64,000 nucleotides of DNA from the NCBI GenBank assembly GCA_035400585.1, contig DAOMZR010000001.1, positions 434,643-498,642 on the forward strand, written 5' to 3'. A program made the translations under genes and the position numbers. Each line of letters begins with the position of its first letter. Positions within the stretch are counted from its first letter, which is position 1. The notes under the pieces are model-generated. The model saw only the letters and a list, made by a program, of their open reading frames with translations. It ran no database searches and was not told where the DNA came from. The stretch is from a bacterium (GTDB lineage: Bacteria > Patescibacteriota > Patescibacteriia > Patescibacteriales > UBA12465). Below, in pieces: positions 1 through 64,000 of this stretch.

Positions 1-1787
1 ACTTGGGAGACTGGAATACCGGTTATATCACTAATTATTTCAGCTATATCTTCTTTAGTACAAATCTTTTTACTGGGATCTTTTTGGACTAACTTCGAAT
101 TTCTAACAGCTACTGATTTAACAATGTTAATAGCTTTTTCCGGTAAAAATTTATCACTAATATATCTATTAGACAATTTTACAGCCTCTTCTAAAGAATT
201 ATAATCAAAATAAATTCCATATTTACTTTCAATCCAGGAAATTTTACTTTCAACCATATAAATAGAATCATCGTCGTTTGGTTCAATCACTTTAATAGGT
301 GCCATAACATTAGAAATGGCCCTACCTTCTAAATACCTAGAATAATCCTCATTAGAAACAGAGGCCAAACAATGAAAATTGCTTCTACTTAAGGTTTCAG
401 CTAAAACTTCTGATAACTCCAAACTCTCCTCCGCTCCAGCAGTAATACCCATCATATTCTGAATATTCTCTATATACAAAACAACATTTTTTGATCTCAA
501 AACTTCGTTAATAATAATCATCATTCTTTCTTCCACCGCTGAAGCCGAAGCTCCACTAATTAAACGCGACAAATCAATTTCAACCAGTCTCTTATCTTTT
601 AAAAATTTAGGTACATCCTCTTTAACCATTAATTGAGCTAACCCCTCTATTATGGAGCGCTTGCCAACACCAACTGGCCCTATTAATAAAACTCCGTTTT
701 GTTCACTTTCAAAAGCTTCAAAAATTTGTTTAATTTCTTTTTCTCTGGCAACACAAGCTTCGAAATAACCATACTTGGCCATCGCAGTTAAATCACGAGA
801 AAAATAATCCAAAGTTGGGGTAGCTATGGCAGTATAAGCTTTGTTCATTCCATTGCCCGGTTTTAAGCGAGCCATTTTTCTAAAAATTTTATAATCACGA
901 TACATCTGATCATTTATTCTAAACCACTTAACAGCATTTTGAATTTTATTCTGAGAAATTTCTAACTCATATAATATCTCTTGTAAAAGCTGGTTTTTTT
1001 CATAACAAAAAGAAATAGCGTTTAAAACACCAATACTTTCGTGCTTATTAACATAAGCATCATAAAAAGCTGAAAGCAAAATTTCCTGAACATTATCCGA
1101 TAAAACAATTTTTTCATACCCAGTTCTTTGTAGCTCTGGGTTATCTAAATATTTTTTCAAAATATTTAAAAGTCGATTAATATCAACATTTAATCTCACT
1201 AGCAAATTTTTAACTGAAGAAGATTCGCACAAGAACCAAAATAAATGCAATGTTCCCAGTTCTTTTTGGTCTAGTTTTCTAGCCAAAAAATAAGCATTTT
1301 CCAAAATAAGTAGCAGCTCTTCATTTAAAGTTGATGAAATGTCAATTTTAGGTAGTTTATTATAATCATTAAAATTATTTACTTTTCTTTCTTTTATTTT
1401 TTTTATTTTTTTTAACGAAGCTTTCTTTTCGCTTACTCTATAAACAATAAAAGCATCAAAAATTATTGATATCAAAAAAAACAAAACAAGGATGGAATCA
1501 TTTTTCCAAAAATAAAGTAAATCAGAAAAAACAAAAGTCGGTAAATTAACATTAAGATAGATCCAATAACAAAAAGACAACAAACCAGCCACTCCCAATA
1601 AATAAGCAATAAAATTAACGGCGCGATCAATCTTTTTCTTCAACCTCCTTAAAACTATTAAATGATATTTTAGATCCTGACCGAAAAATAAGACATTATT
1701 TAAAAACAAAACAGCGGTTCGGCCATCATTTTTTTTAAAAAAATCTTCGTCCTTAAAAAGTGTTAGATTGTCCATGTCTTCGATCAT
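1..1787 (-). CDS. Membrane-anchored Clp/Hsp100-like AAA+ ATPase paralog; 3' end runs off the window (absent from the supplied ORF track)
   Basis: My translation of the minus strand from ATG at 1787 stays open to base 1 (MIEDMDNLTLFKDEDFF...). It shows two hydrophobic helices (AVNFIAYLLGVAGLLSFCYWIYL, ILVLFFLISIIFDAFIVY) and Clp_N-like helical repeats. Walker A GPVGVGKRS at 654-680 sits in LLIGPVGVGKRSIIEGLAQLMV, colinear with ClpB D1 [21 protein letters not shown]. The Walker B position reads VVLYIENIQ rather than hhhhDE. Starts 4 nt after the stop of ORF 1792-2154. Confidence 0.7.
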   Translation of the reverse strand, partial: MIEDMDNLTLFKDEDFFKKNDGRTAVLFLNNVLFFGQDLKYHLIVLRRLKKKIDRAVNFIAYLLGVAGLLSFCYWIYLNVNLPTFVFSDLLYFWKNDSILVLFFLISIIFDAFIVYRVSEKKASLKKIKKIKERKVNNFNDYNKLPKIDISSTLNEELLLILENAYFLARKLDQKELGTLHLFWFLCESSSVKNLLVRLNVDINRLLNILKKYLDNPELQRTGYEKIVLSDNVQEILLSAFYDAYVNKHESIGVLNAISFCYEKNQLLQEILYELEISQNKIQNAVKWFRINDQMYRDYKIFRKMARLKPGNGMNKAYTAIATPTLDYFSRDLTAMAKYGYFEACVAREKEIKQIFEAFESEQNGVLLIGPVGVGKRSIIEGLAQLMVKEDVPKFLKDKRLVEIDLSRLISGASASAVEERMMIIINEVLRSKNVVLYIENIQNMMGITAGAEESLELSEVLAETLSRSNFHCLASVSNEDYSRYLEGRAISNVMAPIKVIEPNDDDSIYMVESKISWIESKYGIYFDYNSLEEAVKLSNRYISDKFLPEKAINIVKSVAVRNSKLVQKDPSKKICTKEDIAEIISDITGIPVSQ

Positions 1788-1791
1788 ATTA

Positions 1792-2154
1792 TTAAAAAAT
1801 TCTAACAAAAATTAAATAAACAACTGTTGGCAAAATTCCCAACCAAAGAATAATTGCTCCGACTGATAAAATAACAAAAAATACAAAAGCAATGAATCTA
1901 AAAATAATTTGGAATATTCTAACTACAAAACTAATGGCTCTACCGGCAAAATCACTTTGACCGTACATTGGAGTAAATAAGTTTTTAATCCAAGCTCCGG
2001 CGCCAATTATAGTCCATTGTTCTTTCAAAAAAGAACCAATATTCTTTAAAAAACGAAAAAAACCAACCGTATACCACCATAACGGAAAATAAAAAAAATC
2101 CCACAATATTTGTATTGATATTTTGCCTAAATAAAAGAAAAAATTGTTGTTCAT
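1792..2154 (-). CDS. Small multi-pass membrane protein (120 aa), hypothetical
   Basis: ORF track. Strongly hydrophobic with about 3 predicted helices. Tightly coupled (4 nt) to the downstream Clp-like gene. Confidence 0.5.
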   Translation of the reverse strand: MNNNFFFYLGKISIQILWDFFYFPLWWYTVGFFRFLKNIGSFLKEQWTIIGAGAWIKNLFTPMYGQSDFAGRAISFVVRIFQIIFRFIAFVFFVILSVGAIILWLGILPTVVYLIFVRIF

Positions 2155-2214
2155 ATTAATATAATGATAGCAAATTATAAGGTTTTTGGCAAAAAATAAT
2201 ATTTTTGAAAAAAC

Positions 2215-2270
2215 AAAAAATCCCTTGATTTTTCAAGAACCGAAGTTCTAAATTCAAGGGATTAAACTTT
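2215..2270 (-). repeat. Terminator-hairpin repeat, copy A (terminates clpB)
   Basis: Minus strand: AAAGTTTAATCCCTTGAATTTAGAAC-TTCG-GTTCTTGAAAAATCAAGGGATTTTTT. Outer 10-bp stem, inner stem and a UUCG loop. About 90% identical to copy B. Confidence 0.7.
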
Positions 2271-2319
2271 AAAAAATAAATTAAGCTTTAAGTTGTAAGA
2301 ACAACTAAATATAGAAAGA

Positions 2320-4980
2320 CTATTTCACCGAGACCAAAATGTTATCTTTAGCTCCCACATCAATTGTGATTTTATCTCCATCTTTAACCTTCCCCTCCAC
2401 AATATTTAAGGCTAATTCATCCAGTATCATGTTTTGGATAACTCTTTTAAGTGGTCTAGCACCAAAACTAGGATCATAGCCTTTTTCGGCTAGATATTTC
2501 TTAACCTTAGGGGCAATTTTAATAACAATATTTTTATTTTTTAATCTTTTTTCAACTTTTTCTAATTCCAAATCAATAATTTTTTCTAAAGATTTTTTAT
2601 CTAAATTTTTAAAAACAACAATTTCATCAATTCTGTTTAAAAATTCAAGCTTAAAATAATCTTTTAAAATTCCATCGATTTTTTCCTTCATTTCACCTTC
2701 TCTTAATTTACTGCTTTCTTCTTCATTCTCTCCACCTCCAAAACCGATAGAATATTGTTTAATGACTTCATTGCCCAAATTGGAGGTCATAATAATGATG
2801 GTATTTTTAAAGTTTACTTTTCTGCCTTTGGAATCAGTTAAAACTCCATCATCTAAAATTTGAAGTAAAATATTAAAAGTTTCGGGATGAGCTTTTTCTA
2901 TTTCATCAAATAAAATAACACTATAGGGTCGACGACGAATTTTATCTGTAAGCTGTCCACCATCATCATGTCCAATATATCCAGGAGGAGAACCAATCAG
3001 TTTAGCGACACTATGTTTTTCCATAAATTCGCTCATATCTAATCTGACTAAAGCATTTTCATCATTAAAGATAAAAGAAGCCAAAGCCTTGGCCAGCTCA
3101 GTTTTACCAACACCAGTGGGACCAACAAATAAAAAGGATCCGATTGGTTTTTTCTCTTCACTGATTCCGGCTCGACTACGGCGAATAGCATTGGACACTG
3201 CCTTAATAGCTTCATCTTGACCAATAACCCTTTTATTTAATTCCTCTTCCGAGCGAACCAATTTCTGCGTTTCACTTTCCAACATCTTGTTAACTGGAAT
3301 TCCTGTCCAACGAGCAACAACTTTAGCGATATCTTCTTCGTCAACTTCTTCTTTTAAAATATGCTGCCCCTTTTTTTGTATTTTCAACAAATCTTCTTGT
3401 TGTTTTTTAACTTCTTTTTCTAATTGAGGAATAAGTGAATATCTGATCTCGGCCACTTTTGTTAAATCATCACCACGACGTTCAATAATATCAGCTTCCA
3501 TCTTAAATTCATCAATCCTTCTTTTAGATTCTCTGATTTTGGAGATAATATCCTTTTCATTATTCCAATGAATTTCTAATTGATTAGCTTTTTCTTTTAA
3601 TTCTTCCAAATCTTTATTTAGTTTTGTTTTTTTGGCGGTAGAATTTTCTTTTTCACCGGCCACTAGACCAGCTTTTACAATTTCCATTCTTTTAATCTCT
3701 CTTTTCATGTTGTCTAATTCTTCTGGCATTGAATCTATTTCCATTCTTAGAGCCGAGGTAGCCTCATCAACCAAATCAACTGCTTTGTCTGGTAAAAAAC
3801 GATCGGTGATATAACGGCTAGAAAGTTTAGCAGCCGATATCAAGGCTTCGTCAGTAATTCTAACTCCGTGATGAACTTCATATTTTTCTTTAATACCTCT
3901 CAATATTGATATAGTATCTTCAATGCTTGGCTCAGCTACGTAAATTGGTTGGAAGCGACGCTCTAAAGCAGCATCTTTTTCTATATATTTTTGATATTCT
4001 TTAGTTGTAGTAGCTCCAATCGTTCTAATTTCTCCTCTAGCCAAAGCTGGTTTTAACATATTAGAAGCATCCATAGAACCTTCCGAGGCTCCGGTTCCAA
4101 CCAAAGTATGAAGCTCGTCAATAAACAATATTATTTTCCCCTCTTGAGATTTAATAGTTTTTAAAACAGATTTTAAGCGATCTTCAAATTCGCCTCTAAA
4201 TTTAGCTCCGGCGACCAAAGCTCCCAAATCTAAAGAGACAACTTCTTTGTTTTTCAACATTTCAGGAACGTCTCCACTAACAATTCTTTGGGCTAATCCT
4301 TCAACGATGGCCGTCTTTCCTGTTCCGGCCTCACCAATTAAAACTGGGTTATTTTTTGTACGACGAAGCAAAACTTGCATGATACGACGAATTTCGGTAT
4401 CACGACCAACAACTGGATCGAGTTTTTCTTGACGAGCTAGTTCAGTTAAATTAACCGTATATTTTTCCAAAGTTCTAAATTTATTTTCCGGATCTGGATC
4501 ACTTATTTTTTGGTTACCACGAAGTTCTTTCAAGATTTCTAAAACTTGATTATAATCAATTTTAAAATTTAATAATACAGTTTGGGCCGGAGATTTAATT
4601 CCAATCAAGGCTAGAAAAATATGTTCAGTAGAAATAAATTCATCATTCATTCGATCAGCTTCTTTTTTAGCTCGATCAAAAATAGCCGCTACTTCACCAG
4701 TTCCCTGAACAGAATGGACGCCCTCAAAATCATTTTTGGGCGCACCCGGCTGATAACCCCTAAACTTTGGTAATTTTTTTATTTCGTTTACTGTATAATT
4801 TTCAATTAATTCTGGGTCTATTTTTAATCTTTCTAAAACAACCCTAACTAAGCTTTCGGCTTGTTGATTTAAGGCCAAAAGAAGGTGAAGTCCTTCAATA
4901 TATTGTTGACCAAAATCAGTGGCAATCATTTGAGCATTAATTATCATTTCCTGTGATTTGTTGGTAAATTTATTAAACAT
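2320..4980 (-). CDS. clpB: Chaperone/disaggregase ClpB
   Basis: 886 aa. N-domain; D1 Walker [17 protein letters not shown] and Walker B ILFIDELH; long coiled-coil middle domain; D2 Walker [16 protein letters not shown] and Walker [11 protein letters not shown]. Confidence 0.95.
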
Positions 4981-5005
4981 TTTATTTAAAATTAATTTTT
5001 ACATT

Positions 5006-5032
5006 TTAGCAGTCTAACTATTTGACTGCTAA
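5006..5032 (-). promoter_or_regulatory. CIRCE-like HrcA operator upstream of clpB
   Basis: TTAGCAGTC-N9-GACTGCTAA, a perfect inverted repeat, versus the CIRCE consensus TTAGCACTC-N9-GAGTGCTAA. It lies 1 nt downstream of the clpB -10 box. Confidence 0.65.
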
Positions 5033-5033
5033 G

Positions 5034-5062
5034 ATTATAGATAAAATAGGCTCCACTGTCAA
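5034..5062 (-). promoter_or_regulatory. clpB sigma-70-type promoter
   Basis: Minus strand reads TTGACA (5057-5062), a 17-nt spacer, then TATAAT (5034-5039). Both hexamers match the consensus perfectly. Confidence 0.7.
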
Positions 5063-5065
5063 GGC

Positions 5066-5094
5066 TTGACTTTTTTTATTATAAATGCTATAAA
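5066..5094 (+). promoter_or_regulatory. Promoter of ORF 5121-5402
   Basis: TTGACT-17-TATAAA, back to back with the clpB promoter. Confidence 0.45.
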
Positions 5095-5120
5095 TATCAA
5101 GCACATTTAAAATCGAGAGG

Positions 5121-5402
5121 ATGGAAGAAAAAAGGATTCTTCAAGAAGTTGAAGAAAATGAAACCAACGAATTAGTAAAAAAAGCTCAAAATTTGGTTAA
5201 TTCCCATTACGACATTCAAAAAGAATATTTAATGGGCGAAGAAAAGAGCGAATTAAAAGGACTAGAAGAATTCAAGGAAGAATTAAGTAAACATATCGCA
5301 GTTGAGAAAATGGACCACACGGAAATATACAAAATGGCCCAAAAAATCGTTATGCAATATTTACGAAAAGGACTTCCTAAAAAACAACCCTCAAGCAATT
5401 GA
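5121..5402 (+). CDS. Hypothetical 93-aa acidic/helical protein
   Basis: ORF track. Own promoter (5066-5094) and a terminator overlapping its stop (5386-5407). Confidence 0.5.
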   Translation: MEEKRILQEVEENETNELVKKAQNLVNSHYDIQKEYLMGEEKSELKGLEEFKEELSKHIAVEKMDHTEIYKMAQKIVMQYLRKGLPKKQPSSN

Positions 5403-5407
5403 GGGTT
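5386..5407. terminator. Bidirectional rho-independent terminator
   Basis: AACCCTCAA-GCAA-TTGAGGGTT, flanked by an A-run and a T-run. Serves the convergent ORFs 5121-5402 and 5414-6139. Confidence 0.7.
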
Positions 5408-5413
5408 TTCTTT

Positions 5414-6139
5414 TTATTTATCATCATGAATTATTTTTTCAGATAGCTTGGTTAAGTCATTATAAATGTCAAAAGCCCAAGAAGCAATATATTCTCTTTC
5501 TCCTTGTGGATCTTTTGGCATTTTATTCATGTCTATAAAAATTCCTTGTTTATAAGGAAACTCAAAATATTCTCTTTGAGACATTGTCTCCTTTAACTTT
5601 TCGGGGGAAAAATTTTTTCTATCTTGAGCTTTGGCCTCCTCTTTTAATCTAAAATCATCGGAAAAATCTTGATTAAAATTAATATTAATCAAGCGAACTA
5701 ATATTTTTAAATCAGAAATAAGCGTATTGTGATAAGCACGACGCAAACTATCAGAATGAGAAATGGCTGCTTGATATTTATCTAAATCATCATAGCTATC
5801 TTTTTTCTGCAATTCTAACCTAGTAACCTGAGTTAAATAATTTTTTACATCTTCTAAAACTTTAGAAAAATAATTTAAAATAATTTTTTTTCTATTTTCA
5901 ATTATTTCTTTTTCCGCTTGATTCTCAACACCGCTCTTAAGGCCAGCAGATTTAATCAGTTCAACTGATTGATAATATCTTTGAGCCGTTGGCCCAAATT
6001 TTTTTTCGGATAAATCCTTTTCTTTTTTTGAGTTATTCTTGTTATATTCTTCAATTTCTTCTTTTTCCTCTCGGCTTAATTTTTGACCGTAAACATCTGG
6101 ATGTTTATATAAATCGCGGAAAAATTTAATATCACTCAT
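5414..6139 (-). CDS. Hypothetical 241-aa soluble protein
   Basis: ORF track. TTGACA-17-TAATAT promoter at 6167-6195 and a shared bidirectional terminator at 5386-5407. No motif recognised. Confidence 0.6.
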   Translation of the reverse strand: MSDIKFFRDLYKHPDVYGQKLSREEKEEIEEYNKNNSKKEKDLSEKKFGPTAQRYYQSVELIKSAGLKSGVENQAEKEIIENRKKIILNYFSKVLEDVKNYLTQVTRLELQKKDSYDDLDKYQAAISHSDSLRRAYHNTLISDLKILVRLININFNQDFSDDFRLKEEAKAQDRKNFSPEKLKETMSQREYFEFPYKQGIFIDMNKMPKDPQGEREYIASWAFDIYNDLTKLSEKIIHDDK

Positions 6140-6166
6140 ATTTTATTACATTAATTGTATTTTTGC

Positions 6167-6195
6167 ATATTAACATATTAATAAATATTTGTCAA
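6167..6195 (-). promoter_or_regulatory. Promoter of ORF 5414-6139
   Basis: Minus strand TTGACA-17-TAATAT. Confidence 0.5.
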
Positions 6196-6225
6196 AACAA
6201 ACAATTTAGCCTAATTTATTAAATA

Positions 6226-6254
6226 TTGACATTTTATTTTAAATATGATATAAT
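6226..6254 (+). promoter_or_regulatory. Promoter of ORF 6295-6618
   Basis: TTGACA (6226-6231), 17-nt spacer, TATAAT (6249-6254). Confidence 0.6.
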
Positions 6255-6294
6255 TAAACCATTGGAATCTTAGGTTTAACTAAAAACACTGCAA

Positions 6295-6618
6295 ATGAGC
6301 GAATTTGTTCTTTACAAAAACCAAGAAGCGATATGCTACTTCAATCTCAGATTACAAAACAAAATCTGGATAGCGGACATAATTTTTACAGACAGTCCCA
6401 TTGGTGATGCTCGCATGCACGCCGTTAACTGGAGTGAAATCAAGTTTGTCGGCGATCACAATGACGAAAAAAAGAAAGGATACTTAATGGATCATCTGAG
6501 GTTTGAAGCTCAAAACAAAATGGAAAGAGAAAATATCTATGCCAAGCTAAGAAAAGGCATAAAAAATCTCTTAACAGCCGACATCTTATCGCAAAAACTT
6601 CTTTGGAGCTTAAATTAA
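6295..6618 (+). CDS. Hypothetical 107-aa protein
   Basis: ORF track. Perfect consensus promoter at 6226-6254 and terminator at 6645-6663. Confidence 0.55.
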   Translation: MSEFVLYKNQEAICYFNLRLQNKIWIADIIFTDSPIGDARMHAVNWSEIKFVGDHNDEKKKGYLMDHLRFEAQNKMERENIYAKLRKGIKNLLTADILSQKLLWSLN

Positions 6619-6644
6619 TAAACTCCAAACCAGTCAAGCAAAAA

Positions 6645-6663
6645 AGCGGAAAAATTTTCCGCT
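6645..6663. terminator. Bidirectional terminator (ORF 6295-6618 and radA)
   Basis: AGCGGAAAA-A-TTTTCCGCT, flanked by A- and T-runs. Confidence 0.7.
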
Positions 6664-6692
6664 TCTTTTTTTATGTTTATTTTTAAAACAAT

Positions 6693-8102
6693 TTATTTAT
6701 TTTTAATACTAAACACACTTTTAATAGCTTCACTTAAATTTTTAACAAAAATAAATTTTAATTTTTTAAAATTATTTTTTATTTTTTCTTTTTCAGTTTC
6801 CGTCAAAGATCCAGAAAGCAAAACATCAGAAAAGCCCATCTTTTCAATTTCTCTCAATCTCATATCAAGATAAGATATTGGCCGAAGCTCACCACCCAAA
6901 CCTAGTTCTCCTAAAATAGCCATTTTACCTATAACTTCTTGGTTTAAATAAGAAGAAATAATTGACAATGAAACGGCCAAATCTAGGGCCGGATCACTAG
7001 CCCTCAAACCACCAACAATATTTAAAATAATATCTTGATTGGTTAAATCTAATTTTTGTTTTTTAGAAATAACGGCTGATAAAACTTGTAAACGGTTTAA
7101 ATCAAAACCAGAAGATTTTCTTTGCGGATAACCGAAAACAGTTCTGCTAACTAAAGCTTGAACATTAATCAAAAAGGGGCGATTACCTTCAACCACGCAG
7201 GAAAAACTTGAACCAGGAAAAGAATGAGACAAATCATTGTCTAGAAAAACAGAACTAGCATTTTTAACCTCCTCAAAACCAGAGCCAGTCATCTCTAAAA
7301 CTCCAATTTCATTAACACTACCAAAGCGATTTTTACTAGAGCGAAGAATAGAATAAGCGCCTCGATTATCATTTTCCAGAGACAAAACAACATCAACTAT
7401 ATGTTCTAACGATTTTGGTCCGGCAACCTGACCATCTTTGGTAATGTGACCAATTAAAAAAACAGGAATATTATATTTCTTAGCTAATTCCATAAATTTA
7501 ACAGCAATAGTTCTGATTTGACTAACCCCGCCAGCCTCACTAGGAACCAAAGAAGAATAAATTGTCTGAATAGAGTCAGCAATTAAAAGATCGGGTTTAT
7601 TTTTTATAGCTGTAGAAATTATTTTTTCTAAATTAGTTTCACTGACAAAATTGAAAGATTTTAAATTACATTTCAATCTCTCTAATCTTAATTTAACTTG
7701 ACCAGCCGATTCTTCGCCTGAAATATATAACACCTTAGCAAAACTTTTATTATTTTTAACAATGGAATCGGAAATTTGAGCAAGCAATGTCGACTTACCA
7801 ACCCCCGGCTCACCACTTAACAAAATTAAAGAGCCTTGGATAAGTCCTCCGCCCAATACCCTATCCAACTCAAAGACACCAGTTTTGAATCTTTCAGATT
7901 GAAAATTTGAAACATCTTCTAAATTAACAACGTCCGCCGAAGATATTTTATCTATTATAGTTTTTTCGTTCTTTTTTTTGTCATCAGACAAACTTTCCAC
8001 TAAAGTCCCCCAATTACCACATTCTAAACAGCGCCCACTCCATTTAGGAAATTGGGCACCGCAATTTTGGCACTCAAATATTGTTTTTATTTTAGAAATC
8101 AT
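6693..8102 (-). CDS. radA: DNA repair/recombination protein RadA (Sms)
   Basis: N-terminal zinc finger CQNCGAQFPKWSGRCLECGNWGTL, Walker A GEPGVGKSTL, KNRFG motif, Lon-like C-terminal domain. Confidence 0.95.
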   Translation of the reverse strand: MISKIKTIFECQNCGAQFPKWSGRCLECGNWGTLVESLSDDKKKNEKTIIDKISSADVVNLEDVSNFQSERFKTGVFELDRVLGGGLIQGSLILLSGEPGVGKSTLLAQISDSIVKNNKSFAKVLYISGEESAGQVKLRLERLKCNLKSFNFVSETNLEKIISTAIKNKPDLLIADSIQTIYSSLVPSEAGGVSQIRTIAVKFMELAKKYNIPVFLIGHITKDGQVAGPKSLEHIVDVVLSLENDNRGAYSILRSSKNRFGSVNEIGVLEMTGSGFEEVKNASSVFLDNDLSHSFPGSSFSCVVEGNRPFLINVQALVSRTVFGYPQRKSSGFDLNRLQVLSAVISKKQKLDLTNQDIILNIVGGLRASDPALDLAVSLSIISSYLNQEVIGKMAILGELGLGGELRPISYLDMRLREIEKMGFSDVLLSGSLTETEKEKIKNNFKKLKFIFVKNLSEAIKSVFSIKNK

Positions 8103-8114
8103 AACAACTATTTT

Positions 8115-8993
8115 TTACTCGGCCTCGTTAATTTCCATTTCTATTATTTCACTTAATTCATCCTCGTCTAAATTACCCAAAAAATCCTTGTCATTAACGT
8201 AGATATAAGGAATTCCTAAAATACCAAGATCTTCCGCTTCCTTAACATTATTTAAAATTAAATTATCAACATTATTATCATTCATGCAAGCTAAGAAATT
8301 ATCTAAGTTCAAACCAGCTTTACCAGCCAAAACTAAAAATAAATCGTTTTTTAAGCTAGAGAATCGACCCTTTTCTTTATACAATAAATCGCTATAACTC
8401 CAAAAATTATTTTGATTTTGAGCACAACGAGCAGCTCGAGCAGCTTGATAAGAAAAACTATTTACATCCTTTAAATCTGGGTAATCCTTCCAAACAACAA
8501 CCATTTTTTCTTTATATTTTTCAAAAACATTTTTAATAATTTTCTCTTGTTCGAAACAAAAAGAACAATTAAAATCAGAGAAATAGAACAGCTTAACCTT
8601 CTCAGCGGAATCCTCTCCCAGAATCGGATCAAATCTATTATCAATTGGTTTTATCAGTTCTGTTTCTTGATTTTTAACATTTAAAAACGGGTCGGCTGCT
8701 GGGCTTATTTTTTCAGTAGTATTATCTTTAATCATTTTAATTTCAACCATATCTTTAGCTAAAAAAAGAGAGTTTTTAAACCAAACTAAAGAAAAAATCA
8801 AAATTAAAAACATTACTATTGATACTGAAATAAAAATAATGCTAAAATAATCTTTTTTATTTTCTACAACTATTTTTTTCTTGGTTTCTTTTTTAGAAAT
8901 CACAATATTATCATCTTTTTTTATAGAACTTGCTTTCTTTTCTTTTTTTTCCTTAACTTCTTTCGCGCTTTTATTTTTATTAATTTTATTCAT
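8115..8993 (-). CDS. Membrane-anchored DsbA-like thiol:disulfide oxidoreductase (thioredoxin fold)
   Basis: Lys-rich N-terminus, one TM helix (YFSIIFISVSIVMFLILIFSLVWF), CxxC active site in FSDFNCSFCFE. Same architecture as ORF 36166-36951. Confidence 0.75.
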   Translation of the reverse strand: MNKINKNKSAKEVKEKKEKKASSIKKDDNIVISKKETKKKIVVENKKDYFSIIFISVSIVMFLILIFSLVWFKNSLFLAKDMVEIKMIKDNTTEKISPAADPFLNVKNQETELIKPIDNRFDPILGEDSAEKVKLFYFSDFNCSFCFEQEKIIKNVFEKYKEKMVVVWKDYPDLKDVNSFSYQAARAARCAQNQNNFWSYSDLLYKEKGRFSSLKNDLFLVLAGKAGLNLDNFLACMNDNNVDNLILNNVKEAEDLGILGIPYIYVNDKDFLGNLDEDELSEIIEMEINEAE

Positions 8994-9014
8994 ATCTTTA
9001 ATTTAATTAATAAA

Positions 9015-9629
9015 TTACTGCCAGGAGGCTTCATCAACTAACCACTCCCCACCCTCTTTAACGTAGCTTATTTTTATATCCTGATTAAAAACTCTTTCCT
9101 CGCTAACTCCTTTAGTTTCAAATCTTTGAACAGAAACCAAAACGCTTACCTGACCACTTTTAGGGTTAAAGCTGTCTATCTGAGGAGAAACAAAAACCTT
9201 AGAGGTCATGCCATAATATTCGCCCGAATATTCTGAATTATTTTCTAATTCAACCAGATAAGAATCAGCCCAAGATCTCATCTTTTTGGTCATAAATTCT
9301 TTGGATTGAACTATATTTTCGTAGTTACTGTGATTAGAATAAGATCCAAATCTTTCAGCAAAAGCCGCAGCCATTTTCTTGAAATCATCTTCACTCCACT
9401 CTCTATTTCTTTCCAATTCCTCATCAAAAGTGTATATTATTTTGCTTTCAGCATCTTCTTTCATTTCTATAAATTTCTCTTCATCCGTTTTTTCTTCAGT
9501 TTTAACCTCTGGCTTAGAAAAAGGATTTTTCTTTTCACCACCCAAAAAAGCAAAGTAAACAAACAAAAGAATTAAAACAAAAAGAACTACTATTAAAACT
9601 TTGCCTATTTTCTTATTTTTATTTTCCAT
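9015..9629 (-). CDS. Bitopic membrane protein; VirB8/PrgL-like candidate (N-terminal TM plus about 150-aa alpha+beta domain)
   Basis: TM helix IGKVLIVVLFVLILLFVYFAFL, then helices followed by beta-strand-like segments ending GGEWLVDEASWQ. It sits immediately downstream of VirB4, as prgL follows prgJ in Gram-positive T4SS. The function is inferred. Confidence 0.45.
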   Translation of the reverse strand: MENKNKKIGKVLIVVLFVLILLFVYFAFLGGEKKNPFSKPEVKTEEKTDEEKFIEMKEDAESKIIYTFDEELERNREWSEDDFKKMAAAFAERFGSYSNHSNYENIVQSKEFMTKKMRSWADSYLVELENNSEYSGEYYGMTSKVFVSPQIDSFNPKSGQVSVLVSVQRFETKGVSEERVFNQDIKISYVKEGGEWLVDEASWQ

Positions 9630-9659
9630 ATATTTTATTTAAATTATTAGTTTTATAAA

Positions 9660-11561
9660 TTAAACAGCACCCTCTAATTCTCTTTGTTGTCTGGCAAATT
9701 CTTTTTTAGCTTCTTCTTGTTCTAGCAATTGTCTAGGGTCAGACGTTATTAACTGATCCTCGCTATAAGAAGCTACTATTTTTATAGCTACATGCTTATT
9801 ACCAGCAAAAAATATACCTTCTCCAACATCACACTCTAAAAGCAAAAACTTTTCTCCTTCGGTCAACATAAAAGTCTTTTGCACTAAATCAATAGCTGCC
9901 GGAGATTGTTTTAACAAAATCTGTAAAGAGGAGTTAGTAACAATAGCCTTTCCATAAGGAGAGGTTAAGAAATCATTAACGTCCTGAGTGATAGTAGTAA
10001 CTCCTAAATAATATTTTCTACATCTTTTAACTAGAGCAAATATAAATTTAGCACTATCTTCGTGTTGCATCATCCACCAAGCTTCATCAATAATCAAAAC
10101 TCTTTTTTTGGTTTCACTTCTAACAACATTCCAAATATAATTAACAATGGTGTAAATAGCCATGGGACGAAGCTCATCTTCCAAATCTCTAACCGAGAAA
10201 CAAATCATTTGATTGTTCATTTCTACGTTGGTTGGATTATTTAAAAAACCAGAAAAAGTTCCTTCAGTATATTTTTTTAGTCTCTGAGCTAAGTCAGATC
10301 CACCCTCCATACCATCTAAAACTTGTTGAAAATCAGACAAAACTGGTGGTTCAATTTGAGACAAGTCGGAATCAGGTGTAATATCTTTTTTAGCATAGGT
10401 TTCCAAAAGAGCTCTATCCACTATTGAATCTTCGTCGTAATTTAAAGCACCAGTCATTAAGCGAACCAAACCTTTTAAAGTAATAACCGCGCTTCTGATA
10501 ATATCTTTGGGCTTAGCTTCTCCTCCAATAGCTCTAGGCAAATCAAAGGGATTAATTTTACTTTCACTGGCCAAAGAAATATTAATATAAGTTCCGCCAA
10601 CAGCATCTGACAAATGTTTGTATTCATATTCTGGGTCAATAACAATAACATCAGAACCCATCATCAACGATCTTAAAACTTCCAATTTTATACAATAACT
10701 TTTTCCAGCACCAGAAGTAGCAAAAACTACCGAATTAGCATTTTGCAAACTAAAACGATCAAATAAAATTAAACTATTATTATGTCTATTAATTCCGTAT
10801 AAAACTCCGCGATCACTGGTAAGCTCACTGGAAATAAATGGGAAAGAAGAGGCAATTGGTGATGAATTCATGTTAAAGGTAATATATAAATCATCGTTTC
10901 CTAAAGGTAAACAAGAGTTAAACCCCTGTTCGGCCTGGTAAAAAGCCCTCTTAGAATAAACTAATCTCGAACCAAAAACGTCTTCTACTTGGTCTGACAA
11001 ACGATCAAGTTGTTCTAAGTTGTCAGCATAAATAGTAATATATAAACCGAATTGAAAAAACCTTTCTGTTCCTTGAGTCAAAGAATCACGCAAAGCTTCA
11101 ATATCCCTCAAGGCGGTTTCTCTTATTGGATCTCTCGGCGCACCTTTTTCCGAATCAGACATAATTTGAGCTTCCAGGTTTCCCACTCTGGATTTAAGTT
11201 GTTTTAAAATAATAGCACTCTTTACCGGATAAAAGAACATGGAAACATCAAAACATTCATTCAAGTTAATAATCGGCGCAAACCAACCAACGCTTATATA
11301 TCTTGGGTAAGTAATTACAAAAATTGTTCTAAGAAATTTCTGACCTAAAGCCAAAAAAGTCGGGCTAACTTTAAAACTTGCCGGAGAAATTAAATCTCTA
11401 ACAGACAAAGCTCCACGAAGCAATGCCTTTTCTTCTTCGATTAATTCTCTGGTTATTTTTATTTCTTCTTCCTTGGCACCAAACCTTTGCAATTCTTCTT
11501 CAATAATTCCCTTTTTCTTTTTGGTCTCCAATTCTTGTCGTTGACTTTTTAGATCTATCAT
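9660..11561 (-). CDS. virB4: VirB4/TrsE-family T4SS ATPase (ATPase portion)
   Basis: 633 aa. Walker A FATSGAGKSY and Walker B VLIIDEAWWMM, the DEAW motif typical of VirB4/TraC/PrgJ. Confidence 0.85.
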   Translation of the reverse strand: MIDLKSQRQELETKKKKGIIEEELQRFGAKEEEIKITRELIEEEKALLRGALSVRDLISPASFKVSPTFLALGQKFLRTIFVITYPRYISVGWFAPIINLNECFDVSMFFYPVKSAIILKQLKSRVGNLEAQIMSDSEKGAPRDPIRETALRDIEALRDSLTQGTERFFQFGLYITIYADNLEQLDRLSDQVEDVFGSRLVYSKRAFYQAEQGFNSCLPLGNDDLYITFNMNSSPIASSFPFISSELTSDRGVLYGINRHNNSLILFDRFSLQNANSVVFATSGAGKSYCIKLEVLRSLMMGSDVIVIDPEYEYKHLSDAVGGTYINISLASESKINPFDLPRAIGGEAKPKDIIRSAVITLKGLVRLMTGALNYDEDSIVDRALLETYAKKDITPDSDLSQIEPPVLSDFQQVLDGMEGGSDLAQRLKKYTEGTFSGFLNNPTNVEMNNQMICFSVRDLEDELRPMAIYTIVNYIWNVVRSETKKRVLIIDEAWWMMQHEDSAKFIFALVKRCRKYYLGVTTITQDVNDFLTSPYGKAIVTNSSLQILLKQSPAAIDLVQKTFMLTEGEKFLLLECDVGEGIFFAGNKHVAIKIVASYSEDQLITSDPRQLLEQEEAKKEFARQQRELEGAV

Positions 11562-11578
11562 AATTTATAGTAAATATT

Positions 11579-12253
11579 TTATAATTCAACTTGCAAATCT
11601 CTAACATTTGTCAAAACTTGATTCTTAGAGGTTTCCGGATTATATGAATTATAATAAAGTTCTATTAGTTCCTGAGTGTTCAATTGCTTAACATCAACAC
11701 CCAAAGATAAAAGAGAAGACATAACACTATCAACTCTTCTAGCCAAAGCCTCTTTGTATCTTAAAAATTTAACTTCTTTCAATTTAAAAATTGTAGATGG
11801 TTTCAAGGCCTCGGATAAAAGAGAAAAAAATCCTTTTCTTTTATCGCCAGCCGGATTGTAAGAAACAACAACAAAGAATTTTTTGTTCATAATTTTTCCG
11901 ATGGAAACCAACTCTTTTATGTATTCTATATACTCAGCAGTCTGTATTTTCAATAAACGATTTGTCTGCTCTCTTTCTTTGTTTTTTAAATAATCCAAAT
12001 AATTTTGAATATTTAAATCTCTGGATTGAATAACAATTTGTAGTGGCGTATTTAAATTATTTAAAAAACTAACATAACTAGAAATAATGGCATTTTGCTC
12101 ATCTTCACTTTTTAAAGCAAAATTAATACTGGATACAGATAAAACTGCTCTAAGACTGCCATCTTTTACAACAACGGTATCATATTTAATTTCAGCGACA
12201 TCCAAATATTGCTGAGTTGATGGGGCTTGCATTTTTGCTTTTTTCTCTGGCAT
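11579..12253 (-). CDS. VirB4 N-terminal-domain-like protein (separate 224-aa ORF)
   Basis: STQQYLDVAEIKYDTVVVKDGSLRAVLSVSSINFALKSEDEQNAIISSYVSFLNNL resembles the N-terminal module of Gram-positive VirB4 homologs. 224+633 aa is close to the size of a full VirB4. It lies 17 nt upstream of the ATPase ORF and in a different frame. Confidence 0.55.
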   Translation of the reverse strand: MPEKKAKMQAPSTQQYLDVAEIKYDTVVVKDGSLRAVLSVSSINFALKSEDEQNAIISSYVSFLNNLNTPLQIVIQSRDLNIQNYLDYLKNKEREQTNRLLKIQTAEYIEYIKELVSIGKIMNKKFFVVVSYNPAGDKRKGFFSLLSEALKPSTIFKLKEVKFLRYKEALARRVDSVMSSLLSLGVDVKQLNTQELIELYYNSYNPETSKNQVLTNVRDLQVEL

Positions 12254-12270
12254 AATTAAATAATTTTAAT

Positions 12271-12723
12271 TTAGAAATCAGATTCGTCCGATAATATTTT
12301 TTCGCTATCCTCACCTCGATATTTTCCTTTGGTATCAACTACTAATGAAATTTTGGCTAATTTAGCCTTGCTCAAATATTTCTCCTGAGTAACAACGTTT
12401 TCATATTTAAATTCTTTTTCTTCTTTCTTTTCAACCGTTGAAGTTTTGTGATTCCAAACTCTTAAATTTGGTTTTTTAACTGTCTGAATAAAATTCAAAA
12501 CGAAATAATGAAAAGGTCGGCCATTAACTTTTAAAAAGGCGACGGTTCCAAAGATACCAAAAATTAAAACACTGGAAATTACAAATCCCATGAAATCCAG
12601 GGTTTTATAAGCAATAAAAACAAAGAAAGCACCGATTAACAAAATAATAAACTGCCTAGCAGTAATCGGACCAATAATTTTTGGCTCAACGTCTATAAAT
12701 TGTGGGACTGTAAACTGTTGCAT
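12271..12723 (-). CDS. PrgI/VirB3-like small membrane protein
   Basis: MQQFTVPQFIDVEPKIIGPITARQFIILLIGAFFVF followed by a second TM helix. This matches the PrgI-family pattern as I remember it, and the ORF sits directly upstream of VirB4. Confidence 0.6.
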   Translation of the reverse strand: MQQFTVPQFIDVEPKIIGPITARQFIILLIGAFFVFIAYKTLDFMGFVISSVLIFGIFGTVAFLKVNGRPFHYFVLNFIQTVKKPNLRVWNHKTSTVEKKEEKEFKYENVVTQEKYLSKAKLAKISLVVDTKGKYRGEDSEKILSDESDF

Positions 12724-12728
12724 AAAAA

Positions 12729-14255
12729 CTAAAATCTCAATGTTTTATTAAATTCAACTATAGCCTCAAGTTCCTCTTTGCTTAAAAACTCTTTTCCATA
12801 ACTCTTCAATTCGGCTATAATTTGATCAACGCCAACACCACGATTACCAGCGTCTAAGAAAATTTTTAGATATAATTTATGTATCGGACTTTGACGCCAA
12901 GCCTTAATTCCTTCAATCATTTTGCTATAATCTAAACTCTCTAAAGCCTTTATTTTTTCTCTAATTTTTTCTAGAGCTTCCTTAGAATCTTTGGATAAAC
13001 GACGAAAATTAACCAAATCTAAATAACGTATTTCGTCTACTGGGCTCATTATTTTAACTTTCTTAACGTCGGTCATTTTTATTTTGTTGCTTGAATTATC
13101 GATATCAGCAACTTTTGAAATCGGTGATTGAAAAGAAGGCGTTGTTTCCTTTTTTAGATTATTTTTAGCTTCTTCCACAGCTTTTATTGAAGCCTCCTCT
13201 TTTCTTATCTCTTCTTCAATTTCAGAAATAATTTCTTTTTCAAATTTATCAAATTTAGCATCTTCGTTTATCAAAAAGCTATCATTTGCTTTTCTTTTAT
13301 CCTCTATTTTTTCTAAAACTTCTTTTTGTTTTTTGACTATTTCCTCTATTTTAGCTTTATCAATTATTTTTTCCTCAACTTGATAATTATCTTTTAAATT
13401 ATTAACAGGATCAACAGAATGGGTGTCTAAAAGATAATCTGAATCACCGGCCGGTAACATCTTTTTAGTTTCAGAACCAACAGATGTTCCAAGTCCAAGC
13501 TTGTTTATTTTATCTAAAATATCCTTATCAATTTTTGTTTGATTTTTAGCCTCTTGATATTCCTCGGCCTGAAAACTGGAAACGATCATGAAAATGTTAT
13601 CAATCATTTGATCAGCCAAACCAAAACCACCCAATTCACTTGACTTAGAAAATATTTGACGCAACTCAATTTTGCTTTTGACTCCTTTAAAGTATTTTTC
13701 TAGCAAAGAAACAAAATTTTCTTTTTTTTCTTTAGTTAAATTTAATTTCAAAATATCAACAACTTGTTCGGCTTGATTTTTGACTTTATTTAAATAATCA
13801 GTTTTTACATAATCACTAACAAATTCTTGCTCTTTGATGTATGGTTCATCTCCCAAATCATCTGTCTCGTTTTTATCAAGCTCTTTATTATCGAATTCTT
13901 TCCCCAATTCGGCTAATTCTTCTTTTAATTTATTATCAGGAGAATCAATTTTTACTTCATCAACTTTAAAATCCTTTTTTATTCCTAGATAATCGGCTAT
14001 TTTATAAAAAACTTTTTCTTTTAACTCCGTGGCTAAGTTTTCAGATTGTTCTTGATTTAAGCCAAGTTCAGTAAAAAAAACCAAGGGCAAACTTTCAATG
14101 TTTATTTCCTTAATAGTTACTCTCATAATTAATGAGGCCAAATCAACTTTGTATTTCTTTTCTATTTCTTCAATAACCTTAACAGCTTCGTCGCTATCAA
14201 CAGCTTTTTTGATGTCATCACTCAAACTATTAAATTTGTTTAAATAGTCAAACAT
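12729..14255 (-). CDS. Hypothetical 508-aa acidic, Lys/Glu-rich coiled-coil protein (no TM)
   Basis: ORF track. Embedded in the T4SS-like operon with gaps of 5 and 32 nt. No motif recognised. Confidence 0.6.
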   Translation of the reverse strand: MFDYLNKFNSLSDDIKKAVDSDEAVKVIEEIEKKYKVDLASLIMRVTIKEINIESLPLVFFTELGLNQEQSENLATELKEKVFYKIADYLGIKKDFKVDEVKIDSPDNKLKEELAELGKEFDNKELDKNETDDLGDEPYIKEQEFVSDYVKTDYLNKVKNQAEQVVDILKLNLTKEKKENFVSLLEKYFKGVKSKIELRQIFSKSSELGGFGLADQMIDNIFMIVSSFQAEEYQEAKNQTKIDKDILDKINKLGLGTSVGSETKKMLPAGDSDYLLDTHSVDPVNNLKDNYQVEEKIIDKAKIEEIVKKQKEVLEKIEDKRKANDSFLINEDAKFDKFEKEIISEIEEEIRKEEASIKAVEEAKNNLKKETTPSFQSPISKVADIDNSSNKIKMTDVKKVKIMSPVDEIRYLDLVNFRRLSKDSKEALEKIREKIKALESLDYSKMIEGIKAWRQSPIHKLYLKIFLDAGNRGVGVDQIIAELKSYGKEFLSKEELEAIVEFNKTLRF

Positions 14256-14287
14256 ATTTGAATTTTATTATTACAAAAAACAAGGAA

Positions 14288-15439
14288 TTATTTTTTCAAC
14301 TTATTGATTTCACTTTCAATAGCTTTTCTTTCTAAGCTTTTTTCTGGGTATTTTTCTAACATTAATTCCATTTCTTTTATTTTTTGTTCTTTCTCGGAAA
14401 AAAAATTTTCCTTTTTATCTAAATCTTCTTTTTCTAAATCATTTTTTGAAATATTCTCTGAATTGCTTTTTAAGACATCGACATTGTTTATTTCACCGAC
14501 TTCGTCAATGTTTTTGCTTTTCTTCATAGACAAACTGTCAGAAATTACATTGTCTCTATCTAGTGGAACTATTTCCCATTCGTTGAAAGGAATGTTAGCC
14601 ATTGAATCTGGAAAAAAAGACAAATTTCTGTAAAGGCGCAAAACCTTTCTCACCAATCTTCTCTCAACTTCATCTAAATTTAAACAATTAACCGAACTAG
14701 TTAAAAATTTAGCCAAAACTATATTGCTGAAATTATTACTTCCATTTTCTTTTATGAAGCTCTTTATCCAGTTGGCTATTGTTGGATCTTCTTTCTTGTT
14801 ATTTATTATTAATAAGTTTTTGGTAAGCACTTCCTGATTAGCCAGAAGGGCTCTAATAAACTTATCAAGAGAATCAGTTTTGTTTGTCAGTAAATATAAC
14901 ATTGAACCATTAAGGCTTCGAGGAGCTGAAGGATCACTATTTTTTAAAATTGTTACCAAGTCTTTTTCTAAAAGATAGGTCGATATCCGCTCTTCTTTTT
15001 CTTCATCAAAATCTTTTTCCAAATCTTCTAAAAGATTGTTGAGATTATTTAAATTACTATTAACAATGGATTCTTCAAAATCACTTACATATTGCTTATA
15101 TTTATCAAGACTTCCATTATATTTTTTAATTTGATCAGCTACCTTAAAATCAATAAAATTATCCACTGGCAAAAACAACTTTCCTAAAAAATCGCAAATA
15201 AATTCATTCAATCTTTCTTGACTTTTAATGTCTGGAGAAACATTTTTTATTAATTCTTCAATTTTAAAATCGGAAATAAAAAAATCTAAAAGAAAATCAT
15301 TAACCCTTTCTTTGTCTATGTTAAAGTCGGCTGATATCTCGGAAATAGCTTGAGCAACTTTTTCAGAGGAAAAATAAAAATTAAGCTCTTCTGATAAACT
15401 TTCTAATTTTTCTAAAAATTTTATATATTTATTTTCCAT
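14288..15439 (-). CDS. Hypothetical 383-aa acidic protein (no TM)
   Basis: ORF track. Embedded in the T4SS-like operon. No motif recognised. Confidence 0.6.
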   Translation of the reverse strand: MENKYIKFLEKLESLSEELNFYFSSEKVAQAISEISADFNIDKERVNDFLLDFFISDFKIEELIKNVSPDIKSQERLNEFICDFLGKLFLPVDNFIDFKVADQIKKYNGSLDKYKQYVSDFEESIVNSNLNNLNNLLEDLEKDFDEEKEERISTYLLEKDLVTILKNSDPSAPRSLNGSMLYLLTNKTDSLDKFIRALLANQEVLTKNLLIINNKKEDPTIANWIKSFIKENGSNNFSNIVLAKFLTSSVNCLNLDEVERRLVRKVLRLYRNLSFFPDSMANIPFNEWEIVPLDRDNVISDSLSMKKSKNIDEVGEINNVDVLKSNSENISKNDLEKEDLDKKENFFSEKEQKIKEMELMLEKYPEKSLERKAIESEINKLKK

Positions 15440-15492
15440 AGATTAAAACAAGATTGCTTAAATTTATTTAATTTTTCAGTTAAAGTAAATCA

Positions 15493-18246
15493 TTAATCAA
15501 ACATAGCACTTGCAGTGTCTATTGTTTGTTGATCTTTATCGTCTAAATTGTCGCCTGATTTGGATTGATTATTGGATTGATTATTAGAAGCTCTTCTGCT
15601 GCTGAAATTAACACCAGCAATCTCCTGAAAAGCTTTAATAACCGCTCTATCAGTTGGTACTTCAGAATTTAATTTAGAATTTTCTAAAATACTATTTAAT
15701 TTATTTTTAAAATCTTCTTCATTTATAGCATTTTTCAAGTCCTGTATCGCTTTATGAGTTGGGTTATCAAACATTTTTTTCAAACTCTCAATACTTTCGC
15801 CTTTGCTAACCATCTTTTTAACCTCGTCAAACTCTATCTCACCCAAAAATTTAACTTTACTTTCTTCGTTTTTAACAGGATCTAATCCTTCATCAAAATT
15901 ATCTAAATTACCATCTTGAATACCAGCCAATTTCTTTAAAGAATCATAATCACCAGAAGATTTTAAAGATTCTTTAACCTCTCTTTGTTTGTCTTTGGTC
16001 AAATCATCAAATTTACCTTTAAAATTTTTATTAGACATTGTTTTAACTAGCCCTGGCATGATTAATTTCATTGAATCTTTGTCAATATTTTCCAGTTTTA
16101 TAGTGCCACCAACAATACCTTTAACAATTTTTTCTTTGGCTTTATCTTGTTTAGATGAATCAGTTGATCTAAGATCGGTAAATGTTTGAGTTAAATGTTG
16201 ATAATCACCGGCCAACGAACCATCCATTTGATTCATTACCTTGTTATCATTGCCATAAGTTTTTTGAAGCTCATCTCTTTTAATCCTGGCTTCTTCTTTG
16301 GTTAATTTACCCTTTTCCATTAAAGTCATGGTAGCGGCCGCTCTTTCATGACCACTTAAAGAATAGTCGTTCATTTTCTTTCTAAGCTCATCTTCTTTGT
16401 CATCCTTCATGCCATCTTTATGTTTTGAGATTTGAGAACTATGATAATTAGAAGCCAAATCCAAATCTTCATTTCCGGCATGTTGAACTTTGCCCTTAAG
16501 ACCTAGGGTTAAAATATTTCCAGCAATATTGCCAAATTTACCAAAGTTTTTGGCACCCCTCATACTGTCTGACAAATCTTTTTCTTTTTGACCAACAACT
16601 TCGTCCCTTTCTTCAAATTCTTTAGTAAGATCAATTTTATTAAAATCAGAAACAGCAGATTTTTCGTCAGACTTGAAGTTGGCATTATAATCTTTTAATA
16701 AATCATCCTGTTTTTGTTTTTGCTTAGTTTCTTCTGGAAGATATTTATTGTTTATATCATTTTTCCTTTGATCAAGTTCACTTTGTGTAATTTTACCATT
16801 TTTGAAGTCGGCATCAGCCTTATTAAGTTCTCTCTGTTTTTTAATACCCAGGTTCTTTTCTTCTGTTTTGGCAGATTCTATTTTTACTTTTAAATCTTCA
16901 AGCGCTACTTTCTTTTGTTTGGCTTCTTCTAATTTTACTTTTCTATCTTCTATGTCTTTTTTAGAAACACCGGCCAAGCTTTTTATTCCCTCTCCAACTT
17001 TTCCTCCCAGCTTATTAACCGGGGCAACAACGGCTTGTTTTGCCTGACCAATTTTTTGATTAGCCCAACCAGCATCTTTTTGAGCTCTATCTTGTCTAAG
17101 ACCTTCTTTCATTGATTGACGAGCTTTAATAGCATTTTGCACTCTTTCAACCCCAGTAGCTCTTTTAACTCCTTTGGTCATGGCATTCATAGTGCCGGTT
17201 CCCATAGCTTGTAATTTGGCCATACCCTTACCAGCAATACTGCCAGCCACACCACCCATTTCTTGAGCTATCATTAATCCCCCCAACAACATACCAATGG
17301 AAATAATAAACTTAGTCATGTTATCCTGACTTCCAGCTTCAGTAACAGTGGCAGAAAAATTTTCTTGAGTAGCTTCGCCTCCAGCTGAATTGCTTTGGGC
17401 TTTCATTTTATTAATATCTCGACTACCTTCAATACCGCCCAAAGAAGCGAAAGAAAGCCATATAAAAAAAGCTAAAACCGGACCGACTATTAAGTTTTTA
17501 GAAAAATCAGACCACCATCTTTGAGAATAGGATTGTCCTTGAGGAAACGAAGCCATTAAATAAGCTGCTGGAGATAAAACGACATAAATCCAAATCATAA
17601 TTATTCTCATGGCCAACATCACTAGCATTGTTAAAACAACCACAACCGAAATTATTGAAAATATTAAAGCTAAAATTATGGAACCCAAAATAGTCCAACC
17701 AGTAACATCGCCGGAATTACTTTGATCAAAACTTAATATTTTAGTAACACCCAACATTTCTGTTAAGTTTCCACCGGCCATGTCTTTAAAAGCGTTTACA
17801 AAAGTTAACATGATCACCTGAGCAACGTCGATAAATATTCCGCAAATAAGTTTAGAGAAGTTTATTAGAATTGCCATTAAAATAAGTTTTGGCAACCAAG
17901 TTTTTAAATTATACTGTTCTATTTTTAAAATAGTGGCGAAAGCAATTATCAAAAGGATTAAAATAAAAAACATGTTACACAAATCTCTAACCAGTGTCCA
18001 GCCAGTTGTAACAGCATTGGAATTGATAAAATCATTATACTGGGCAACTCCGATTAAAATATACATTAACATTATAAGTATTTTGCCCAAAACCCAGATA
18101 ATTGGGTATAACACCCAGCCCAAAACTGTGGCTACTGTTTCTCCGAGTCCAGCGTGAGCAAAATTGGGGAATAAAAAAATTATCCCAAGAAAAAGAACTA
18201 GAGATAAGCCAGTAAATATTTTTTTGTTTTTTATTTTTAACTTCAT
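15493..18246 (-). CDS. VirB6/TrbL-like polytopic membrane protein with a ~600-aa hydrophilic C-terminal extension
   Basis: Signal peptide ending FAHA. About 6-7 TM helices within the first ~320 aa, in a TrbL/VirB6-like arrangement. The remainder is a K/D/E/Q-rich, coiled-coil-like region. Confidence 0.65.
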   Translation of the reverse strand: MKLKIKNKKIFTGLSLVLFLGIIFLFPNFAHAGLGETVATVLGWVLYPIIWVLGKILIMLMYILIGVAQYNDFINSNAVTTGWTLVRDLCNMFFILILLIIAFATILKIEQYNLKTWLPKLILMAILINFSKLICGIFIDVAQVIMLTFVNAFKDMAGGNLTEMLGVTKILSFDQSNSGDVTGWTILGSIILALIFSIISVVVVLTMLVMLAMRIIMIWIYVVLSPAAYLMASFPQGQSYSQRWWSDFSKNLIVGPVLAFFIWLSFASLGGIEGSRDINKMKAQSNSAGGEATQENFSATVTEAGSQDNMTKFIISIGMLLGGLMIAQEMGGVAGSIAGKGMAKLQAMGTGTMNAMTKGVKRATGVERVQNAIKARQSMKEGLRQDRAQKDAGWANQKIGQAKQAVVAPVNKLGGKVGEGIKSLAGVSKKDIEDRKVKLEEAKQKKVALEDLKVKIESAKTEEKNLGIKKQRELNKADADFKNGKITQSELDQRKNDINNKYLPEETKQKQKQDDLLKDYNANFKSDEKSAVSDFNKIDLTKEFEERDEVVGQKEKDLSDSMRGAKNFGKFGNIAGNILTLGLKGKVQHAGNEDLDLASNYHSSQISKHKDGMKDDKEDELRKKMNDYSLSGHERAAATMTLMEKGKLTKEEARIKRDELQKTYGNDNKVMNQMDGSLAGDYQHLTQTFTDLRSTDSSKQDKAKEKIVKGIVGGTIKLENIDKDSMKLIMPGLVKTMSNKNFKGKFDDLTKDKQREVKESLKSSGDYDSLKKLAGIQDGNLDNFDEGLDPVKNEESKVKFLGEIEFDEVKKMVSKGESIESLKKMFDNPTHKAIQDLKNAINEEDFKNKLNSILENSKLNSEVPTDRAVIKAFQEIAGVNFSSRRASNNQSNNQSKSGDNLDDKDQQTIDTASAMFD

Positions 18247-18251
18247 TGTAT

Positions 18252-19070
18252 TTATTTAAAAAACTGTGATATCCATTCCCAGGCAATATAGGGAGCAATA
18301 AAGAAAGATATTGGTGGTGTAAGAAGCATCATTAAAAAGGCTATAACAATTATAAACAAGTGCAGAAAACAACAACAACCAGTAGCTCCTTTTTCTATGA
18401 CACTAATTTTTCCTCCAATTTCTTTTGCCTTTTTAGGGGATGTTTTTTTAATTTCTTGTGGAACCCACTCTTGTCCCAGTTTGCAAAAAAATTTAGGAGA
18501 GATTAAAGAAAGTACAGCGTGAGCATAAACCCAAAACACAGACAAGGTAAAAGTTGGAATAGCATCCAACCAGGCATTCTTTAAAAGATTATCAAAAAAC
18601 AATCTGCTAGCAATTGGTTTTTCTCCTGAGTCTTCGTCGGTTTTAGCTTTAATCTTTGAATCAATTTTGCTCTTGCTTTTTTGTTTGTCTTGCTCCAACT
18701 CTCTAGCCTGATCCATTTCTTGCTGCTCATCATATTCAGTATTTGTTCTGGCTGATTGTTCTTCGCTGCTTGTCGATTGACGACCCTTAGCATCACTCAG
18801 TTTTTGACTTCGAGTAGAAATTGGCAGAGAAACACCCTTTAAAGGTTTAAAAGAAGAAAGATTCTCGTTCGTTTTTTTTCCATAACTACTTGAGTCTAAA
18901 CGGGAAACTGGATCATTTCCTTTTTTAGTAGATGAACTCACCATTTTTGATGGTCCACCAGCCACATTCCCAAAATCATTTAATAAGATTTTCTCGACTT
19001 CGGCTTTAACTTTTGAATCAATTTTATTTTCCTTTATACTGTCAGATATAACTTTATTTTCTTCGGCCAT
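18252..19070 (-). CDS. Hypothetical membrane protein (disordered N-terminal ~150 aa, 2-3 C-terminal TM helices); first gene of the T4SS-like operon
   Basis: ORF track. Ser/Lys/Glu-rich N-terminus. C-terminal helices include GATGCCCFLHLFIIVIAFLMMLL. Confidence 0.55.
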   Translation of the reverse strand: MAEENKVISDSIKENKIDSKVKAEVEKILLNDFGNVAGGPSKMVSSSTKKGNDPVSRLDSSSYGKKTNENLSSFKPLKGVSLPISTRSQKLSDAKGRQSTSSEEQSARTNTEYDEQQEMDQARELEQDKQKSKSKIDSKIKAKTDEDSGEKPIASRLFFDNLLKNAWLDAIPTFTLSVFWVYAHAVLSLISPKFFCKLGQEWVPQEIKKTSPKKAKEIGGKISVIEKGATGCCCFLHLFIIVIAFLMMLLTPPISFFIAPYIAWEWISQFFK

Positions 19071-19124
19071 AGAACGAAAAATAATAATAAAACAAGAGAA
19101 AATCTATATCCATTTCTTATCTAT

Positions 19125-19153
19125 ATTATACAATAAAAAAAATAAATTGCCAA
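19125..19153 (-). promoter_or_regulatory. Promoter of the T4SS-like operon
   Basis: Minus strand TTGGCA (19148-19153), 17-nt spacer, TATAAT (19125-19130), about 55 nt upstream of the ATG at 19070. Confidence 0.55.
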
Positions 19154-19219
19154 ATAATAAACCATTAAAAATTATCAATCCTTTTAATTTTTAAAATTAA
19201 TTCTAAATTTAATAATTTT

Positions 19220-20872
19220 TTAATTTTTTCCTAATTTTTCCAGCTGTTTTTCAATCTGTTCTGGTTCTATTTTTTTATATAAAATCTCTAAATCACTAAC
19301 TACAATCCTGCTTTTATCCGGAAACTGCCACTTTAAATTATCCATTAATAAGCTAGACTTCATTTTGGCGGAAGTTTTTGGTAAAAACGGTTCGGTTAAA
19401 ATTGTCAGCGATTTAATAATTGAAGCAAAAACTGCCAAATCTTCTCCAGCCTTTTCTCTGTTGGTTTTAATAAGTGTCCAGGGAGCGTATTCATTAAGTA
19501 ATCGATTGCCGTTTTCAATAATTTCAAAAACTGATCGAATTGCTTTTTTAAAATTTCCCAATTCAATGTCTTCACCAACACCAACAAAGGCATTTTTAGT
19601 TAAATTCAAAAAATCTTCCAATTTATTATCTATTTTTTCAGGAAAATCAATTCCGTCAGGAAAATTTTTTTTGATAAATGATAAGGTTCTAAAAACAAAA
19701 TTTCCAAAATTACCAATAAGCTCATTATTGGTTTTAGCCAAATAATCTTGCCAGGAAAAATTGGAATCGGCTGATTCCGGACCATTAGATATTAAATAAT
19801 ATCTTAAAGTATCGGAATCAAATTCGGCTAAAAAATCTTTAAGCCAAACAGCGTGACCTCTGCTTTTGGAAAATTGTTTCCCTTCTAAATTTAAATATTC
19901 ACTGGAAATAATTCTATCTGGCAAATGTAAATTACCATAGGACATTAAGATTGTTGGCAGAATTATAGCGTGAAAAGGAATGTTGTCTTTACCATGAACA
20001 TAATAGTGCAAAGCTTCGTCATTTTTCCAAAAATCTTGCCACAAATTATCATTTTCTTCATTTTTGGCCCATTCCTTACTAGCTGATAAATATCCCAAAA
20101 CAGCTTCAAACCAGACATAGATTCTTTTGTTTTCATAACCGTCCAAAGGAATTGGCACGCCCCACTCCGTATCTCTGGTTATAGCCCGATCTAAAAGTCC
20201 TTGAGCCACAAATTCACGAGAAAAATTTTTAGCATTTTGCCTCCAGTGAGAACTGCTTTCGATAAATTTTAAAATTTTATCCTGCCAAGCAGAAAGTTTT
20301 AGAAAAAAATGTTCGGTTGTTTTCCACTCAGGAGTATGTCCACAAGTTTTACATTTTGGATTTTTTAATTTTTTAGTTTCCATTAAATTGCCACAATTAT
20401 CACATTGATCACCACGAGCCGAAGAAAAACCACAAATATAACATTCGCCTTCAACATATCTGTCCGGTAAAAATCTTTGGCAATTTGAACAATAAGGGAG
20501 CTCTTCTTCTTTGATATAAATATCTCCGTCTTTATACAACTTTAAGAACATTTCCTGTACTACCTGGCGATGGTTATCAGTTGTTGTTTTGGTATAATTA
20601 TCATAAGAAAATGATAAACCGTTTAAAAAATTATCTTTGAATTCTTCGTGATATTTATTGGCTATTTCCGATGGATGTAGTCCTTGTTTGTCGGCTTCAA
20701 CAGCAATCGGTGTTCCATGACAATCACTTCCAGAAACAAACAAAACATCATCGCCCTTTAAGCGATAATATCTGGCCAGAACATCTCCACCAATTAAACC
20801 AGCCACATGGCCCAAATGAAGAGAGCCATTGGCGTATGGCCAAGCAGAAGCTACTAAAACTTTTTTACCCAT
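19220..20872 (-). CDS. metG: Methionyl-tRNA synthetase
   Basis: HIGH motif WPYANGSLHLGHVAG, KMSKS variant KFSKSRGH, zinc knuckles CSNCQRF / CYICG / CDNCG / CKTCG. Confidence 0.95.
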   Translation of the reverse strand: MGKKVLVASAWPYANGSLHLGHVAGLIGGDVLARYYRLKGDDVLFVSGSDCHGTPIAVEADKQGLHPSEIANKYHEEFKDNFLNGLSFSYDNYTKTTTDNHRQVVQEMFLKLYKDGDIYIKEEELPYCSNCQRFLPDRYVEGECYICGFSSARGDQCDNCGNLMETKKLKNPKCKTCGHTPEWKTTEHFFLKLSAWQDKILKFIESSSHWRQNAKNFSREFVAQGLLDRAITRDTEWGVPIPLDGYENKRIYVWFEAVLGYLSASKEWAKNEENDNLWQDFWKNDEALHYYVHGKDNIPFHAIILPTILMSYGNLHLPDRIISSEYLNLEGKQFSKSRGHAVWLKDFLAEFDSDTLRYYLISNGPESADSNFSWQDYLAKTNNELIGNFGNFVFRTLSFIKKNFPDGIDFPEKIDNKLEDFLNLTKNAFVGVGEDIELGNFKKAIRSVFEIIENGNRLLNEYAPWTLIKTNREKAGEDLAVFASIIKSLTILTEPFLPKTSAKMKSSLLMDNLKWQFPDKSRIVVSDLEILYKKIEPEQIEKQLEKLGKN

Positions 20873-20945
20873 ATTTAAAGGATTTTAATAATTATTTATG
20901 ATTTTATAATATCATTTTAAGCGCCAGAAAGCAAGAAATAAAAAA

Positions 20946-20966
20946 CCCGTAAGCTTAGCTTACGGG
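20946..20966 (-). terminator. Terminator of the T9SS-CTD protein gene
   Basis: CCCGTAAGC-TAA-GCTTACGGG followed by T7 on the minus strand. Confidence 0.8.
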
Positions 20967-20988
20967 CTCGGATTCAGAAGATAGAACC

Positions 20989-22278
20989 CTATTTTTTTAT
21001 GAATTTTTTGGAGGCGCGTCCTTCTGAAGTTTCTAAGTTTAGGATATAAACACCCTTGGGCAAACTGGAAACATCAAGATTAAGATTATTACCATCCACG
21101 ATATCAAAAGTCATTAATCTGCTACCAATTACATTGTAAACAGCTCCTGTTTTTCGACCACTCAACGGAAAATCAATAGTTAGGTCTTTAGCGACTGGAT
21201 TGGGATAAACAGATAGTTTGTTTGACAAATCAACATCATTAATACCACTTCCGGTGTCAAATTTTAGGATAAAAATCTGGCTATCGTTTCTACCGAAGTA
21301 AGCTTTGTCATTATATTTATCATAAAAACCAGATCGAACATTTCCAGCCTCAACCCAACCATATTCGTCGTCATAATAATGTTTAAGTTTTTTGGTTTCT
21401 CCAGTGCTTATTTTTATGTGCTTCACGCCACCGGAACCATAAACAAAAATATTATCATTATCCTTTACCACTATTCCATTTGAAAACAAGGAATAATCTT
21501 CTGTTGGAAAAGAATAAACTTTTGAACCCTGCTGGTTGGTATCATCCCATCTGTAAACATCCCCACCAAAATTTATGACAAAAAAAATATTTCCATCATT
21601 TGAACAAATTTCCTTTACCGTTCCCGCATTATAGTCGTTTCCAAAAGAATAAACACTAACCAACTGACTGCCATCGTAACGCAAGAGATTGTTTTCAACT
21701 ATAGAGTTATTAGATATTGCCCATGAAAGAACCAATACATTGTTTTGATTTTTAGCATAAATATCACTAAAATAAACATTGTTTCTTTCGGCAATTAATG
21801 TAAACACGGATGAACCATTCCAATGATAAAGCCTAGACTTACCATCTTCGTAGCTTTTAGCCCCCATATAAACATTATCTTCTGTTAAAATAAATCTACT
21901 GTTGCTACCAGAAAAAGGCATCGTCAAAAGATCAAAATTATTAATAGAATTATTCCAAACATAAAGTCTAGTAGACCAACTATGAATTAAAAAAACACTA
22001 TTATCATTCTTCTTAAAACCACTAAGATTTTCAATGCTTTGATCAACTGGTTGTTGCGGATAATTCCAGTTAGCGCCATCAAAATAAACAGCTTGATAAC
22101 CGCCCCCAGAAACTCCATAAGTAGATCCCCAAATTTTGTCGCCCAAGACAAACAAACTGGTTATTGCACGTCCATTATTGGTATTTTGAAATTTCTCCAA
22201 ATAATAGCCCTGGGTAGTTTGCGAAAAAAGATTTAAGCCCAGGCCAACAAAAATTAAAAGAGTAATCAATCTTTTCAT
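20989..22278 (-). CDS. Secreted repeat (beta-propeller-like) protein with a T9SS-type (Por_Secre_tail-like) C-terminal sorting domain
   Basis: Signal peptide MKRLITLLIFVGLGLNLFSQ. C-terminus LSVYPNPVAKDLTIDF...SSLPKGVYILNLETSEGRASKKFIKK fits the T9SS CTD pattern. Strong SD GGAGGA (22286-22291), own promoter and a strong terminator. Confidence 0.7.
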   Translation of the reverse strand: MKRLITLLIFVGLGLNLFSQTTQGYYLEKFQNTNNGRAITSLFVLGDKIWGSTYGVSGGGYQAVYFDGANWNYPQQPVDQSIENLSGFKKNDNSVFLIHSWSTRLYVWNNSINNFDLLTMPFSGSNSRFILTEDNVYMGAKSYEDGKSRLYHWNGSSVFTLIAERNNVYFSDIYAKNQNNVLVLSWAISNNSIVENNLLRYDGSQLVSVYSFGNDYNAGTVKEICSNDGNIFFVINFGGDVYRWDDTNQQGSKVYSFPTEDYSLFSNGIVVKDNDNIFVYGSGGVKHIKISTGETKKLKHYYDDEYGWVEAGNVRSGFYDKYNDKAYFGRNDSQIFILKFDTGSGINDVDLSNKLSVYPNPVAKDLTIDFPLSGRKTGAVYNVIGSRLMTFDIVDGNNLNLDVSSLPKGVYILNLETSEGRASKKFIKK

Positions 22279-22335
22279 TTTTTAGTCCTCCATTATTTTA
22301 ATTTAAAATTATTAATGTTCTTAATTTAACTGAAA

Positions 22336-22364
22336 AGTATATCATTAAAAAATGCTTTTGTCAA
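22336..22364 (-). promoter_or_regulatory. Promoter of the T9SS-CTD protein gene
   Basis: Minus strand TTGACA-17-TATACT, located just after the giant gene's stop codon. Confidence 0.55.
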
Positions 22365-22378
22365 TAACTCATAAATTA

Positions 22379-25300
22379 TTATTCAATAGATATGCAATCT
22401 GGATCGTGTGGATCACAAGGTTCATCTGGGTCAACAACGTCAGGACAAACAGGGAAGAAGCTTGGCTCATAACCGCATCTATAACACATATTAGACGATA
22501 CTCCATCAGTCTGACACTGACAACAATACTTATTTTCCAAATTAAAATAACAGGAATTAGAATCACAGGTTGTTGTGCCAGTTATAGGATTGACCACCAC
22601 TACTGGTTTTTCTGGAACAATATAAGACGAGCAAGAGAACAATGGACCACTTATATAGTCATCGCAGGATTCACATGAATCTGAACTTAAATCACCATTT
22701 GAACAACAATTTGTAAAACAACTTAGATTATAATAAGTCGGATTTGAAGAATTAAAACCACCAATACCGGAACATCTAAAGAAATCCCAATTATCAACTA
22801 CTTTAATAGTTATAATATATTGGCCAGGGGTAAGAAAACGCACTAAGCGATGGGGATTGGATTCGTTGGGTCGATGATCAATCGGACCTAGAATAATTGG
22901 AGCACTGTTTTTCCAGTCTTCGGTAGTCTTCTTTATTTTAATTGTCATTTGCTTGATTGGAGATTGTTCTCTATCAACTACGGTATTAAAAGAAATAGTA
23001 TAAAAACCAGAGGCAACAACATTATAAATATTTGACTCTACTTCCGTTTGATTAACCGCTCCATAAGGACCGCTAATTTTAATATTATTAATTTGTGGCC
23101 AAACAGAACAAACCCTGGTATTGTCTCTTTCTGGGCAACCATAAGAATTACAATTAACGGCTGGGGTTAATGGGGCATCTACTCCATTCAAATGAGCATA
23201 ACCAGAGTCCAAACTAACCTTAGCAAATATATTTTTTAAAGCATCAGAGGCACCACTGGTTGTGTTGGACCAACTACTTCCTGTATCGATAAATCTGTTT
23301 TGAGTATCCAAACTAGTTGTTAATTTAATTTTACCAGATGCTTTATCATAATAAAGAGACTCACAAGAGTTTCTATATCCAGCACCAGTTCCAGTCATAT
23401 AAATAGAACTTGATGTGCCAATACAAGAATAGGGCAGACCATAAAGCAAAGAATCACCGATACTGCTAGCGTAAACATTCTGACTTCCAACATCTCCATC
23501 GGTATTAATAGCACCAAAAGGAACACTAACAGACCCAAGCCTATAATGACTAAAAGGAGCACTAGTTAAAGAATTATTATATTGTTGCAATGAATATTGA
23601 GATGATTTTAATCTCTCTACCCAAGGAATTTCTCCTTTTATAAATTTATCGCATTTAGGAACATATTTATCGGGATCCATTAAACAAGCTCCATTTTTAT
23701 TGGGATCAGTGACGGCCAGAGAATCCTGAGCACAATAAGTAGAAGAACATCTACCATTTCCAGTTCCAGCTGGTATAAAAGTTGTTGTTCCATATAAACC
23801 ACCTTCGCATTCAGATTTTTTAATATTATAGGCTAAAAGTTTTTGACCGTTATCGGTTTCTGTTTTTCCTTTTAAACTACCGTCATATAAATACCACCCG
23901 GCTTGCGATTTATAAGTTGAACCATTAGGATTTCCATCGGAGAAATTTCGAGCCTCAAATCTTTCCCACCAACCATTTCTAGCATCACAAGCCATAGTAT
24001 CACAACCGCTACAAGAAGTATTACAATTACTTCCGCGACAGCAGAGAACAGCGTTTCCACCGCAACTATTTGTGCCGCCACCAGTTATACTTTTAGCCGT
24101 GGTTTGTGATCCATAAACTATTTTACTGTTTGTAGGAATTATTAGTCTTGAACCTGTAATTGGCAAGCAGAAATAAATTTTCATATTATATTTTTCTCCG
24201 CCACCATAGTTATACCAAATATCACGACAATCGCTAGCATCAGAATCATAAAGCTTGTTTAAAACATTATGATAATTAGAATCACATCCTGAACCACCAT
24301 AGAAATAAACACCCTCATTAACCGTACCGTCACTAGTGGTTACATCCCTTAAATAAACATCCCTATATTCAACTAAGCTAAAATCAGCATTCATTCGACC
24401 ACAATAAATCGGCTGAAGACCAGTATCAGCATACCCCGAGAAATTAGTTGTTAAATCCGAGTTAGCGCTACCAACCACTGAATCAACCGGATACCACAAC
24501 AAACAAACATTTTCATTAGCTGGGTCTTTTTGTAAACAATAACCTTCCCAACCTTGCTCTATAAAGCTGTAACCCTTAGAATCACTGTAACAAGAAATGC
24601 TATCTTGTTTTGGATATAATCTGCAAGAAGCTGGTAAATAAGTATTTTCGGCTGTTTCTAAAGCTGGTTCAACATTAACATCATCAAAGTATAACCAACC
24701 ATTATTGGCAGTATCATTATCAAGAGATGGGCTTAAAATCAATCTAAAGCCATTATTCCAATCACTAGCTGTTTTAAATTTGATACTAATTCTCTGCCAA
24801 TCCTTTTTACTGACATCAACTGATATTTCGGTTGATTCATTTTCAACAACAACCCCATTTTTTACACCCACTATTTTTCCTAAAACTTTTTCTACATTTC
24901 CACCTTCTGTCAATCTATAATTAGCAGTGTTAATTAAAAAATTTAGATAATAATCGGAACTAGTATTTACACTCACTACTGGAGAATACCAAGCCCAATC
25001 ACACTCACCACCACCAACTCTAGCAAATCCTAAATTAGAAGGAGATGGATAAGTGGGAAGAACCGATTTGAAAGGAGGTGTGTTAACATCAATTGATTTA
25101 GAAATAAAGCAAGTTGAATCGATGGCTATTAAACTAGAATTGCTGGATTTTTTTCTTTGCCAAGAATTTAAATCTGCCTTTTTTTCAAAATCATTGCTCC
25201 AAACATTAGTACTACCCCTTTGAACCATACTATCTAAATAGTAATTGTTCAAAAGAGAATAACCACTAGCATTACTATCTTTAGCTATACTAAAGGCTCT

Positions 25301-28300
25301 GTTGCCAACTGGTGATTTAGAAAAATTCAAACAGTTTCCACTGGCATCCATAGAAGTACATTGTCCTATTTGCAAACAAACATTTTTATCATTTCCTTTT
25401 TCATCCTTTTCGGTAGTGTAAGAATAACAAGACAACCATCTTCCGCAAACCCTATCTGGTTTAACTTTTATAATTTGGTTAGCATCTTTATAAGCGGTGC
25501 TAGGAGCTGGATTATAATTAGCATAATCACTCGAATTATATCTAAAACTACTAAAATTTGGCCAACCATTAGAACTTACCTCTCTTTCGTTAAATATTAT
25601 ACAACCATTATTAAAGTTAGGACCGCTACAAGAAGAAAAATCTAGATTGCTTTTTATTTTATAATCAACGATTAACTCCCTCCAATCAATGGAAACTTTA
25701 CTAATATCGGTTGTTCTATTCAAATCAATAATAAACTCACAATCTCCAGCAATATTGTCACCAGAATAAAATAAAAGTTTAGAAGCGTAAGGAGATGTTT
25801 GAGATAATTGATAAAAATCATTACCAGCCAAAGAAACGCTAGATAAAAGATTGTTGCTTTCTAGTTTATAAAAAGTCTTATCGCATCTTATTCTTAGATT
25901 GGCTAAATTTTTATACTTAATAGTATATAACTTATTAGCCTCCATAAAATGATTTACTTGTTTAAAATAATAGACACTATTTTCCTGGTTGCAAGAAATT
26001 GTTTTGGCGCCACTACCAGAATCTACTATTTTACAGTTTAAGCCGGAAACAGTATTGTTTCCATCAGGTGTAACGGCTGTCCAACCATCAAAATAAGTAC
26101 CATCTTCATCAATATCAGAGAAATCAGAATTTAATATCAAATTAGGATTAAAAGAGCTTTCTGGATCTATATATTCAGTACAGCCAGATTCTTTTAGAGG
26201 ACAAAGACCAGCCCAATTAACACCATTAGCTTGAGCTATCGGCTGACTAATTCTAATTCCATTATTACCAATAGTTTTTACTATTCCATAATCACTATCA
26301 ACTGGACAAAGATAATTATTTTCATCAAGAATACATTTTTCCGAACCAGAACAATCAGCATCGGAATTACAAGGATTAGGCAAATTAGATACCGAGAGAG
26401 AGCTATTACAATTAGTATCACCAGGCAAACATAAGTTAGACTGAACCGCTCCTGGAATCAAGCATCTTTTAATCTTTTTAACATACCATTTGTTATCAAC
26501 TAATTGACAAACATTATCCATTGGATCCTTAAAATAACTAACTCCAGATGTAGATGTCCAAGAATCACAACCGATTGCATCGCGAGCGCATAAAGTACCT
26601 TGATTATATTTATCAGGATTATTTTTAATGAAAATATTTTGATAAAGGTAGCTGGAACTGGTTGAATAGATATTAGAGATTGCTTTTCCGAACAAAGAAC
26701 AACCTTTATCTGCTGGATTACAAATTTTAGAGCTATCGTAAACAACCAAAGAAAAATTATCAGCTGGAACTTCTAGACAATCTTGACCAGCAGAACAACT
26801 ACTAATAGATTCATTTAATTGACCATTGGAAAAGAAGGCGTTTTCTTTCGGAGTATAATTATGAGTATCAATCATCAACTCACAACCAACGGCCGATGAG
26901 TCACACAACTTCGAAAATTGCCTCAAAGTATGTTTGGTATTAGAGCGATCTAAATAAGTAGAACAGCCTAAATTGTAGTTTGGACCTTGATATTTAGAAG
27001 TTTGATCATAATAACAAATATTAGGAGTATTCCAAGAATTTTTAATTAAGTAATATCTGCTATTGGTTTCTGAAAGAATTAGGTCATCAATATAAACAGT
27101 GTCTGGTCCGTTGTTCTTAATAAAAATCTTCTCACCAGAATCAACATCGTGGTCAAGATCTTCTAGATTTATTTTATAAATCTGCCAAGTAGAACCTTTT
27201 ATTGGAAGATTGTTTTCGCTAACTCCAGTAGAAGTATTAACGTTTTTGAAATTAGAAATTTTTCCAGCAGAATTCATGAAATAAATTTCCAAATTAGAAG
27301 AATTAGCTGTGCCATTTTTAGATAAGAAGCTAATCAAATAAGAATTTCCTTTACTTAACAAGCCAGAAATATCTCTGCTGATTTCGGATGAACTATTTAT
27401 TCTAATTGATTTTCCATTGTTGTTTAAAGACTCTGTAGATTCAAAACCTCCCTGCCAATTAGAAACATTTTGTTCAAAATCATAAGAAGTTAAAATCTTT
27501 GTATTACTTCCAGAGTTACCACTATACTCCCTACAAGAATTCTCGGAAGCAGAGCAAGTCTTGCCTTCGCCTGGAATTGCTTGATAAACACAAGCATTTT
27601 GGTTATCATCCCACTTTCCACCATTTAAACAATGAAAGCAAACAAAACTATCTTCTGTCTGATCGCTAACATAATCGTCAACAACTGCTGTTTGCCATTT
27701 AGCTACTATTTTTCCGGCTGTATTTAGGTTATTACAATCAACTGCATTAGTTATAGTTCTATCAATATTTCTATCTGTCATTCTGAAACGCTTACAATTA
27801 TCGGAACAAGTTAAAGTTTTAGAATACAAAACATAGAAAACCTCTCCCGCTTGATTATAAAATTCGCGACAATCAGAATTATATCGAGGATCAGAAACGG
27901 GAAGTTTACTAATTTCTCTACTACAAACATCAATTCCGGAAATCACATGCTTGTATGAATCACCCGTCGAAAATAAACTACCAGAAGTAAGAGATAATTG
28001 AGAACTATTCATGGCTAACTTGAAAGATTTTAATTGATAGCCACTTTCATCACTTCCCTCCCAAGAATAAAAGTTAGAACAAACACCTTCTTCTGGTTTA
28101 ATACACTGTCTTAAATAACTATAATATTCAATTCTTTCTCCACCAGAAGAAAGATCTTCTAAGTTAGTAAATTGACTACAACCAACGCTACTAGCTGAAC
28201 ATTTTTTAGCTGTTTTAGGAATAAGACGATAAGGATAATCACTTTCAAAAACAGTTGATTTTTGAACATAGACATCATAACCATCGCATTCAGAAGGACA

Positions 28301-30940
28301 ATAATCTTTATCCATGGCTTTAGCGGGAACACTTCGACCATCACTCATTTTAAACAAATCGCAACCTAATTCATCAAAATTACAAAGTCTAGCATAACGA
28401 TAACACTCCGAAGGAGCATCTGATTTTAATCTATAATCTGGATTAGCAGAATACGGAGCAACATAACAAGTATTTTTTAAATAATCTGGAATTGTTTTTA
28501 AATAAATCAAACCATCACCTCTATAATCAGAATAAAATGTTCCAATTGAGCCTTTTTCTAATTTAAGTTGATCAAAATAACACTGGCCACCAGCACCAAT
28601 ATTTATTCTAAAATTAACTTCTGACCCCGAATAATTATCAGGATAGGTGTAAGACACTGTTTGATAAGAAAAGTTGGGTGAAGGAGAAACAACCTTTGAA
28701 TCTTCGGTTGACATATCAGCGATAGATGCCGTAGAAGTGGCCGTACATTTTGAGTAAAAAGATAATGTAAAAGTTTCTCCTCTTAAAAAATTATCATCAG
28801 GACCAACAATAGTTGAACCATTTAAAACATCTCCACCGGTCAATAAAATTCCGCGACTTCCATCATAGCCAATATTTTCTTGTATTTTGTTTTGTTGAAA
28901 ATAAGAAGTCCAACTTTCGTTTGTTTCAAATCCTCCATTAACCAAGAAATTGTGACCAAAACCCGATTTAGTTCTTATAAATTCATTACATCCCTCTGAA
29001 CCAGAAGAGCAAGTTTCGGCCTTACTATTTAAATGAATAGCGCCATCAGAGCTCCAATTAACCTTAGAGTTAGCAACATCATAAGTTCCATTTTTAGCAT
29101 AAATACTACAACCAGAATTACTAGCATCACAAGGGGTATACTTTATGGTATTTTTTAATAAAGCCAATTTTTTTCCAGAAGAACTAGTAAGAGATTCACA
29201 AGTGTTAAAAACTGAAGAACAAGAATCACTATTAAAATTCCAAGTTCTTTTTTCTTCTGTACAATATCCGTAAAACTGACAACTACCATCATTAGCCTCT
29301 TTAATACATGATCTTTCATCGGCACAATAACTATCACTTCTGATAATCATAATATCTTCGCTAGCTTCTTGAACGACCTCGCCAGCTGAATTTTTAGATT
29401 CAGGAATTGATATTAATTGAGTAGACAAAACGTGACCACCATAACCCTGACGAGCGCAATAATTTACAGGTGCTTTCAAAACCCAATATGGATCAACCAG
29501 GCCTCTGCACCACTCAACTTCGCTTTCGTTGTTAGGGTCGTGTGGGAAGTTTTTACTATATTGGTTATACTCATCGCTACCACTAAAACAAGAAACTAAA
29601 TCCATTATTGTATATTGACCAGAGTTTGATTTTTGCAAAGGAGTAATTCTGTTTAAAGCTTCTTCCCATCCCAGAGGAACTATTCTAAATTTTCTTAAAA
29701 TCATTAAAGATCTTTTATTCAAAGTATTTTTATAATCTCCATTTTCAGAAAAAAGCATACCGGAAGAAATAGAACCATTGTTTATTGCCTCTATTAAGGT
29801 ATTTTGATTTTCAATAGCCCTACCAAAAGATTGTCCAATAACGCAGTTATTGGGTCCGCTATAAGAATTTTCACTACCACAAATCATAAGCTCGGCTAAA
29901 ATACTATAGTCAGTTTTTTCAGTAAACTTAGGCGTTAAAACTTTTTTAAGTGTCTCTGTTAATGTTGCTTCACTATAATAAGAAGAGGGATCAGCTTCCG
30001 GAGAACTCAAAATAAAAGGATTGCTAGGAGTAACTTTATTGTCTCCATTTCTGAAATCACTATATGATTTCAAGGCTGAGTTGATAAGTGATATTAAAAG
30101 TTGATTGGAAAAAATATTAACAGCATCAACAAAAATGTCACTTGAAGTTTGACCAAATGTTTTAGTGGTTAAATCTCTGGTTTGATCGGTTTCTCCCTGC
30201 ATTGCTCCAGGAACTGATTCTTGTTTTCCGGCAATATTTCTTACATCCAACCAACCCTGATTAAAGCTTAATTGAGTTTCTACTTTTTCTTTTTCTTTAT
30301 CACCACTTTCTAGAACTTTATCCAACAAACTCATGGTTATACCGATATCACTAGCTGAAGGATCAATAGAGGCTGCTACTTGATCTAAAAATTTAAGAGG
30401 ATCATCAGCATAAGACGCCCATCTATCAAATTCATTTTTCCAGCCATTTTTCATTTGTTGCCATCCGCACTTAGGTTCAACCGGGCGATAATTAGCAGTT
30501 AATCCCAAACCAATTTTAGTTTTTATACTTATATTGGGTTCGCAAAAATTAAAATCCCATTCTTTGCCTAAAACATCTAAAGCTTCCCCAATGGCCGCAT
30601 CTCTAATATTATCACCGTATTTTGTCCAGTAATCAGTTTCCCACATAGGCTTTTGTCCTCCAGCGGCCGTACCAAGATAAGTAGCCGAATCATAAGCCAA
30701 GGTATATAAAGAAGCTCTCAGGGCCGATTGAAACATGCTAGATCCCATTTTAACCAAAAATTTATCTTTATTCTTTTCTACCCAATCAGTAACTTTTCTA
30801 ACAACGGCGACTGGACCTCCAATAATATCAGAAGCATACACCCTTGTTGGGAAAATAAAAAAACTAAAAATAAAAGAAAAAAGCAAAAAGACAATAATGC
30901 CTTTTTCATAAAACCTTTTAGTAGGAGTTCTTTTAATCAT
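22379..30940 (-). CDS. Giant (~2850 aa) cysteine-rich extracellular/surface protein with an N-terminal membrane anchor or signal
   Basis: The ORF track gives 22379-31033. I prefer Met32 (ATG at 30940, MIKRTPTKRFYEKGIIVFLLFSFIFSFFIFPTRVYAS), which removes the 68-nt overlap with the upstream gene. Several segments carry CBM/jelly-roll-like signatures (FLVNGGFETNESW, NLILNSDFSDIDEDGTYFDGW, YDFEQNVSNWQGGFE). Cys is scattered throughout, with 11 Cys in the last ~85 aa. Confidence 0.8.
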   Translation of the reverse strand: MIKRTPTKRFYEKGIIVFLLFSFIFSFFIFPTRVYASDIIGGPVAVVRKVTDWVEKNKDKFLVKMGSSMFQSALRASLYTLAYDSATYLGTAAGGQKPMWETDYWTKYGDNIRDAAIGEALDVLGKEWDFNFCEPNISIKTKIGLGLTANYRPVEPKCGWQQMKNGWKNEFDRWASYADDPLKFLDQVAASIDPSASDIGITMSLLDKVLESGDKEKEKVETQLSFNQGWLDVRNIAGKQESVPGAMQGETDQTRDLTTKTFGQTSSDIFVDAVNIFSNQLLISLINSALKSYSDFRNGDNKVTPSNPFILSSPEADPSSYYSEATLTETLKKVLTPKFTEKTDYSILAELMICGSENSYSGPNNCVIGQSFGRAIENQNTLIEAINNGSISSGMLFSENGDYKNTLNKRSLMILRKFRIVPLGWEEALNRITPLQKSNSGQYTIMDLVSCFSGSDEYNQYSKNFPHDPNNESEVEWCRGLVDPYWVLKAPVNYCARQGYGGHVLSTQLISIPESKNSAGEVVQEASEDIMIIRSDSYCADERSCIKEANDGSCQFYGYCTEEKRTWNFNSDSCSSVFNTCESLTSSSGKKLALLKNTIKYTPCDASNSGCSIYAKNGTYDVANSKVNWSSDGAIHLNSKAETCSSGSEGCNEFIRTKSGFGHNFLVNGGFETNESWTSYFQQNKIQENIGYDGSRGILLTGGDVLNGSTIVGPDDNFLRGETFTLSFYSKCTATSTASIADMSTEDSKVVSPSPNFSYQTVSYTYPDNYSGSEVNFRINIGAGGQCYFDQLKLEKGSIGTFYSDYRGDGLIYLKTIPDYLKNTCYVAPYSANPDYRLKSDAPSECYRYARLCNFDELGCDLFKMSDGRSVPAKAMDKDYCPSECDGYDVYVQKSTVFESDYPYRLIPKTAKKCSASSVGCSQFTNLEDLSSGGERIEYYSYLRQCIKPEEGVCSNFYSWEGSDESGYQLKSFKLAMNSSQLSLTSGSLFSTGDSYKHVISGIDVCSREISKLPVSDPRYNSDCREFYNQAGEVFYVLYSKTLTCSDNCKRFRMTDRNIDRTITNAVDCNNLNTAGKIVAKWQTAVVDDYVSDQTEDSFVCFHCLNGGKWDDNQNACVYQAIPGEGKTCSASENSCREYSGNSGSNTKILTSYDFEQNVSNWQGGFESTESLNNNGKSIRINSSSEISRDISGLLSKGNSYLISFLSKNGTANSSNLEIYFMNSAGKISNFKNVNTSTGVSENNLPIKGSTWQIYKINLEDLDHDVDSGEKIFIKNNGPDTVYIDDLILSETNSRYYLIKNSWNTPNICYYDQTSKYQGPNYNLGCSTYLDRSNTKHTLRQFSKLCDSSAVGCELMIDTHNYTPKENAFFSNGQLNESISSCSAGQDCLEVPADNFSLVVYDSSKICNPADKGCSLFGKAISNIYSTSSSYLYQNIFIKNNPDKYNQGTLCARDAIGCDSWTSTSGVSYFKDPMDNVCQLVDNKWYVKKIKRCLIPGAVQSNLCLPGDTNCNSSLSVSNLPNPCNSDADCSGSEKCILDENNYLCPVDSDYGIVKTIGNNGIRISQPIAQANGVNWAGLCPLKESGCTEYIDPESSFNPNLILNSDFSDIDEDGTYFDGWTAVTPDGNNTVSGLNCKIVDSGSGAKTISCNQENSVYYFKQVNHFMEANKLYTIKYKNLANLRIRCDKTFYKLESNNLLSSVSLAGNDFYQLSQTSPYASKLLFYSGDNIAGDCEFIIDLNRTTDISKVSIDWRELIVDYKIKSNLDFSSCSGPNFNNGCIIFNEREVSSNGWPNFSSFRYNSSDYANYNPAPSTAYKDANQIIKVKPDRVCGRWLSCYSYTTEKDEKGNDKNVCLQIGQCTSMDASGNCLNFSKSPVGNRAFSIAKDSNASGYSLLNNYYLDSMVQRGSTNVWSNDFEKKADLNSWQRKKSSNSSLIAIDSTCFISKSIDVNTPPFKSVLPTYPSPSNLGFARVGGGECDWAWYSPVVSVNTSSDYYLNFLINTANYRLTEGGNVEKVLGKIVGVKNGVVVENESTEISVDVSKKDWQRISIKFKTASDWNNGFRLILSPSLDNDTANNGWLYFDDVNVEPALETAENTYLPASCRLYPKQDSISCYSDSKGYSFIEQGWEGYCLQKDPANENVCLLWYPVDSVVGSANSDLTTNFSGYADTGLQPIYCGRMNADFSLVEYRDVYLRDVTTSDGTVNEGVYFYGGSGCDSNYHNVLNKLYDSDASDCRDIWYNYGGGEKYNMKIYFCLPITGSRLIIPTNSKIVYGSQTTAKSITGGGTNSCGGNAVLCCRGSNCNTSCSGCDTMACDARNGWWERFEARNFSDGNPNGSTYKSQAGWYLYDGSLKGKTETDNGQKLLAYNIKKSECEGGLYGTTTFIPAGTGNGRCSSTYCAQDSLAVTDPNKNGACLMDPDKYVPKCDKFIKGEIPWVERLKSSQYSLQQYNNSLTSAPFSHYRLGSVSVPFGAINTDGDVGSQNVYASSIGDSLLYGLPYSCIGTSSSIYMTGTGAGYRNSCESLYYDKASGKIKLTTSLDTQNRFIDTGSSWSNTTSGASDALKNIFAKVSLDSGYAHLNGVDAPLTPAVNCNSYGCPERDNTRVCSVWPQINNIKISGPYGAVNQTEVESNIYNVVASGFYTISFNTVVDREQSPIKQMTIKIKKTTEDWKNSAPIILGPIDHRPNESNPHRLVRFLTPGQYIITIKVVDNWDFFRCSGIGGFNSSNPTYYNLSCFTNCCSNGDLSSDSCESCDDYISGPLFSCSSYIVPEKPVVVVNPITGTTTCDSNSCYFNLENKYCCQCQTDGVSSNMCYRCGYEPSFFPVCPDVVDPDEPCDPHDPDCISIE

Positions 30941-30965
30941 ATTGTTTATAGAAATTTTTAATTGA

Positions 30966-31757
30966 TTATTGGCTAGTCTCCATTGATTGATAAAGAGACT
31001 GACGATAAATATCAAGGAGCTCTTCATCACCAATCAGGTCTATTTCGTCTTTACTAAAACCAGCCTCTATTAATTGCGATCTTAAATCGGCTGGAGATAT
31101 ATTATAAAGCTGAGAAATTGATTCTGAATTCAAGACCTGTCCTTGATTATTTGTGTTTGCACCATTACTCAAAGACTCTAATAAACCATTTTGATCTACC
31201 GTTGACTCGGTGCTTTGTGAACTAGAAACAGAAGAAGAACAATTTTGCCCTTGAGGACAAGTTGGATCGGTTTTATAGGCAAAAATTTCTTCATAATCAT
31301 TAAGATTGTCACCATCGGTGTCTTCTAAATAGGGCGAAGTTCCGTGAACAAATAATTCATCCCAATCAGAAATAGTATCACCATCAGTATCGACTAATTT
31401 TAAGTCCATATTTTCCGAACTTAAATTATCTCCAGTGGCAGAACAATTTCCGTCAGCACAATTTGATTGATTGGAAGAATTTTCTGTTTCAGGAATGTTG
31501 ATTACAAATGGTTTTTTTATGTTGCTTCTTAAATTTACAAAAAAAATAACAATAACCAACAAAGAAAAAAGACTTAAAACCCCTAGAGCTATTTTTCTTT
31601 CTTTCTCCATTTGTTTAAAAGTCTGTTTGACAGAATTTACTGAATTATCAAAAACAACACCGGAAGATTGTTTTTCTCCATTAACATAAGGCGAGTCCTG
31701 TTCTTTGTCGTTATACAAATCATCGACTCGCTCATATTTTTGTTTATTATATTCCAT
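30966..31757 (-). CDS. Bitopic membrane protein with thrombospondin type-3-like Ca-binding repeats
   Basis: TM helix ALGVLSLFSLLVIVIFFV. Repeats DTDGDTISDWDE and DTDGDNLNDYEE are flanked by Cys pairs (CADGNC, CPQGQNC). Confidence 0.65.
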   Translation of the reverse strand: MEYNKQKYERVDDLYNDKEQDSPYVNGEKQSSGVVFDNSVNSVKQTFKQMEKERKIALGVLSLFSLLVIVIFFVNLRSNIKKPFVINIPETENSSNQSNCADGNCSATGDNLSSENMDLKLVDTDGDTISDWDELFVHGTSPYLEDTDGDNLNDYEEIFAYKTDPTCPQGQNCSSSVSSSQSTESTVDQNGLLESLSNGANTNNQGQVLNSESISQLYNISPADLRSQLIEAGFSKDEIDLIGDEELLDIYRQSLYQSMETSQ

Positions 31758-31821
31758 AATGAAATATTATAATATTTTTAATAAAAAAGCAAGAAAAAAG
31801 AGGTTTATAATTAAAATAAAA

Positions 31822-32661
31822 TTATTCAAATTTCAAAATATTAAAAATTCTTATCCAATTATCGAGACTAAGCTCTTCGGCTCGGCACTTGGAATCAAGC
31901 CCCAAAGAAAAAATAGCATTTTCTACTTCTTTTTGACCAATCTTTAAGCCCAAGGAAAGATTGTTTTTTAACATTTTTCTTTTAGCGCTGAATCCGATTT
32001 TCAATAATCTAAAAAATTTCTTTTCCTCTTGATAATTATCAAAAAGGTTATTTTTTCTAGGTGTAATTTCAATGATAGCACTGTCAATTTTGGGAACTGG
32101 ATAAAAACTTTCTTTTTTAACTTCAATAATTTTTTTAACTTCAGCATAAAATTGAACTGATATAGCCAACAAGCTCATGTCCGGTGGTTTAGAGATTATT
32201 CTATCAACAACCTCTTTTTGCAGAAGCAAAACTATTTTTTCTGGTTTATTGTGGATGCTTAAAAATTTTCTTAAAAAAATTGAAGTTATATTATAAGGAA
32301 GATTGGCCACTATTTTATATTTGCCCAATTTTTCAATGTTCTCTCCCTTAATTTTCAAAACATCGTTGTTAAAAATTTTTATATTCTTCTTGTTTTTGGA
32401 AATTATTAAAGTATTTAATAGTTCAGCCAATTTATTATCCAGTTCAACAGCTAAAACTTTTTTAACTTTTTCAGAAATTTTAAATGTTAATATTCCGAGT
32501 CCTGGACCAACCTCCAAAACAACATCATCTTTTTTTAAATCAGAGCTCAAAATCATTGATTCATAAACATCTTCATCAACTAAAAAATTTTGCCCCTTAG
32601 ATTTTTCGGGTTTAATATTGTATATTTTGCACAAATCCAATGTTTGTCTAAGAAGATCCAT
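31822..32661 (-). CDS. rsmA: 16S rRNA (adenine1518/1519-N6)-dimethyltransferase
   Basis: KSKGQNFL motif, SAM-binding VLEVGPGLGILT, NLPYNI motif. Confidence 0.9.
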   Translation of the reverse strand: MDLLRQTLDLCKIYNIKPEKSKGQNFLVDEDVYESMILSSDLKKDDVVLEVGPGLGILTFKISEKVKKVLAVELDNKLAELLNTLIISKNKKNIKIFNNDVLKIKGENIEKLGKYKIVANLPYNITSIFLRKFLSIHNKPEKIVLLLQKEVVDRIISKPPDMSLLAISVQFYAEVKKIIEVKKESFYPVPKIDSAIIEITPRKNNLFDNYQEEKKFFRLLKIGFSAKRKMLKNNLSLGLKIGQKEVENAIFSLGLDSKCRAEELSLDNWIRIFNILKFE

Positions 32662-32668
32662 CTCGTTT

Positions 32669-35314
32669 CTATTTAATAACTATGTTTACTAGTCTATTTT
32701 TTACAAAAATAATTTTAACAATTTCTTTGCCTTCTAACCATTTTTTTATCAAATCCTTTTCTTTGGCCATACCAACAACTAGTGATTCTTCGCTGTCAAA
32801 ATCAATCTCAACCTCATCTCTTAATTTTCCATTGATTTGAATGGCTATTTTTACTCGCTCATCTTTAATTAAATTTTTATCATATTCTGGCCAAGCCAAG
32901 TCGAAAAGACTTTCTTTTTTTTCTGGATTTAACTTATGGTAAATTTCTTCACCAAGATGAGGTGCGAATGGGCCAAGTAATTTAATAAAAACAATTAGAA
33001 CTTCTTTGCTTATTTTTTCTTTTGTTGATAAATGATTTAACAAAATCATCATCTGGGAAACAGCAGTATGAAAGGAAATATTTTCTATATCTTCTCCAAC
33101 TTTTTTAATTGTTTTGTGCAGAATATTCAAAGTTTCTTTGTCGGCTATTTCATCATCAATTTCCTTTTCGCTTAAATTCCAAACTTTATTTACAAATCTA
33201 TTTATTCCATTTATGGCTGACGTTGACCAAGCGGAAGTATCTCCATAAGGCCCCATAAACATTATATAAATTCTCATGGTATCTGCACCATATTCTTCAA
33301 TAACATCATCTGGATTGATAACATTTCCCCACCTCTTACTCATCTTTCTTCCATCTTCAGCTAATATCAAACCATGTTGAACCCTTCTTTTATATGGTTC
33401 CGAAACAGGGACGATTCCTTTTTCATACAAAGCCTTATTCCAAAATCGAGAGTAAAGCAAATGAACTGTTGTGTGTTCGGCTCCGCCGAAATAGATATCA
33501 ACTGGCATGAAGTATTTTAAACTTTCTTCTGAAGCCATTTTTTGGTTATTGTGCGGATCTATATATCTTAAAAAATACCAAGAAGAACCAGCCCACTGGG
33601 GCATAGTATTGGCTTCCCTTTTAGCGTCTTGACCGCATTTTGGACATTTTACATTTACCCAAGAATCTATTTTAGCCAAAGGAGACTCGCCAGTTCCACT
33701 TGGTTCATAGTTTTCGACTTCTGGCAAAAGAAGTGGTAACTCATTTTCAGAAATAGGAACATTTCCGCAAGTTGGGCACTTAATAATTGGAATCGGTTCT
33801 CCCCAATATCTTTGGCGAGAGAACAACCAATCCCTAAGTTTATAGTTTATTTTTCTTTTTACAAAACCTTCTTTTTCTCCTTTGATAATCATTTTTTCTC
33901 TAGCTTCAGACGAAGTTAAACCATTAAAATCATTAGAATTTATCAAAAATCCATCTTCCGTATAACAAAAATTTAAACCGTTACTATGATAATCATTATA
34001 ACATTCTATCGGTGTTGAAGCAGTGCCGGTCGCTTGGTGTGAAACCGGGATTGTCACCTTGTGTTTTGAGGGTTCAAATCCCTCGACCGGCTCAACACCG
34101 TTTAATGCTATGTTGACTTTTTCATTTTTTTGATGTATAATATTCCCATCAAGGTGACAATCCTGATTCTCACTATTTAGTGTTGAATCCTCCGAAGAAG
34201 ACTCTGAAAATTCAGGGTCTTTTTCTTTTACAATAACTTTTTTAATCTCTAAATTATACTTTTTAGCAAATTCAAAGTCACGTTCGTCGTGAGCTGGAAC
34301 AGCCATAACAGCTCCCGTGCCATAAGAAGCTAAAACATAATCAGCTATAAAAACGTCAACTTTTTCATTATTAAATGGATTTATAGCTTTAATACCTTCT
34401 AGTTTAATTCCGCTCTTTTCTTTATTTAAATCAGTTCTTTCTAAGTCTGATTTATTTTTTATTTTATTTATATAATTTTCCACTTCCGACCAATTTTCAA
34501 TCCTATTTTTTAGTTCTAAAACTAATTTATTTTCTGGTGCTAAAACAACATAAGTACAACCAAAAATAGTATCAATTCTAGTAGTAAAAACTTTTATCTT
34601 CTCAGAAAAATTATCAATCGTAAAATCTATTTCAGCTCCCTCTGATTTTCCAATCCAATTCCTTTGACTAGTTTTAATATATTCCGGCCAGTTTAAATCA
34701 TCTAAGTCTTTAATTAACTTTTCAGCATAATCAGTTATTTTTAAAAACCATTGTTTCATTTTTTTCTGTTCAACATCACTGTCACATCTTTCACATTTAC
34801 CATTTATGACTTCTTCATTGGCCAAGCCAGTTTTACAAGAAGGGCACCAATTAATCGGAGCTTCTTTTTCGTAAGCTAAACCCATCTCAAATAATTGCAA
34901 AAATATCCATTGCGTCCATTTATAATAATTTGGATCGGTTGTATCTATTTCTCTATCCCAGTCAAAAGAAGGACCAAAGCTTTTAATTTGTCTTCTAAAA
35001 TTATCAATATTATTTTTAGTAAATTCCCCTGGATGTTTTTTATTTTTAATAGCAAAATTTTCAGCCGGCAAACCAAAAGCATCCCAGCCAATGGCATTTA
35101 AAACATTAAAACCGTTCATTCTTTTGTAACGAGAAAAAATATCAACTGCTGTTTGCCCTTTAACATGACCAACATGAACACCAGCTCCAGATGGATAAGG
35201 AAATTCCACTAAACTATAAAACTTTTTTTTATTGGCATCTAGATTGATTTTATAGGTTTTATTTTCTTCCCAATATTTTTGCCATTTTTTTTCTATATTT
35301 TTATGGTCGTACAT
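32669..35314 (-). CDS. leuS: Leucyl-tRNA synthetase carrying a ~90-aa insertion
   Basis: N-terminus MYDHKNIEKKWQKYWEENKTYK, HIGH variant AGVHVGHVKG, KMSKRWGN. Extra segment KEKDPEFSESS...NFCYTEDG between the AHDERDFEFAKKY block and FLINSNDFNGL. Confidence 0.95.
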   Translation of the reverse strand: MYDHKNIEKKWQKYWEENKTYKINLDANKKKFYSLVEFPYPSGAGVHVGHVKGQTAVDIFSRYKRMNGFNVLNAIGWDAFGLPAENFAIKNKKHPGEFTKNNIDNFRRQIKSFGPSFDWDREIDTTDPNYYKWTQWIFLQLFEMGLAYEKEAPINWCPSCKTGLANEEVINGKCERCDSDVEQKKMKQWFLKITDYAEKLIKDLDDLNWPEYIKTSQRNWIGKSEGAEIDFTIDNFSEKIKVFTTRIDTIFGCTYVVLAPENKLVLELKNRIENWSEVENYINKIKNKSDLERTDLNKEKSGIKLEGIKAINPFNNEKVDVFIADYVLASYGTGAVMAVPAHDERDFEFAKKYNLEIKKVIVKEKDPEFSESSSEDSTLNSENQDCHLDGNIIHQKNEKVNIALNGVEPVEGFEPSKHKVTIPVSHQATGTASTPIECYNDYHSNGLNFCYTEDGFLINSNDFNGLTSSEAREKMIIKGEKEGFVKRKINYKLRDWLFSRQRYWGEPIPIIKCPTCGNVPISENELPLLLPEVENYEPSGTGESPLAKIDSWVNVKCPKCGQDAKREANTMPQWAGSSWYFLRYIDPHNNQKMASEESLKYFMPVDIYFGGAEHTTVHLLYSRFWNKALYEKGIVPVSEPYKRRVQHGLILAEDGRKMSKRWGNVINPDDVIEEYGADTMRIYIMFMGPYGDTSAWSTSAINGINRFVNKVWNLSEKEIDDEIADKETLNILHKTIKKVGEDIENISFHTAVSQMMILLNHLSTKEKISKEVLIVFIKLLGPFAPHLGEEIYHKLNPEKKESLFDLAWPEYDKNLIKDERVKIAIQINGKLRDEVEIDFDSEESLVVGMAKEKDLIKKWLEGKEIVKIIFVKNRLVNIVIK
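34011..34099 (+). other. GC-rich tRNA-like palindromic element, antisense inside the leuS insertion
   Basis: GGTGTTGA (34011-18) pairs with TCAACACC (34092-99). GCCGGTC (34025-31) pairs with GACCGGC (34085-91). GAGGG-TTCAAAT-CCCTC (34068-84) is a canonical T-arm directly abutting the 3' acceptor-like strand. I counted 50 G+C in 90 nt. Confidence 0.5.
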
Positions 35315-35324
35315 AATTTTGTTT

Positions 35325-35570
35325 TTATTCTTCTTTCATGCTTATTGCTCTTACTGGGCATTCTTTAGCACACAATCCACAGCCTTTGCAATAATCATAA
35401 TTAATTTCAGCTTTTATTTGTCCTTTTATTTTTTTTAATTCAGCGGCACTATCTGGACAAATTTTAGAACAAATACCGCAGGCGATACATTTATCAAGAT
35501 CAACTTCTGGACGATAAGATCTCCAAGAACCAGTTTTGTTTTCCAAAGAAGAATTTGGTTTAACTATCAT
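35325..35570 (-). CDS. porD: Pyruvate/2-oxoacid:ferredoxin oxidoreductase delta subunit (2x[4Fe-4S] ferredoxin)
   Basis: CIACGICSKICP and CKGCGLCAKECP cluster motifs. Adjacent to the gamma subunit. Confidence 0.8.
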   Translation of the reverse strand: MIVKPNSSLENKTGSWRSYRPEVDLDKCIACGICSKICPDSAAELKKIKGQIKAEINYDYCKGCGLCAKECPVRAISMKEE

Positions 35571-35575
35571 AAATT

Positions 35576-36151
35576 TTATTTTAAATTGTAAGTATGTTCA
35601 ATTGCTAAAATATTTTTTTCAATAATTTCTCTTCCTTTATCCTGAAATTTTTCTTCAACTGCTAAAAAAATCGACTTTAAATTTAAAAGATTAGGAACTT
35701 TTGCCAAGGTTCCTAAAATAGCAGTATTTACTATGTTTTTTTTAAAAATTTCTAGAGCAACTTTGCTGGCATCAACCACTAAAATATTTTTTTCGGAAAA
35801 ATTTTTAGGCAAATCTTTTTCTTTTTTAATTTTTATAAAAAGATTATTTAATTTTTCTTTAGAATTAATAATAATTAGAGTACTTTTTTTAATTCCCGAG
35901 AAAATATTAGACTTTCCAATCAAACTATCATCTTGAATTATCAAAATATCAGGATTGTAAACATGATCTCTGCTCAAAATATCTTTATCGGAAACTCTAA
36001 CAAAGGATTGAATAGGAGCACCGCTTCTTTCTACTCCAAAATTAGGGAAAGCTTGAGATTTTTTGCCATCCTTAAAAAAGGCTATTGCTAAAAGCTCAGA
36101 AGCTGCCACTACTCCCTGGCCACCTCGTCCATGAATTCTTATTTCAATCAT
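35576..36151 (-). CDS. porC: Pyruvate/2-oxoacid:ferredoxin oxidoreductase gamma subunit
   Basis: MIEIRIHGRGGQGVVAASELLA, the typical gamma-subunit N-terminus. Confidence 0.85.
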   Translation of the reverse strand: MIEIRIHGRGGQGVVAASELLAIAFFKDGKKSQAFPNFGVERSGAPIQSFVRVSDKDILSRDHVYNPDILIIQDDSLIGKSNIFSGIKKSTLIIINSKEKLNNLFIKIKKEKDLPKNFSEKNILVVDASKVALEIFKKNIVNTAILGTLAKVPNLLNLKSIFLAVEEKFQDKGREIIEKNILAIEHTYNLK

Positions 36152-36165
36152 ATTCTTAAATTAAA

Positions 36166-36951
36166 TTATAAATTTTTATTTTTTATTACTTCGTCTAAAA
36201 ATTGCGAAAAAGATTCGAATGGTATTACCCCTTCATGAATTTTTTCGCCATTAATAAACCAGGAAGGCGTTCCTTGTATTTCCAAAAACTGCCCATCAAC
36301 AACTGCTTGAACAATAAAATTATAATATTTATCACTATTTAAACAATCAGAAAAAGACTTTAAATCAGAAATTCCAGCCACTCTGGCAACTGATGCTAAC
36401 TCGTCCAAAGTAAACTGCCCTTGAAGTTCAAAAAGCTTATAATACATTGGCCAATATTTTCCCTGGTCACCAGCGCATAAAGCGGCTGTGGCCAAATTAA
36501 CTGACTCATCGCTTAAAACAGCAAAATCTCTTATTATTATTTTAATTTTTTGACCATATTTAACTGATAAAGAAGCTATCGTTTCTGAAGCTTTTTTACA
36601 ATAAGGACAATTAAAATCAGAAAAAACAACAATGGTGATTTCAGCATCCGGGTTACCCAAATATGGTGTATCTTTTCCCTCAACTATAGCCAACCGCATT
36701 TCCTTTGTTTTTAGATCTTCTTGGTTTTGCTCTTCGGTTTGCGTAAAAATATCAGAAGATAAATAGGAGTCTCTAAATCCGGGAGTAGTAAAGACTTTAA
36801 TAACAAAAAACAACAAAGCCAAAGAATAAATAATGAAGAAATACAAAACAATCAACACCAAAACACCCCACCATTTTTTATACCAACGGCGATTAAATTT
36901 TTTAGACTGACCCTTGGCCCTTAAATACTCAATCTTCTCATCTAAATTCAT
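36166..36951 (-). CDS. Membrane-anchored DsbA-like thiol:disulfide oxidoreductase
   Basis: TM helix WWGVLVLIVLYFFIIYSLALLFFVI, CxxC in FSDFNCPYCKK, C-terminal GTPSWFINGE typical of the DsbA/thioredoxin-4 fold. Confidence 0.8.
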   Translation of the reverse strand: MNLDEKIEYLRAKGQSKKFNRRWYKKWWGVLVLIVLYFFIIYSLALLFFVIKVFTTPGFRDSYLSSDIFTQTEEQNQEDLKTKEMRLAIVEGKDTPYLGNPDAEITIVVFSDFNCPYCKKASETIASLSVKYGQKIKIIIRDFAVLSDESVNLATAALCAGDQGKYWPMYYKLFELQGQFTLDELASVARVAGISDLKSFSDCLNSDKYYNFIVQAVVDGQFLEIQGTPSWFINGEKIHEGVIPFESFSQFLDEVIKNKNL

Positions 36952-36985
36952 TGATTATTTATTAAATATAGTGTAAGATAATAGT

Positions 36986-37014
36986 ATAATATCACAAAAA
37001 ATAAGGCCTGTAAA
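36986..37014 (-). promoter_or_regulatory. Candidate promoter of the dsbA-like/porCD/leuS array
   Basis: Minus strand TTTACA-17-TATTAT with a TGn extended -10. Confidence 0.4.
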
Positions 37015-37033
37015 TTTTAAATGCTAAAAATAT

Positions 37034-37795
37034 ATGAAAATAATTTCATGGAATGTTAATGGCCTAAGAGCAGTCATTAAAAAAGGGTTTAATGACTTTT
37101 TAAAAAAAGAAAACCCGGATATTTTGACAATACAGGAGATAAAAATTTCTCAAGAAAAAAAAGATTTGGTTAAATTTGATTTTCCAAACTATGAAGAATT
37201 CTGGCATCCAGCCGAAAAACCAGGGTATAGCGGAACCTTAATTCTTTGCAAAAAAAATCTAGATATTATAAATAAAAAAAACGGCCTGGGAATAGAAAAA
37301 TTTGATAAAGAAGGAAGGCTGCAAACGATTGAAACTAAAAATTTTTATTTAATAAATACCTATTTTCCCAATTCAAATGATTTATTAAGTCGTTTGCCTT
37401 ACAAATTAGAATTTAATAATAAAGTTTTAGAATACTTAAAAAAATTAGAAGCTAAAAAACCAATTATAATTACAGGTGATTTCAATGTAGCCCATCAAGA
37501 AATCGATATTGCTAGACCAAAGGCCAATGAGGGCAAAGCTGGATTTACCGAAGAAGAAAGAGGCTGGATGGATAAATTTTTACAAAAAGATTTTGTTGAT
37601 TCTTTCAGATATTTAAATAAAGACAAAGTTCAATATTCCTGGTGGAGCTACCGAGCCGGAGCCAGATCAAAAAACGTTGGCTGGAGAATAGATTATTTTG
37701 TAGTTTCCAAAAAAATAATTAAAAAAATTAAAAAATCTTATATTCTAGACAAAGTTTTAGGATCTGATCACGCACCAATAGGATTAGAAATATAA
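37034..37795 (+). CDS. xth: Exodeoxyribonuclease III (AP endonuclease)
   Basis: MKIISWNVNGLRA, DILTIQE, GDFNVAH, SDHAPI motifs. Confidence 0.9.
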   Translation: MKIISWNVNGLRAVIKKGFNDFLKKENPDILTIQEIKISQEKKDLVKFDFPNYEEFWHPAEKPGYSGTLILCKKNLDIINKKNGLGIEKFDKEGRLQTIETKNFYLINTYFPNSNDLLSRLPYKLEFNNKVLEYLKKLEAKKPIIITGDFNVAHQEIDIARPKANEGKAGFTEEERGWMDKFLQKDFVDSFRYLNKDKVQYSWWSYRAGARSKNVGWRIDYFVVSKKIIKKIKKSYILDKVLGSDHAPIGLEI

Positions 37796-37799
37796 AAAT

Positions 37800-38966
37800 A
37801 TGAAAAAAAATAATAAAACAGAAAGTAAAAAACAAATTATTGAAGGATCTAGGGCAATTGCCTTAACTATTAAAAATATTAATCCTGATGTAGTATCAGC
37901 CTATCCTATAACACCTCAAACTCATATCGTAGAAGATTTGGCTAAAATCAAAGCTAACGGCGAGGGTCAATATGAATACGTTAGGGCCGAGAGTGAATTT
38001 GCGGCCGCCTCTATAGTTTTAGGAGCATCGGCTACCGGTTCTAGAGTTTATAGTGCTACCAGTTCTCAAGGACTATTGTTAATGACTGAAGTTATATATA
38101 ATATATCGGGCATGAGATTGCCAGTGGTAATGACTTTAGCTAACAGAGCCATTTCTGCACCAATAAATATTTGGAATGACCAGCAAGATGCTATGGCAAT
38201 TAAAGATGCTGGCTGGATAATGCTTTTTGCTGAAAACAATCAAGAAGCAATTGAACAGCATATTTTAGCCTATAAAATAGCTGAGAAAATAAAAATTCCA
38301 GTGATGGTTAATGTTGATGGGTTTATTCTTACTCACTGCTATGAAGAAGTAAAAATTTATGATCAAAAAACAATAAGTAAATTTTTACCAAAATACAAAC
38401 CAAAAACAGGAGAGTTTTTAGACACTAAAAATCCAGTAACCATGGGCGCTTTTATATCACCTCAGCATTATCAAAAAACCAGAGAAATTTTATATAATGA
38501 TTTTCAAAAAGCTTTAAAAGAAATAGACACAGAATATTTCTTAATGAATAAAATATTAGGAAACGAAGTAAAAGATAAAAAAAATAATAATGCCTGGTTT
38601 GAATATTACGGACCTGCAAAAGCCAAAACAATCATAATCGCTATGGGCTCAATCGTGGGCACAATTAAATCATTTATTCAAAAAGAAAAAAATAAAGATT
38701 TGGCTGTTTTAAAAATAAAAACTTATCGCCCTTTTCCTTTTGAAGAAATTAATAAAGTAATAAAAAATGCTAAAAACATAGCTGTTTTAGAAAAGGCTGT
38801 AAATTTTGGGACTTTTGGTTCACTTTATTTAGACATAAATATGTCTGCTAATAAACAAATAATTAAAAATTTCATTGGTGGACTGGGCGGAAAAGATATC
38901 GGAGAAAAAGATATTGCTAAAATTGTTAAAAATTTTAATAAACATAAAAAATTAACTTTTATTTAA
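37800..38966 (+). CDS. porA: Pyruvate/2-oxoacid:ferredoxin oxidoreductase alpha subunit
   Basis: IEGSRAIALTIKNINPDVVSAYPITPQTHIVE, the typical alpha-subunit N-terminus. Confidence 0.85.
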   Translation: MKKNNKTESKKQIIEGSRAIALTIKNINPDVVSAYPITPQTHIVEDLAKIKANGEGQYEYVRAESEFAAASIVLGASATGSRVYSATSSQGLLLMTEVIYNISGMRLPVVMTLANRAISAPINIWNDQQDAMAIKDAGWIMLFAENNQEAIEQHILAYKIAEKIKIPVMVNVDGFILTHCYEEVKIYDQKTISKFLPKYKPKTGEFLDTKNPVTMGAFISPQHYQKTREILYNDFQKALKEIDTEYFLMNKILGNEVKDKKNNNAWFEYYGPAKAKTIIIAMGSIVGTIKSFIQKEKNKDLAVLKIKTYRPFPFEEINKVIKNAKNIAVLEKAVNFGTFGSLYLDINMSANKQIIKNFIGGLGGKDIGEKDIAKIVKNFNKHKKLTFI

Positions 38967-38978
38967 AAACATAAAAAT

Positions 38979-39116
38979 ATGTTAGATTATATTAAAAAAA
39001 TCTTAAAACGCGGACACGAGCATAGAATAACCGGTTGGCCATACTTTTTTGTAATGATGTTTTTTTTGATTTTTATGATGCAACTTATAATGTTGATTAT
39101 TTTATTAAAACAATAA
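38979..39116 (+). CDS. Candidate 45-aa single-TM small protein (below the ORF-track cutoff)
   Basis: My translation: MLDYIKKILKRGHEHRITGWPYFFVMMFFLIFMMQLIMLIILLKQ*. It fills the porA-to-pilin-like gap and ends 4 nt before the ATG at 39121. Confidence 0.3.
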   Translation: MLDYIKKILKRGHEHRITGWPYFFVMMFFLIFMMQLIMLIILLKQ

Positions 39117-39120
39117 ATTT

Positions 39121-40290
39121 ATGAAAAAAAATTTCACTAGAATCGTTTTTTTTCTTCTCGCTTTAAATATTTTTCTTTTTCCAAAAATAGCTTTAATGAG
39201 TGAAGAAACCCTAAAAACAAAACCAGTTAATTTTACTCCCCAAGTAACCATTCCTGGATCTGAGTTCATAAAAGGAACCCAATACACAATAGAAGACTCA
39301 ACCACTACTATTTCAAAATATGTAAAAGCTGTTTACGATTACTTACTTTCTATAGTGGGAATAACTGCTGCTATAGTTTTGATGGTCGGTGGTATTATGT
39401 GGCTGACCGCTGGTGGCAGTAGCGAAAAAGTAAGTCAAGCTAAAAGTTGGATTAGCGGAAGCTTAACTGGCATGGTTCTAGCTCTAACCTCTTATTTAAT
39501 ATTACAAACAATAAATCCTCAACTGGTTAGCTTCACGCCAACCGAAGTTCCACAAATAAAGCCATTGGTTAACGGCTGTTGTGAGTACAATACTGTCGCT
39601 GGCTCTAATTCAACCGTTGCTGAAGATATAACTGATATTGACTGTTATAATATTTACACAACCAAGGCTATTCCTAAACTACAAGAAATAACCAATGAAC
39701 AATTAAAGGATGGCTACCAAGGAAATATTTCTGATTATTTGGGACCTGAAAGATTTGATAAAGACAAAAGAGCCAACTATTCCAAGGGGATATGTGAAAC
39801 TATTGTATACTGTGAAATTTATTCTCAAAGGGTTTCTAACAAAACCTTACAACAAAGACAGGAGGCGACAGTTATTGCTCAAATGTCTAAAGAAATGTGT
39901 GGTGAATTTGGTAAAAACGGCTTAAAAGCTGGTTTTTATGAAAAAGATGAGTTTTGGTTAGAAAAAAATGCTTTGCCTCAGCAAGTTTATAAAAAAACTT
40001 GTGAAAACAGAGAGGGCTCATCTTGTAATAATTCAGATTATATTTATTGTTATTGTTATGGAGGAAAAGCTTATATTAATGTTGGCAAAAAAAATGAACC
40101 CTGTGGAAATGACGGAGGAAAATGCGTACCGAACGTAAGTTTAAAAGAAGAATACAGAACACCGGAACAAAATGATATGTGCGAAAACAAAGATCATGGT
40201 TCAAGAGACTGCGGAAGTGGATTAATTTGTTGTGAACCAAGCGGAATATGGGGTGGCTATAATCCAGGAAATAATTATGATAGCTGGTAA
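39121..40290 (+). CDS. T4SS-pilin-like (TrbC/VirB2-like) N-terminal domain fused to a Cys-rich C-terminal domain
   Basis: Signal/TM, then VGITAAIVLMVGGIMWLTAGGSSEKVSQAKSWISGSLTGMVLALTSYLILQTINPQLV. This is two hydrophobic helices flanking an AGG..EKV..AK loop, as in T4SS pilins common in CPR. The C-terminal ~245 aa holds 16 Cys. Confidence 0.6.
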   Translation: MKKNFTRIVFFLLALNIFLFPKIALMSEETLKTKPVNFTPQVTIPGSEFIKGTQYTIEDSTTTISKYVKAVYDYLLSIVGITAAIVLMVGGIMWLTAGGSSEKVSQAKSWISGSLTGMVLALTSYLILQTINPQLVSFTPTEVPQIKPLVNGCCEYNTVAGSNSTVAEDITDIDCYNIYTTKAIPKLQEITNEQLKDGYQGNISDYLGPERFDKDKRANYSKGICETIVYCEIYSQRVSNKTLQQRQEATVIAQMSKEMCGEFGKNGLKAGFYEKDEFWLEKNALPQQVYKKTCENREGSSCNNSDYIYCYCYGGKAYINVGKKNEPCGNDGGKCVPNVSLKEEYRTPEQNDMCENKDHGSRDCGSGLICCEPSGIWGGYNPGNNYDSW

Positions 40291-40316
40291 TAGTATGGTA
40301 ATTTGATATAAAAAAT

Positions 40317-41165
40317 ATGAAAAAAAATGAAATAAAAAAAATATCTTCCGGCCATAATGCTTGTGCTGGTTGCGGACAACTTTCAGCTGTTCAATCAGTT
40401 ATGCGAGCCCTAGACAAAGATACAATTATTGCTAATGCCACTGGATGCTTAGAAGTAACCACCACTCCCTATCCACAAAGCGCCTGGGGATTGCCGTGGA
40501 TACATTCCCTTTTTGAAAACCCAGCAGCAGTAGCCACCGGAATATTAGCCGCTTTAAAAAAACAAAAAAAAGAAAAAACAAAGGTCGTGGTTATGGCTGG
40601 TGATGGCGGAACCTTTGATATTGGAATGGGGGTTATTAGTGGCATGTGGGAAAGAAAAGAAAATATATTATATATCTGCTATGATACAGAATCTTATTCT
40701 AACACTGGCTTTCAAGCCTCGGGGGCCACTCCCTATGGGGCTTCAACCAGCACATCTCCTCGTGGTAACAAAGAAAAATGTCAAACACAAAAAAGCTGTG
40801 AACTAGTCAATGAAATTGGAAATTGTTTGCACAAAAAAGATATGGTAAAAATAGCTTTGGCTCACGACATTCCTTATGTCGCCCAAACAACCGCTGGCTA
40901 TCCAGATGATATTTACAATAAAGTAAAAAAGGCTCTAGAAATTAATGGTCCAGCCTATATTCAAATTCTATCTCCCTGTATTCCTGGTTGGGGTATAAAA
41001 ACAGATGAGGCAGTTGAGATTGGACGATTGGCCAATCAAAGTAACTTTTATCCTTTACTTGAATATATTAATGGTAAATTAGTTTCTGGTGGATTTAACT
41101 CCGTAGAAAGCTCTGAAAAGTATAAGGAAGAATATATAAAGAAACAAGGAAGATTTAAAAAATAA
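40317..41165 (+). CDS. porB: Pyruvate/2-oxoacid:ferredoxin oxidoreductase beta subunit (TPP-binding)
   Basis: GHNACAGCG motif, GDGGTFDIG TPP-binding loop. Confidence 0.85.
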   Translation: MKKNEIKKISSGHNACAGCGQLSAVQSVMRALDKDTIIANATGCLEVTTTPYPQSAWGLPWIHSLFENPAAVATGILAALKKQKKEKTKVVVMAGDGGTFDIGMGVISGMWERKENILYICYDTESYSNTGFQASGATPYGASTSTSPRGNKEKCQTQKSCELVNEIGNCLHKKDMVKIALAHDIPYVAQTTAGYPDDIYNKVKKALEINGPAYIQILSPCIPGWGIKTDEAVEIGRLANQSNFYPLLEYINGKLVSGGFNSVESSEKYKEEYIKKQGRFKK

Positions 41166-41214
41166 AAAATTTAAAAAATATAAACGTAAAAGTATTAAGT
41201 CAGTTTTGGCTATA

Positions 41215-41243
41215 TTGACAAAATATTTCAAATATGCTATCAT
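41215..41243 (+). promoter_or_regulatory. Promoter of lipoprotein gene 41315-41860
   Basis: TTGACA-17-TATCAT. Confidence 0.5.
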
Positions 41244-41314
41244 AAAACATGTTGCTTTTAATAACGCACTTTTAAAATTGAATTATAAACAAAACAAAAA
41301 TAGGAGGAAATGCC

Positions 41315-41860
41315 ATGAAAACTATTAGTATTAAGACCATCGGTTTTTTATTTTTTCTATCTTTTTTTTCTTTCCTGTCTTGCTCTGAAAGTCAGGATGA
41401 AGTTTTGACTTTGATTCCTGAAAGAGAAAAAATAGTTATTGAAGCCTTGCCCGCCGGATATCAAACAATTTCACAGGCAAAGGATATTTTCCCTCGTGTT
41501 GGCTCTGATATTAAATATCGCCACATAGACAATGAACAAATTGCGACAATAGAAACGGTGGTAAATATTTATGAATCAAAACAAAGCGCTGCAACCTTTT
41601 CACAAGCGTTTAGTTCGTTAAACGAAGATTTAAACAAACTTTGTCTGACACAGAGCCAAATCGTAAACTTTTGTCGAAAAAAATCACAACATCTTTGCGA
41701 GGGTGGACCAACATTTTTTCTTATAAAAGAAAATAATGAGTTTTTTGTTATAGACGTTTATTCGTTTGCTAATGGCTTAAAAGTTGGTGCGGAATCTTTT
41801 GATAGTAAATATGCTTTGTTAGATTTATCTAATTATCGCATAATTGTTCCAGAAATTTAA
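41315..41860 (+). CDS. Putative lipoprotein (181 aa), hypothetical
   Basis: Signal peptide with lipobox-like FLSC. Strong SD AGGAGG (41302-41307). Own promoter (41215-41243) and terminator (41880-41923). Confidence 0.6.
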   Translation: MKTISIKTIGFLFFLSFFSFLSCSESQDEVLTLIPEREKIVIEALPAGYQTISQAKDIFPRVGSDIKYRHIDNEQIATIETVVNIYESKQSAATFSQAFSSLNEDLNKLCLTQSQIVNFCRKKSQHLCEGGPTFFLIKENNEFFVIDVYSFANGLKVGAESFDSKYALLDLSNYRIIVPEI

Positions 41861-41872
41861 ACAACTATTTTC

Positions 41873-41927
41873 AAAGTTTAATCCCTTGAACTTAGAACTT
41901 CGGTTCTTAGAAATCAAGGGATTTTTT
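41873..41927 (+). repeat. Terminator-hairpin repeat, copy B (terminates ORF 41315-41860)
   Basis: AAAGTTTAATCCCTTGAACTTAGAAC-TTCG-GTTCTTAGAAATCAAGGGATTTTTT. Confidence 0.7.
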
Positions 41928-41955
41928 ATTTCAATCAATAAAAAATACAACCATA

Positions 41956-41980
41956 AAAGCGTCAATTAAATTAACGCTTT
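41956..41980. terminator. Candidate terminator downstream of rnhA
   Basis: AAAGCGT...ACGCTTT 7-bp stem with an 11-nt loop and T-runs on both strands. Confidence 0.35.
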
Positions 41981-42034
41981 TAAAATTTTAGTGAGATTTT
42001 AATAGAATATAAAAAAGATTCTAAACTGAAATCA

Positions 42035-42442
42035 TCAAGACATTTTATCCATAGCTAAATTAGCCAGACGATCGGCTTCAGAATTTTTTTCTCTCGGCAC
42101 ATGAACAAATTCAATATTAGTAAAAGACTGAGAAAGATTATAAACCTCTAAAAACAATGGGGCTAAATCTTTATGTTTAACTCTATATTCTCGATTTAAT
42201 TGTTTCACAACCAATTCACTATCCAAAAAACATTTCACTTCTTTGGCTTCTAACTCTTTGGCTTTTTTTAATCCCGCTATCAAAGCTTTATATTCGGCTT
42301 GATTGTTGGTCGTTTCTCCTAAATACTTAGAAATTTCGGCTAACTTATTTTTTTTCTCGTCATACAAAACAGCTCCAATACCAGCCGGTCCGGGATTACC
42401 ACGAGCGCCACCATCAGAAAAAATTATTATATTTTTATTCAT
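42035..42442 (-). CDS. rnhA: Ribonuclease HI
   Basis: FSDGGARGNPGPAGIGAVL, NNQAEYKALIAGL, NSEADRLAN: the catalytic D-E-D-D pattern. Confidence 0.85.
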   Translation of the reverse strand: MNKNIIIFSDGGARGNPGPAGIGAVLYDEKKNKLAEISKYLGETTNNQAEYKALIAGLKKAKELEAKEVKCFLDSELVVKQLNREYRVKHKDLAPLFLEVYNLSQSFTNIEFVHVPREKNSEADRLANLAMDKMS

Positions 42443-42517
42443 AAAATTATATAAAACTTGTTACATTATCAAGACGACCAACAACAAATAAAAACCGCAA
42501 AAATAAAAGTTAAATAT

Positions 42518-44272
42518 TTATTTTTTAATATCAACTATTTTCAATTGAATATCTCGATTACCATTAAAATTATTAAATTCTAAATTATAGACAACACTTA
42601 CTCGATCCCCAACACTTAGTTCGGAATATTTTTTAGTTCCGCCAAAAGATATGCCCCAAAAATTTTTCAAGCTATTTTTTTTATCATCTAAAAATCTAAA
42701 CTTAATATGTTGACCTTCATTTCCCATTTTAACAACGTCAATGATTTTAACATCAAAAGAGGCCATCTTAGGTGCCGGATTAGATTGACCAAAAGGAGCC
42801 ATTTCTTCTAATCCTTCAATGAGCAAATCATTTATATCTTCAAAATCTAACTCTAAATCTATTTTTATTTTAGGTGTTAAAGTTTTTTCATCCAAAATTT
42901 TATCAGCTCTTTCTCTTAATCTATCAACAAAAAGAAGCATGTTGTGATCGCCGACGATAGAAAAGCCGCCAGCCATTGGATGGCCACCATATTTATATAA
43001 AATATCTTTGTTCTCCTCCAAGGCTTCAACTAAATTAAATCCTTCTATGCTTCGACCGCTACCTTTATAAATTTCTTTTTTTTGTCCATATTCATCTTCA
43101 AAAACCTCACTAGTTTTAGCTATAACCACTGATGGACGATAATATTTTTCTGATAATTTTCCAGCTACCAAACCTATAACTCCTTCATTCCAAGCGTCCT
43201 CTTTAGAGTTTTTAACAATAATAATTTTTTCTATATTTTCTGGATTTATCTGACTTTCAGCTGAAGACATTAACTCTTCTGTAACCTTTTGTCTTTCCGA
43301 ATTTCTATTATTTAATTCTTCGGCCAGATCTTTAGCTTCTTGTTCATCTTTAACTATTAGTAAATTTAAAGCTGAATTGGCATGTTTAATTCTGCTGGCA
43401 GCATTAAGTCTTGGGCCAAGCTGAAAACCAATATTATAAGAATTTAAATTGCCGCTTAAGCCAGAAATTTTAATCAATTCTTGCAAGCCAAATCTTTTTG
43501 TTTCGTTAAGAGCTTCCAATCCTTTTTTAACCATTAATCTGTTTTCACCTAGCAAAGGAACCATATCGGCCACAGTACCTAGGGCAACTAAGTCCAAACT
43601 TTTACAAATCAATCTTTCCTTATCTTTATCTTCCAGTTTTGATTTTTTAATAAGAGCTGAGGCTAGTTTAAAAGCTACCCCAACTCCAGCCAAATATCTA
43701 AAAGGATAAGACGATTTTTCATCGGCCGGATTAATTGTCAAACAGTTAGGTAAGTCTTCTCTTTTTTCTGGAAGTGTATGATGATCAGTAACAATAACAT
43801 CCAAACCCAAACTTATTGCATAATCAACCTCCTCTTTATTTCTAATACCATTATCAACTGTGATAATTAATTTAAAATCTTCTTTTTTTATTTCTTCGAT
43901 AGCTGTTTTGTTCAAACCATAACCTTCGCTAACCCTATCTGGCAAATAAAAATCAACTTTAGCTTTAAAAACGGAAAAAACATCATAAAGCAAAGCGGCC
44001 GAAGTAACACCATCGGCATCATAGTCGCCATAAATCATGATTTTGTTGCCAAGCTTGATATGAGAAATTATTAAATCAATAGCCTTTTCCATGTCATCAA
44101 AAAGAAAGGGATCAAAAAAATCTAAATTAACCAAATCAAAAAACCAAGCAAAATCATCTTTGGTTTTAAGACCGCGATTATAGAGAAGCTGTAAGATAAA
44201 TTGATTTTTGTCAGAGTTTTCTTCTAAAATTTTTTCTGGAAACTTAGGATAAAATTGCCATATTTTTTCCAT
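42518..44272 (-). CDS. recJ: Single-stranded-DNA-specific exonuclease RecJ
   Basis: DHH-family motifs GDYDADGVTS, VDNG, VTDHH, GGHPMAGG. Confidence 0.9.
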   Translation of the reverse strand: MEKIWQFYPKFPEKILEENSDKNQFILQLLYNRGLKTKDDFAWFFDLVNLDFFDPFLFDDMEKAIDLIISHIKLGNKIMIYGDYDADGVTSAALLYDVFSVFKAKVDFYLPDRVSEGYGLNKTAIEEIKKEDFKLIITVDNGIRNKEEVDYAISLGLDVIVTDHHTLPEKREDLPNCLTINPADEKSSYPFRYLAGVGVAFKLASALIKKSKLEDKDKERLICKSLDLVALGTVADMVPLLGENRLMVKKGLEALNETKRFGLQELIKISGLSGNLNSYNIGFQLGPRLNAASRIKHANSALNLLIVKDEQEAKDLAEELNNRNSERQKVTEELMSSAESQINPENIEKIIIVKNSKEDAWNEGVIGLVAGKLSEKYYRPSVVIAKTSEVFEDEYGQKKEIYKGSGRSIEGFNLVEALEENKDILYKYGGHPMAGGFSIVGDHNMLLFVDRLRERADKILDEKTLTPKIKIDLELDFEDINDLLIEGLEEMAPFGQSNPAPKMASFDVKIIDVVKMGNEGQHIKFRFLDDKKNSLKNFWGISFGGTKKYSELSVGDRVSVVYNLEFNNFNGNRDIQLKIVDIKK

Positions 44273-44353
44273 AATGAGATTATTTTATTATTAAAAACCC
44301 ATTATCAAATAATTTAATAACAGAATCTAACAACAAGAAATCTTTTAGTTGGT

Positions 44354-44461
44354 TTAAAAAAGAGAAAAAGACATTGTCCAGGCAATTGTCGAAAAAATAA
44401 TAATAGCTGACAAAACTGCCCAAATTATTCTAATTATTTTTTCTTTTCTTTTTTTGCGCAT
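44354..44461 (-). CDS. Candidate 35-aa tail-anchored small membrane protein (below the ORF-track cutoff)
   Basis: My translation: MRKKRKEKIIRIIWAVLSAIIIFSTIAWTMSFSLF*. Basic N-terminus plus one TM, between lepA and recJ on the same strand. Confidence 0.35.
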   Translation of the reverse strand: MRKKRKEKIIRIIWAVLSAIIIFSTIAWTMSFSLF

Positions 44462-44471
44462 ATTTTAAAAT

Positions 44472-46271
44472 TTATTTTTTCAAAATTTTTACAAAAGTAT
44501 CTGGCGGAATATCAACGCTTCCCTTGCCAGCGGCCATCATCTTTTTCTTTCCTTTTTTCTGTTTTTCCAATAATTTTCTCTTACGCGAAACATCTCCGCC
44601 ATAAAGCTTGGCTGTTACATCTTTTCTCATGGCTGAAAGTCTTTCGGCAGCAATTACCTTACCTCCAATAGCTGCTTGAATTTTTAAAACAAACATTTGC
44701 TTTGATAACGATTCTTTTAAAATATTTACAACCTCTTTTCCTCTCCTAAAAGCGTCATCACGATAAACAATTGTCGCCAAAGCTTCAATTGGCTCCTCGG
44801 CCACAAGAATATCCATCTTAACCACATCAGCTTCTTGATAGTTTAAATATTCATAGTTAATAGAAGCATAACCAGCACTTAAACTTTTTATCTTATCATA
44901 AAAATCAGTTAAAATAGCTGACATTGGCATATCATAATGCAAGATAACTCTTTGCTCATCAGCTCCAGATGATATATATTCGGTATTTTTATAAACACCT
45001 CTTTTTTCCTGCGATAGCTGCATAATTCCCCCCATATAATCCTTGGGGGTGATAATGTCTAAAGAAACCCAGGGCTCTTCTATTTTGTCAGTTTCGGTTG
45101 GATCGGGCAATCTTTGTGGGGTTCTAACAACAATTTCTTCTCCGCCTTTTTTATAAACTTTATAAGCAACGCTAGGTATGGTTACTATTAAATCTAAATT
45201 ATATTCTCTCCTAAGTCTTTCTTGAAAAATTTCTAAATGAAGCAATCCTAAAAAACCACATCTAAAACCAAAACCTAAGGCATCAGATCTTTCTGGTTCA
45301 TAAACCAAAGCACTGTCATTCAATTTTAATTTATCCATTGCTTCTCTTAAATCTTCCAAGTCACTTCCTTCGCGAGGAAAAATTCCAGCAAAAACCATCG
45401 GCTTAACTTCTTTATATCCAGGCAAAGCTTTAACATCGCTACCTGGTGAAAAAGGAAAAGTTAGGGTATCGCCAACACGACATTCACTTACTTCTTTAAA
45501 GCCAGTAACTATATATCCAATAGATCCTGTTTCCAAAACTCCGGTTGAAAAATAATCGGGTTTAAAAACTCCAATATCTAGAACCTCACTTTCAGCTTTG
45601 GTAGCAATCAACTTTATTCTATCACCTTTTTTTATTCGACCATCAAAAACACGAACATAGGCAACTACACCCTTATATTCATCGTATTTGGAATCAAAAA
45701 TTAAGGCTCTAGGGGTGTCTTGCAAAGAAGTTCTTGGGGGTTTTCCATCAGCAATAACCTTGTTTAAAATATCTAAAACTCCTTCTCCGGTTTTTCCAGA
45801 AGCAGCTAAAATATCGCTTTCGGAACAACCCAAAAGTTTAATAATTTCTCTTTTGGTTTTTTCGGGGTTAGCAGCTGGAAGATCTATTTTATTAATAACC
45901 GGAATAATTACTAAGTCTTGTTCTAAGGCTAAATACAAATTAGCTAGTGTTTGAGCCTGAATACCTTGAGTACAATCGACCAACAAGACTGCTGTTTCAA
46001 CGGCGGCTAAAGACCTGGAAACTTCGTAAGAAAAATCAACGTGTCCAGGAGTATCAATTAAGTTTAACTGATAACCATTATGATTCATAGTAACTGGTTG
46101 AAGTTTTATGGTTATCCCTCTTTCTCTTTCAATGTCCATTCCGTCCAAAATTTGATCCTTCATTTTTCTTTTGTCTACTGTATTGGTCAATTCCAACATT
46201 CTATCGGCTAAAGTCGATTTTCCATGATCAATATGGGCTATTATGCAAAAATTTCTTATTTTATCGGTCAT
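44472..46271 (-). CDS. lepA: Translation elongation factor 4 (LepA)
   Basis: IRNFCIIAHIDHGKSTLADR, DTPGHVDF, NKID GTPase motifs, LepA C-terminal domain. Confidence 0.95.
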   Translation of the reverse strand: MTDKIRNFCIIAHIDHGKSTLADRMLELTNTVDKRKMKDQILDGMDIERERGITIKLQPVTMNHNGYQLNLIDTPGHVDFSYEVSRSLAAVETAVLLVDCTQGIQAQTLANLYLALEQDLVIIPVINKIDLPAANPEKTKREIIKLLGCSESDILAASGKTGEGVLDILNKVIADGKPPRTSLQDTPRALIFDSKYDEYKGVVAYVRVFDGRIKKGDRIKLIATKAESEVLDIGVFKPDYFSTGVLETGSIGYIVTGFKEVSECRVGDTLTFPFSPGSDVKALPGYKEVKPMVFAGIFPREGSDLEDLREAMDKLKLNDSALVYEPERSDALGFGFRCGFLGLLHLEIFQERLRREYNLDLIVTIPSVAYKVYKKGGEEIVVRTPQRLPDPTETDKIEEPWVSLDIITPKDYMGGIMQLSQEKRGVYKNTEYISSGADEQRVILHYDMPMSAILTDFYDKIKSLSAGYASINYEYLNYQEADVVKMDILVAEEPIEALATIVYRDDAFRRGKEVVNILKESLSKQMFVLKIQAAIGGKVIAAERLSAMRKDVTAKLYGGDVSRKRKLLEKQKKGKKKMMAAGKGSVDIPPDTFVKILKK

Positions 46272-46321
46272 AAATTAATTTAATAAAACAAACATCAGGG
46301 TCTTTTGGCCCCTTGTTTAAC

Positions 46322-46350
46322 ATTGTAATATATTGAGAGAGTTTAATCAA
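46322..46350 (-). promoter_or_regulatory. Candidate lepA promoter
   Basis: Minus strand TTGATT-17-TACAAT. Confidence 0.4.
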
Positions 46351-46360
46351 GAATAAAAAA

Positions 46361-48034
46361 CTACAAACCACGAGCCTCGCTTTGATCACCAATTTCTTCT
46401 ATTTTTTTCATTCTTTTGCCAAATGGCATTTTCTTTTTAATAACTTCTATTAATTCCAACATTTCTTCACTCTTCATTAAATAGCAAAGAAAAAAATAAA
46501 TTATCAAACCACTAAAACCAGCTACAAATCCCTGAGTTAAAACTCCCCAAAACTTAGTCATATCAATAAACGGCCAAATAAAAACCTTTCCGGTCTGGAC
46601 AAAAACTCCGGCAATTAAAGCGGCTATAGAAAATTTAACAACTGAAACCATAATTTTCTTTTGATCTAAATCACCAATTTCGAAATAAAGCCACATCCAT
46701 AAAATCATAAAATTCAAAATACTAGACAAAGAAAAAGCTAGGGCCAAACCAGCGACTCCCATTCTTTTTCCCAAAAATAAAGATAAGAAAATATTAGCCA
46801 CAACAACAGCTAAGCCAATATAAAATGGGGTTTTAGAATTTTCTCGAGCATAAAAAACTCTAACCAGCAATGGAATAGTAGCTTGAGCAAACAAACTTAA
46901 TGCAAAAAATCCCAAAGAATCAATGGTTAAAATTGTATCTCTCCAAGAAAATTCTCCCGTACCCAAAACAACACGAATTATCTGAGCTCTTAGAGTTATT
47001 AAAAGAACGGTTGACGGTATTATAAAAAACAAAATCTGCCTAAGAGCGTAGGAAAAATTATTAATCAGCTTTTTCTGATCGAAAGCTGAAGCGGCTAATG
47101 TTGGAAAAGCGGCCACTGCAAAAGATATGCCAAAAATTCCAATTGGAAAGCTTTGCAAATTATTAGCAAAATTAAAAACAGCCAAAGAACCACTAGACAA
47201 AGTGGAGGCTATTATAGTAATAACCAGCAAATTTATTTGAGCAATAGCCAAGCTCAAAGTACGAGGAACCATCATTAATAAAATTTTTCTTAAATTGTGG
47301 TCATAAAAATTAATAAACGCTTTCCAGGAAAAACCCAAGGCCTTAACTGGAGGAACTTGAATTATCATGTGCATAAAAGCACCCAAAACAACGCCCCAAG
47401 CCAAACCAGAAATACCAAGAACTGGAACAAAAAATATAGCACCACAAATAATTCCTAAATTATAAAAAATTGGGGCCAAAGAAAAAACTAAAAAATTTTT
47501 AAAAGATTGAAGAACCCCCCCCAAAATACTAGAGACACCCAAAAAAACAGGAGAAAAAAACATTATTCTAGTCATAGCAACAGTTGTTGCTTTTAATTCT
47601 GGAGAGAATCCAGGGGCTATTAAAGAAACCAAAGAGGGGGCGAAAACAGCACCGATTAAAGATAAAAATAAAAGAGCTAAGGTTAAAATATTTAAAATAT
47701 TACTAACTAAATCCCAAGCCTCTTTATTTTCACTTTTAGAAGAACAAAAATAATAATTCTCATCACATCTCATTCTTTTTATAAGATTAGAGAAAACTGG
47801 AATAAACCCGGCTGAAAGCGCTCCTAAAACTATTAAATTATAAATTAAATCGGGAATACGAAAAGCAGAATAATAAGCATCGAGCTCTTGTCCAGCTCCA
47901 AATTGACCAGCTAAAATACGGTCTCTAAAAATTCCTAAAAACCTTGAAAATAGAGAAAAGACACCAACCAGAATAGCGGCGGCAGCGATACCTTTGGTTC
48001 TTTTCTTAAAAATATTTTTTAAATCTAAAATCAT
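46361..48034 (-). CDS. murJ: Lipid II flippase MurJ (MviN)
   Basis: About 14 TM helices. N-terminal FGAGQELDAYYSAFRIPD is typical of MurJ. Confidence 0.9.
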   Translation of the reverse strand: MILDLKNIFKKRTKGIAAAAILVGVFSLFSRFLGIFRDRILAGQFGAGQELDAYYSAFRIPDLIYNLIVLGALSAGFIPVFSNLIKRMRCDENYYFCSSKSENKEAWDLVSNILNILTLALLFLSLIGAVFAPSLVSLIAPGFSPELKATTVAMTRIMFFSPVFLGVSSILGGVLQSFKNFLVFSLAPIFYNLGIICGAIFFVPVLGISGLAWGVVLGAFMHMIIQVPPVKALGFSWKAFINFYDHNLRKILLMMVPRTLSLAIAQINLLVITIIASTLSSGSLAVFNFANNLQSFPIGIFGISFAVAAFPTLAASAFDQKKLINNFSYALRQILFFIIPSTVLLITLRAQIIRVVLGTGEFSWRDTILTIDSLGFFALSLFAQATIPLLVRVFYARENSKTPFYIGLAVVVANIFLSLFLGKRMGVAGLALAFSLSSILNFMILWMWLYFEIGDLDQKKIMVSVVKFSIAALIAGVFVQTGKVFIWPFIDMTKFWGVLTQGFVAGFSGLIIYFFLCYLMKSEEMLELIEVIKKKMPFGKRMKKIEEIGDQSEARGL

Positions 48035-48044
48035 TTTTATTTTT

Positions 48045-50108
48045 TTAAATAATAATTCTAATATCAGCTATTTTTATTTCCCTTTCAGTAACTATTAACG
48101 GATTAAGATCTATTTCTAAAAATTTCGGATTCTCATTAACCATTTTAGCTAATTTTAAAATAATATCAATTAGTTGATTAAAATTTATTGGCTTACGACC
48201 TCTAGCGCCATTTAAGATTTTAAAAGCTTTAATGTTTTCAATCATTTTTTTAGCCCTTTTTCTATCCAAATCACTCAATTCAAAAGAAATATCTTTATAA
48301 ATTTCCGCATATATTCCACCTAGACCAAACATAATTAATTGGCCAAAAACGGGATCTTTCTTGGTTCCCAAAATAAGCTCAAAATCTCCGACAACCATTG
48401 GTTGATAAATAGCATAATTTTTATCTGATATATTTTTTAATTTTATCTCTCTATCAAGCTGATTTAAAATATTTTCAGCTTCAATTTTATTTTTTACATT
48501 TAAGAAAATCGCTTTTTTATCACTTTTGTGAATAAAATCTGGACCAACAAATTTAATTACCACTGGATATTTTATTTTACTTAATGACTTATGTTCAACT
48601 CTAATTGTTTTAACAACATTTAAGTTATTATTTTTAAACAATTTAAAAGAATCTAAATAATCTATAACATTTTTTGAAGATTCATTAGTCTTGTTTTCTA
48701 TAAATTTGTTTTTATAAACAACTATTTTTTTTCGATCGCGATAATAAGTCAGTGTTTTGGATAAAATACAAATAGCCTCTTCTACAGAATCAAAATTAGA
48801 AACCAAATTATCGGCCAATATTTTTTTAGCTGCAGACAATCCCTGGCCACCCAAAAAACAAGTACAAATAAGTTTGTTTTTATATTTATTTTTTAAATCA
48901 ACTATAATTCTGGCAATATTTTCAACATCAGTCATGCTTTGTAAAGTAAGCAAAACCAAAACACTAGAAATATTTTTGTCATTTAAAACAATTTCCAGAC
49001 TATTTTTATAACGAACAGAATCAGCATCTCCCAAGATGTCTAATGGATTTTTAACATGAGAAAAACTTGGCAATTGTTTCTTTAAATCCAGTACTGTTTT
49101 TTTGGAAAAATTAATTAAATCTAAATTATTTTCGAAAGATTCATCTGTAGCCAAAACTGTTGGACCACCAGCATTGGAAATTATAGCCAAACCATCGTTT
49201 TCGATTTTTAAAGGCCCCTTAACTAGCCTCATTAAATTATATATTTGACTAATATTGTCTAGTATAATTGCACCCGACCTCTTCAAAGCAGTAAGTGTTG
49301 CTTCATTAGAACCAGCCAAACTACCGGTATGCGACATGGCCATTTTACTTCCGGCCGAAGTTCTTCCAGCCTTAAGAATAGCCACTGGTTTTGTTTTAGA
49401 AATTTTAGAAACTATCTCCAAGAATCTTTCACCTTGAGATATTTCCTCTAAATAAGCAATTATTAAATCACTATTTTTATCCTGGTAAAAAAAATCAAAA
49501 AAATCATTTTCATTTAAATTTGATTTATTTCCTAGGCTAATAAAATAAGACAGGCCAATGTTTTTGTTTTCTAACCAATTTAAAACAGCGCTACCAATGG
49601 CCCCCGATTGAGAAAGAAAGGCAACATTATTTTTTCTTTTAATATTTTTATCGGGTAAATACCCACTAAAACTAATATTTAAATTATTAATAGTGTTTAT
49701 AAATCCCAAACAATTTGGACCAAGGATGTTCATATTTTTTTGCTGAGCAATTTCGGAAATTTTTTTCTCTATTTCTATTCCTTCAAGTCCAATCTCCTTA
49801 AAACCAGCGCTGATAATGACAATATTTTTTACACCCAAGTCAGCTGCTTCAATTATTTCTGTCAAAACAAATTTAGCCGGAATAGAAACAACTAAAAGTA
49901 ATTCAGAAAAATTTTTTATTGGAATTTTTGCAACATCCTGGTAGGCTTTAAGACCAGCTATCTTTTTTTCTTTAAGATTAACCGGGAAAACACCATTTTT
50001 TTTAGTTAATAAAATATTATCTAAAATAATTCGACCGATCTTATTTTTATCATTAGAAGCTCCTAAAATCGCGATATATTGGGGATTTAAAAAATTTTTT
50101 AGTTTCAT
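48045..50108 (-). CDS. acd: Acetyl-CoA synthetase (ADP-forming), fused alpha/beta (CoA-binding plus ATP-grasp)
   Basis: N-terminal CoA-binding FLNPQYIAILGASNDKNKIGR, succinyl-CoA-synthetase-like flavodoxin domains with SHTGSLAG, C-terminal ATP-grasp. Confidence 0.8.
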   Translation of the reverse strand: MKLKNFLNPQYIAILGASNDKNKIGRIILDNILLTKKNGVFPVNLKEKKIAGLKAYQDVAKIPIKNFSELLLVVSIPAKFVLTEIIEAADLGVKNIVIISAGFKEIGLEGIEIEKKISEIAQQKNMNILGPNCLGFINTINNLNISFSGYLPDKNIKRKNNVAFLSQSGAIGSAVLNWLENKNIGLSYFISLGNKSNLNENDFFDFFYQDKNSDLIIAYLEEISQGERFLEIVSKISKTKPVAILKAGRTSAGSKMAMSHTGSLAGSNEATLTALKRSGAIILDNISQIYNLMRLVKGPLKIENDGLAIISNAGGPTVLATDESFENNLDLINFSKKTVLDLKKQLPSFSHVKNPLDILGDADSVRYKNSLEIVLNDKNISSVLVLLTLQSMTDVENIARIIVDLKNKYKNKLICTCFLGGQGLSAAKKILADNLVSNFDSVEEAICILSKTLTYYRDRKKIVVYKNKFIENKTNESSKNVIDYLDSFKLFKNNNLNVVKTIRVEHKSLSKIKYPVVIKFVGPDFIHKSDKKAIFLNVKNKIEAENILNQLDREIKLKNISDKNYAIYQPMVVGDFELILGTKKDPVFGQLIMFGLGGIYAEIYKDISFELSDLDRKRAKKMIENIKAFKILNGARGRKPINFNQLIDIILKLAKMVNENPKFLEIDLNPLIVTEREIKIADIRIII

Positions 50109-50141
50109 ATTTTATTATTTTAATTTATTTTAAAATTTTAA

Positions 50142-50345
50142 CTATTTTTTAGAAAAACAAATATTTCCTAAAATTATTATAAATAAAAGAATCCAAAAAA
50201 ATAAAAATATATTCAAATTAAAATAAGTTATAATCAATCCAGGAAGAAAAAACTCTAAAACAAAAGATAAAATTAAAATTTTACTAAAAAAATAAAAAAC
50301 TTCTATTAAATATTCTTTAGTTTTTTCTTTTCTAAAAAATAACAT
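50142..50345 (-). CDS. Small 67-aa membrane protein, hypothetical
   Basis: ORF track. Two hydrophobic helices. 3 nt after the upstream ORF. Confidence 0.4.
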   Translation of the reverse strand: MLFFRKEKTKEYLIEVFYFFSKILILSFVLEFFLPGLIITYFNLNIFLFFWILLFIIILGNICFSKK

Positions 50346-50348
50346 AGG

Positions 50349-51767
50349 TTAAAATAAATATTCTTTTATTTTATCAAACAAACTTTTGCCAGACAAAACT
50401 ATCTCGATATCTTTAATTTCTAAATATTGTAAATTATCTTCATTCTTTAAAAATGGAGCTGAAATAATAAAACGATACTCTCCTTTCTTTCGCTGAGCTC
50501 CTCTTAAATCAATTTCCAATTCTGAAATATAATAATTATTTAATTCTGTTGGTGGCTGATATTTAGCAATAACAAAATTATACTCGTCGACAGAAACATC
50601 CGACGCTAGAGATGATATTAAAGGGTTAAAGAAAGATTCGATCGAAAAAGAAAATAAACCATTATTTTCAATTAACATACCACAGGAATCAGATTGAATG
50701 TTGTTTATACCGCGACCATCAACATTAAAATTAAATTGTTGAAAAATTCTATCTACTGAAAATTTGCTGTCATTTATATTAACATCGGCCAAACATAGAG
50801 ATTCCAGTGATTTTATTCGAAAATTATTTTTATTGGAAAAAACATCAAAACCATTTTTAGTATTATATAAATTAAGCTTGTGCAAAAAAACTAATTTAGG
50901 AAGATAAACATCAGTTTTATTAATTATAAAATTATCATTAGCTCTAACTTCTATCTTGTAAACACTTTCCGGTAAATCTACTAAGTCTAGAGAAAAGTTA
51001 ACAATTTGATTGTTTAAAAATTCTTCAGCTGAAAAACTTTTAGAAAAAATAACGTCATCATTTAGATAAACAAATAAATCTAAATTGTTTTTATTGCTTT
51101 GATCTAAGTTGCTAAAAGAAAAATCAAATTTTAAACTTTCATCTTTTAAATAGGTATAAAAAACATGAGATCCACGAAGAGCTGGTAGTGTTGTTTTGTA
51201 ATTATCACCTCCTTGATAATCCTTCAAAACAAAATCATTGTTTAAATTATAATTATAAAGAAGTAAAGAAGAAAAGTCTTTATTATTTAAATAATCAGTT
51301 AAACCTTTAAATTTATCCTCTCTTTGCAAAAAAACAGCTTGATTATCAACTTGTTTTGTCCAATTATGATATAAATCGTTTAAAATATTGTTGTAGATTG
51401 GATAAAATCTATAGTTCCAATTTTCTTCATTTAATAAAACACCAAGCTCAAGATTGATAAAATTATTTTTTTGAACAACTTGATCACTAATCTTATATTT
51501 CATCTTTATTTTAGCTGAATCAAAATTTCTGTTAGTTTTTAGATAAAAATAAGCGGGTTCACCACTTAATTTATTTTTATCAAAAAGACGATCAACTGGG
51601 CCGAGTTTGTAAATGGCCCCTTTTCCTAAAAAAATATTATTATATTTTCGGGAAAAATCTTTTTTATAGGTAGCCCAACCTAAAGGAGAGATATATAAAA
51701 AAAATAATACCCCAAAAAAAACAAATAAAAGAATATTTAAATAAATTCTAAGTTTTTTACGATTCAT
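50349..51767 (-). CDS. Hypothetical N-terminally anchored extracytoplasmic protein (~472 aa)
   Basis: The ORF track starts at 51815. I prefer Met17 (ATG at 51767, MNRKKLRIYLNILLFVFFGVLFFLYI), which gives a classical basic-then-TM start. No motif recognised. Confidence 0.6.
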   Translation of the reverse strand: MNRKKLRIYLNILLFVFFGVLFFLYISPLGWATYKKDFSRKYNNIFLGKGAIYKLGPVDRLFDKNKLSGEPAYFYLKTNRNFDSAKIKMKYKISDQVVQKNNFINLELGVLLNEENWNYRFYPIYNNILNDLYHNWTKQVDNQAVFLQREDKFKGLTDYLNNKDFSSLLLYNYNLNNDFVLKDYQGGDNYKTTLPALRGSHVFYTYLKDESLKFDFSFSNLDQSNKNNLDLFVYLNDDVIFSKSFSAEEFLNNQIVNFSLDLVDLPESVYKIEVRANDNFIINKTDVYLPKLVFLHKLNLYNTKNGFDVFSNKNNFRIKSLESLCLADVNINDSKFSVDRIFQQFNFNVDGRGINNIQSDSCGMLIENNGLFSFSIESFFNPLISSLASDVSVDEYNFVIAKYQPPTELNNYYISELEIDLRGAQRKKGEYRFIISAPFLKNEDNLQYLEIKDIEIVLSGKSLFDKIKEYLF

Positions 51768-51837
51768 ACCTTTTTCTTTTATTACATTATGACATATCCC
51801 CAAACAAATTTCCACAATAATAAAGTATTGATTTTTT

Positions 51838-51866
51838 TGTTTAAATTTAATATAATTTAGCGTTAA
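51838..51866 (+). promoter_or_regulatory. Promoter of ORF 51943-52722
   Basis: TTGATT-17-TATAAT. Confidence 0.5.
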
Positions 51867-51884
51867 AGGGCTCTTTAAAAAATT

Positions 51885-51930
51885 TTGGTTAGGGTCTAAG
51901 GATTTGTTTTAATTTTTAGACTCTAACCAA
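51885..51930 (+). promoter_or_regulatory. Long hairpin in the 5' leader of ORF 51943-52722
   Basis: TTGGTTAGGGTCTAA (51885-99) pairs with TTAGACTCTAACCAA (51916-30): 15 bp with one G-U pair and a 16-nt loop, between the predicted start site and the ATG. Confidence 0.5.
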
Positions 51931-51942
51931 AAAACACGAAAA

Positions 51943-52722
51943 ATGAAAACAATTACCTTTCTTACGATTATTCTGTTTTGTTTGTTTGCCACTGAAAAAA
52001 TTAATGGCCAAGATAAACAAAAAGACTCCGTAATAGTCATAACTGGAGTCATTGATAAAAGAGATATAAAAAGGGTTGTTCAAAATCTTGAAGACCAAAT
52101 TGAAAACGGAAGACTAGACGGTGCTATCAATTCGGCCCAAATTCTAAACAAAAAACTAAGAAGTAAAGATTTAGAAAAAATTATTGAAGTTAACATTAAA
52201 CTAGGCTGGCTACCAACAGCCAATAGAGCTGCAACAATGAACGGCAGAAAATTAGAATTCAAAGAGATTTACACAGCACTTTGGGTAAAAGAATTTCCAA
52301 TGGATACCGTAACAAAATATCTAACAGACATCGCACCCAAAAATGCTGAAAAATTTCAAAAATTTTACATCAATAAAGGAGACCTTAAATCAGCCGAAGC
52401 CAGTTCTAAAATTTCCGGAAAAAGAATAGAAAGTAGTGAGTTTGTTAAAATATCAAAAGTGTATTTTCAAAAGAAAAATGTTAACATGGCTATTTTATCA
52501 GCTAGAAAAGGGGGAACTCTTGGACGGGAAGAATTAGGAAAACTCTTAAAAATATTTGTTAATCTCAAAGACTTAGAAAGCGCTGTTAAAGTAGCGGCTG
52601 CTATCGGTGGAAAAAATATGTCTGTTAGCGAATGGGCAATACTTAAAAAAATAATTCCACCAGAAAAAATTGAAGATACTACTGAGTTTATAAACAAAGG
52701 ATCGATCCCTAAAATGGAATGA
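51943..52722 (+). CDS. Secreted hypothetical protein (259 aa)
   Basis: Signal peptide MKTITFLTIILFCLFATEKINGQ. Helical-repeat-like body. Promoter at 51838-51866. Confidence 0.6.
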   Translation: MKTITFLTIILFCLFATEKINGQDKQKDSVIVITGVIDKRDIKRVVQNLEDQIENGRLDGAINSAQILNKKLRSKDLEKIIEVNIKLGWLPTANRAATMNGRKLEFKEIYTALWVKEFPMDTVTKYLTDIAPKNAEKFQKFYINKGDLKSAEASSKISGKRIESSEFVKISKVYFQKKNVNMAILSARKGGTLGREELGKLLKIFVNLKDLESAVKVAAAIGGKNMSVSEWAILKKIIPPEKIEDTTEFINKGSIPKME

Positions 52723-52744
52723 AAAGGATTGTAATTGCTGGCAT

Positions 52745-52758
52745 ACAATCTAGATTGT
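52745..52758. promoter_or_regulatory. Perfect 14-bp palindrome ACAATCTAGATTGT just upstream of an orphan promoter
   Basis: Self-complementary as read. It ends 3 nt before the -35 box at 52762. Confidence 0.35.
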
Positions 52759-52761
52759 TAC

Positions 52762-52790
52762 TTGACAAATATATACAAATATGATATAAT
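52762..52790 (+). promoter_or_regulatory. Orphan consensus promoter with no ORF downstream
   Basis: TTGACA (52762-67), 17-nt spacer, TATAAT (52785-90). The terminator hairpin lies about 38 nt downstream. Confidence 0.45.
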
Positions 52791-52796
52791 TAGAAG

Positions 52797-52850
52797 GCGT
52801 GCCTACAAAATACTAAAGAAACAAAAAAGCCACTAAATAGTGGCTTTTTC
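52797..52850 (+). ncRNA. Candidate ~50-nt small RNA (orphan promoter to terminator)
   Basis: Bounded by the 52762-52790 promoter and the 52828-52845 hairpin plus T-run. No ORF. Ends are approximate. Confidence 0.25.
52828..52845. terminator. Bidirectional terminator (tyrS, ORF 51943-52722 and the orphan promoter unit)
   Basis: AGCCACTA-AA-TAGTGGCT with an A6 run upstream and a T-run downstream. Confidence 0.7.
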
Positions 52851-52865
52851 TTATTATTTTTGATT

Positions 52866-54086
52866 TTAAGTAATTTTAATAAAATTGATTTTTCCTCTTT
52901 GAACAACCGAACCAACTGGAACTGTAAAATTATAATCTTTAACAACTTCTTGATTAATTTTAACCCCACCTTGGTCAATAACCCTCCTGGCTTCACTTTT
53001 GGAAGAGGCTAATCCTGATTGAATTAAAATTGAAATTAAATCATAAGTGTCTGGCTTTATTTCTGGCATTTCGTCTGGCATTTCTTTTTTTGAAAAAGTA
53101 GCAACAAAATAATTTTTTGCTTCTTTGGCTTTTTCTTCGCCATGATAAATTTTTACTATTTCATAAGCCAAGTCCATTTTTAAATCTTTTGGATTAATAT
53201 CACCTTTATCAAGCTTAGATTTAATGATTTTAATTTCATCCATCGGAACAAAGGTACAATCAACAAAAAGTTGATAAATATTTTCATCGGCTTGAGACAT
53301 AACTTTACCAAACATATCATTAGCCGAACTGTCTAAAAATATTCCAGTGCCTAAGCTTTTAGACATCATCTTTTCTCCTGTTACTGGATTTACTAAAAGC
53401 GTGGTTATGAAAACGAACTTTTCTTTATTGTTATATTTTTTTTGCAAAGTTCTTCCGGCTAAAGCATTAAATTTTTGATCATTACCACAAAGCTCCATGT
53501 CAACATCCATGGCCACACTATCATAACCTTGCATCAAAGGATAAAAAAATTCATGAACATAAATAGGCTTTTCTTCTTTCAATCTTTTTTCAAACATATC
53601 TCTTTCTAACATTCTTTGCACTGTAAAATTAGAAGCGATGCCGATTAAATCTTCAAAATTTAATTTAGCCAACCAATCATGGTTATATTTAACAACTGGG
53701 GGATTTATTTCGTCTTTAAAATTAATTAACGGTTCTAATTGCTTCATCCAGGTTTTAATATTATTTTGCACATCTTCACGACTCAATTGTTGTCTGGCCG
53801 AATTTTTATCTGATGGATCACCAATTCTAGCCGTAAAATCACCAATAAGAAGTATGGCCTCATGTCCTAATTTTCTTAATTTTTCAAAAATAATATAATT
53901 GGTAGCGTGACCCAAATGAAGGGATGAACCAGTAGCATCAGTTCCGATATAAAATCTAATTTTTTTGCCAGAAAGCAAGAGCTCTTTAAAAGCCTCTTTT
54001 GATGGCAGTATTTCAGCCACACTTCTTTCTAGCAGTTCGTCAATGTCTTTTCTTTTTTGATCATCAATTATTATTTTATCTTCCAT
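52866..54086 (-). CDS. tyrS: Tyrosyl-tRNA synthetase
   Basis: HIGH as LHLGHATN, KMSKSLG, C-terminal S4 domain. Confidence 0.95.
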   Translation of the reverse strand: MEDKIIIDDQKRKDIDELLERSVAEILPSKEAFKELLLSGKKIRFYIGTDATGSSLHLGHATNYIIFEKLRKLGHEAILLIGDFTARIGDPSDKNSARQQLSREDVQNNIKTWMKQLEPLINFKDEINPPVVKYNHDWLAKLNFEDLIGIASNFTVQRMLERDMFEKRLKEEKPIYVHEFFYPLMQGYDSVAMDVDMELCGNDQKFNALAGRTLQKKYNNKEKFVFITTLLVNPVTGEKMMSKSLGTGIFLDSSANDMFGKVMSQADENIYQLFVDCTFVPMDEIKIIKSKLDKGDINPKDLKMDLAYEIVKIYHGEEKAKEAKNYFVATFSKKEMPDEMPEIKPDTYDLISILIQSGLASSKSEARRVIDQGGVKINQEVVKDYNFTVPVGSVVQRGKINFIKIT

Positions 54087-54164
54087 AATTTTATTATTTA
54101 AAATGATTATAATTGATTATAGCAACATTTATTTAATTTTTCCAGTTTTTAAACAAAAAGAAAA

Positions 54165-54181
54165 AGCGTCTAAAAGACGCT
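54165..54181 (-). terminator. Terminator of the GNAT gene
   Basis: Minus strand AGCGTCT-TTT-AGACGCT followed by TTTTCTTTTT. Confidence 0.6.
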
Positions 54182-54619
54182 TTATCCTAAATTAACCCTC
54201 AAACAATTATCTTTTTTTTCAAAACCGAACTTGCTATAAAAATCAATCAAATTATCGGAGCAATCAAGCATTACTTTATAACAATTATTCTCTTTGCAAT
54301 CTTTAATTATTTCCCTAATCAAACAACCAGCGACTCCTTTTCCCATGTAATCTTTGTGGGTAGCTACGTCTTCAATGTGAGCCGCCAATTTACCTCCATG
54401 ATAAAATTTAGGCTCATACAAAACACGAACCGTGCCAACTATTAAACCATCAGATTCGGCTACAAAAGTTTTTATTCCTTTCTTTTGACAATCAAAAAAA
54501 ATTTTTTGAGCTAAATCCAGAGATAAATTTTCAACCGGTCTTAGACTGGAAAGAGTTTCAAAAAAATATTTATTGTTTAAATCTTTAACTTCCAATTGTC
54601 TAATTTTATAATTATTCAT
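54182..54619 (-). CDS. GNAT-family N-acetyltransferase (GNA1-like)
   Basis: AHIEDVATHKDYMGKGVAGCLI acetyl-CoA-binding motif, ending FYSKFGF. Confidence 0.75.
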   Translation of the reverse strand: MNNYKIRQLEVKDLNNKYFFETLSSLRPVENLSLDLAQKIFFDCQKKGIKTFVAESDGLIVGTVRVLYEPKFYHGGKLAAHIEDVATHKDYMGKGVAGCLIREIIKDCKENNCYKVMLDCSDNLIDFYSKFGFEKKDNCLRVNLG

Positions 54620-54633
54620 TTTTATAAAACCTA

Positions 54634-56409
54634 CTAATCTCCCGAGATTTCACCAGAAGATTGAAGATTAATTAATTTTTGATATAGACCATCTTTTTTA
54701 TTCATTAATTGCAAATGCATTCCCTCTTCTACAACTTGGCCATTTTCAATTACGGCTATTTTATTAGCCATTTTAATAGTACTCAAACGATGAGCAATAA
54801 TTATAATTGTTTTGTCTTTAGCTATTTTATTAATAGCTTCTTGAATTAATTTTTCACTTTCAACATCTAAATTACTAGTAGCTTCGTCAAAAACCAAAAT
54901 TTTAGGATCAGCTAAAACTGCCCGAGCAATACCAATTCTTTGCCTTTGACCACCAGATAGTCTCATGCCACGCTCACCAACAATAGTGTTATATTTATTG
55001 GGAAGCTTTTCAATAAATTCAGAGGCATTAGCTATTTTAGCCGCTGCCTCAATTTCTCTAAAACTAGCGCTTCTTTTAGCATAAGAAATGTTTTCGGCCA
55101 CAGTCGAATTAAAAATATCAACCTCTTGAGGAACGATAGACAATAATTTTCTAAGACTAAAAAGCTCCAAGTCTTTTAAGTTATAATTATCTAATAAAAT
55201 CTGACCGGAAACTGGATCAAAGTGTCTAAAAATTAGACGAACAATAGTTGTTTTTCCTCCACCAGATGGACCAACTAAAGCCGTTATAGCTCCAGCCGGA
55301 ATATTCAAATTAAAATTATTCAAAATCTTATGGCCATTATCATAAGAAAAATCAATATTTTTGAATTTAATTTCACCTTCAATGTCTTTATCTTTTAATC
55401 TAATTTTTCCTTTGTTTTTGATAGAACTCTCTGTTTTTAAAAGAGAGGCCAAACGATTAATACCCTCTGCTCCCTCGGCAAACTGATCATATAATCTATA
55501 AGCTCGGGAAAGAGAAGAAAAAACTTGTTCTGATAAAGTTACCACAAAAACTAAAGTACCAATACTAATTTGGTTTTTTATAATTAAAAATATGCCTAAA
55601 AATAAAAACGATGCTCTACCAAGTCCAACAATTATTTCTCTCAAGTTAGAAAATTTTAAAACATAAGACCATTCCCTTGTTTCATCTAAAAGAATTCCCT
55701 TTTTAAGAAAACTAAGTTCATTAAGTTCTCTTTCTTGCTGAGAAAAAGACTGAACCGTTCCAATATTAACTATTGTTTGCACTATCTTGCCAGAGGCCTG
55801 TTCATATCTTTTATAACGCTGTTTTCTAATTGGATAAACATTTTTATTTACCTTAATATTTAAAAAGAATAATAGTGAAGAAAAAACAAACAAAAGTAAA
55901 AACAAGCGATAATCGATAATTAACAAAATAACAGAAACAGAAATTAATTGAAAAGACACTGGCAGTAATTCCCAAAAAATAGTAATTAACAAATCAACAA
56001 ATTTGCCAACACCTTTTTCTATCTTTGTTATTTTTTCACCGGTACCCTCCTTTTGATGATAGGCTAGATCTAGTTCTAATAATTTCTTTTGACATTTAAT
56101 TGGTATATCATACTCCGCCTTTAATATAACACTAAATATTTTTTTATCTTTAAAATAATTAGCAACGGAAAGAATTAACAATGAAAGGAAAAAAACAAAA
56201 ATTAACAGAATAAAATATCTAATTTTATCTGGAGAAAAAATCAAAATCTCATCAATTATTATTTTTAAAATATAAGGGCCAACCAAACTAAACGCTTCCA
56301 AAAAAATTATCAAAACAGACAAAGAGATAATTGGTCTATAATATGGTTTTGTTAATTTAAAAAACTCTTTAAATATACTATTTTTATTTAAGTTATTGCT
56401 TTCGTTCAT
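54634..56409 (-). CDS. ABC exporter, fused permease/ATPase (MsbA/multidrug type)
   Basis: 6-TM domain, Walker A GPSGGGKTT, signature LSGGQRQR, Walker B ILVFDEATS. Confidence 0.9.
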   Translation of the reverse strand: MNESNNLNKNSIFKEFFKLTKPYYRPIISLSVLIIFLEAFSLVGPYILKIIIDEILIFSPDKIRYFILLIFVFFLSLLILSVANYFKDKKIFSVILKAEYDIPIKCQKKLLELDLAYHQKEGTGEKITKIEKGVGKFVDLLITIFWELLPVSFQLISVSVILLIIDYRLFLLLFVFSSLLFFLNIKVNKNVYPIRKQRYKRYEQASGKIVQTIVNIGTVQSFSQQERELNELSFLKKGILLDETREWSYVLKFSNLREIIVGLGRASFLFLGIFLIIKNQISIGTLVFVVTLSEQVFSSLSRAYRLYDQFAEGAEGINRLASLLKTESSIKNKGKIRLKDKDIEGEIKFKNIDFSYDNGHKILNNFNLNIPAGAITALVGPSGGGKTTIVRLIFRHFDPVSGQILLDNYNLKDLELFSLRKLLSIVPQEVDIFNSTVAENISYAKRSASFREIEAAAKIANASEFIEKLPNKYNTIVGERGMRLSGGQRQRIGIARAVLADPKILVFDEATSNLDVESEKLIQEAINKIAKDKTIIIIAHRLSTIKMANKIAVIENGQVVEEGMHLQLMNKKDGLYQKLINLQSSGEISGD

Positions 56410-56419
56410 ATTTTTAAAA

Positions 56420-56854
56420 TTAATTCATCAAAACCTTTCCTCCAATTTCAATGAGCAAATCTGACAAATTTTTTAAACCATCTTTTTTATCGGGAGAAAT
56501 TATTTCTTCAGCTAAAATTTCTAATCGATCTAAGGCCTCTTTTAATTTCTCTTCTCCGGCCTCAGTTATTCCAACAAAACGAACGCGAGCATCATCTTCG
56601 ACTGGTCCGCTTTCTATTAAATGCACCTTTTCCATTGGCAGAAGAATTCTGGTAACTCCAGAAGCTGTTAAACCAACCTTATCGGCTATATCAACTCGAC
56701 GCATTTTCTGGTTTTCAGACCGAACTAAATAAAAAAGAATTAAAAACTCATTAAAACTTAAGCCGCCTAAGCCGCGATCAAAACGATCGCTCAAAATACT
56801 CTGTGTTTTTGATAAATTTATAAAAAACTTTATAGATTCATTTACATTTTGCAT
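56420..56854 (-). CDS. MarR-family transcriptional regulator
   Basis: Winged-helix pattern LSFNEFLILFYL...RRVDIADKVGLTASGVTRILLPMEK. 10 nt upstream of the ABC exporter. Confidence 0.85.
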   Translation of the reverse strand: MQNVNESIKFFINLSKTQSILSDRFDRGLGGLSFNEFLILFYLVRSENQKMRRVDIADKVGLTASGVTRILLPMEKVHLIESGPVEDDARVRFVGITEAGEEKLKEALDRLEILAEEIISPDKKDGLKNLSDLLIEIGGKVLMN

Positions 56855-56868
56855 ATTTACTTAATTAA

Positions 56869-56886
56869 TACTTAATCAATCAAGTA
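56869..56886. promoter_or_regulatory. Imperfect 18-bp palindrome (candidate MarR operator) overlapping the -10 box
   Basis: TACTTAATC/AATCAAGTA, 7 of 9 positions symmetric. A further TACTTAAT direct repeat lies at 56858-56865. Confidence 0.35.
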
Positions 56887-56911
56887 TATCAAAAAACATT
56901 TATTTTGTAAA
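56883..56911 (-). promoter_or_regulatory. Promoter of the marR-ABC exporter operon
   Basis: Minus strand TTTACA-17-TATACT. Confidence 0.5.
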
Positions 56912-56922
56912 GATATAAAAAA

Positions 56923-56940
56923 ACCCGCAATTTTGCGGGT
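56923..56940 (-). terminator. Terminator of the 151-aa ORFan
   Basis: Minus strand ACCCGCAA-AA-TTGCGGGT followed by T7. Confidence 0.7.
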
Positions 56941-56958
56941 GCTTTTTAGAAAATTCAA

Positions 56959-57414
56959 TTATACTTGGCATTCTATAAAATTATCATCGCTTCCGATGCT
57001 GTATAAAAGTTTTCTTTCAATTCTCTTTAAAAAGAAATGTCTGCGATATTCTTTGGAGTTAAATTTTTCGATAGCCACACACTTAACCAGCCAAGTCCTT
57101 TCTCCGAGGTCTTTTCTAAGAGCAAAAACGGCCTCCCTGGTTATAGACCCACCGACAGAATCTTCTTTAGCCACCAAAATAAAAGCCGCTGTCTGAGACG
57201 AGGTGTTAAATATCACACCATCTTCCGGTTTAAATGTTTTATTTTCTTCAAAGGCTGGATAACAACCAATCGCCGAGCTTTTCTTTCTGCTAACCGGAAA
57301 ATTGGAAGCTAATTCTATCGCCTGAGAAAGTGAAGTTGCCTGAATTTGAAATAATTGCGGATATTCATCAGCCCCCTGACCATTATAAAGACGAGACCAT
57401 TCCAATACTTTCAT
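56959..57414 (-). CDS. Hypothetical 151-aa protein, stand-alone transcription unit
   Basis: Own promoter (57465-57492), strong SD GGAGGT (57419-57424) and own terminator (56923-56940). No motif recognised. Confidence 0.6.
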   Translation of the reverse strand: MKVLEWSRLYNGQGADEYPQLFQIQATSLSQAIELASNFPVSRKKSSAIGCYPAFEENKTFKPEDGVIFNTSSQTAAFILVAKEDSVGGSITREAVFALRKDLGERTWLVKCVAIEKFNSKEYRRHFFLKRIERKLLYSIGSDDNFIECQV

Positions 57415-57464
57415 AATTACCTCCTTTTGGATTTAATTGAATTTAAATTGTTAAATAACAAAGA

Positions 57465-57492
57465 AGTATAGCAAATGAGTTAATTTTGTCAA
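57465..57492 (-). promoter_or_regulatory. Promoter of the 151-aa ORFan
   Basis: Minus strand TTGACA-16-TATACT, followed by SD GGAGGT at 57419-57424. Confidence 0.5.
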
Positions 57493-57522
57493 TTAAACTA
57501 TTTAAGGGAGTCACCAAAACAT

Positions 57523-58266
57523 TTAGGCTTCTATTTTAGAAAAAATATAAGAACTAATAATTAATCCGATGATCGTTAAAACAGATAGTACTAAAAAATC
57601 GACACCTATTCCAAAATGAAAAACACCAATCAAACTGCCCCTCAATCCATCTATTCCATAAGCCAAAGGATTGGCGCTTACAAAATATTTCATAATTTTA
57701 GACAAATCTTCTACCGGAAAAAGAGCGCCTGATAGAAAAAATATTGGCATAACTAAAAAATTCATTATTAACTGAAAAGCTTGCATATCCTTCAAAGAAG
57801 AGCCAATACTTGTTCCCAAGGCTGTAAAAAATAAAGCTATTAAGAACATAAAAACAACTGCTATAGGCAACATTGACCAGTTGGGACTAAAACCGATCGG
57901 AATAGTGATAGCCAAAACAATAAGTCCTTGCAAAAAAGAAGTAGTTGCACCCCCCAAGGTTCTGCCTAATATAATTTTAAATCTAGATACCGGGGCAACC
58001 AAAGTTTCTTTAAGAAAACCAAACTGTCTATCCCAAATAACATCTACTCCGTTAAAAATAGAAGAAAATAAAATTGTCATGCCAATAATTCCTGGGGATA
58101 AAAAAGAAATATAATTTCCTTCACCTGCTTTTTCAAAAATAGGGCCCATACCAAAACCAAGCGCTAACAAAAACAAAAGTGGCTGACCAACTGAACCAAT
58201 AATTCTAGCCTTAGAACGAAAAAATCTTTTTATTTGTCTTAACCAAAGTATATAGATAACTTTCAT
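57523..58266 (-). CDS. ABC-2 type transporter permease
   Basis: 247 aa, 6 TM helices. Follows its ATPase with a 6-nt gap. Confidence 0.85.
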   Translation of the reverse strand: MKVIYILWLRQIKRFFRSKARIIGSVGQPLLFLLALGFGMGPIFEKAGEGNYISFLSPGIIGMTILFSSIFNGVDVIWDRQFGFLKETLVAPVSRFKIILGRTLGGATTSFLQGLIVLAITIPIGFSPNWSMLPIAVVFMFLIALFFTALGTSIGSSLKDMQAFQLIMNFLVMPIFFLSGALFPVEDLSKIMKYFVSANPLAYGIDGLRGSLIGVFHFGIGVDFLVLSVLTIIGLIISSYIFSKIEA

Positions 58267-58272
58267 ATAATT

Positions 58273-59061
58273 TTAATGTTTAAAAACACGACGACGATTG
58301 CGCATCATGTCAATGCTAGAAGAATCCTCTTCTCTAATATTTTTTCCAGTTAAATTTATAAAAGCATTTTCCAAAGAATCAGCGCCAGTTTTTTCTTTAA
58401 GCTCACCAATAGTTCCTTGAATGATAATTTTTCCTCTATCTATTATTGCTACCTTACTAGCAACTCTTTCGACCTCGTCCAAATAATGGGTTGTAAAGAA
58501 AACAGTAACCCCCTCTTCTTGGTTTAAATTTTTAATATAATTCCAGATATGATTTCTAGTTTGCGGATCTAGTCCTAATGTCGGCTCATCTAAAAACAAA
58601 ATTTTAGGATGATGTAATAACCCTCGAGCGATCTCTAAACGACGCTTCATTCCTCCGGAAAATTTTTTAACCTGATCATTTCTTCTCTCCCAAAGCTCAA
58701 CAATTTCTAGTAATTGTTTGATTCTGTCTTTTAAAATATCTTTAGGAACATTATATAAAACTCCGTGGAGATTCATATTTTCAAAAGCTGTTAATTCTTC
58801 GTCCAAACTAGAATCCTGAAAAACTATACCAAAAGATTTTCGAACATTGCCAGGATCTTTATCAACATCAAAATTGTTTAAAAAAACACTTCCGGAGCTT
58901 GGCCTTAAAAGGGTGGTTAACATTTTAATAGTTGTTGTTTTGCCAGCACCATTTGGGCCAAGAAAAGCAAAAATACTTCCACTTTCAACTACAAAGGAAA
59001 TATTATCAACAGCTACAAAATTTTTAAATTTCTTTGACAAATTGTCGACTTTAATAATCAT
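58273..59061 (-). CDS. ABC transporter ATP-binding protein (DrrA/ABC-2 type)
   Basis: Walker A GPNGAGKTT, signature FSGGMKRRLE, Walker B ILFLDEPT. Confidence 0.9.
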   Translation of the reverse strand: MIIKVDNLSKKFKNFVAVDNISFVVESGSIFAFLGPNGAGKTTTIKMLTTLLRPSSGSVFLNNFDVDKDPGNVRKSFGIVFQDSSLDEELTAFENMNLHGVLYNVPKDILKDRIKQLLEIVELWERRNDQVKKFSGGMKRRLEIARGLLHHPKILFLDEPTLGLDPQTRNHIWNYIKNLNQEEGVTVFFTTHYLDEVERVASKVAIIDRGKIIIQGTIGELKEKTGADSLENAFINLTGKNIREEDSSSIDMMRNRRRVFKH

Positions 59062-59489
59062 TGATTTAAAGAATTATTTATTTTTTTATTTAAAATTTTA
59101 TCAACTACAAAAGGTAAAATCAATAATGATAATAAAACAAAAACCCAGATCTCTCCCTGCCAAAAATAATAAGTTTGTAAAACTTGTTTAAAATTTAAGT
59201 TTCTCATAAAAACATTCATCAGGGTTTCAAACGCTATGGTCATAACAAACCAAATAATTCCCATAAAAATTAAATCTTTTTTGTTATAATTATTATTTCT
59301 TTTTAGAAAAAAATATATGGCTATAAAAAATAACAATATTCCAGTTAGTGAACTTATTTGATGTGCCCACAAGCCAATATAAGGCTCTAAGATTGGCTTA
59401 TAACCGGCCTCTCTAATAGTGGCATTAATTAAAGCTAAAACCAAAAGCACAAACCAAAAAAAGAAAGATTTAATATATATTTTTTTCAT
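59058..59489 (-). CDS. Hypothetical 4-TM membrane protein
   Basis: The ORF track starts at 59534 and overlaps the HTH gene. I prefer Met16 (ATG at 59489, MKKIYIKSFFFWFVLLVLALI). ATGA overlap with the ABC ATPase start. Confidence 0.5.
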   Translation of the reverse strand: MKKIYIKSFFFWFVLLVLALINATIREAGYKPILEPYIGLWAHQISSLTGILLFFIAIYFFLKRNNNYNKKDLIFMGIIWFVMTIAFETLMNVFMRNLNFKQVLQTYYFWQGEIWVFVLLSLLILPFVVDKILNKKINNSLNQ

Positions 59490-59514
59490 AAAAAAATAAT
59501 TAAAACAATATTTA

Positions 59515-59703
59515 TTAATTTTCAAACAATTCATCTACTTTTGTTTTTAAAATTTTTGCTACATCCATAGCCAGTTTTAACGACGGATTATATTTTCCTT
59601 GTTCTAAAAAAACAATTGTTTCTCTTCTTACTCCAACCGAACTGGATAATTCTTCTTGGGTCATATTCATTTTTTGTCGCAATTCTTTAATTCTGTTTTT
59701 CAT
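59515..59703 (-). CDS. XRE-family (Cro/C1-type) small HTH transcriptional regulator
   Basis: [48 protein letters not shown], a canonical HTH_3 pattern. Confidence 0.85.
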
Positions 59704-59704
59704 A

Positions 59705-60091
59705 TTATTTTCCTTTTTTGTTTAAGTATTTAAATAAAAAGGCGTTTAATAACATTAAAAAACAAATACTAAAAGCCAAATATTGGCTAAGAATATATAA
59801 CATTCCATTTTTATGAGAAATAGCCATTAAAACAAAAACACCGATTACTCCCAGCAAACTATAAATTGAAATAGCATAACGAGCCGCCTTACCAGCAACC
59901 TGATAATCACGTTCATCGGCAATAACCTCTCCTGTTTTTAATTGTTTCCGACAATAATGCAAACCAGCCACAGCAGTAGCAGTAAAAACCAATGGTAAAT
60001 AATAATTGTTCAAAGAAATTGAAAGACTAATTAAAAAACTTAAAAGAACGATAATGACCAAACGACAAATCATGTATTGTTTTTTTGTCAT
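59705..60091 (-). CDS. Hypothetical 4-TM membrane protein paired with the XRE regulator
   Basis: ORF track. 1-nt gap to the HTH gene, an arrangement common for small XRE regulators. Confidence 0.5.
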
Positions 60092-60121
60092 ATTTTTTTG
60101 TTAATTATTTCTAACTATTTT

Positions 60122-60143
60122 AATGTTATATTATTCTAACATT
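60122..60143. promoter_or_regulatory. Inverted repeat AATGTTA-N8-TAACATT (candidate XRE operator) within the promoter spacer and -10 box
   Basis: Perfect 7-bp arms at 60122-28 and 60137-43. Confidence 0.35.
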
Positions 60144-60151
60144 ATTGTCAA
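60123..60151 (-). promoter_or_regulatory. Promoter of the XRE/membrane/ABC-2 operon
   Basis: Minus strand TTGACA-17-TAACAT. Confidence 0.4.
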
Positions 60152-60169
60152 GCTGACTTAATTTTAAAA

Positions 60170-60194
60170 AACCTCCCACTAATTGTGAGAGGTT
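60170..60194 (-). terminator. Terminator overlapping the MFS gene stop codon
   Basis: Minus strand AACCTCTCAC-AATTA-GTGGGAGGTT (one mismatch) followed by TTTTTT. Confidence 0.55.
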
Positions 60195-61375
60195 GCTTTT
60201 CTACTTTTTAACCAAAAAATTAAAATTCCAGCAAACAAAACAAGCGAAGATATCAACCAGGAATTTAAAATGCCAAAATTATTGGCAGTTAAACCGCTAG
60301 AAATTAATCCTAAACCAGCGCCAGCTCTAGTAATCATTGATTCAAAAGATAAAACGGTTGCTCTATTTTTACTATCAATATTTTCGTTGATATAGGCCCT
60401 ATTTAAGGGTTCAAACAATCCTCTGCCAAATTCATGGAAGAAAAAGAAAACAAAAAATAAAGATAAATTTGTTAAAAAGAAACAACCCAAAATACCAATA
60501 ATAGTTATTGACTGGGAAAGAAAAATAGCATTTTTTTTGTTATTAATTTTTCCTTGCCAAAACTTAGAAAATTGAGAACCAAGATAAGAAAAAAGTATTA
60601 TACCAGTAAAAATAAATCCCATGTATTTAATCGGCACAGAAAAATTATTTTTAAAAATTATTGGCCAATACATGTTTATGGCTTGAACCGAAAAAGCTAA
60701 AATAGTTGAAAAAGAAACAACAACAATCAGACGACGATTATTCAAACCATATAAAACACTTTCTTTAGCGATTTTTTTAATTGGTTCAAAATTGAATTTT
60801 ATTTTTTCGGGTTTTACAAAATATTCTTCTTTAAAAAAATAATTTGCACTTACAGCTAGTGATCCAAAAGCTAAACAACTAAATAGCCAGGGAAGGGATA
60901 AATCAATTTGTCCTAAAAAAGAACCAGCAATTACTCCCAAAATTACAGCCAAACGTTTAACTTCTGTTTTGCGAAAAACATTTTCTAAGCCATCTTTGTA
61001 ACCATGATGATTTAAAGAATCAACCACCAAAGCTTCCAATGCACCCGAGATACAACTTACAGCAAAAGCACCAATAATTTCTGCTAATAAAAATTGCCAA
61101 AAATTATCAGACAAAAAATAAATCAAGAAAGAAATAGAATAGAACCAAAGCCCGATAATAACTGATCGCTTTCTTCCTAGAAAATCAGCAATGGCTCCGG
61201 TAGGAATTTCCAAAAGGAAGCTGGAAAACATAAAACAGCAGTTAAGAAGATTAATCTCTAATAAACTTAACCCTTTTTGGGTTAAAAAAAGCTGATAAGT
61301 TCCGAAGAAAAAACTAATAGCCAGGCTATCAAGGAACATAAAAGCTACGTAATTTTTAATTATTTTTCTGGTCAT
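60179..61375 (-). CDS. MFS transporter
   Basis: 398 aa, about 12 TM helices. Loop 2-3 GAIADFLGRKR fits the MFS signature. Confidence 0.85.
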   Translation of the reverse strand: MTRKIIKNYVAFMFLDSLAISFFFGTYQLFLTQKGLSLLEINLLNCCFMFSSFLLEIPTGAIADFLGRKRSVIIGLWFYSISFLIYFLSDNFWQFLLAEIIGAFAVSCISGALEALVVDSLNHHGYKDGLENVFRKTEVKRLAVILGVIAGSFLGQIDLSLPWLFSCLAFGSLAVSANYFFKEEYFVKPEKIKFNFEPIKKIAKESVLYGLNNRRLIVVVSFSTILAFSVQAINMYWPIIFKNNFSVPIKYMGFIFTGIILFSYLGSQFSKFWQGKINNKKNAIFLSQSITIIGILGCFFLTNLSLFFVFFFFHEFGRGLFEPLNRAYINENIDSKNRATVLSFESMITRAGAGLGLISSGLTANNFGILNSWLISSLVLFAGILIFWLKSRKATSHN

Positions 61376-61422
61376 GGCTAATTATTTTTTAAAGGTTTAT
61401 TTTCAAAGAACAGTTAAGAAAA

Positions 61423-61445
61423 AGACCATCTTGTTGAGATGGTCT
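61423..61445 (-). terminator. Hairpin terminator inside the 61376-61807 gap
   Basis: Minus strand AGACCATCT-CAACA-AGATGGTCT followed by TTTTCTT. Confidence 0.55.
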
Positions 61446-61716
61446 TTAGAAATATTTTAAGCTTATAAATTATCTAATTTTATTAAGTATTTTTTAACTG
61501 CAAATATTTATAAAAACCACCTTTTTTGCCCTCCATTGGGTTAACTAAACAAACAAAAAAGACGCCAGTAGAAGTATTGGCTGAATTATTGTGGTTTTTG
61601 TAAATATAATTATGCATATTGTTTTTTATTCTCTATTATAGTATACGAAAATAGTTGGTTTTTGTTACATGAAAAATATTTTAATATCGTCTATCATTAT
61701 TCTTTTATACCAAAAA

Positions 61717-61732
61717 ACACCTTAAAAGGCGT
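61717..61732 (-). terminator. Candidate terminator of the SGNH hydrolase gene
   Basis: Minus strand ACGCCTT-TT-AAGGTGT (one mismatch) followed by T6. Confidence 0.35.
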
Positions 61733-61807
61733 TTTTATCACTCACATATAAAAATTATTCTTGCTTTTAACAATACAAAAATCATCAAAATTAAATAATT
61801 ACCAACA

Positions 61808-62458
61808 TTAACCATCCAGGTCCATTACTGATTTCATAGATTTTAATAATTCATTAAATATAATTTTATGACCAGATTTATTTGGGTGTAATCCATCTTC
61901 ACAAAATAAGCTTTTGTAGTCATTAGCCATAAAGGCCGAATTAATATCAATAAAGTAAATATTTTTATTATCAGCTATTTTTTTTATTTTCTCATTATAT
62001 ATCTCAATATATTTGTTAAGCCTAGACTTATCTTTATTAACCGGGCTGGCGGTAAATTCTTCATTGACGGGGGTAATATTTAAAATAAATATCTTATTGC
62101 CAAATTTTTTAGCCTGATCTATTACGTTTTCTAGATTATTCTCAAAATTTTTAATGTCAACGCGAAATTTATTTTGACTTGGGATAACAGCTGCATCATT
62201 AGCTCCATAAGCAAAAATAAAAATATTTTCTTCTTGCCTTTCTTCTCTAATTCTCGCTTTTGTTTCTGATAAAAAACGATTAATCAAACCATCGGTTGTT
62301 TCGCCGGGAATACCTAGATTATAGATTAAAAAATAAAGACCATCATCTTCTTCTTGTTTTTTATCTAAATACATTCTTAACCCCTGCGCCCAACCAGAAC
62401 CAGCCACATCCCAAGCACCGTAAGTTATACTATCTCCGAAACAAAATATTTGTGCCAT
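61808..62458 (-). CDS. SGNH/GDSL-family hydrolase
   Basis: Block I FCFGDSITYG, block III GANDA, block V DGLHPN. Confidence 0.85.
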   Translation of the reverse strand: MAQIFCFGDSITYGAWDVAGSGWAQGLRMYLDKKQEEDDGLYFLIYNLGIPGETTDGLINRFLSETKARIREERQEENIFIFAYGANDAAVIPSQNKFRVDIKNFENNLENVIDQAKKFGNKIFILNITPVNEEFTASPVNKDKSRLNKYIEIYNEKIKKIADNKNIYFIDINSAFMANDYKSLFCEDGLHPNKSGHKIIFNELLKSMKSVMDLDG

Positions 62459-62499
62459 ATAATTTTATTAATATTTATGCCTAAAATTTATCATAAAAA

Positions 62500-63072
62500 T
62501 TAATTTTTTAAACTAATACTTTTCATTACTGTTGAAACATCTTCTAGCTCAATATTATGCTCATCTGGAGACCAAACGCCATCATATTCTAATTCTGGGG
62601 CTTGATTACTTTCAATGGTCCAATTTATAAGATAAATTCTATCTTCAATTTTTAAAACATAACACGCCACAGCTCCCCCACAAGCATCTTTATATATCAC
62701 ACTCCTGTCAGTAAATTCAAAAAGATCTTTGTTTTTTTGATCCTTAAAAATATTTAAATATTCCTCATACTCATTATAATGTTCATCTAGTTGAACTTGA
62801 TAAACTTCTCCGACAAGATCCACCTCCCATTTTTCAAAATCTGTCCTAAAATATATTTTGTTGTTGTTAATCCGACAAGAATTCCAATTCTTAGGATAAT
62901 TAAAAATTAGCCCATTAATACTACAATTATACTTCTCCTCGTTGTTTTTTGGTTCAGTGGTTACATTGTTTTTCAGATTAACAACTTCTTCTTTTTTATT
63001 ATTATCGTAAACACCCAAAGAACAAGCCGATAAAAATACCGAAAACAAAAGCAAAAAATAGATTTTTTTCAT
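62500..63072 (-). CDS. Putative lipoprotein (190 aa), hypothetical
   Basis: Signal peptide MKKIYFLLLFSVFLSAC with lipobox LSAC. Confidence 0.6.
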   Translation of the reverse strand: MKKIYFLLLFSVFLSACSLGVYDNNKKEEVVNLKNNVTTEPKNNEEKYNCSINGLIFNYPKNWNSCRINNNKIYFRTDFEKWEVDLVGEVYQVQLDEHYNEYEEYLNIFKDQKNKDLFEFTDRSVIYKDACGGAVACYVLKIEDRIYLINWTIESNQAPELEYDGVWSPDEHNIELEDVSTVMKSISLKN

Positions 63073-63167
63073 AAATAATAATTATTTAATTGTATAACCT
63101 TTATATAATATAATATGATATAAATAAAAAAACAACTAAACAAATAAACAATACTTTGTTTACATTT

Positions 63168-64000
63168 TTAATGTAAAAATAAATTAAACAAATACCCTAC
63201 TATTATTATATTAATTGTAGTGATACCAAAAAAATAAACAAGTAATTTCATTTTCATTACTCTCTTTAAAATTAAAGCCTCCGGCAATGACAAGCCAACT
63301 ACCGCCATCATAAAAGCCATGGCGGTTCCAAGTGGAATGCCTTTTTCTACCAACGATTGCATAATCGGAATTACACCAACAGCGTTAGCATACATCGGCA
63401 CGGCGACAATAGTCGCAATCGGAACAGCCAATAAATTATCCACTGTGATATATTTTTCAAAAAATCCAGTCGGCACAAAACTATGAATGACAGCACCCAA
63501 GGCAATTCCAAGCAAAACATAGATTGTAATTTTTTTCGTCAAGACAAGACCTTCGCTCCAAAAAATTTTTAATAACTTTCTAACAGGAATCTTCTTACTT
63601 TTTATTTCAAGCTTTTGACCTTTAATTTTCCAAACATAATCGGCAACATATTTTTCTAATTTTAATTTATTCAAAATTAGGCCACCGACCATCCCCAGTA
63701 GAATCGTTGACACAACATATAGAATGGCAATTTTCCAACCAAACAAACCCACAAAAAGAGCTACAGCAACCTGATTAACAAGAGGAGAAACAATTAAAAA
63801 TGACAAAGTAACACCGAGTGGAATGCCGGCCTCTAAAAAACCAATAAATAAAGGAATTGATGAGCAAGAACAAAAAGGAGTTATCGTTCCAAAAATAGCT
63901 GCTAAAAAATAATCAAAACCATACCACTTACGAGAAGCTAAAAAATCACGCAATTTCTCAACGGGCAAATAATGTCGTAAAATCGCCATGAAATAATTGA
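63168..64000 (-). CDS. Predicted permease (YraQ/PF03773-like); probably 5'-truncated by the window edge
   Basis: TPFCSCSSIPLFIGFLEAGIPLGVTLSFLIVSPLVN motif. The frame remains open from the internal Met at 63989 to base 64000. Confidence 0.7.
   Translation of the reverse strand, partial: NYFMAILRHYLPVEKLRDFLASRKWYGFDYFLAAIFGTITPFCSCSSIPLFIGFLEAGIPLGVTLSFLIVSPLVNQVAVALFVGLFGWKIAILYVVSTILLGMVGGLILNKLKLEKYVADYVWKIKGQKLEIKSKKIPVRKLLKIFWSEGLVLTKKITIYVLLGIALGAVIHSFVPTGFFEKYITVDNLLAVPIATIVAVPMYANAVGVIPIMQSLVEKGIPLGTAMAFMMAVVGLSLPEALILKRVMKMKLLVYFFGITTINIIIVGYLFNLFLH

What the first reader, a model, noticed from the sequence alone, without database searches (positions are those of the whole stretch)
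33957..34228. In-frame ~270-nt insertion in leuS containing a GC-rich, tRNA-like palindromic element on the antisense strand
Relative to the usual short linker between the AHD.RD.EFAKK block and the G.L.NS..FNGL block, this LeuRS has about 90 extra residues. At the core of the insertion (34011-34099, about 55% GC by my count against a ~30% background) the plus strand folds as an 8-bp outer stem and a 7-bp acceptor-like stem. A textbook T-arm GAGGG-TTCAAAT-CCCTC abuts the 3' acceptor strand, exactly as in tRNA. The 36 nt in between cannot form D and anticodon arms. The frame stays open through the element, which recalls in-frame palindromic element insertions such as the Rickettsia RPEs. It may be a tRNA-derived mobile or structured element domesticated inside an essential gene.
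Basis: seen in the sequence. Interest (0 to 1): 0.6.

Follow-up and report, generated by a model that had tools for sequence, protein, structure and literature searches.

The report
Decayed tRNA-like DNA inserted in leuS
One uncultured Patescibacteria species carries a 219-base piece of tRNA-like, promoter-bearing DNA inserted backwards into its leucyl-tRNA synthetase gene, where it is read through as a floppy 73-residue loop that the enzyme can apparently do without.

Summary
The insertion is 219 nt (73 codons), window 33969-34187, not about 270 nt. A natural allele without it (808 aa, ...SSEE|CYTE...) fixes the boundaries, and so do the eight closest orthologues (801-805 aa, 74-85% identical), which all lack it.

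Its core (34010-34100) is the GC-richest 90 nt of the 64 kb. On the + strand, antisense to leuS, it folds into a 9-bp outer stem, an 8-bp acceptor-like stem and a canonical T-arm. There is no anticodon arm. ARAGORN does not call it at default settings, and no Rfam family reaches its threshold.

The insert also holds the only intragenic near-consensus sigma-70 promoter match in the window. It lies in a four-residue loop of the CP1 editing domain, is modelled as disordered, and its peptide evolves almost neutrally (12 nonsynonymous to 7 synonymous variable sites, against 40 to 204 elsewhere in the gene). I found no other copy anywhere I could search.

Best reading: captured non-coding DNA, namely a decayed tRNA pseudogene (possibly class II) plus a neighbouring promoter, tolerated in a permissive loop. 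I found no evidence of mobility or domestication. An antisense RNA function is not excluded.

The parts
32669..35314 (-). leuS (leucyl-tRNA synthetase, 881 aa), the host gene
   Evidence: ORF. Pfam finds tRNA-synt_1, the LeuRS editing domain and Anticodon_1. Closest solved structures are T. thermophilus and E. coli LeuRS.
33969..34187 (-). The insertion proper: 219 nt, 73 codons (STLNS...GLNF, with the junction codon changed from E to D), translated in the leuS frame
   Evidence: The empty-site allele L088/P0143 reads GAA GAG|TGT (SSEE|CYTE). Orthologues P0148-P0155 have the same short junction. Only the leuS frame is free of stops; the other five frames have 2-10.
34010..34100 (+). GC-rich structured core, bounded by the 9-bp outer (leader-trailer) stem 34010-34018 / 34092-34100
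   Evidence: It is invariant in 9 haplotypes except 34010 C>T, which keeps a U-G pair on the + strand.
34025..34091 (+). tRNA-like unit. Acceptor-like stem GCCGGTCG 34025-34032 / CGACCGGC 34084-34091, then a degenerate 35-nt middle with no anticodon arm, then the T-arm
   Evidence: Sub-threshold Rfam hits to tRNA-Sec (20.7 bits) and mascRNA (18.6 bits). ARAGORN calls it only at a relaxed threshold, with a 2-nt 'anticodon'.
34068..34084 (+). T-arm GAGGG-TTCAAAT-CCCTC. Most other strains have TTCAACT, a change at loop position 59
   Evidence: The identical 17-mer sits in 77 ARAGORN-called tRNAs on viral contigs, of which 26 are Ser and 23 Leu.
34036..34058 (+). Possible D-arm remnant: GGTG/CACC stem around a loop that contains AAACCGG
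   Evidence: Read directly from the sequence. It resembles the D-arm GCGAAACCGGCAGACGC of tRNA-Leu(CAA) in L049. Among isotypes Leu gives the best mean alignment score, but only weakly (14 of 300 shuffles reach it).
34043..34061 (+). Left arm of a 19-nt inverted repeat (89% complementary). The partner is 34150-34168, also inside the insertion
   Evidence: I1.
34150..34168 (+). Right arm of the same inverted repeat
   Evidence: I1.
34113..34141 (+). Near-consensus sigma-70 promoter match TTGACT-17-TATAAT (11 of 12), antisense to leuS and inside the insertion
   Evidence: It is one of only 9 sites scoring at least 11 of 12 in the window. At least seven of the other eight lie between the ORFs, five of them just upstream of a same-strand gene; the eighth (position 178) lies where no ORF of 120 aa or more is listed.

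Best explanation
The insert is a 219-bp fragment of non-coding-type DNA. It consists of a decayed tRNA (pseudo)gene with leader-trailer pairing, possibly of class II (Leu or Ser) type, followed by a sigma-70-type promoter. It was inserted in inverted orientation into leuS in the lineage of one Falkowbacteria-related Patescibacteria species.

It landed in a four-residue surface loop of the CP1 editing domain, a spot where other CPR LeuRS carry quite different insertions, including a whole NUDIX domain. Its length is a multiple of three and the leuS frame happens to hold no stop codon. The gene therefore stays intact and the insert is translated as a 73-residue loop with no confident fold, which the enzyme tolerates.

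The tRNA-like fold is a relic of the donor DNA, not a working tRNA.

Shown: the insertion boundaries, the species-specificity and allelic polymorphism, the RNA-type anatomy, the relaxed protein-level constraint, and the low-confidence structural model.

Inferred: the donor (a tRNA locus plus promoter), the mechanism of capture, and the near-neutrality of the insert.
For: - Boundaries and polarity. Allele P0143/L088 (808 aa) lacks exactly 219 nt. Its junction SSEE|CYTE matches orthologues P0148-P0155 (801-805 aa, 74-85% identical), for example NNEE|CYVDDG.
- No homologous peptide. A search of 1.84 billion representative proteins gave only short, repeat-inflated matches to giant repetitive proteins.
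- Not an assembly error. The insertion is present in 11 of the 12 listed cluster members that span the site, and in nine distinct leuS haplotypes assembled from different samples and archives.
- Foreign composition. The core is the GC-richest 90 nt of the window, with GC3 of 0.52 against 0.22 for the gene.
- tRNA-type anatomy. The exact T-arm occurs in real tRNAs, 64% of them Ser or Leu against 22% in the background.
- Promoter. The insert holds one of only nine promoter matches scoring at least 11 of 12 in the window, and at least seven of the other eight are intergenic. That fits an intergenic donor.
- Permissive site. The T. thermophilus LeuRS alignment breaks at residues 368/373. The Pfam editing-domain match stops at residue 375. 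NUDIX and other inserts sit at the same site in relatives.
- Dispensable peptide. Variable sites run 12 nonsynonymous to 7 synonymous inside the insert against 40 to 204 outside (Fisher p 2e-5). Residues 370-448 have pLDDT below 50 and no secondary structure in a model with mean pLDDT 83.5.
- Survivorship. Only the leuS frame is open, and about 1% of shuffles give an open frame.
Against: - No donor sequence was found. No real tRNA with this acceptor and T-arm combination turned up in the viral or metagenome contigs.
- The class II or Leu assignment is weak.
- The core is more conserved than the rest of the insert (3 of 91 against 16 of 128 variable sites, Fisher p 0.026). All three changes are compatible with the + strand fold. 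A pure relic would not predict this, although 7.6% of 91-nt windows in leuS are equally conserved.
- After a divergence that left about 10% of sites variable, the core is still 55% GC in a 31% GC genome.
- The internal 19-nt inverted repeat and the 8-nt repeat GTGTTGAA that ends exactly at the insert boundary are unexplained.
- Low pLDDT may simply reflect the lack of homologues in the alignment.
Confidence: 0.55

Rival explanations
1. It is a copy of a small non-autonomous mobile element, a MITE- or RPE-like palindromic element, that inserts into genes and survives where it stays in frame. Other copies would exist elsewhere in this genome.
For: - Clean presence/absence polymorphism, with the empty site identical to the ancestral junction.
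- Strongly palindromic, GC-rich core in an AT-rich genome.
- In-frame insertion in a surface loop, as described for Rickettsia palindromic elements (my own knowledge: Ogata et al. 2000).
- An 8-nt direct repeat GTGTTGAA at 34012-34019 and at the insert's right end, 34180-34187 (D7).
Against: - No second copy within 3 mismatches of 24 nt in the 64-kb window, nor in a further 8 kb or so of the same genome.
- None in the viral contigs, phages or plasmids.
- The 21-nt T-arm-plus-acceptor probe gave no true hit in the metagenome contigs; its one match was chance. That scan did not return the organism's own contigs either, so it is not a strong negative.
- The inverted repeats are internal, not at the ends of the 219-nt unit, and no target-site duplication flanks it.
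- Variation inside the insert (19 of 219 sites) matches the flanks (244 of 2427). It has therefore sat there for as long as the strains have diverged.
Confidence: 0.15
2. The insert is a functional antisense RNA module. Its promoter drives antisense transcription into leuS, or a stable tRNA-like RNA is made from the + strand. That RNA could be a tRNA-Leu-like decoy lacking the anticodon arm, which LeuRS, RNase P or the CCA-adding enzyme might bind. Either would modulate leuS expression.
For: - The only intragenic promoter match scoring at least 11 of 12 in the window lies in the insert, on the antisense strand.
- A terminator-like hairpin with a U-run follows on the + strand at 34196-34231.
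- The core is more conserved than the rest of the insert, and its few changes spare the + strand fold: 34010 C>T gives U-G on + but A-C on -, and 34041 and 34078 lie in loops.
- The acceptor, D-like and T elements are kept while the anticodon arm is lost. In bacterial LeuRS the anticodon arm is dispensable for aminoacylation and identity rests on A73 and the D/T tertiary core (PMC2377443).
Against: - The tRNA-like unit lies upstream of the strong promoter, not downstream. Only a weak (9 of 12) match precedes it.
- The discriminator position is U, not A73, and A73U costs about 45-fold in leucylation (PMC2377443).
- The unit is buried in a leader-trailer helix.
- No Rfam family reaches its threshold.
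- No covariation is available.
- The conservation is within the range of 7.6% of leuS windows.
- An allele without the module persists.
Confidence: 0.15
3. The 73 residues are a functional peptide module added to the editing domain, for example a binding loop. The RNA-like features would then be incidental.
For: - The frame is kept open.
- The insertion allele is the common one, carried by 11 of the 12 listed cluster members that span the site.
- The site hosts a functional-looking domain (NUDIX) in relatives.
Against: - The nonsynonymous-to-synonymous ratio is about nine times that of the rest of the gene.
- No confident structure is predicted.
- No Pfam domain covers it, and no credible homologue exists among 1.84 billion representatives.
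- The empty allele persists.
- A peptide function would not explain the tRNA-type T-arm and acceptor geometry, the promoter match or the GC3 anomaly.
Confidence: 0.07
4. It is a chance resemblance, or an assembly artefact.
For: A T-arm-plus-acceptor motif arises by chance in 1-5% of shuffled windows.
Against: - The same insertion, with a few base differences, occurs in nine distinct leuS haplotypes assembled independently from different samples and archives.
- The GC peak, the 9-bp outer stem, the fold z-score of -5 and the exact match to a common real T-arm all coincide.
Confidence: 0.03

Closest known systems
Rickettsia palindromic elements (RPEs) and other MITE-like repeats found in frame inside protein-coding genes
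   Same: A short palindromic, structured DNA sits in frame in an essential gene, at a surface-exposed and tolerant position. It is translated rather than removed, and it is present in some lineages and absent in others.
   Different: RPEs and MITEs are multi-copy families with recognisable ends. Here only one copy is known, the inverted repeats are internal, and there is no target-site duplication. The core looks tRNA-derived and carries a promoter match.
tRNA pseudogenes and tRNA-like RNAs that lack an anticodon arm (for example mascRNA, Rfam RF01684)
   Same: It has an acceptor stem stacked on a canonical T-arm, a degenerate middle and a leader-trailer helix next to the tRNA-like unit. It gives a sub-threshold mascRNA-model hit (18.6 bits).
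   Different: The score is below threshold for every Rfam family. The unit is embedded antisense in a bacterial coding sequence, and there is no evidence of transcription or processing.
Lineage-specific insertions in the CP1 editing domain of LeuRS in CPR bacteria (for example the NUDIX-domain insertion seen in P0002, P0156 and P0158)
   Same: It occupies the same position, between the AHDERDFEFAKK block and the YT.DG.L.NS block.
   Different: The NUDIX inserts are recognisable folded domains shared by many species. This insert has no homologue, no predicted fold and RNA-gene-like DNA features.
tRNA-mimic operators in aminoacyl-tRNA synthetase mRNAs (E. coli thrS type)
   Same: A tRNA-like structure is physically associated with a synthetase gene.
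   Different: Those operators lie in the 5' leader on the sense strand and mimic the anticodon arm. This one is internal, its tRNA-like strand is antisense, and it lacks the anticodon arm.

Membership tests
Canonical tRNA gene | 7-bp acceptor stem directly followed by a 5-bp T-stem with a T-loop of the form TTCRANY | tested here: met
   GCCGGTC/GACCGGC plus GAGGG-TTCAAAT-CCCTC. The same T-arm is found in 77 real tRNAs.
Canonical tRNA gene | Anticodon arm (5-bp stem, 7-nt loop) and a regular D-arm at the standard spacing | tested here: not met
   The 36 nt between the stems give no anticodon arm. The relaxed ARAGORN model needs a 2-nt 'anticodon' and a mismatched acceptor. The D-like stem has an oversized 15-nt loop.
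Canonical tRNA gene | Detected by standard tRNA finders and by the Rfam tRNA clan at gathering score | tested here: not met
   ARAGORN default gives 0 genes in the window. Rfam at gathering threshold gives 0 hits. The best hit in the clan is 20.7 bits against a required 47.
tRNA-Leu (as the donor isotype) | Leu-type D-arm (U8 G9 G-Y-G, GAAAYYGG loop) and discriminator A73 | tested here: inconclusive
   The AAACCGG loop and TGGTG...CAC resemble Leu D-arms. Leu has the best mean score and 16 of the top 40 hits, but 14 of 300 shuffles reach that mean and the top score is not significant. The discriminator is U, not A.
MITE / RPE-type mobile palindromic element | Multiple dispersed copies in the genome | tested here: inconclusive
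   No copy in about 72 kb of this genome or in any collection searched. The rest of the genome could not be searched.
MITE / RPE-type mobile palindromic element | Terminal inverted repeats and a target-site duplication at the insertion boundaries | tested here: not met
   The boundaries are 33969 and 34187. The inverted repeats are internal (34010-34100; 34043-34061 with 34150-34168), and no duplicated flank is present.
MITE / RPE-type mobile palindromic element | Presence/absence polymorphism with an intact empty site | tested here: met
   L088/P0143 compared with nine filled haplotypes, and orthologues with the same junction.
Intein | Hint-domain blocks: N-terminal Cys/Ser, C-terminal His-Asn followed by Cys/Ser/Thr, and a length of at least about 130 aa | tested here: not met
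   The insert is 73 aa and has no Hint or intein Pfam hit. It ends ...NGLNF|C with no HN.
Folded domain insertion in LeuRS CP1 (NUDIX type) | Recognisable domain shared among species | tested here: not met
   No Pfam hit in residues 376-448. No credible homologue. pLDDT below 50.
Synthetase mRNA tRNA-mimic operator (thrS type) | Sense-strand structure in the 5' leader that overlaps the ribosome-binding site and mimics the anticodon arm | tested here: not met
   The unit lies 1.2 kb inside the ORF. Its tRNA-like strand is antisense and has no anticodon arm.

The most novel reading that the evidence does not exclude
The insert is a segregating regulatory cassette. It would supply an anticodon-arm-less tRNA-Leu mimic and an outward promoter, placed antisense inside the gene for the very enzyme that recognises tRNA-Leu through its acceptor, D and T core. 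The + strand RNA would titrate or sense LeuRS (or RNase P or the CCA-adding enzyme) and, together with antisense transcription, tune leuS expression. That would explain why the GC-rich core resists decay while the peptide drifts.
Probability: 0.07. Interest if true: 0.8.

Novelty: new variant of a known kind. Interest (0 to 1): 0.4.

Why it matters
It is a clean, datable natural example of protein sequence being born from non-coding DNA: the antisense strand of a tRNA-like gene and a promoter. This happened inside an essential enzyme, and the ancestral empty allele still segregates, so the two forms can be compared directly.

It also marks one loop of the LeuRS editing domain as a repeated landing site for insertions in CPR bacteria. 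If the tRNA-like core proves to be transcribed, it would be an unusual synthetase-linked tRNA mimic. As it stands it is a single-locus curiosity with no demonstrated function.

Tried and rejected
- Real tRNA or tmRNA: ARAGORN in default, tmRNA and intron modes finds nothing. Only relaxed or mitochondrial modes give implausible calls.
- Known RNA family: Rfam gives nothing at gathering threshold across the whole window, and only chance-level hits at E up to 10.
- Conserved LeuRS insertion: no homologue shares it.
- Homologous peptide elsewhere: 12 hits among 1.84 billion representatives, all short matches summed over repeats in giant proteins, so spurious. There is no similarity to the neighbouring 2884-aa Cys-rich protein.
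- A k-mer protein search with the insert alone returned nothing, but it also missed the positive control P0134, so I treat it as uninformative.
- Donor tRNA or further copies: the 21-mer and gapped patterns gave 0 hits in viral contigs. The single metagenome hit (L087) was a chance match in GC-rich coding DNA. The metagenome scan did not return the organism's own contigs, so it is not a strong negative.
- Two more core patterns in viral contigs gave 0 hits. Phage and plasmid BLAST gave only trivial hits.
- Profile test of isotype with nhmmer failed because the sequences are too short.
- Intein: rejected on size and motifs.
- Integron attC-like and IS200/IS605-like ends: considered from the sequence and dropped, because the order and ends do not fit.
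- Slipped-strand deletion as the origin of the empty allele: there is no microhomology at the boundaries, so I read the empty allele as ancestral rather than as a secondary loss.
- Partial duplication of the downstream flank (NDYHSNGLN against NDFNGLT; 28 nt at 71%, D2): noted, but it is within the range of chance.
- The genome-contig collection had already been used for the LeuRS search and did not contain this species, so the whole genome could not be scanned.
Full report
**Context.** The finding lies in leuS, on the minus strand at 32669-35314 (881 aa). The organism is an AT-rich (31% GC) member of the Patescibacteria (CPR). The closest LeuRS proteins come from 'Patescibacteria group' and Falkowbacteria MAGs. 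The identical protein is encoded on 18 contigs, in assemblies held by ENA, JGI and Logan, and close variants are on further contigs, one of them from NCBI. The sequence is therefore not an assembly accident.

**Checking the observation.** The sequence features are as described, and slightly stronger.
- On the + strand there is a 9-bp outer stem (34010-34018 / 34092-34100) and an 8-bp G+C-rich stem (34025-34032 / 34084-34091).
- A textbook T-arm, GAGGG-TTCAAAT-CCCTC (34068-84), runs straight into the 3' strand of that stem.
- The minimum free energy is -43.7 kcal/mol (z -5.1). The complementary strand folds almost as well, as any palindrome does.
- Window 34010-34099 is the single GC-richest 90-nt stretch of the whole 64 kb (0.556 against a mean of 0.313).
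- A perfectly paired T-arm with an adjoining 7-bp acceptor closure turned up in 12 of 1000 shuffled windows. The motif alone has p of about 0.01, and the GC peak and outer stem are additional.
- The 36 nt in the middle make no anticodon arm.
- ARAGORN finds no tRNA at default settings, and no Rfam family reaches its gathering score. The best matches are tRNA-Sec (20.7 bits, E 0.14) and mascRNA (18.6 bits).

**The true extent of the insertion.** The 90%-identity cluster of this LeuRS has 18 members, and the 15 listed are 97-100% identical to it. One of them (P0143, 808 aa) lacks exactly 73 residues. Its DNA (L088) reads ...TCG GAA GAG|TGT TAT ACG..., that is SSEE|CYTE. All other alleles have 219 nt between these codons (window 33969-34187), with the junction codon changed from GAG to GAT.

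The eight closest orthologues (P0148-P0155) are 801-805 aa long and 74-85% identical. They have the same short junction, for example NNEE|CYVDDG and SIEE|CYTEDG. So the insertion is 219 nt rather than about 270, it arose within this species' lineage, and the empty allele has the ancestral configuration.

No microhomology, terminal inverted repeat or target-site duplication marks the boundaries. L088 is nested, in mosaic fashion, among insertion-bearing haplotypes, which indicates a recombining population. Variation inside the insert (19 of 219 sites) is about as high as outside (244 of 2427). The insert is therefore as old as the sampled diversity.

**What the inserted DNA looks like.** Read on the + strand, it resembles a piece of intergenic DNA rather than coding sequence. 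It runs as follows:
- 41 AT-rich nucleotides;
- the structured tRNA-like unit;
- a T-rich stretch;
- TTGACT-17-TATAAT at 34113-34141 (11 of 12 to consensus).

Only nine sites in the whole window reach 11 of 12 on either strand. At least seven of the other eight lie between the ORFs, and five of those sit just upstream of a gene on the same strand. The eighth, at position 178, lies in a stretch where no ORF of 120 aa or more is listed. The site in the insert is the only one that is clearly intragenic.

GC3 of the core is 0.52 against 0.22 for the gene. Only the leuS frame is free of stop codons; the other five frames have 2-10. About 1% of shuffles of the insert give an open frame. That is what one expects if only rare stop-free, in-frame insertions survive in an essential gene.

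**Is it tRNA-derived, and from which tRNA?** The exact 17-nt T-arm is present in many real tRNAs. Among 77 ARAGORN-called tRNAs on viral contigs that carry it, 26 are Ser and 23 Leu. Class II tRNAs therefore make up 64%, against 22% among the other tRNAs of the same loci. The base before the T-stem (U) is as in the Leu examples.

The segment GGTG-TGAAACCGGGATTGT-CACC (34036-34058) resembles the Leu-type D-arm, for example GCGAAACCGGCAGACGC in the Patescibacteria tRNA-Leu(CAA) of L049. In a comparison across isotypes, Leu has the highest mean score and 16 of the top 40 hits. But 14 of 300 shuffles reach that mean, and the best single score is not significant.

I therefore treat 'tRNA-derived' as well supported, 'class II' as likely, and 'tRNA-Leu' as a lead only. 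The discriminator is U, whereas A73 is the conserved Leu determinant (PMC2377443). No tRNA with this acceptor and T-arm combination, and no second copy of the element, was found in any of the following:
- the window;
- a further 8 kb or so of the same genome;
- viral contigs;
- the metagenome scan, which gave one chance hit;
- phages and plasmids.

**What it does to the protein.**
- Against T. thermophilus LeuRS (1H3N), residues 2-367 align to 4-368 and residues 447-653 to 373-580. The insert replaces a four-residue loop within the CP1 editing domain.
- The Pfam editing-domain match breaks at residue 375.
- Relatives carry unrelated insertions at the same point, including a complete NUDIX domain in many CPR LeuRS of 929-967 aa, and other inserts in P0157 and P0160.
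- An AlphaFold2 model has mean pLDDT 83.5, but residues 370-448 are below 50 and have no secondary structure. The caveat is that almost no homologues cover this stretch.
- Across nine haplotypes the insert has 12 nonsynonymous and 7 synonymous variable sites, against 40 and 204 in the rest of the gene (odds ratio 8.7, p 2e-5).
- No credible homologue of the peptide exists among 1.84 billion representative proteins.

Taken together with the surviving empty allele, the peptide behaves as a tolerated and dispensable loop.

**Residual signal at the nucleotide level.** The 91-nt core has only three variable sites, and all three fit the + strand fold:
- 34010 C>T keeps a U-G pair on the + strand;
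- 34041 G>A lies in the D-like loop;
- 34078 A>C is at T-loop position 59.

This compares with 16 variable sites in the other 128 nt of the insert (Fisher p 0.026). It is suggestive, but 7.6% of 91-nt windows in leuS are as conserved, and there is no covariation to test pairing. I count it as a reason not to dismiss an RNA-level role, not as evidence for one. The 19-nt inverted repeat (34043-61 / 34150-68) and the 8-nt repeat that ends at the insert boundary remain unexplained.

**Verdict.** The best-supported account (about 0.55) is a one-off capture of non-coding DNA, a decayed tRNA pseudogene (possibly class II) plus a promoter, in inverted orientation, into a permissive loop of the LeuRS editing domain. 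It is translated as a near-neutral disordered loop, and it is still polymorphic.

The rivals are:
- a mobile palindromic element (0.15), which cannot be settled without the whole genome;
- an antisense or tRNA-mimic RNA function (0.15);
- a functional peptide (0.07);
- chance or assembly artefact (0.03).

It is a new variant of the known phenomenon of selfish or non-coding DNA read through in frame (RPE-like). It is of moderate interest, and of high interest only if the tRNA-like RNA proves to be expressed.

Noticed in passing
Same position as window 33969/34187; proteins P0002, P0156, P0158, P0162, P0163, P0188, P0190, P0193, P0196 and others: Many CPR LeuRS (929-967 aa) carry a complete NUDIX hydrolase domain (PF00293) at exactly this loop of the editing domain. 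P0157 (849 aa) and P0160 (834 aa) carry other, unrelated inserts there. The loop is a recurrent landing site. A literature search found no description of a LeuRS-NUDIX fusion.
   Followed up: partly
window 34196-34231, + strand: A 14-bp hairpin followed by a U-rich run (AAGAAGACTCTGAAAATTCAGGGTCTTTTTCTTTT) lies inside the leuS coding sequence, just outside the insertion, and the empty allele has it too. It looks like a terminator and sits about 50-85 nt downstream of the promoter match in the insert. It accounts for the sub-threshold rimP-leader and ctRNA hits.
   Followed up: partly
window 22379-31033, minus strand: A giant ORF of 2884 aa (TTG start as listed), rich in paired cysteines, with no Pfam hit on record. 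It lies about 1.6 kb downstream of leuS, beyond two small genes, and its called length varies between strains (2481-2855 aa).
   Followed up: no
window 1-64000, plus L218 (about 8 kb beyond the left end): There is not a single tRNA gene in about 72 kb of this genome. That is sparse for a small genome. It also means the organism's own tRNA-Leu could not be compared.
   Followed up: partly
leuS alleles L088-L094 and L215-L217: Strain haplotypes differ at about 3-6% of sites and are mosaic. For example, L088 and L092 are identical over the last 600 nt or so of the gene but differ by 10-18 sites per 300 nt elsewhere. This indicates frequent homologous recombination in the population.
   Followed up: partly
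window about 9660-12253, with neighbours (L218 1-2495): Genes with TraC-like and TraG P-loop domains, and further along (window 39121-40290) one with a weak T4SS-pilin Pfam hit. This looks like a type IV secretion or competence-like cluster. Two adjacent ClpB-like paralogues (886 and 898 aa) lie at the left end of the window.
   Followed up: no
window 33913-33940 against 33970-33997: The last 14 residues or so of the insert (ECYNDYHSNGLN) loosely resemble the flank just downstream (ECYTEDGFLINSNDFNGLT). At the DNA level this is 28 nt at 71%, plus GARTGTTATA. It may be a partial duplication of the target, or it may be chance (D2).
   Followed up: partly
L049 8200-8390: In another Patescibacteria genome, a tRNA-Leu(CAA) gene and a second copy of the same T-arm 18-mer about 95 nt away (not called by ARAGORN) lie about 2.8 kb downstream of leuS. 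The T-arm GAGGGTTCAAGTCCCTC is almost identical to that of the element.
   Followed up: no
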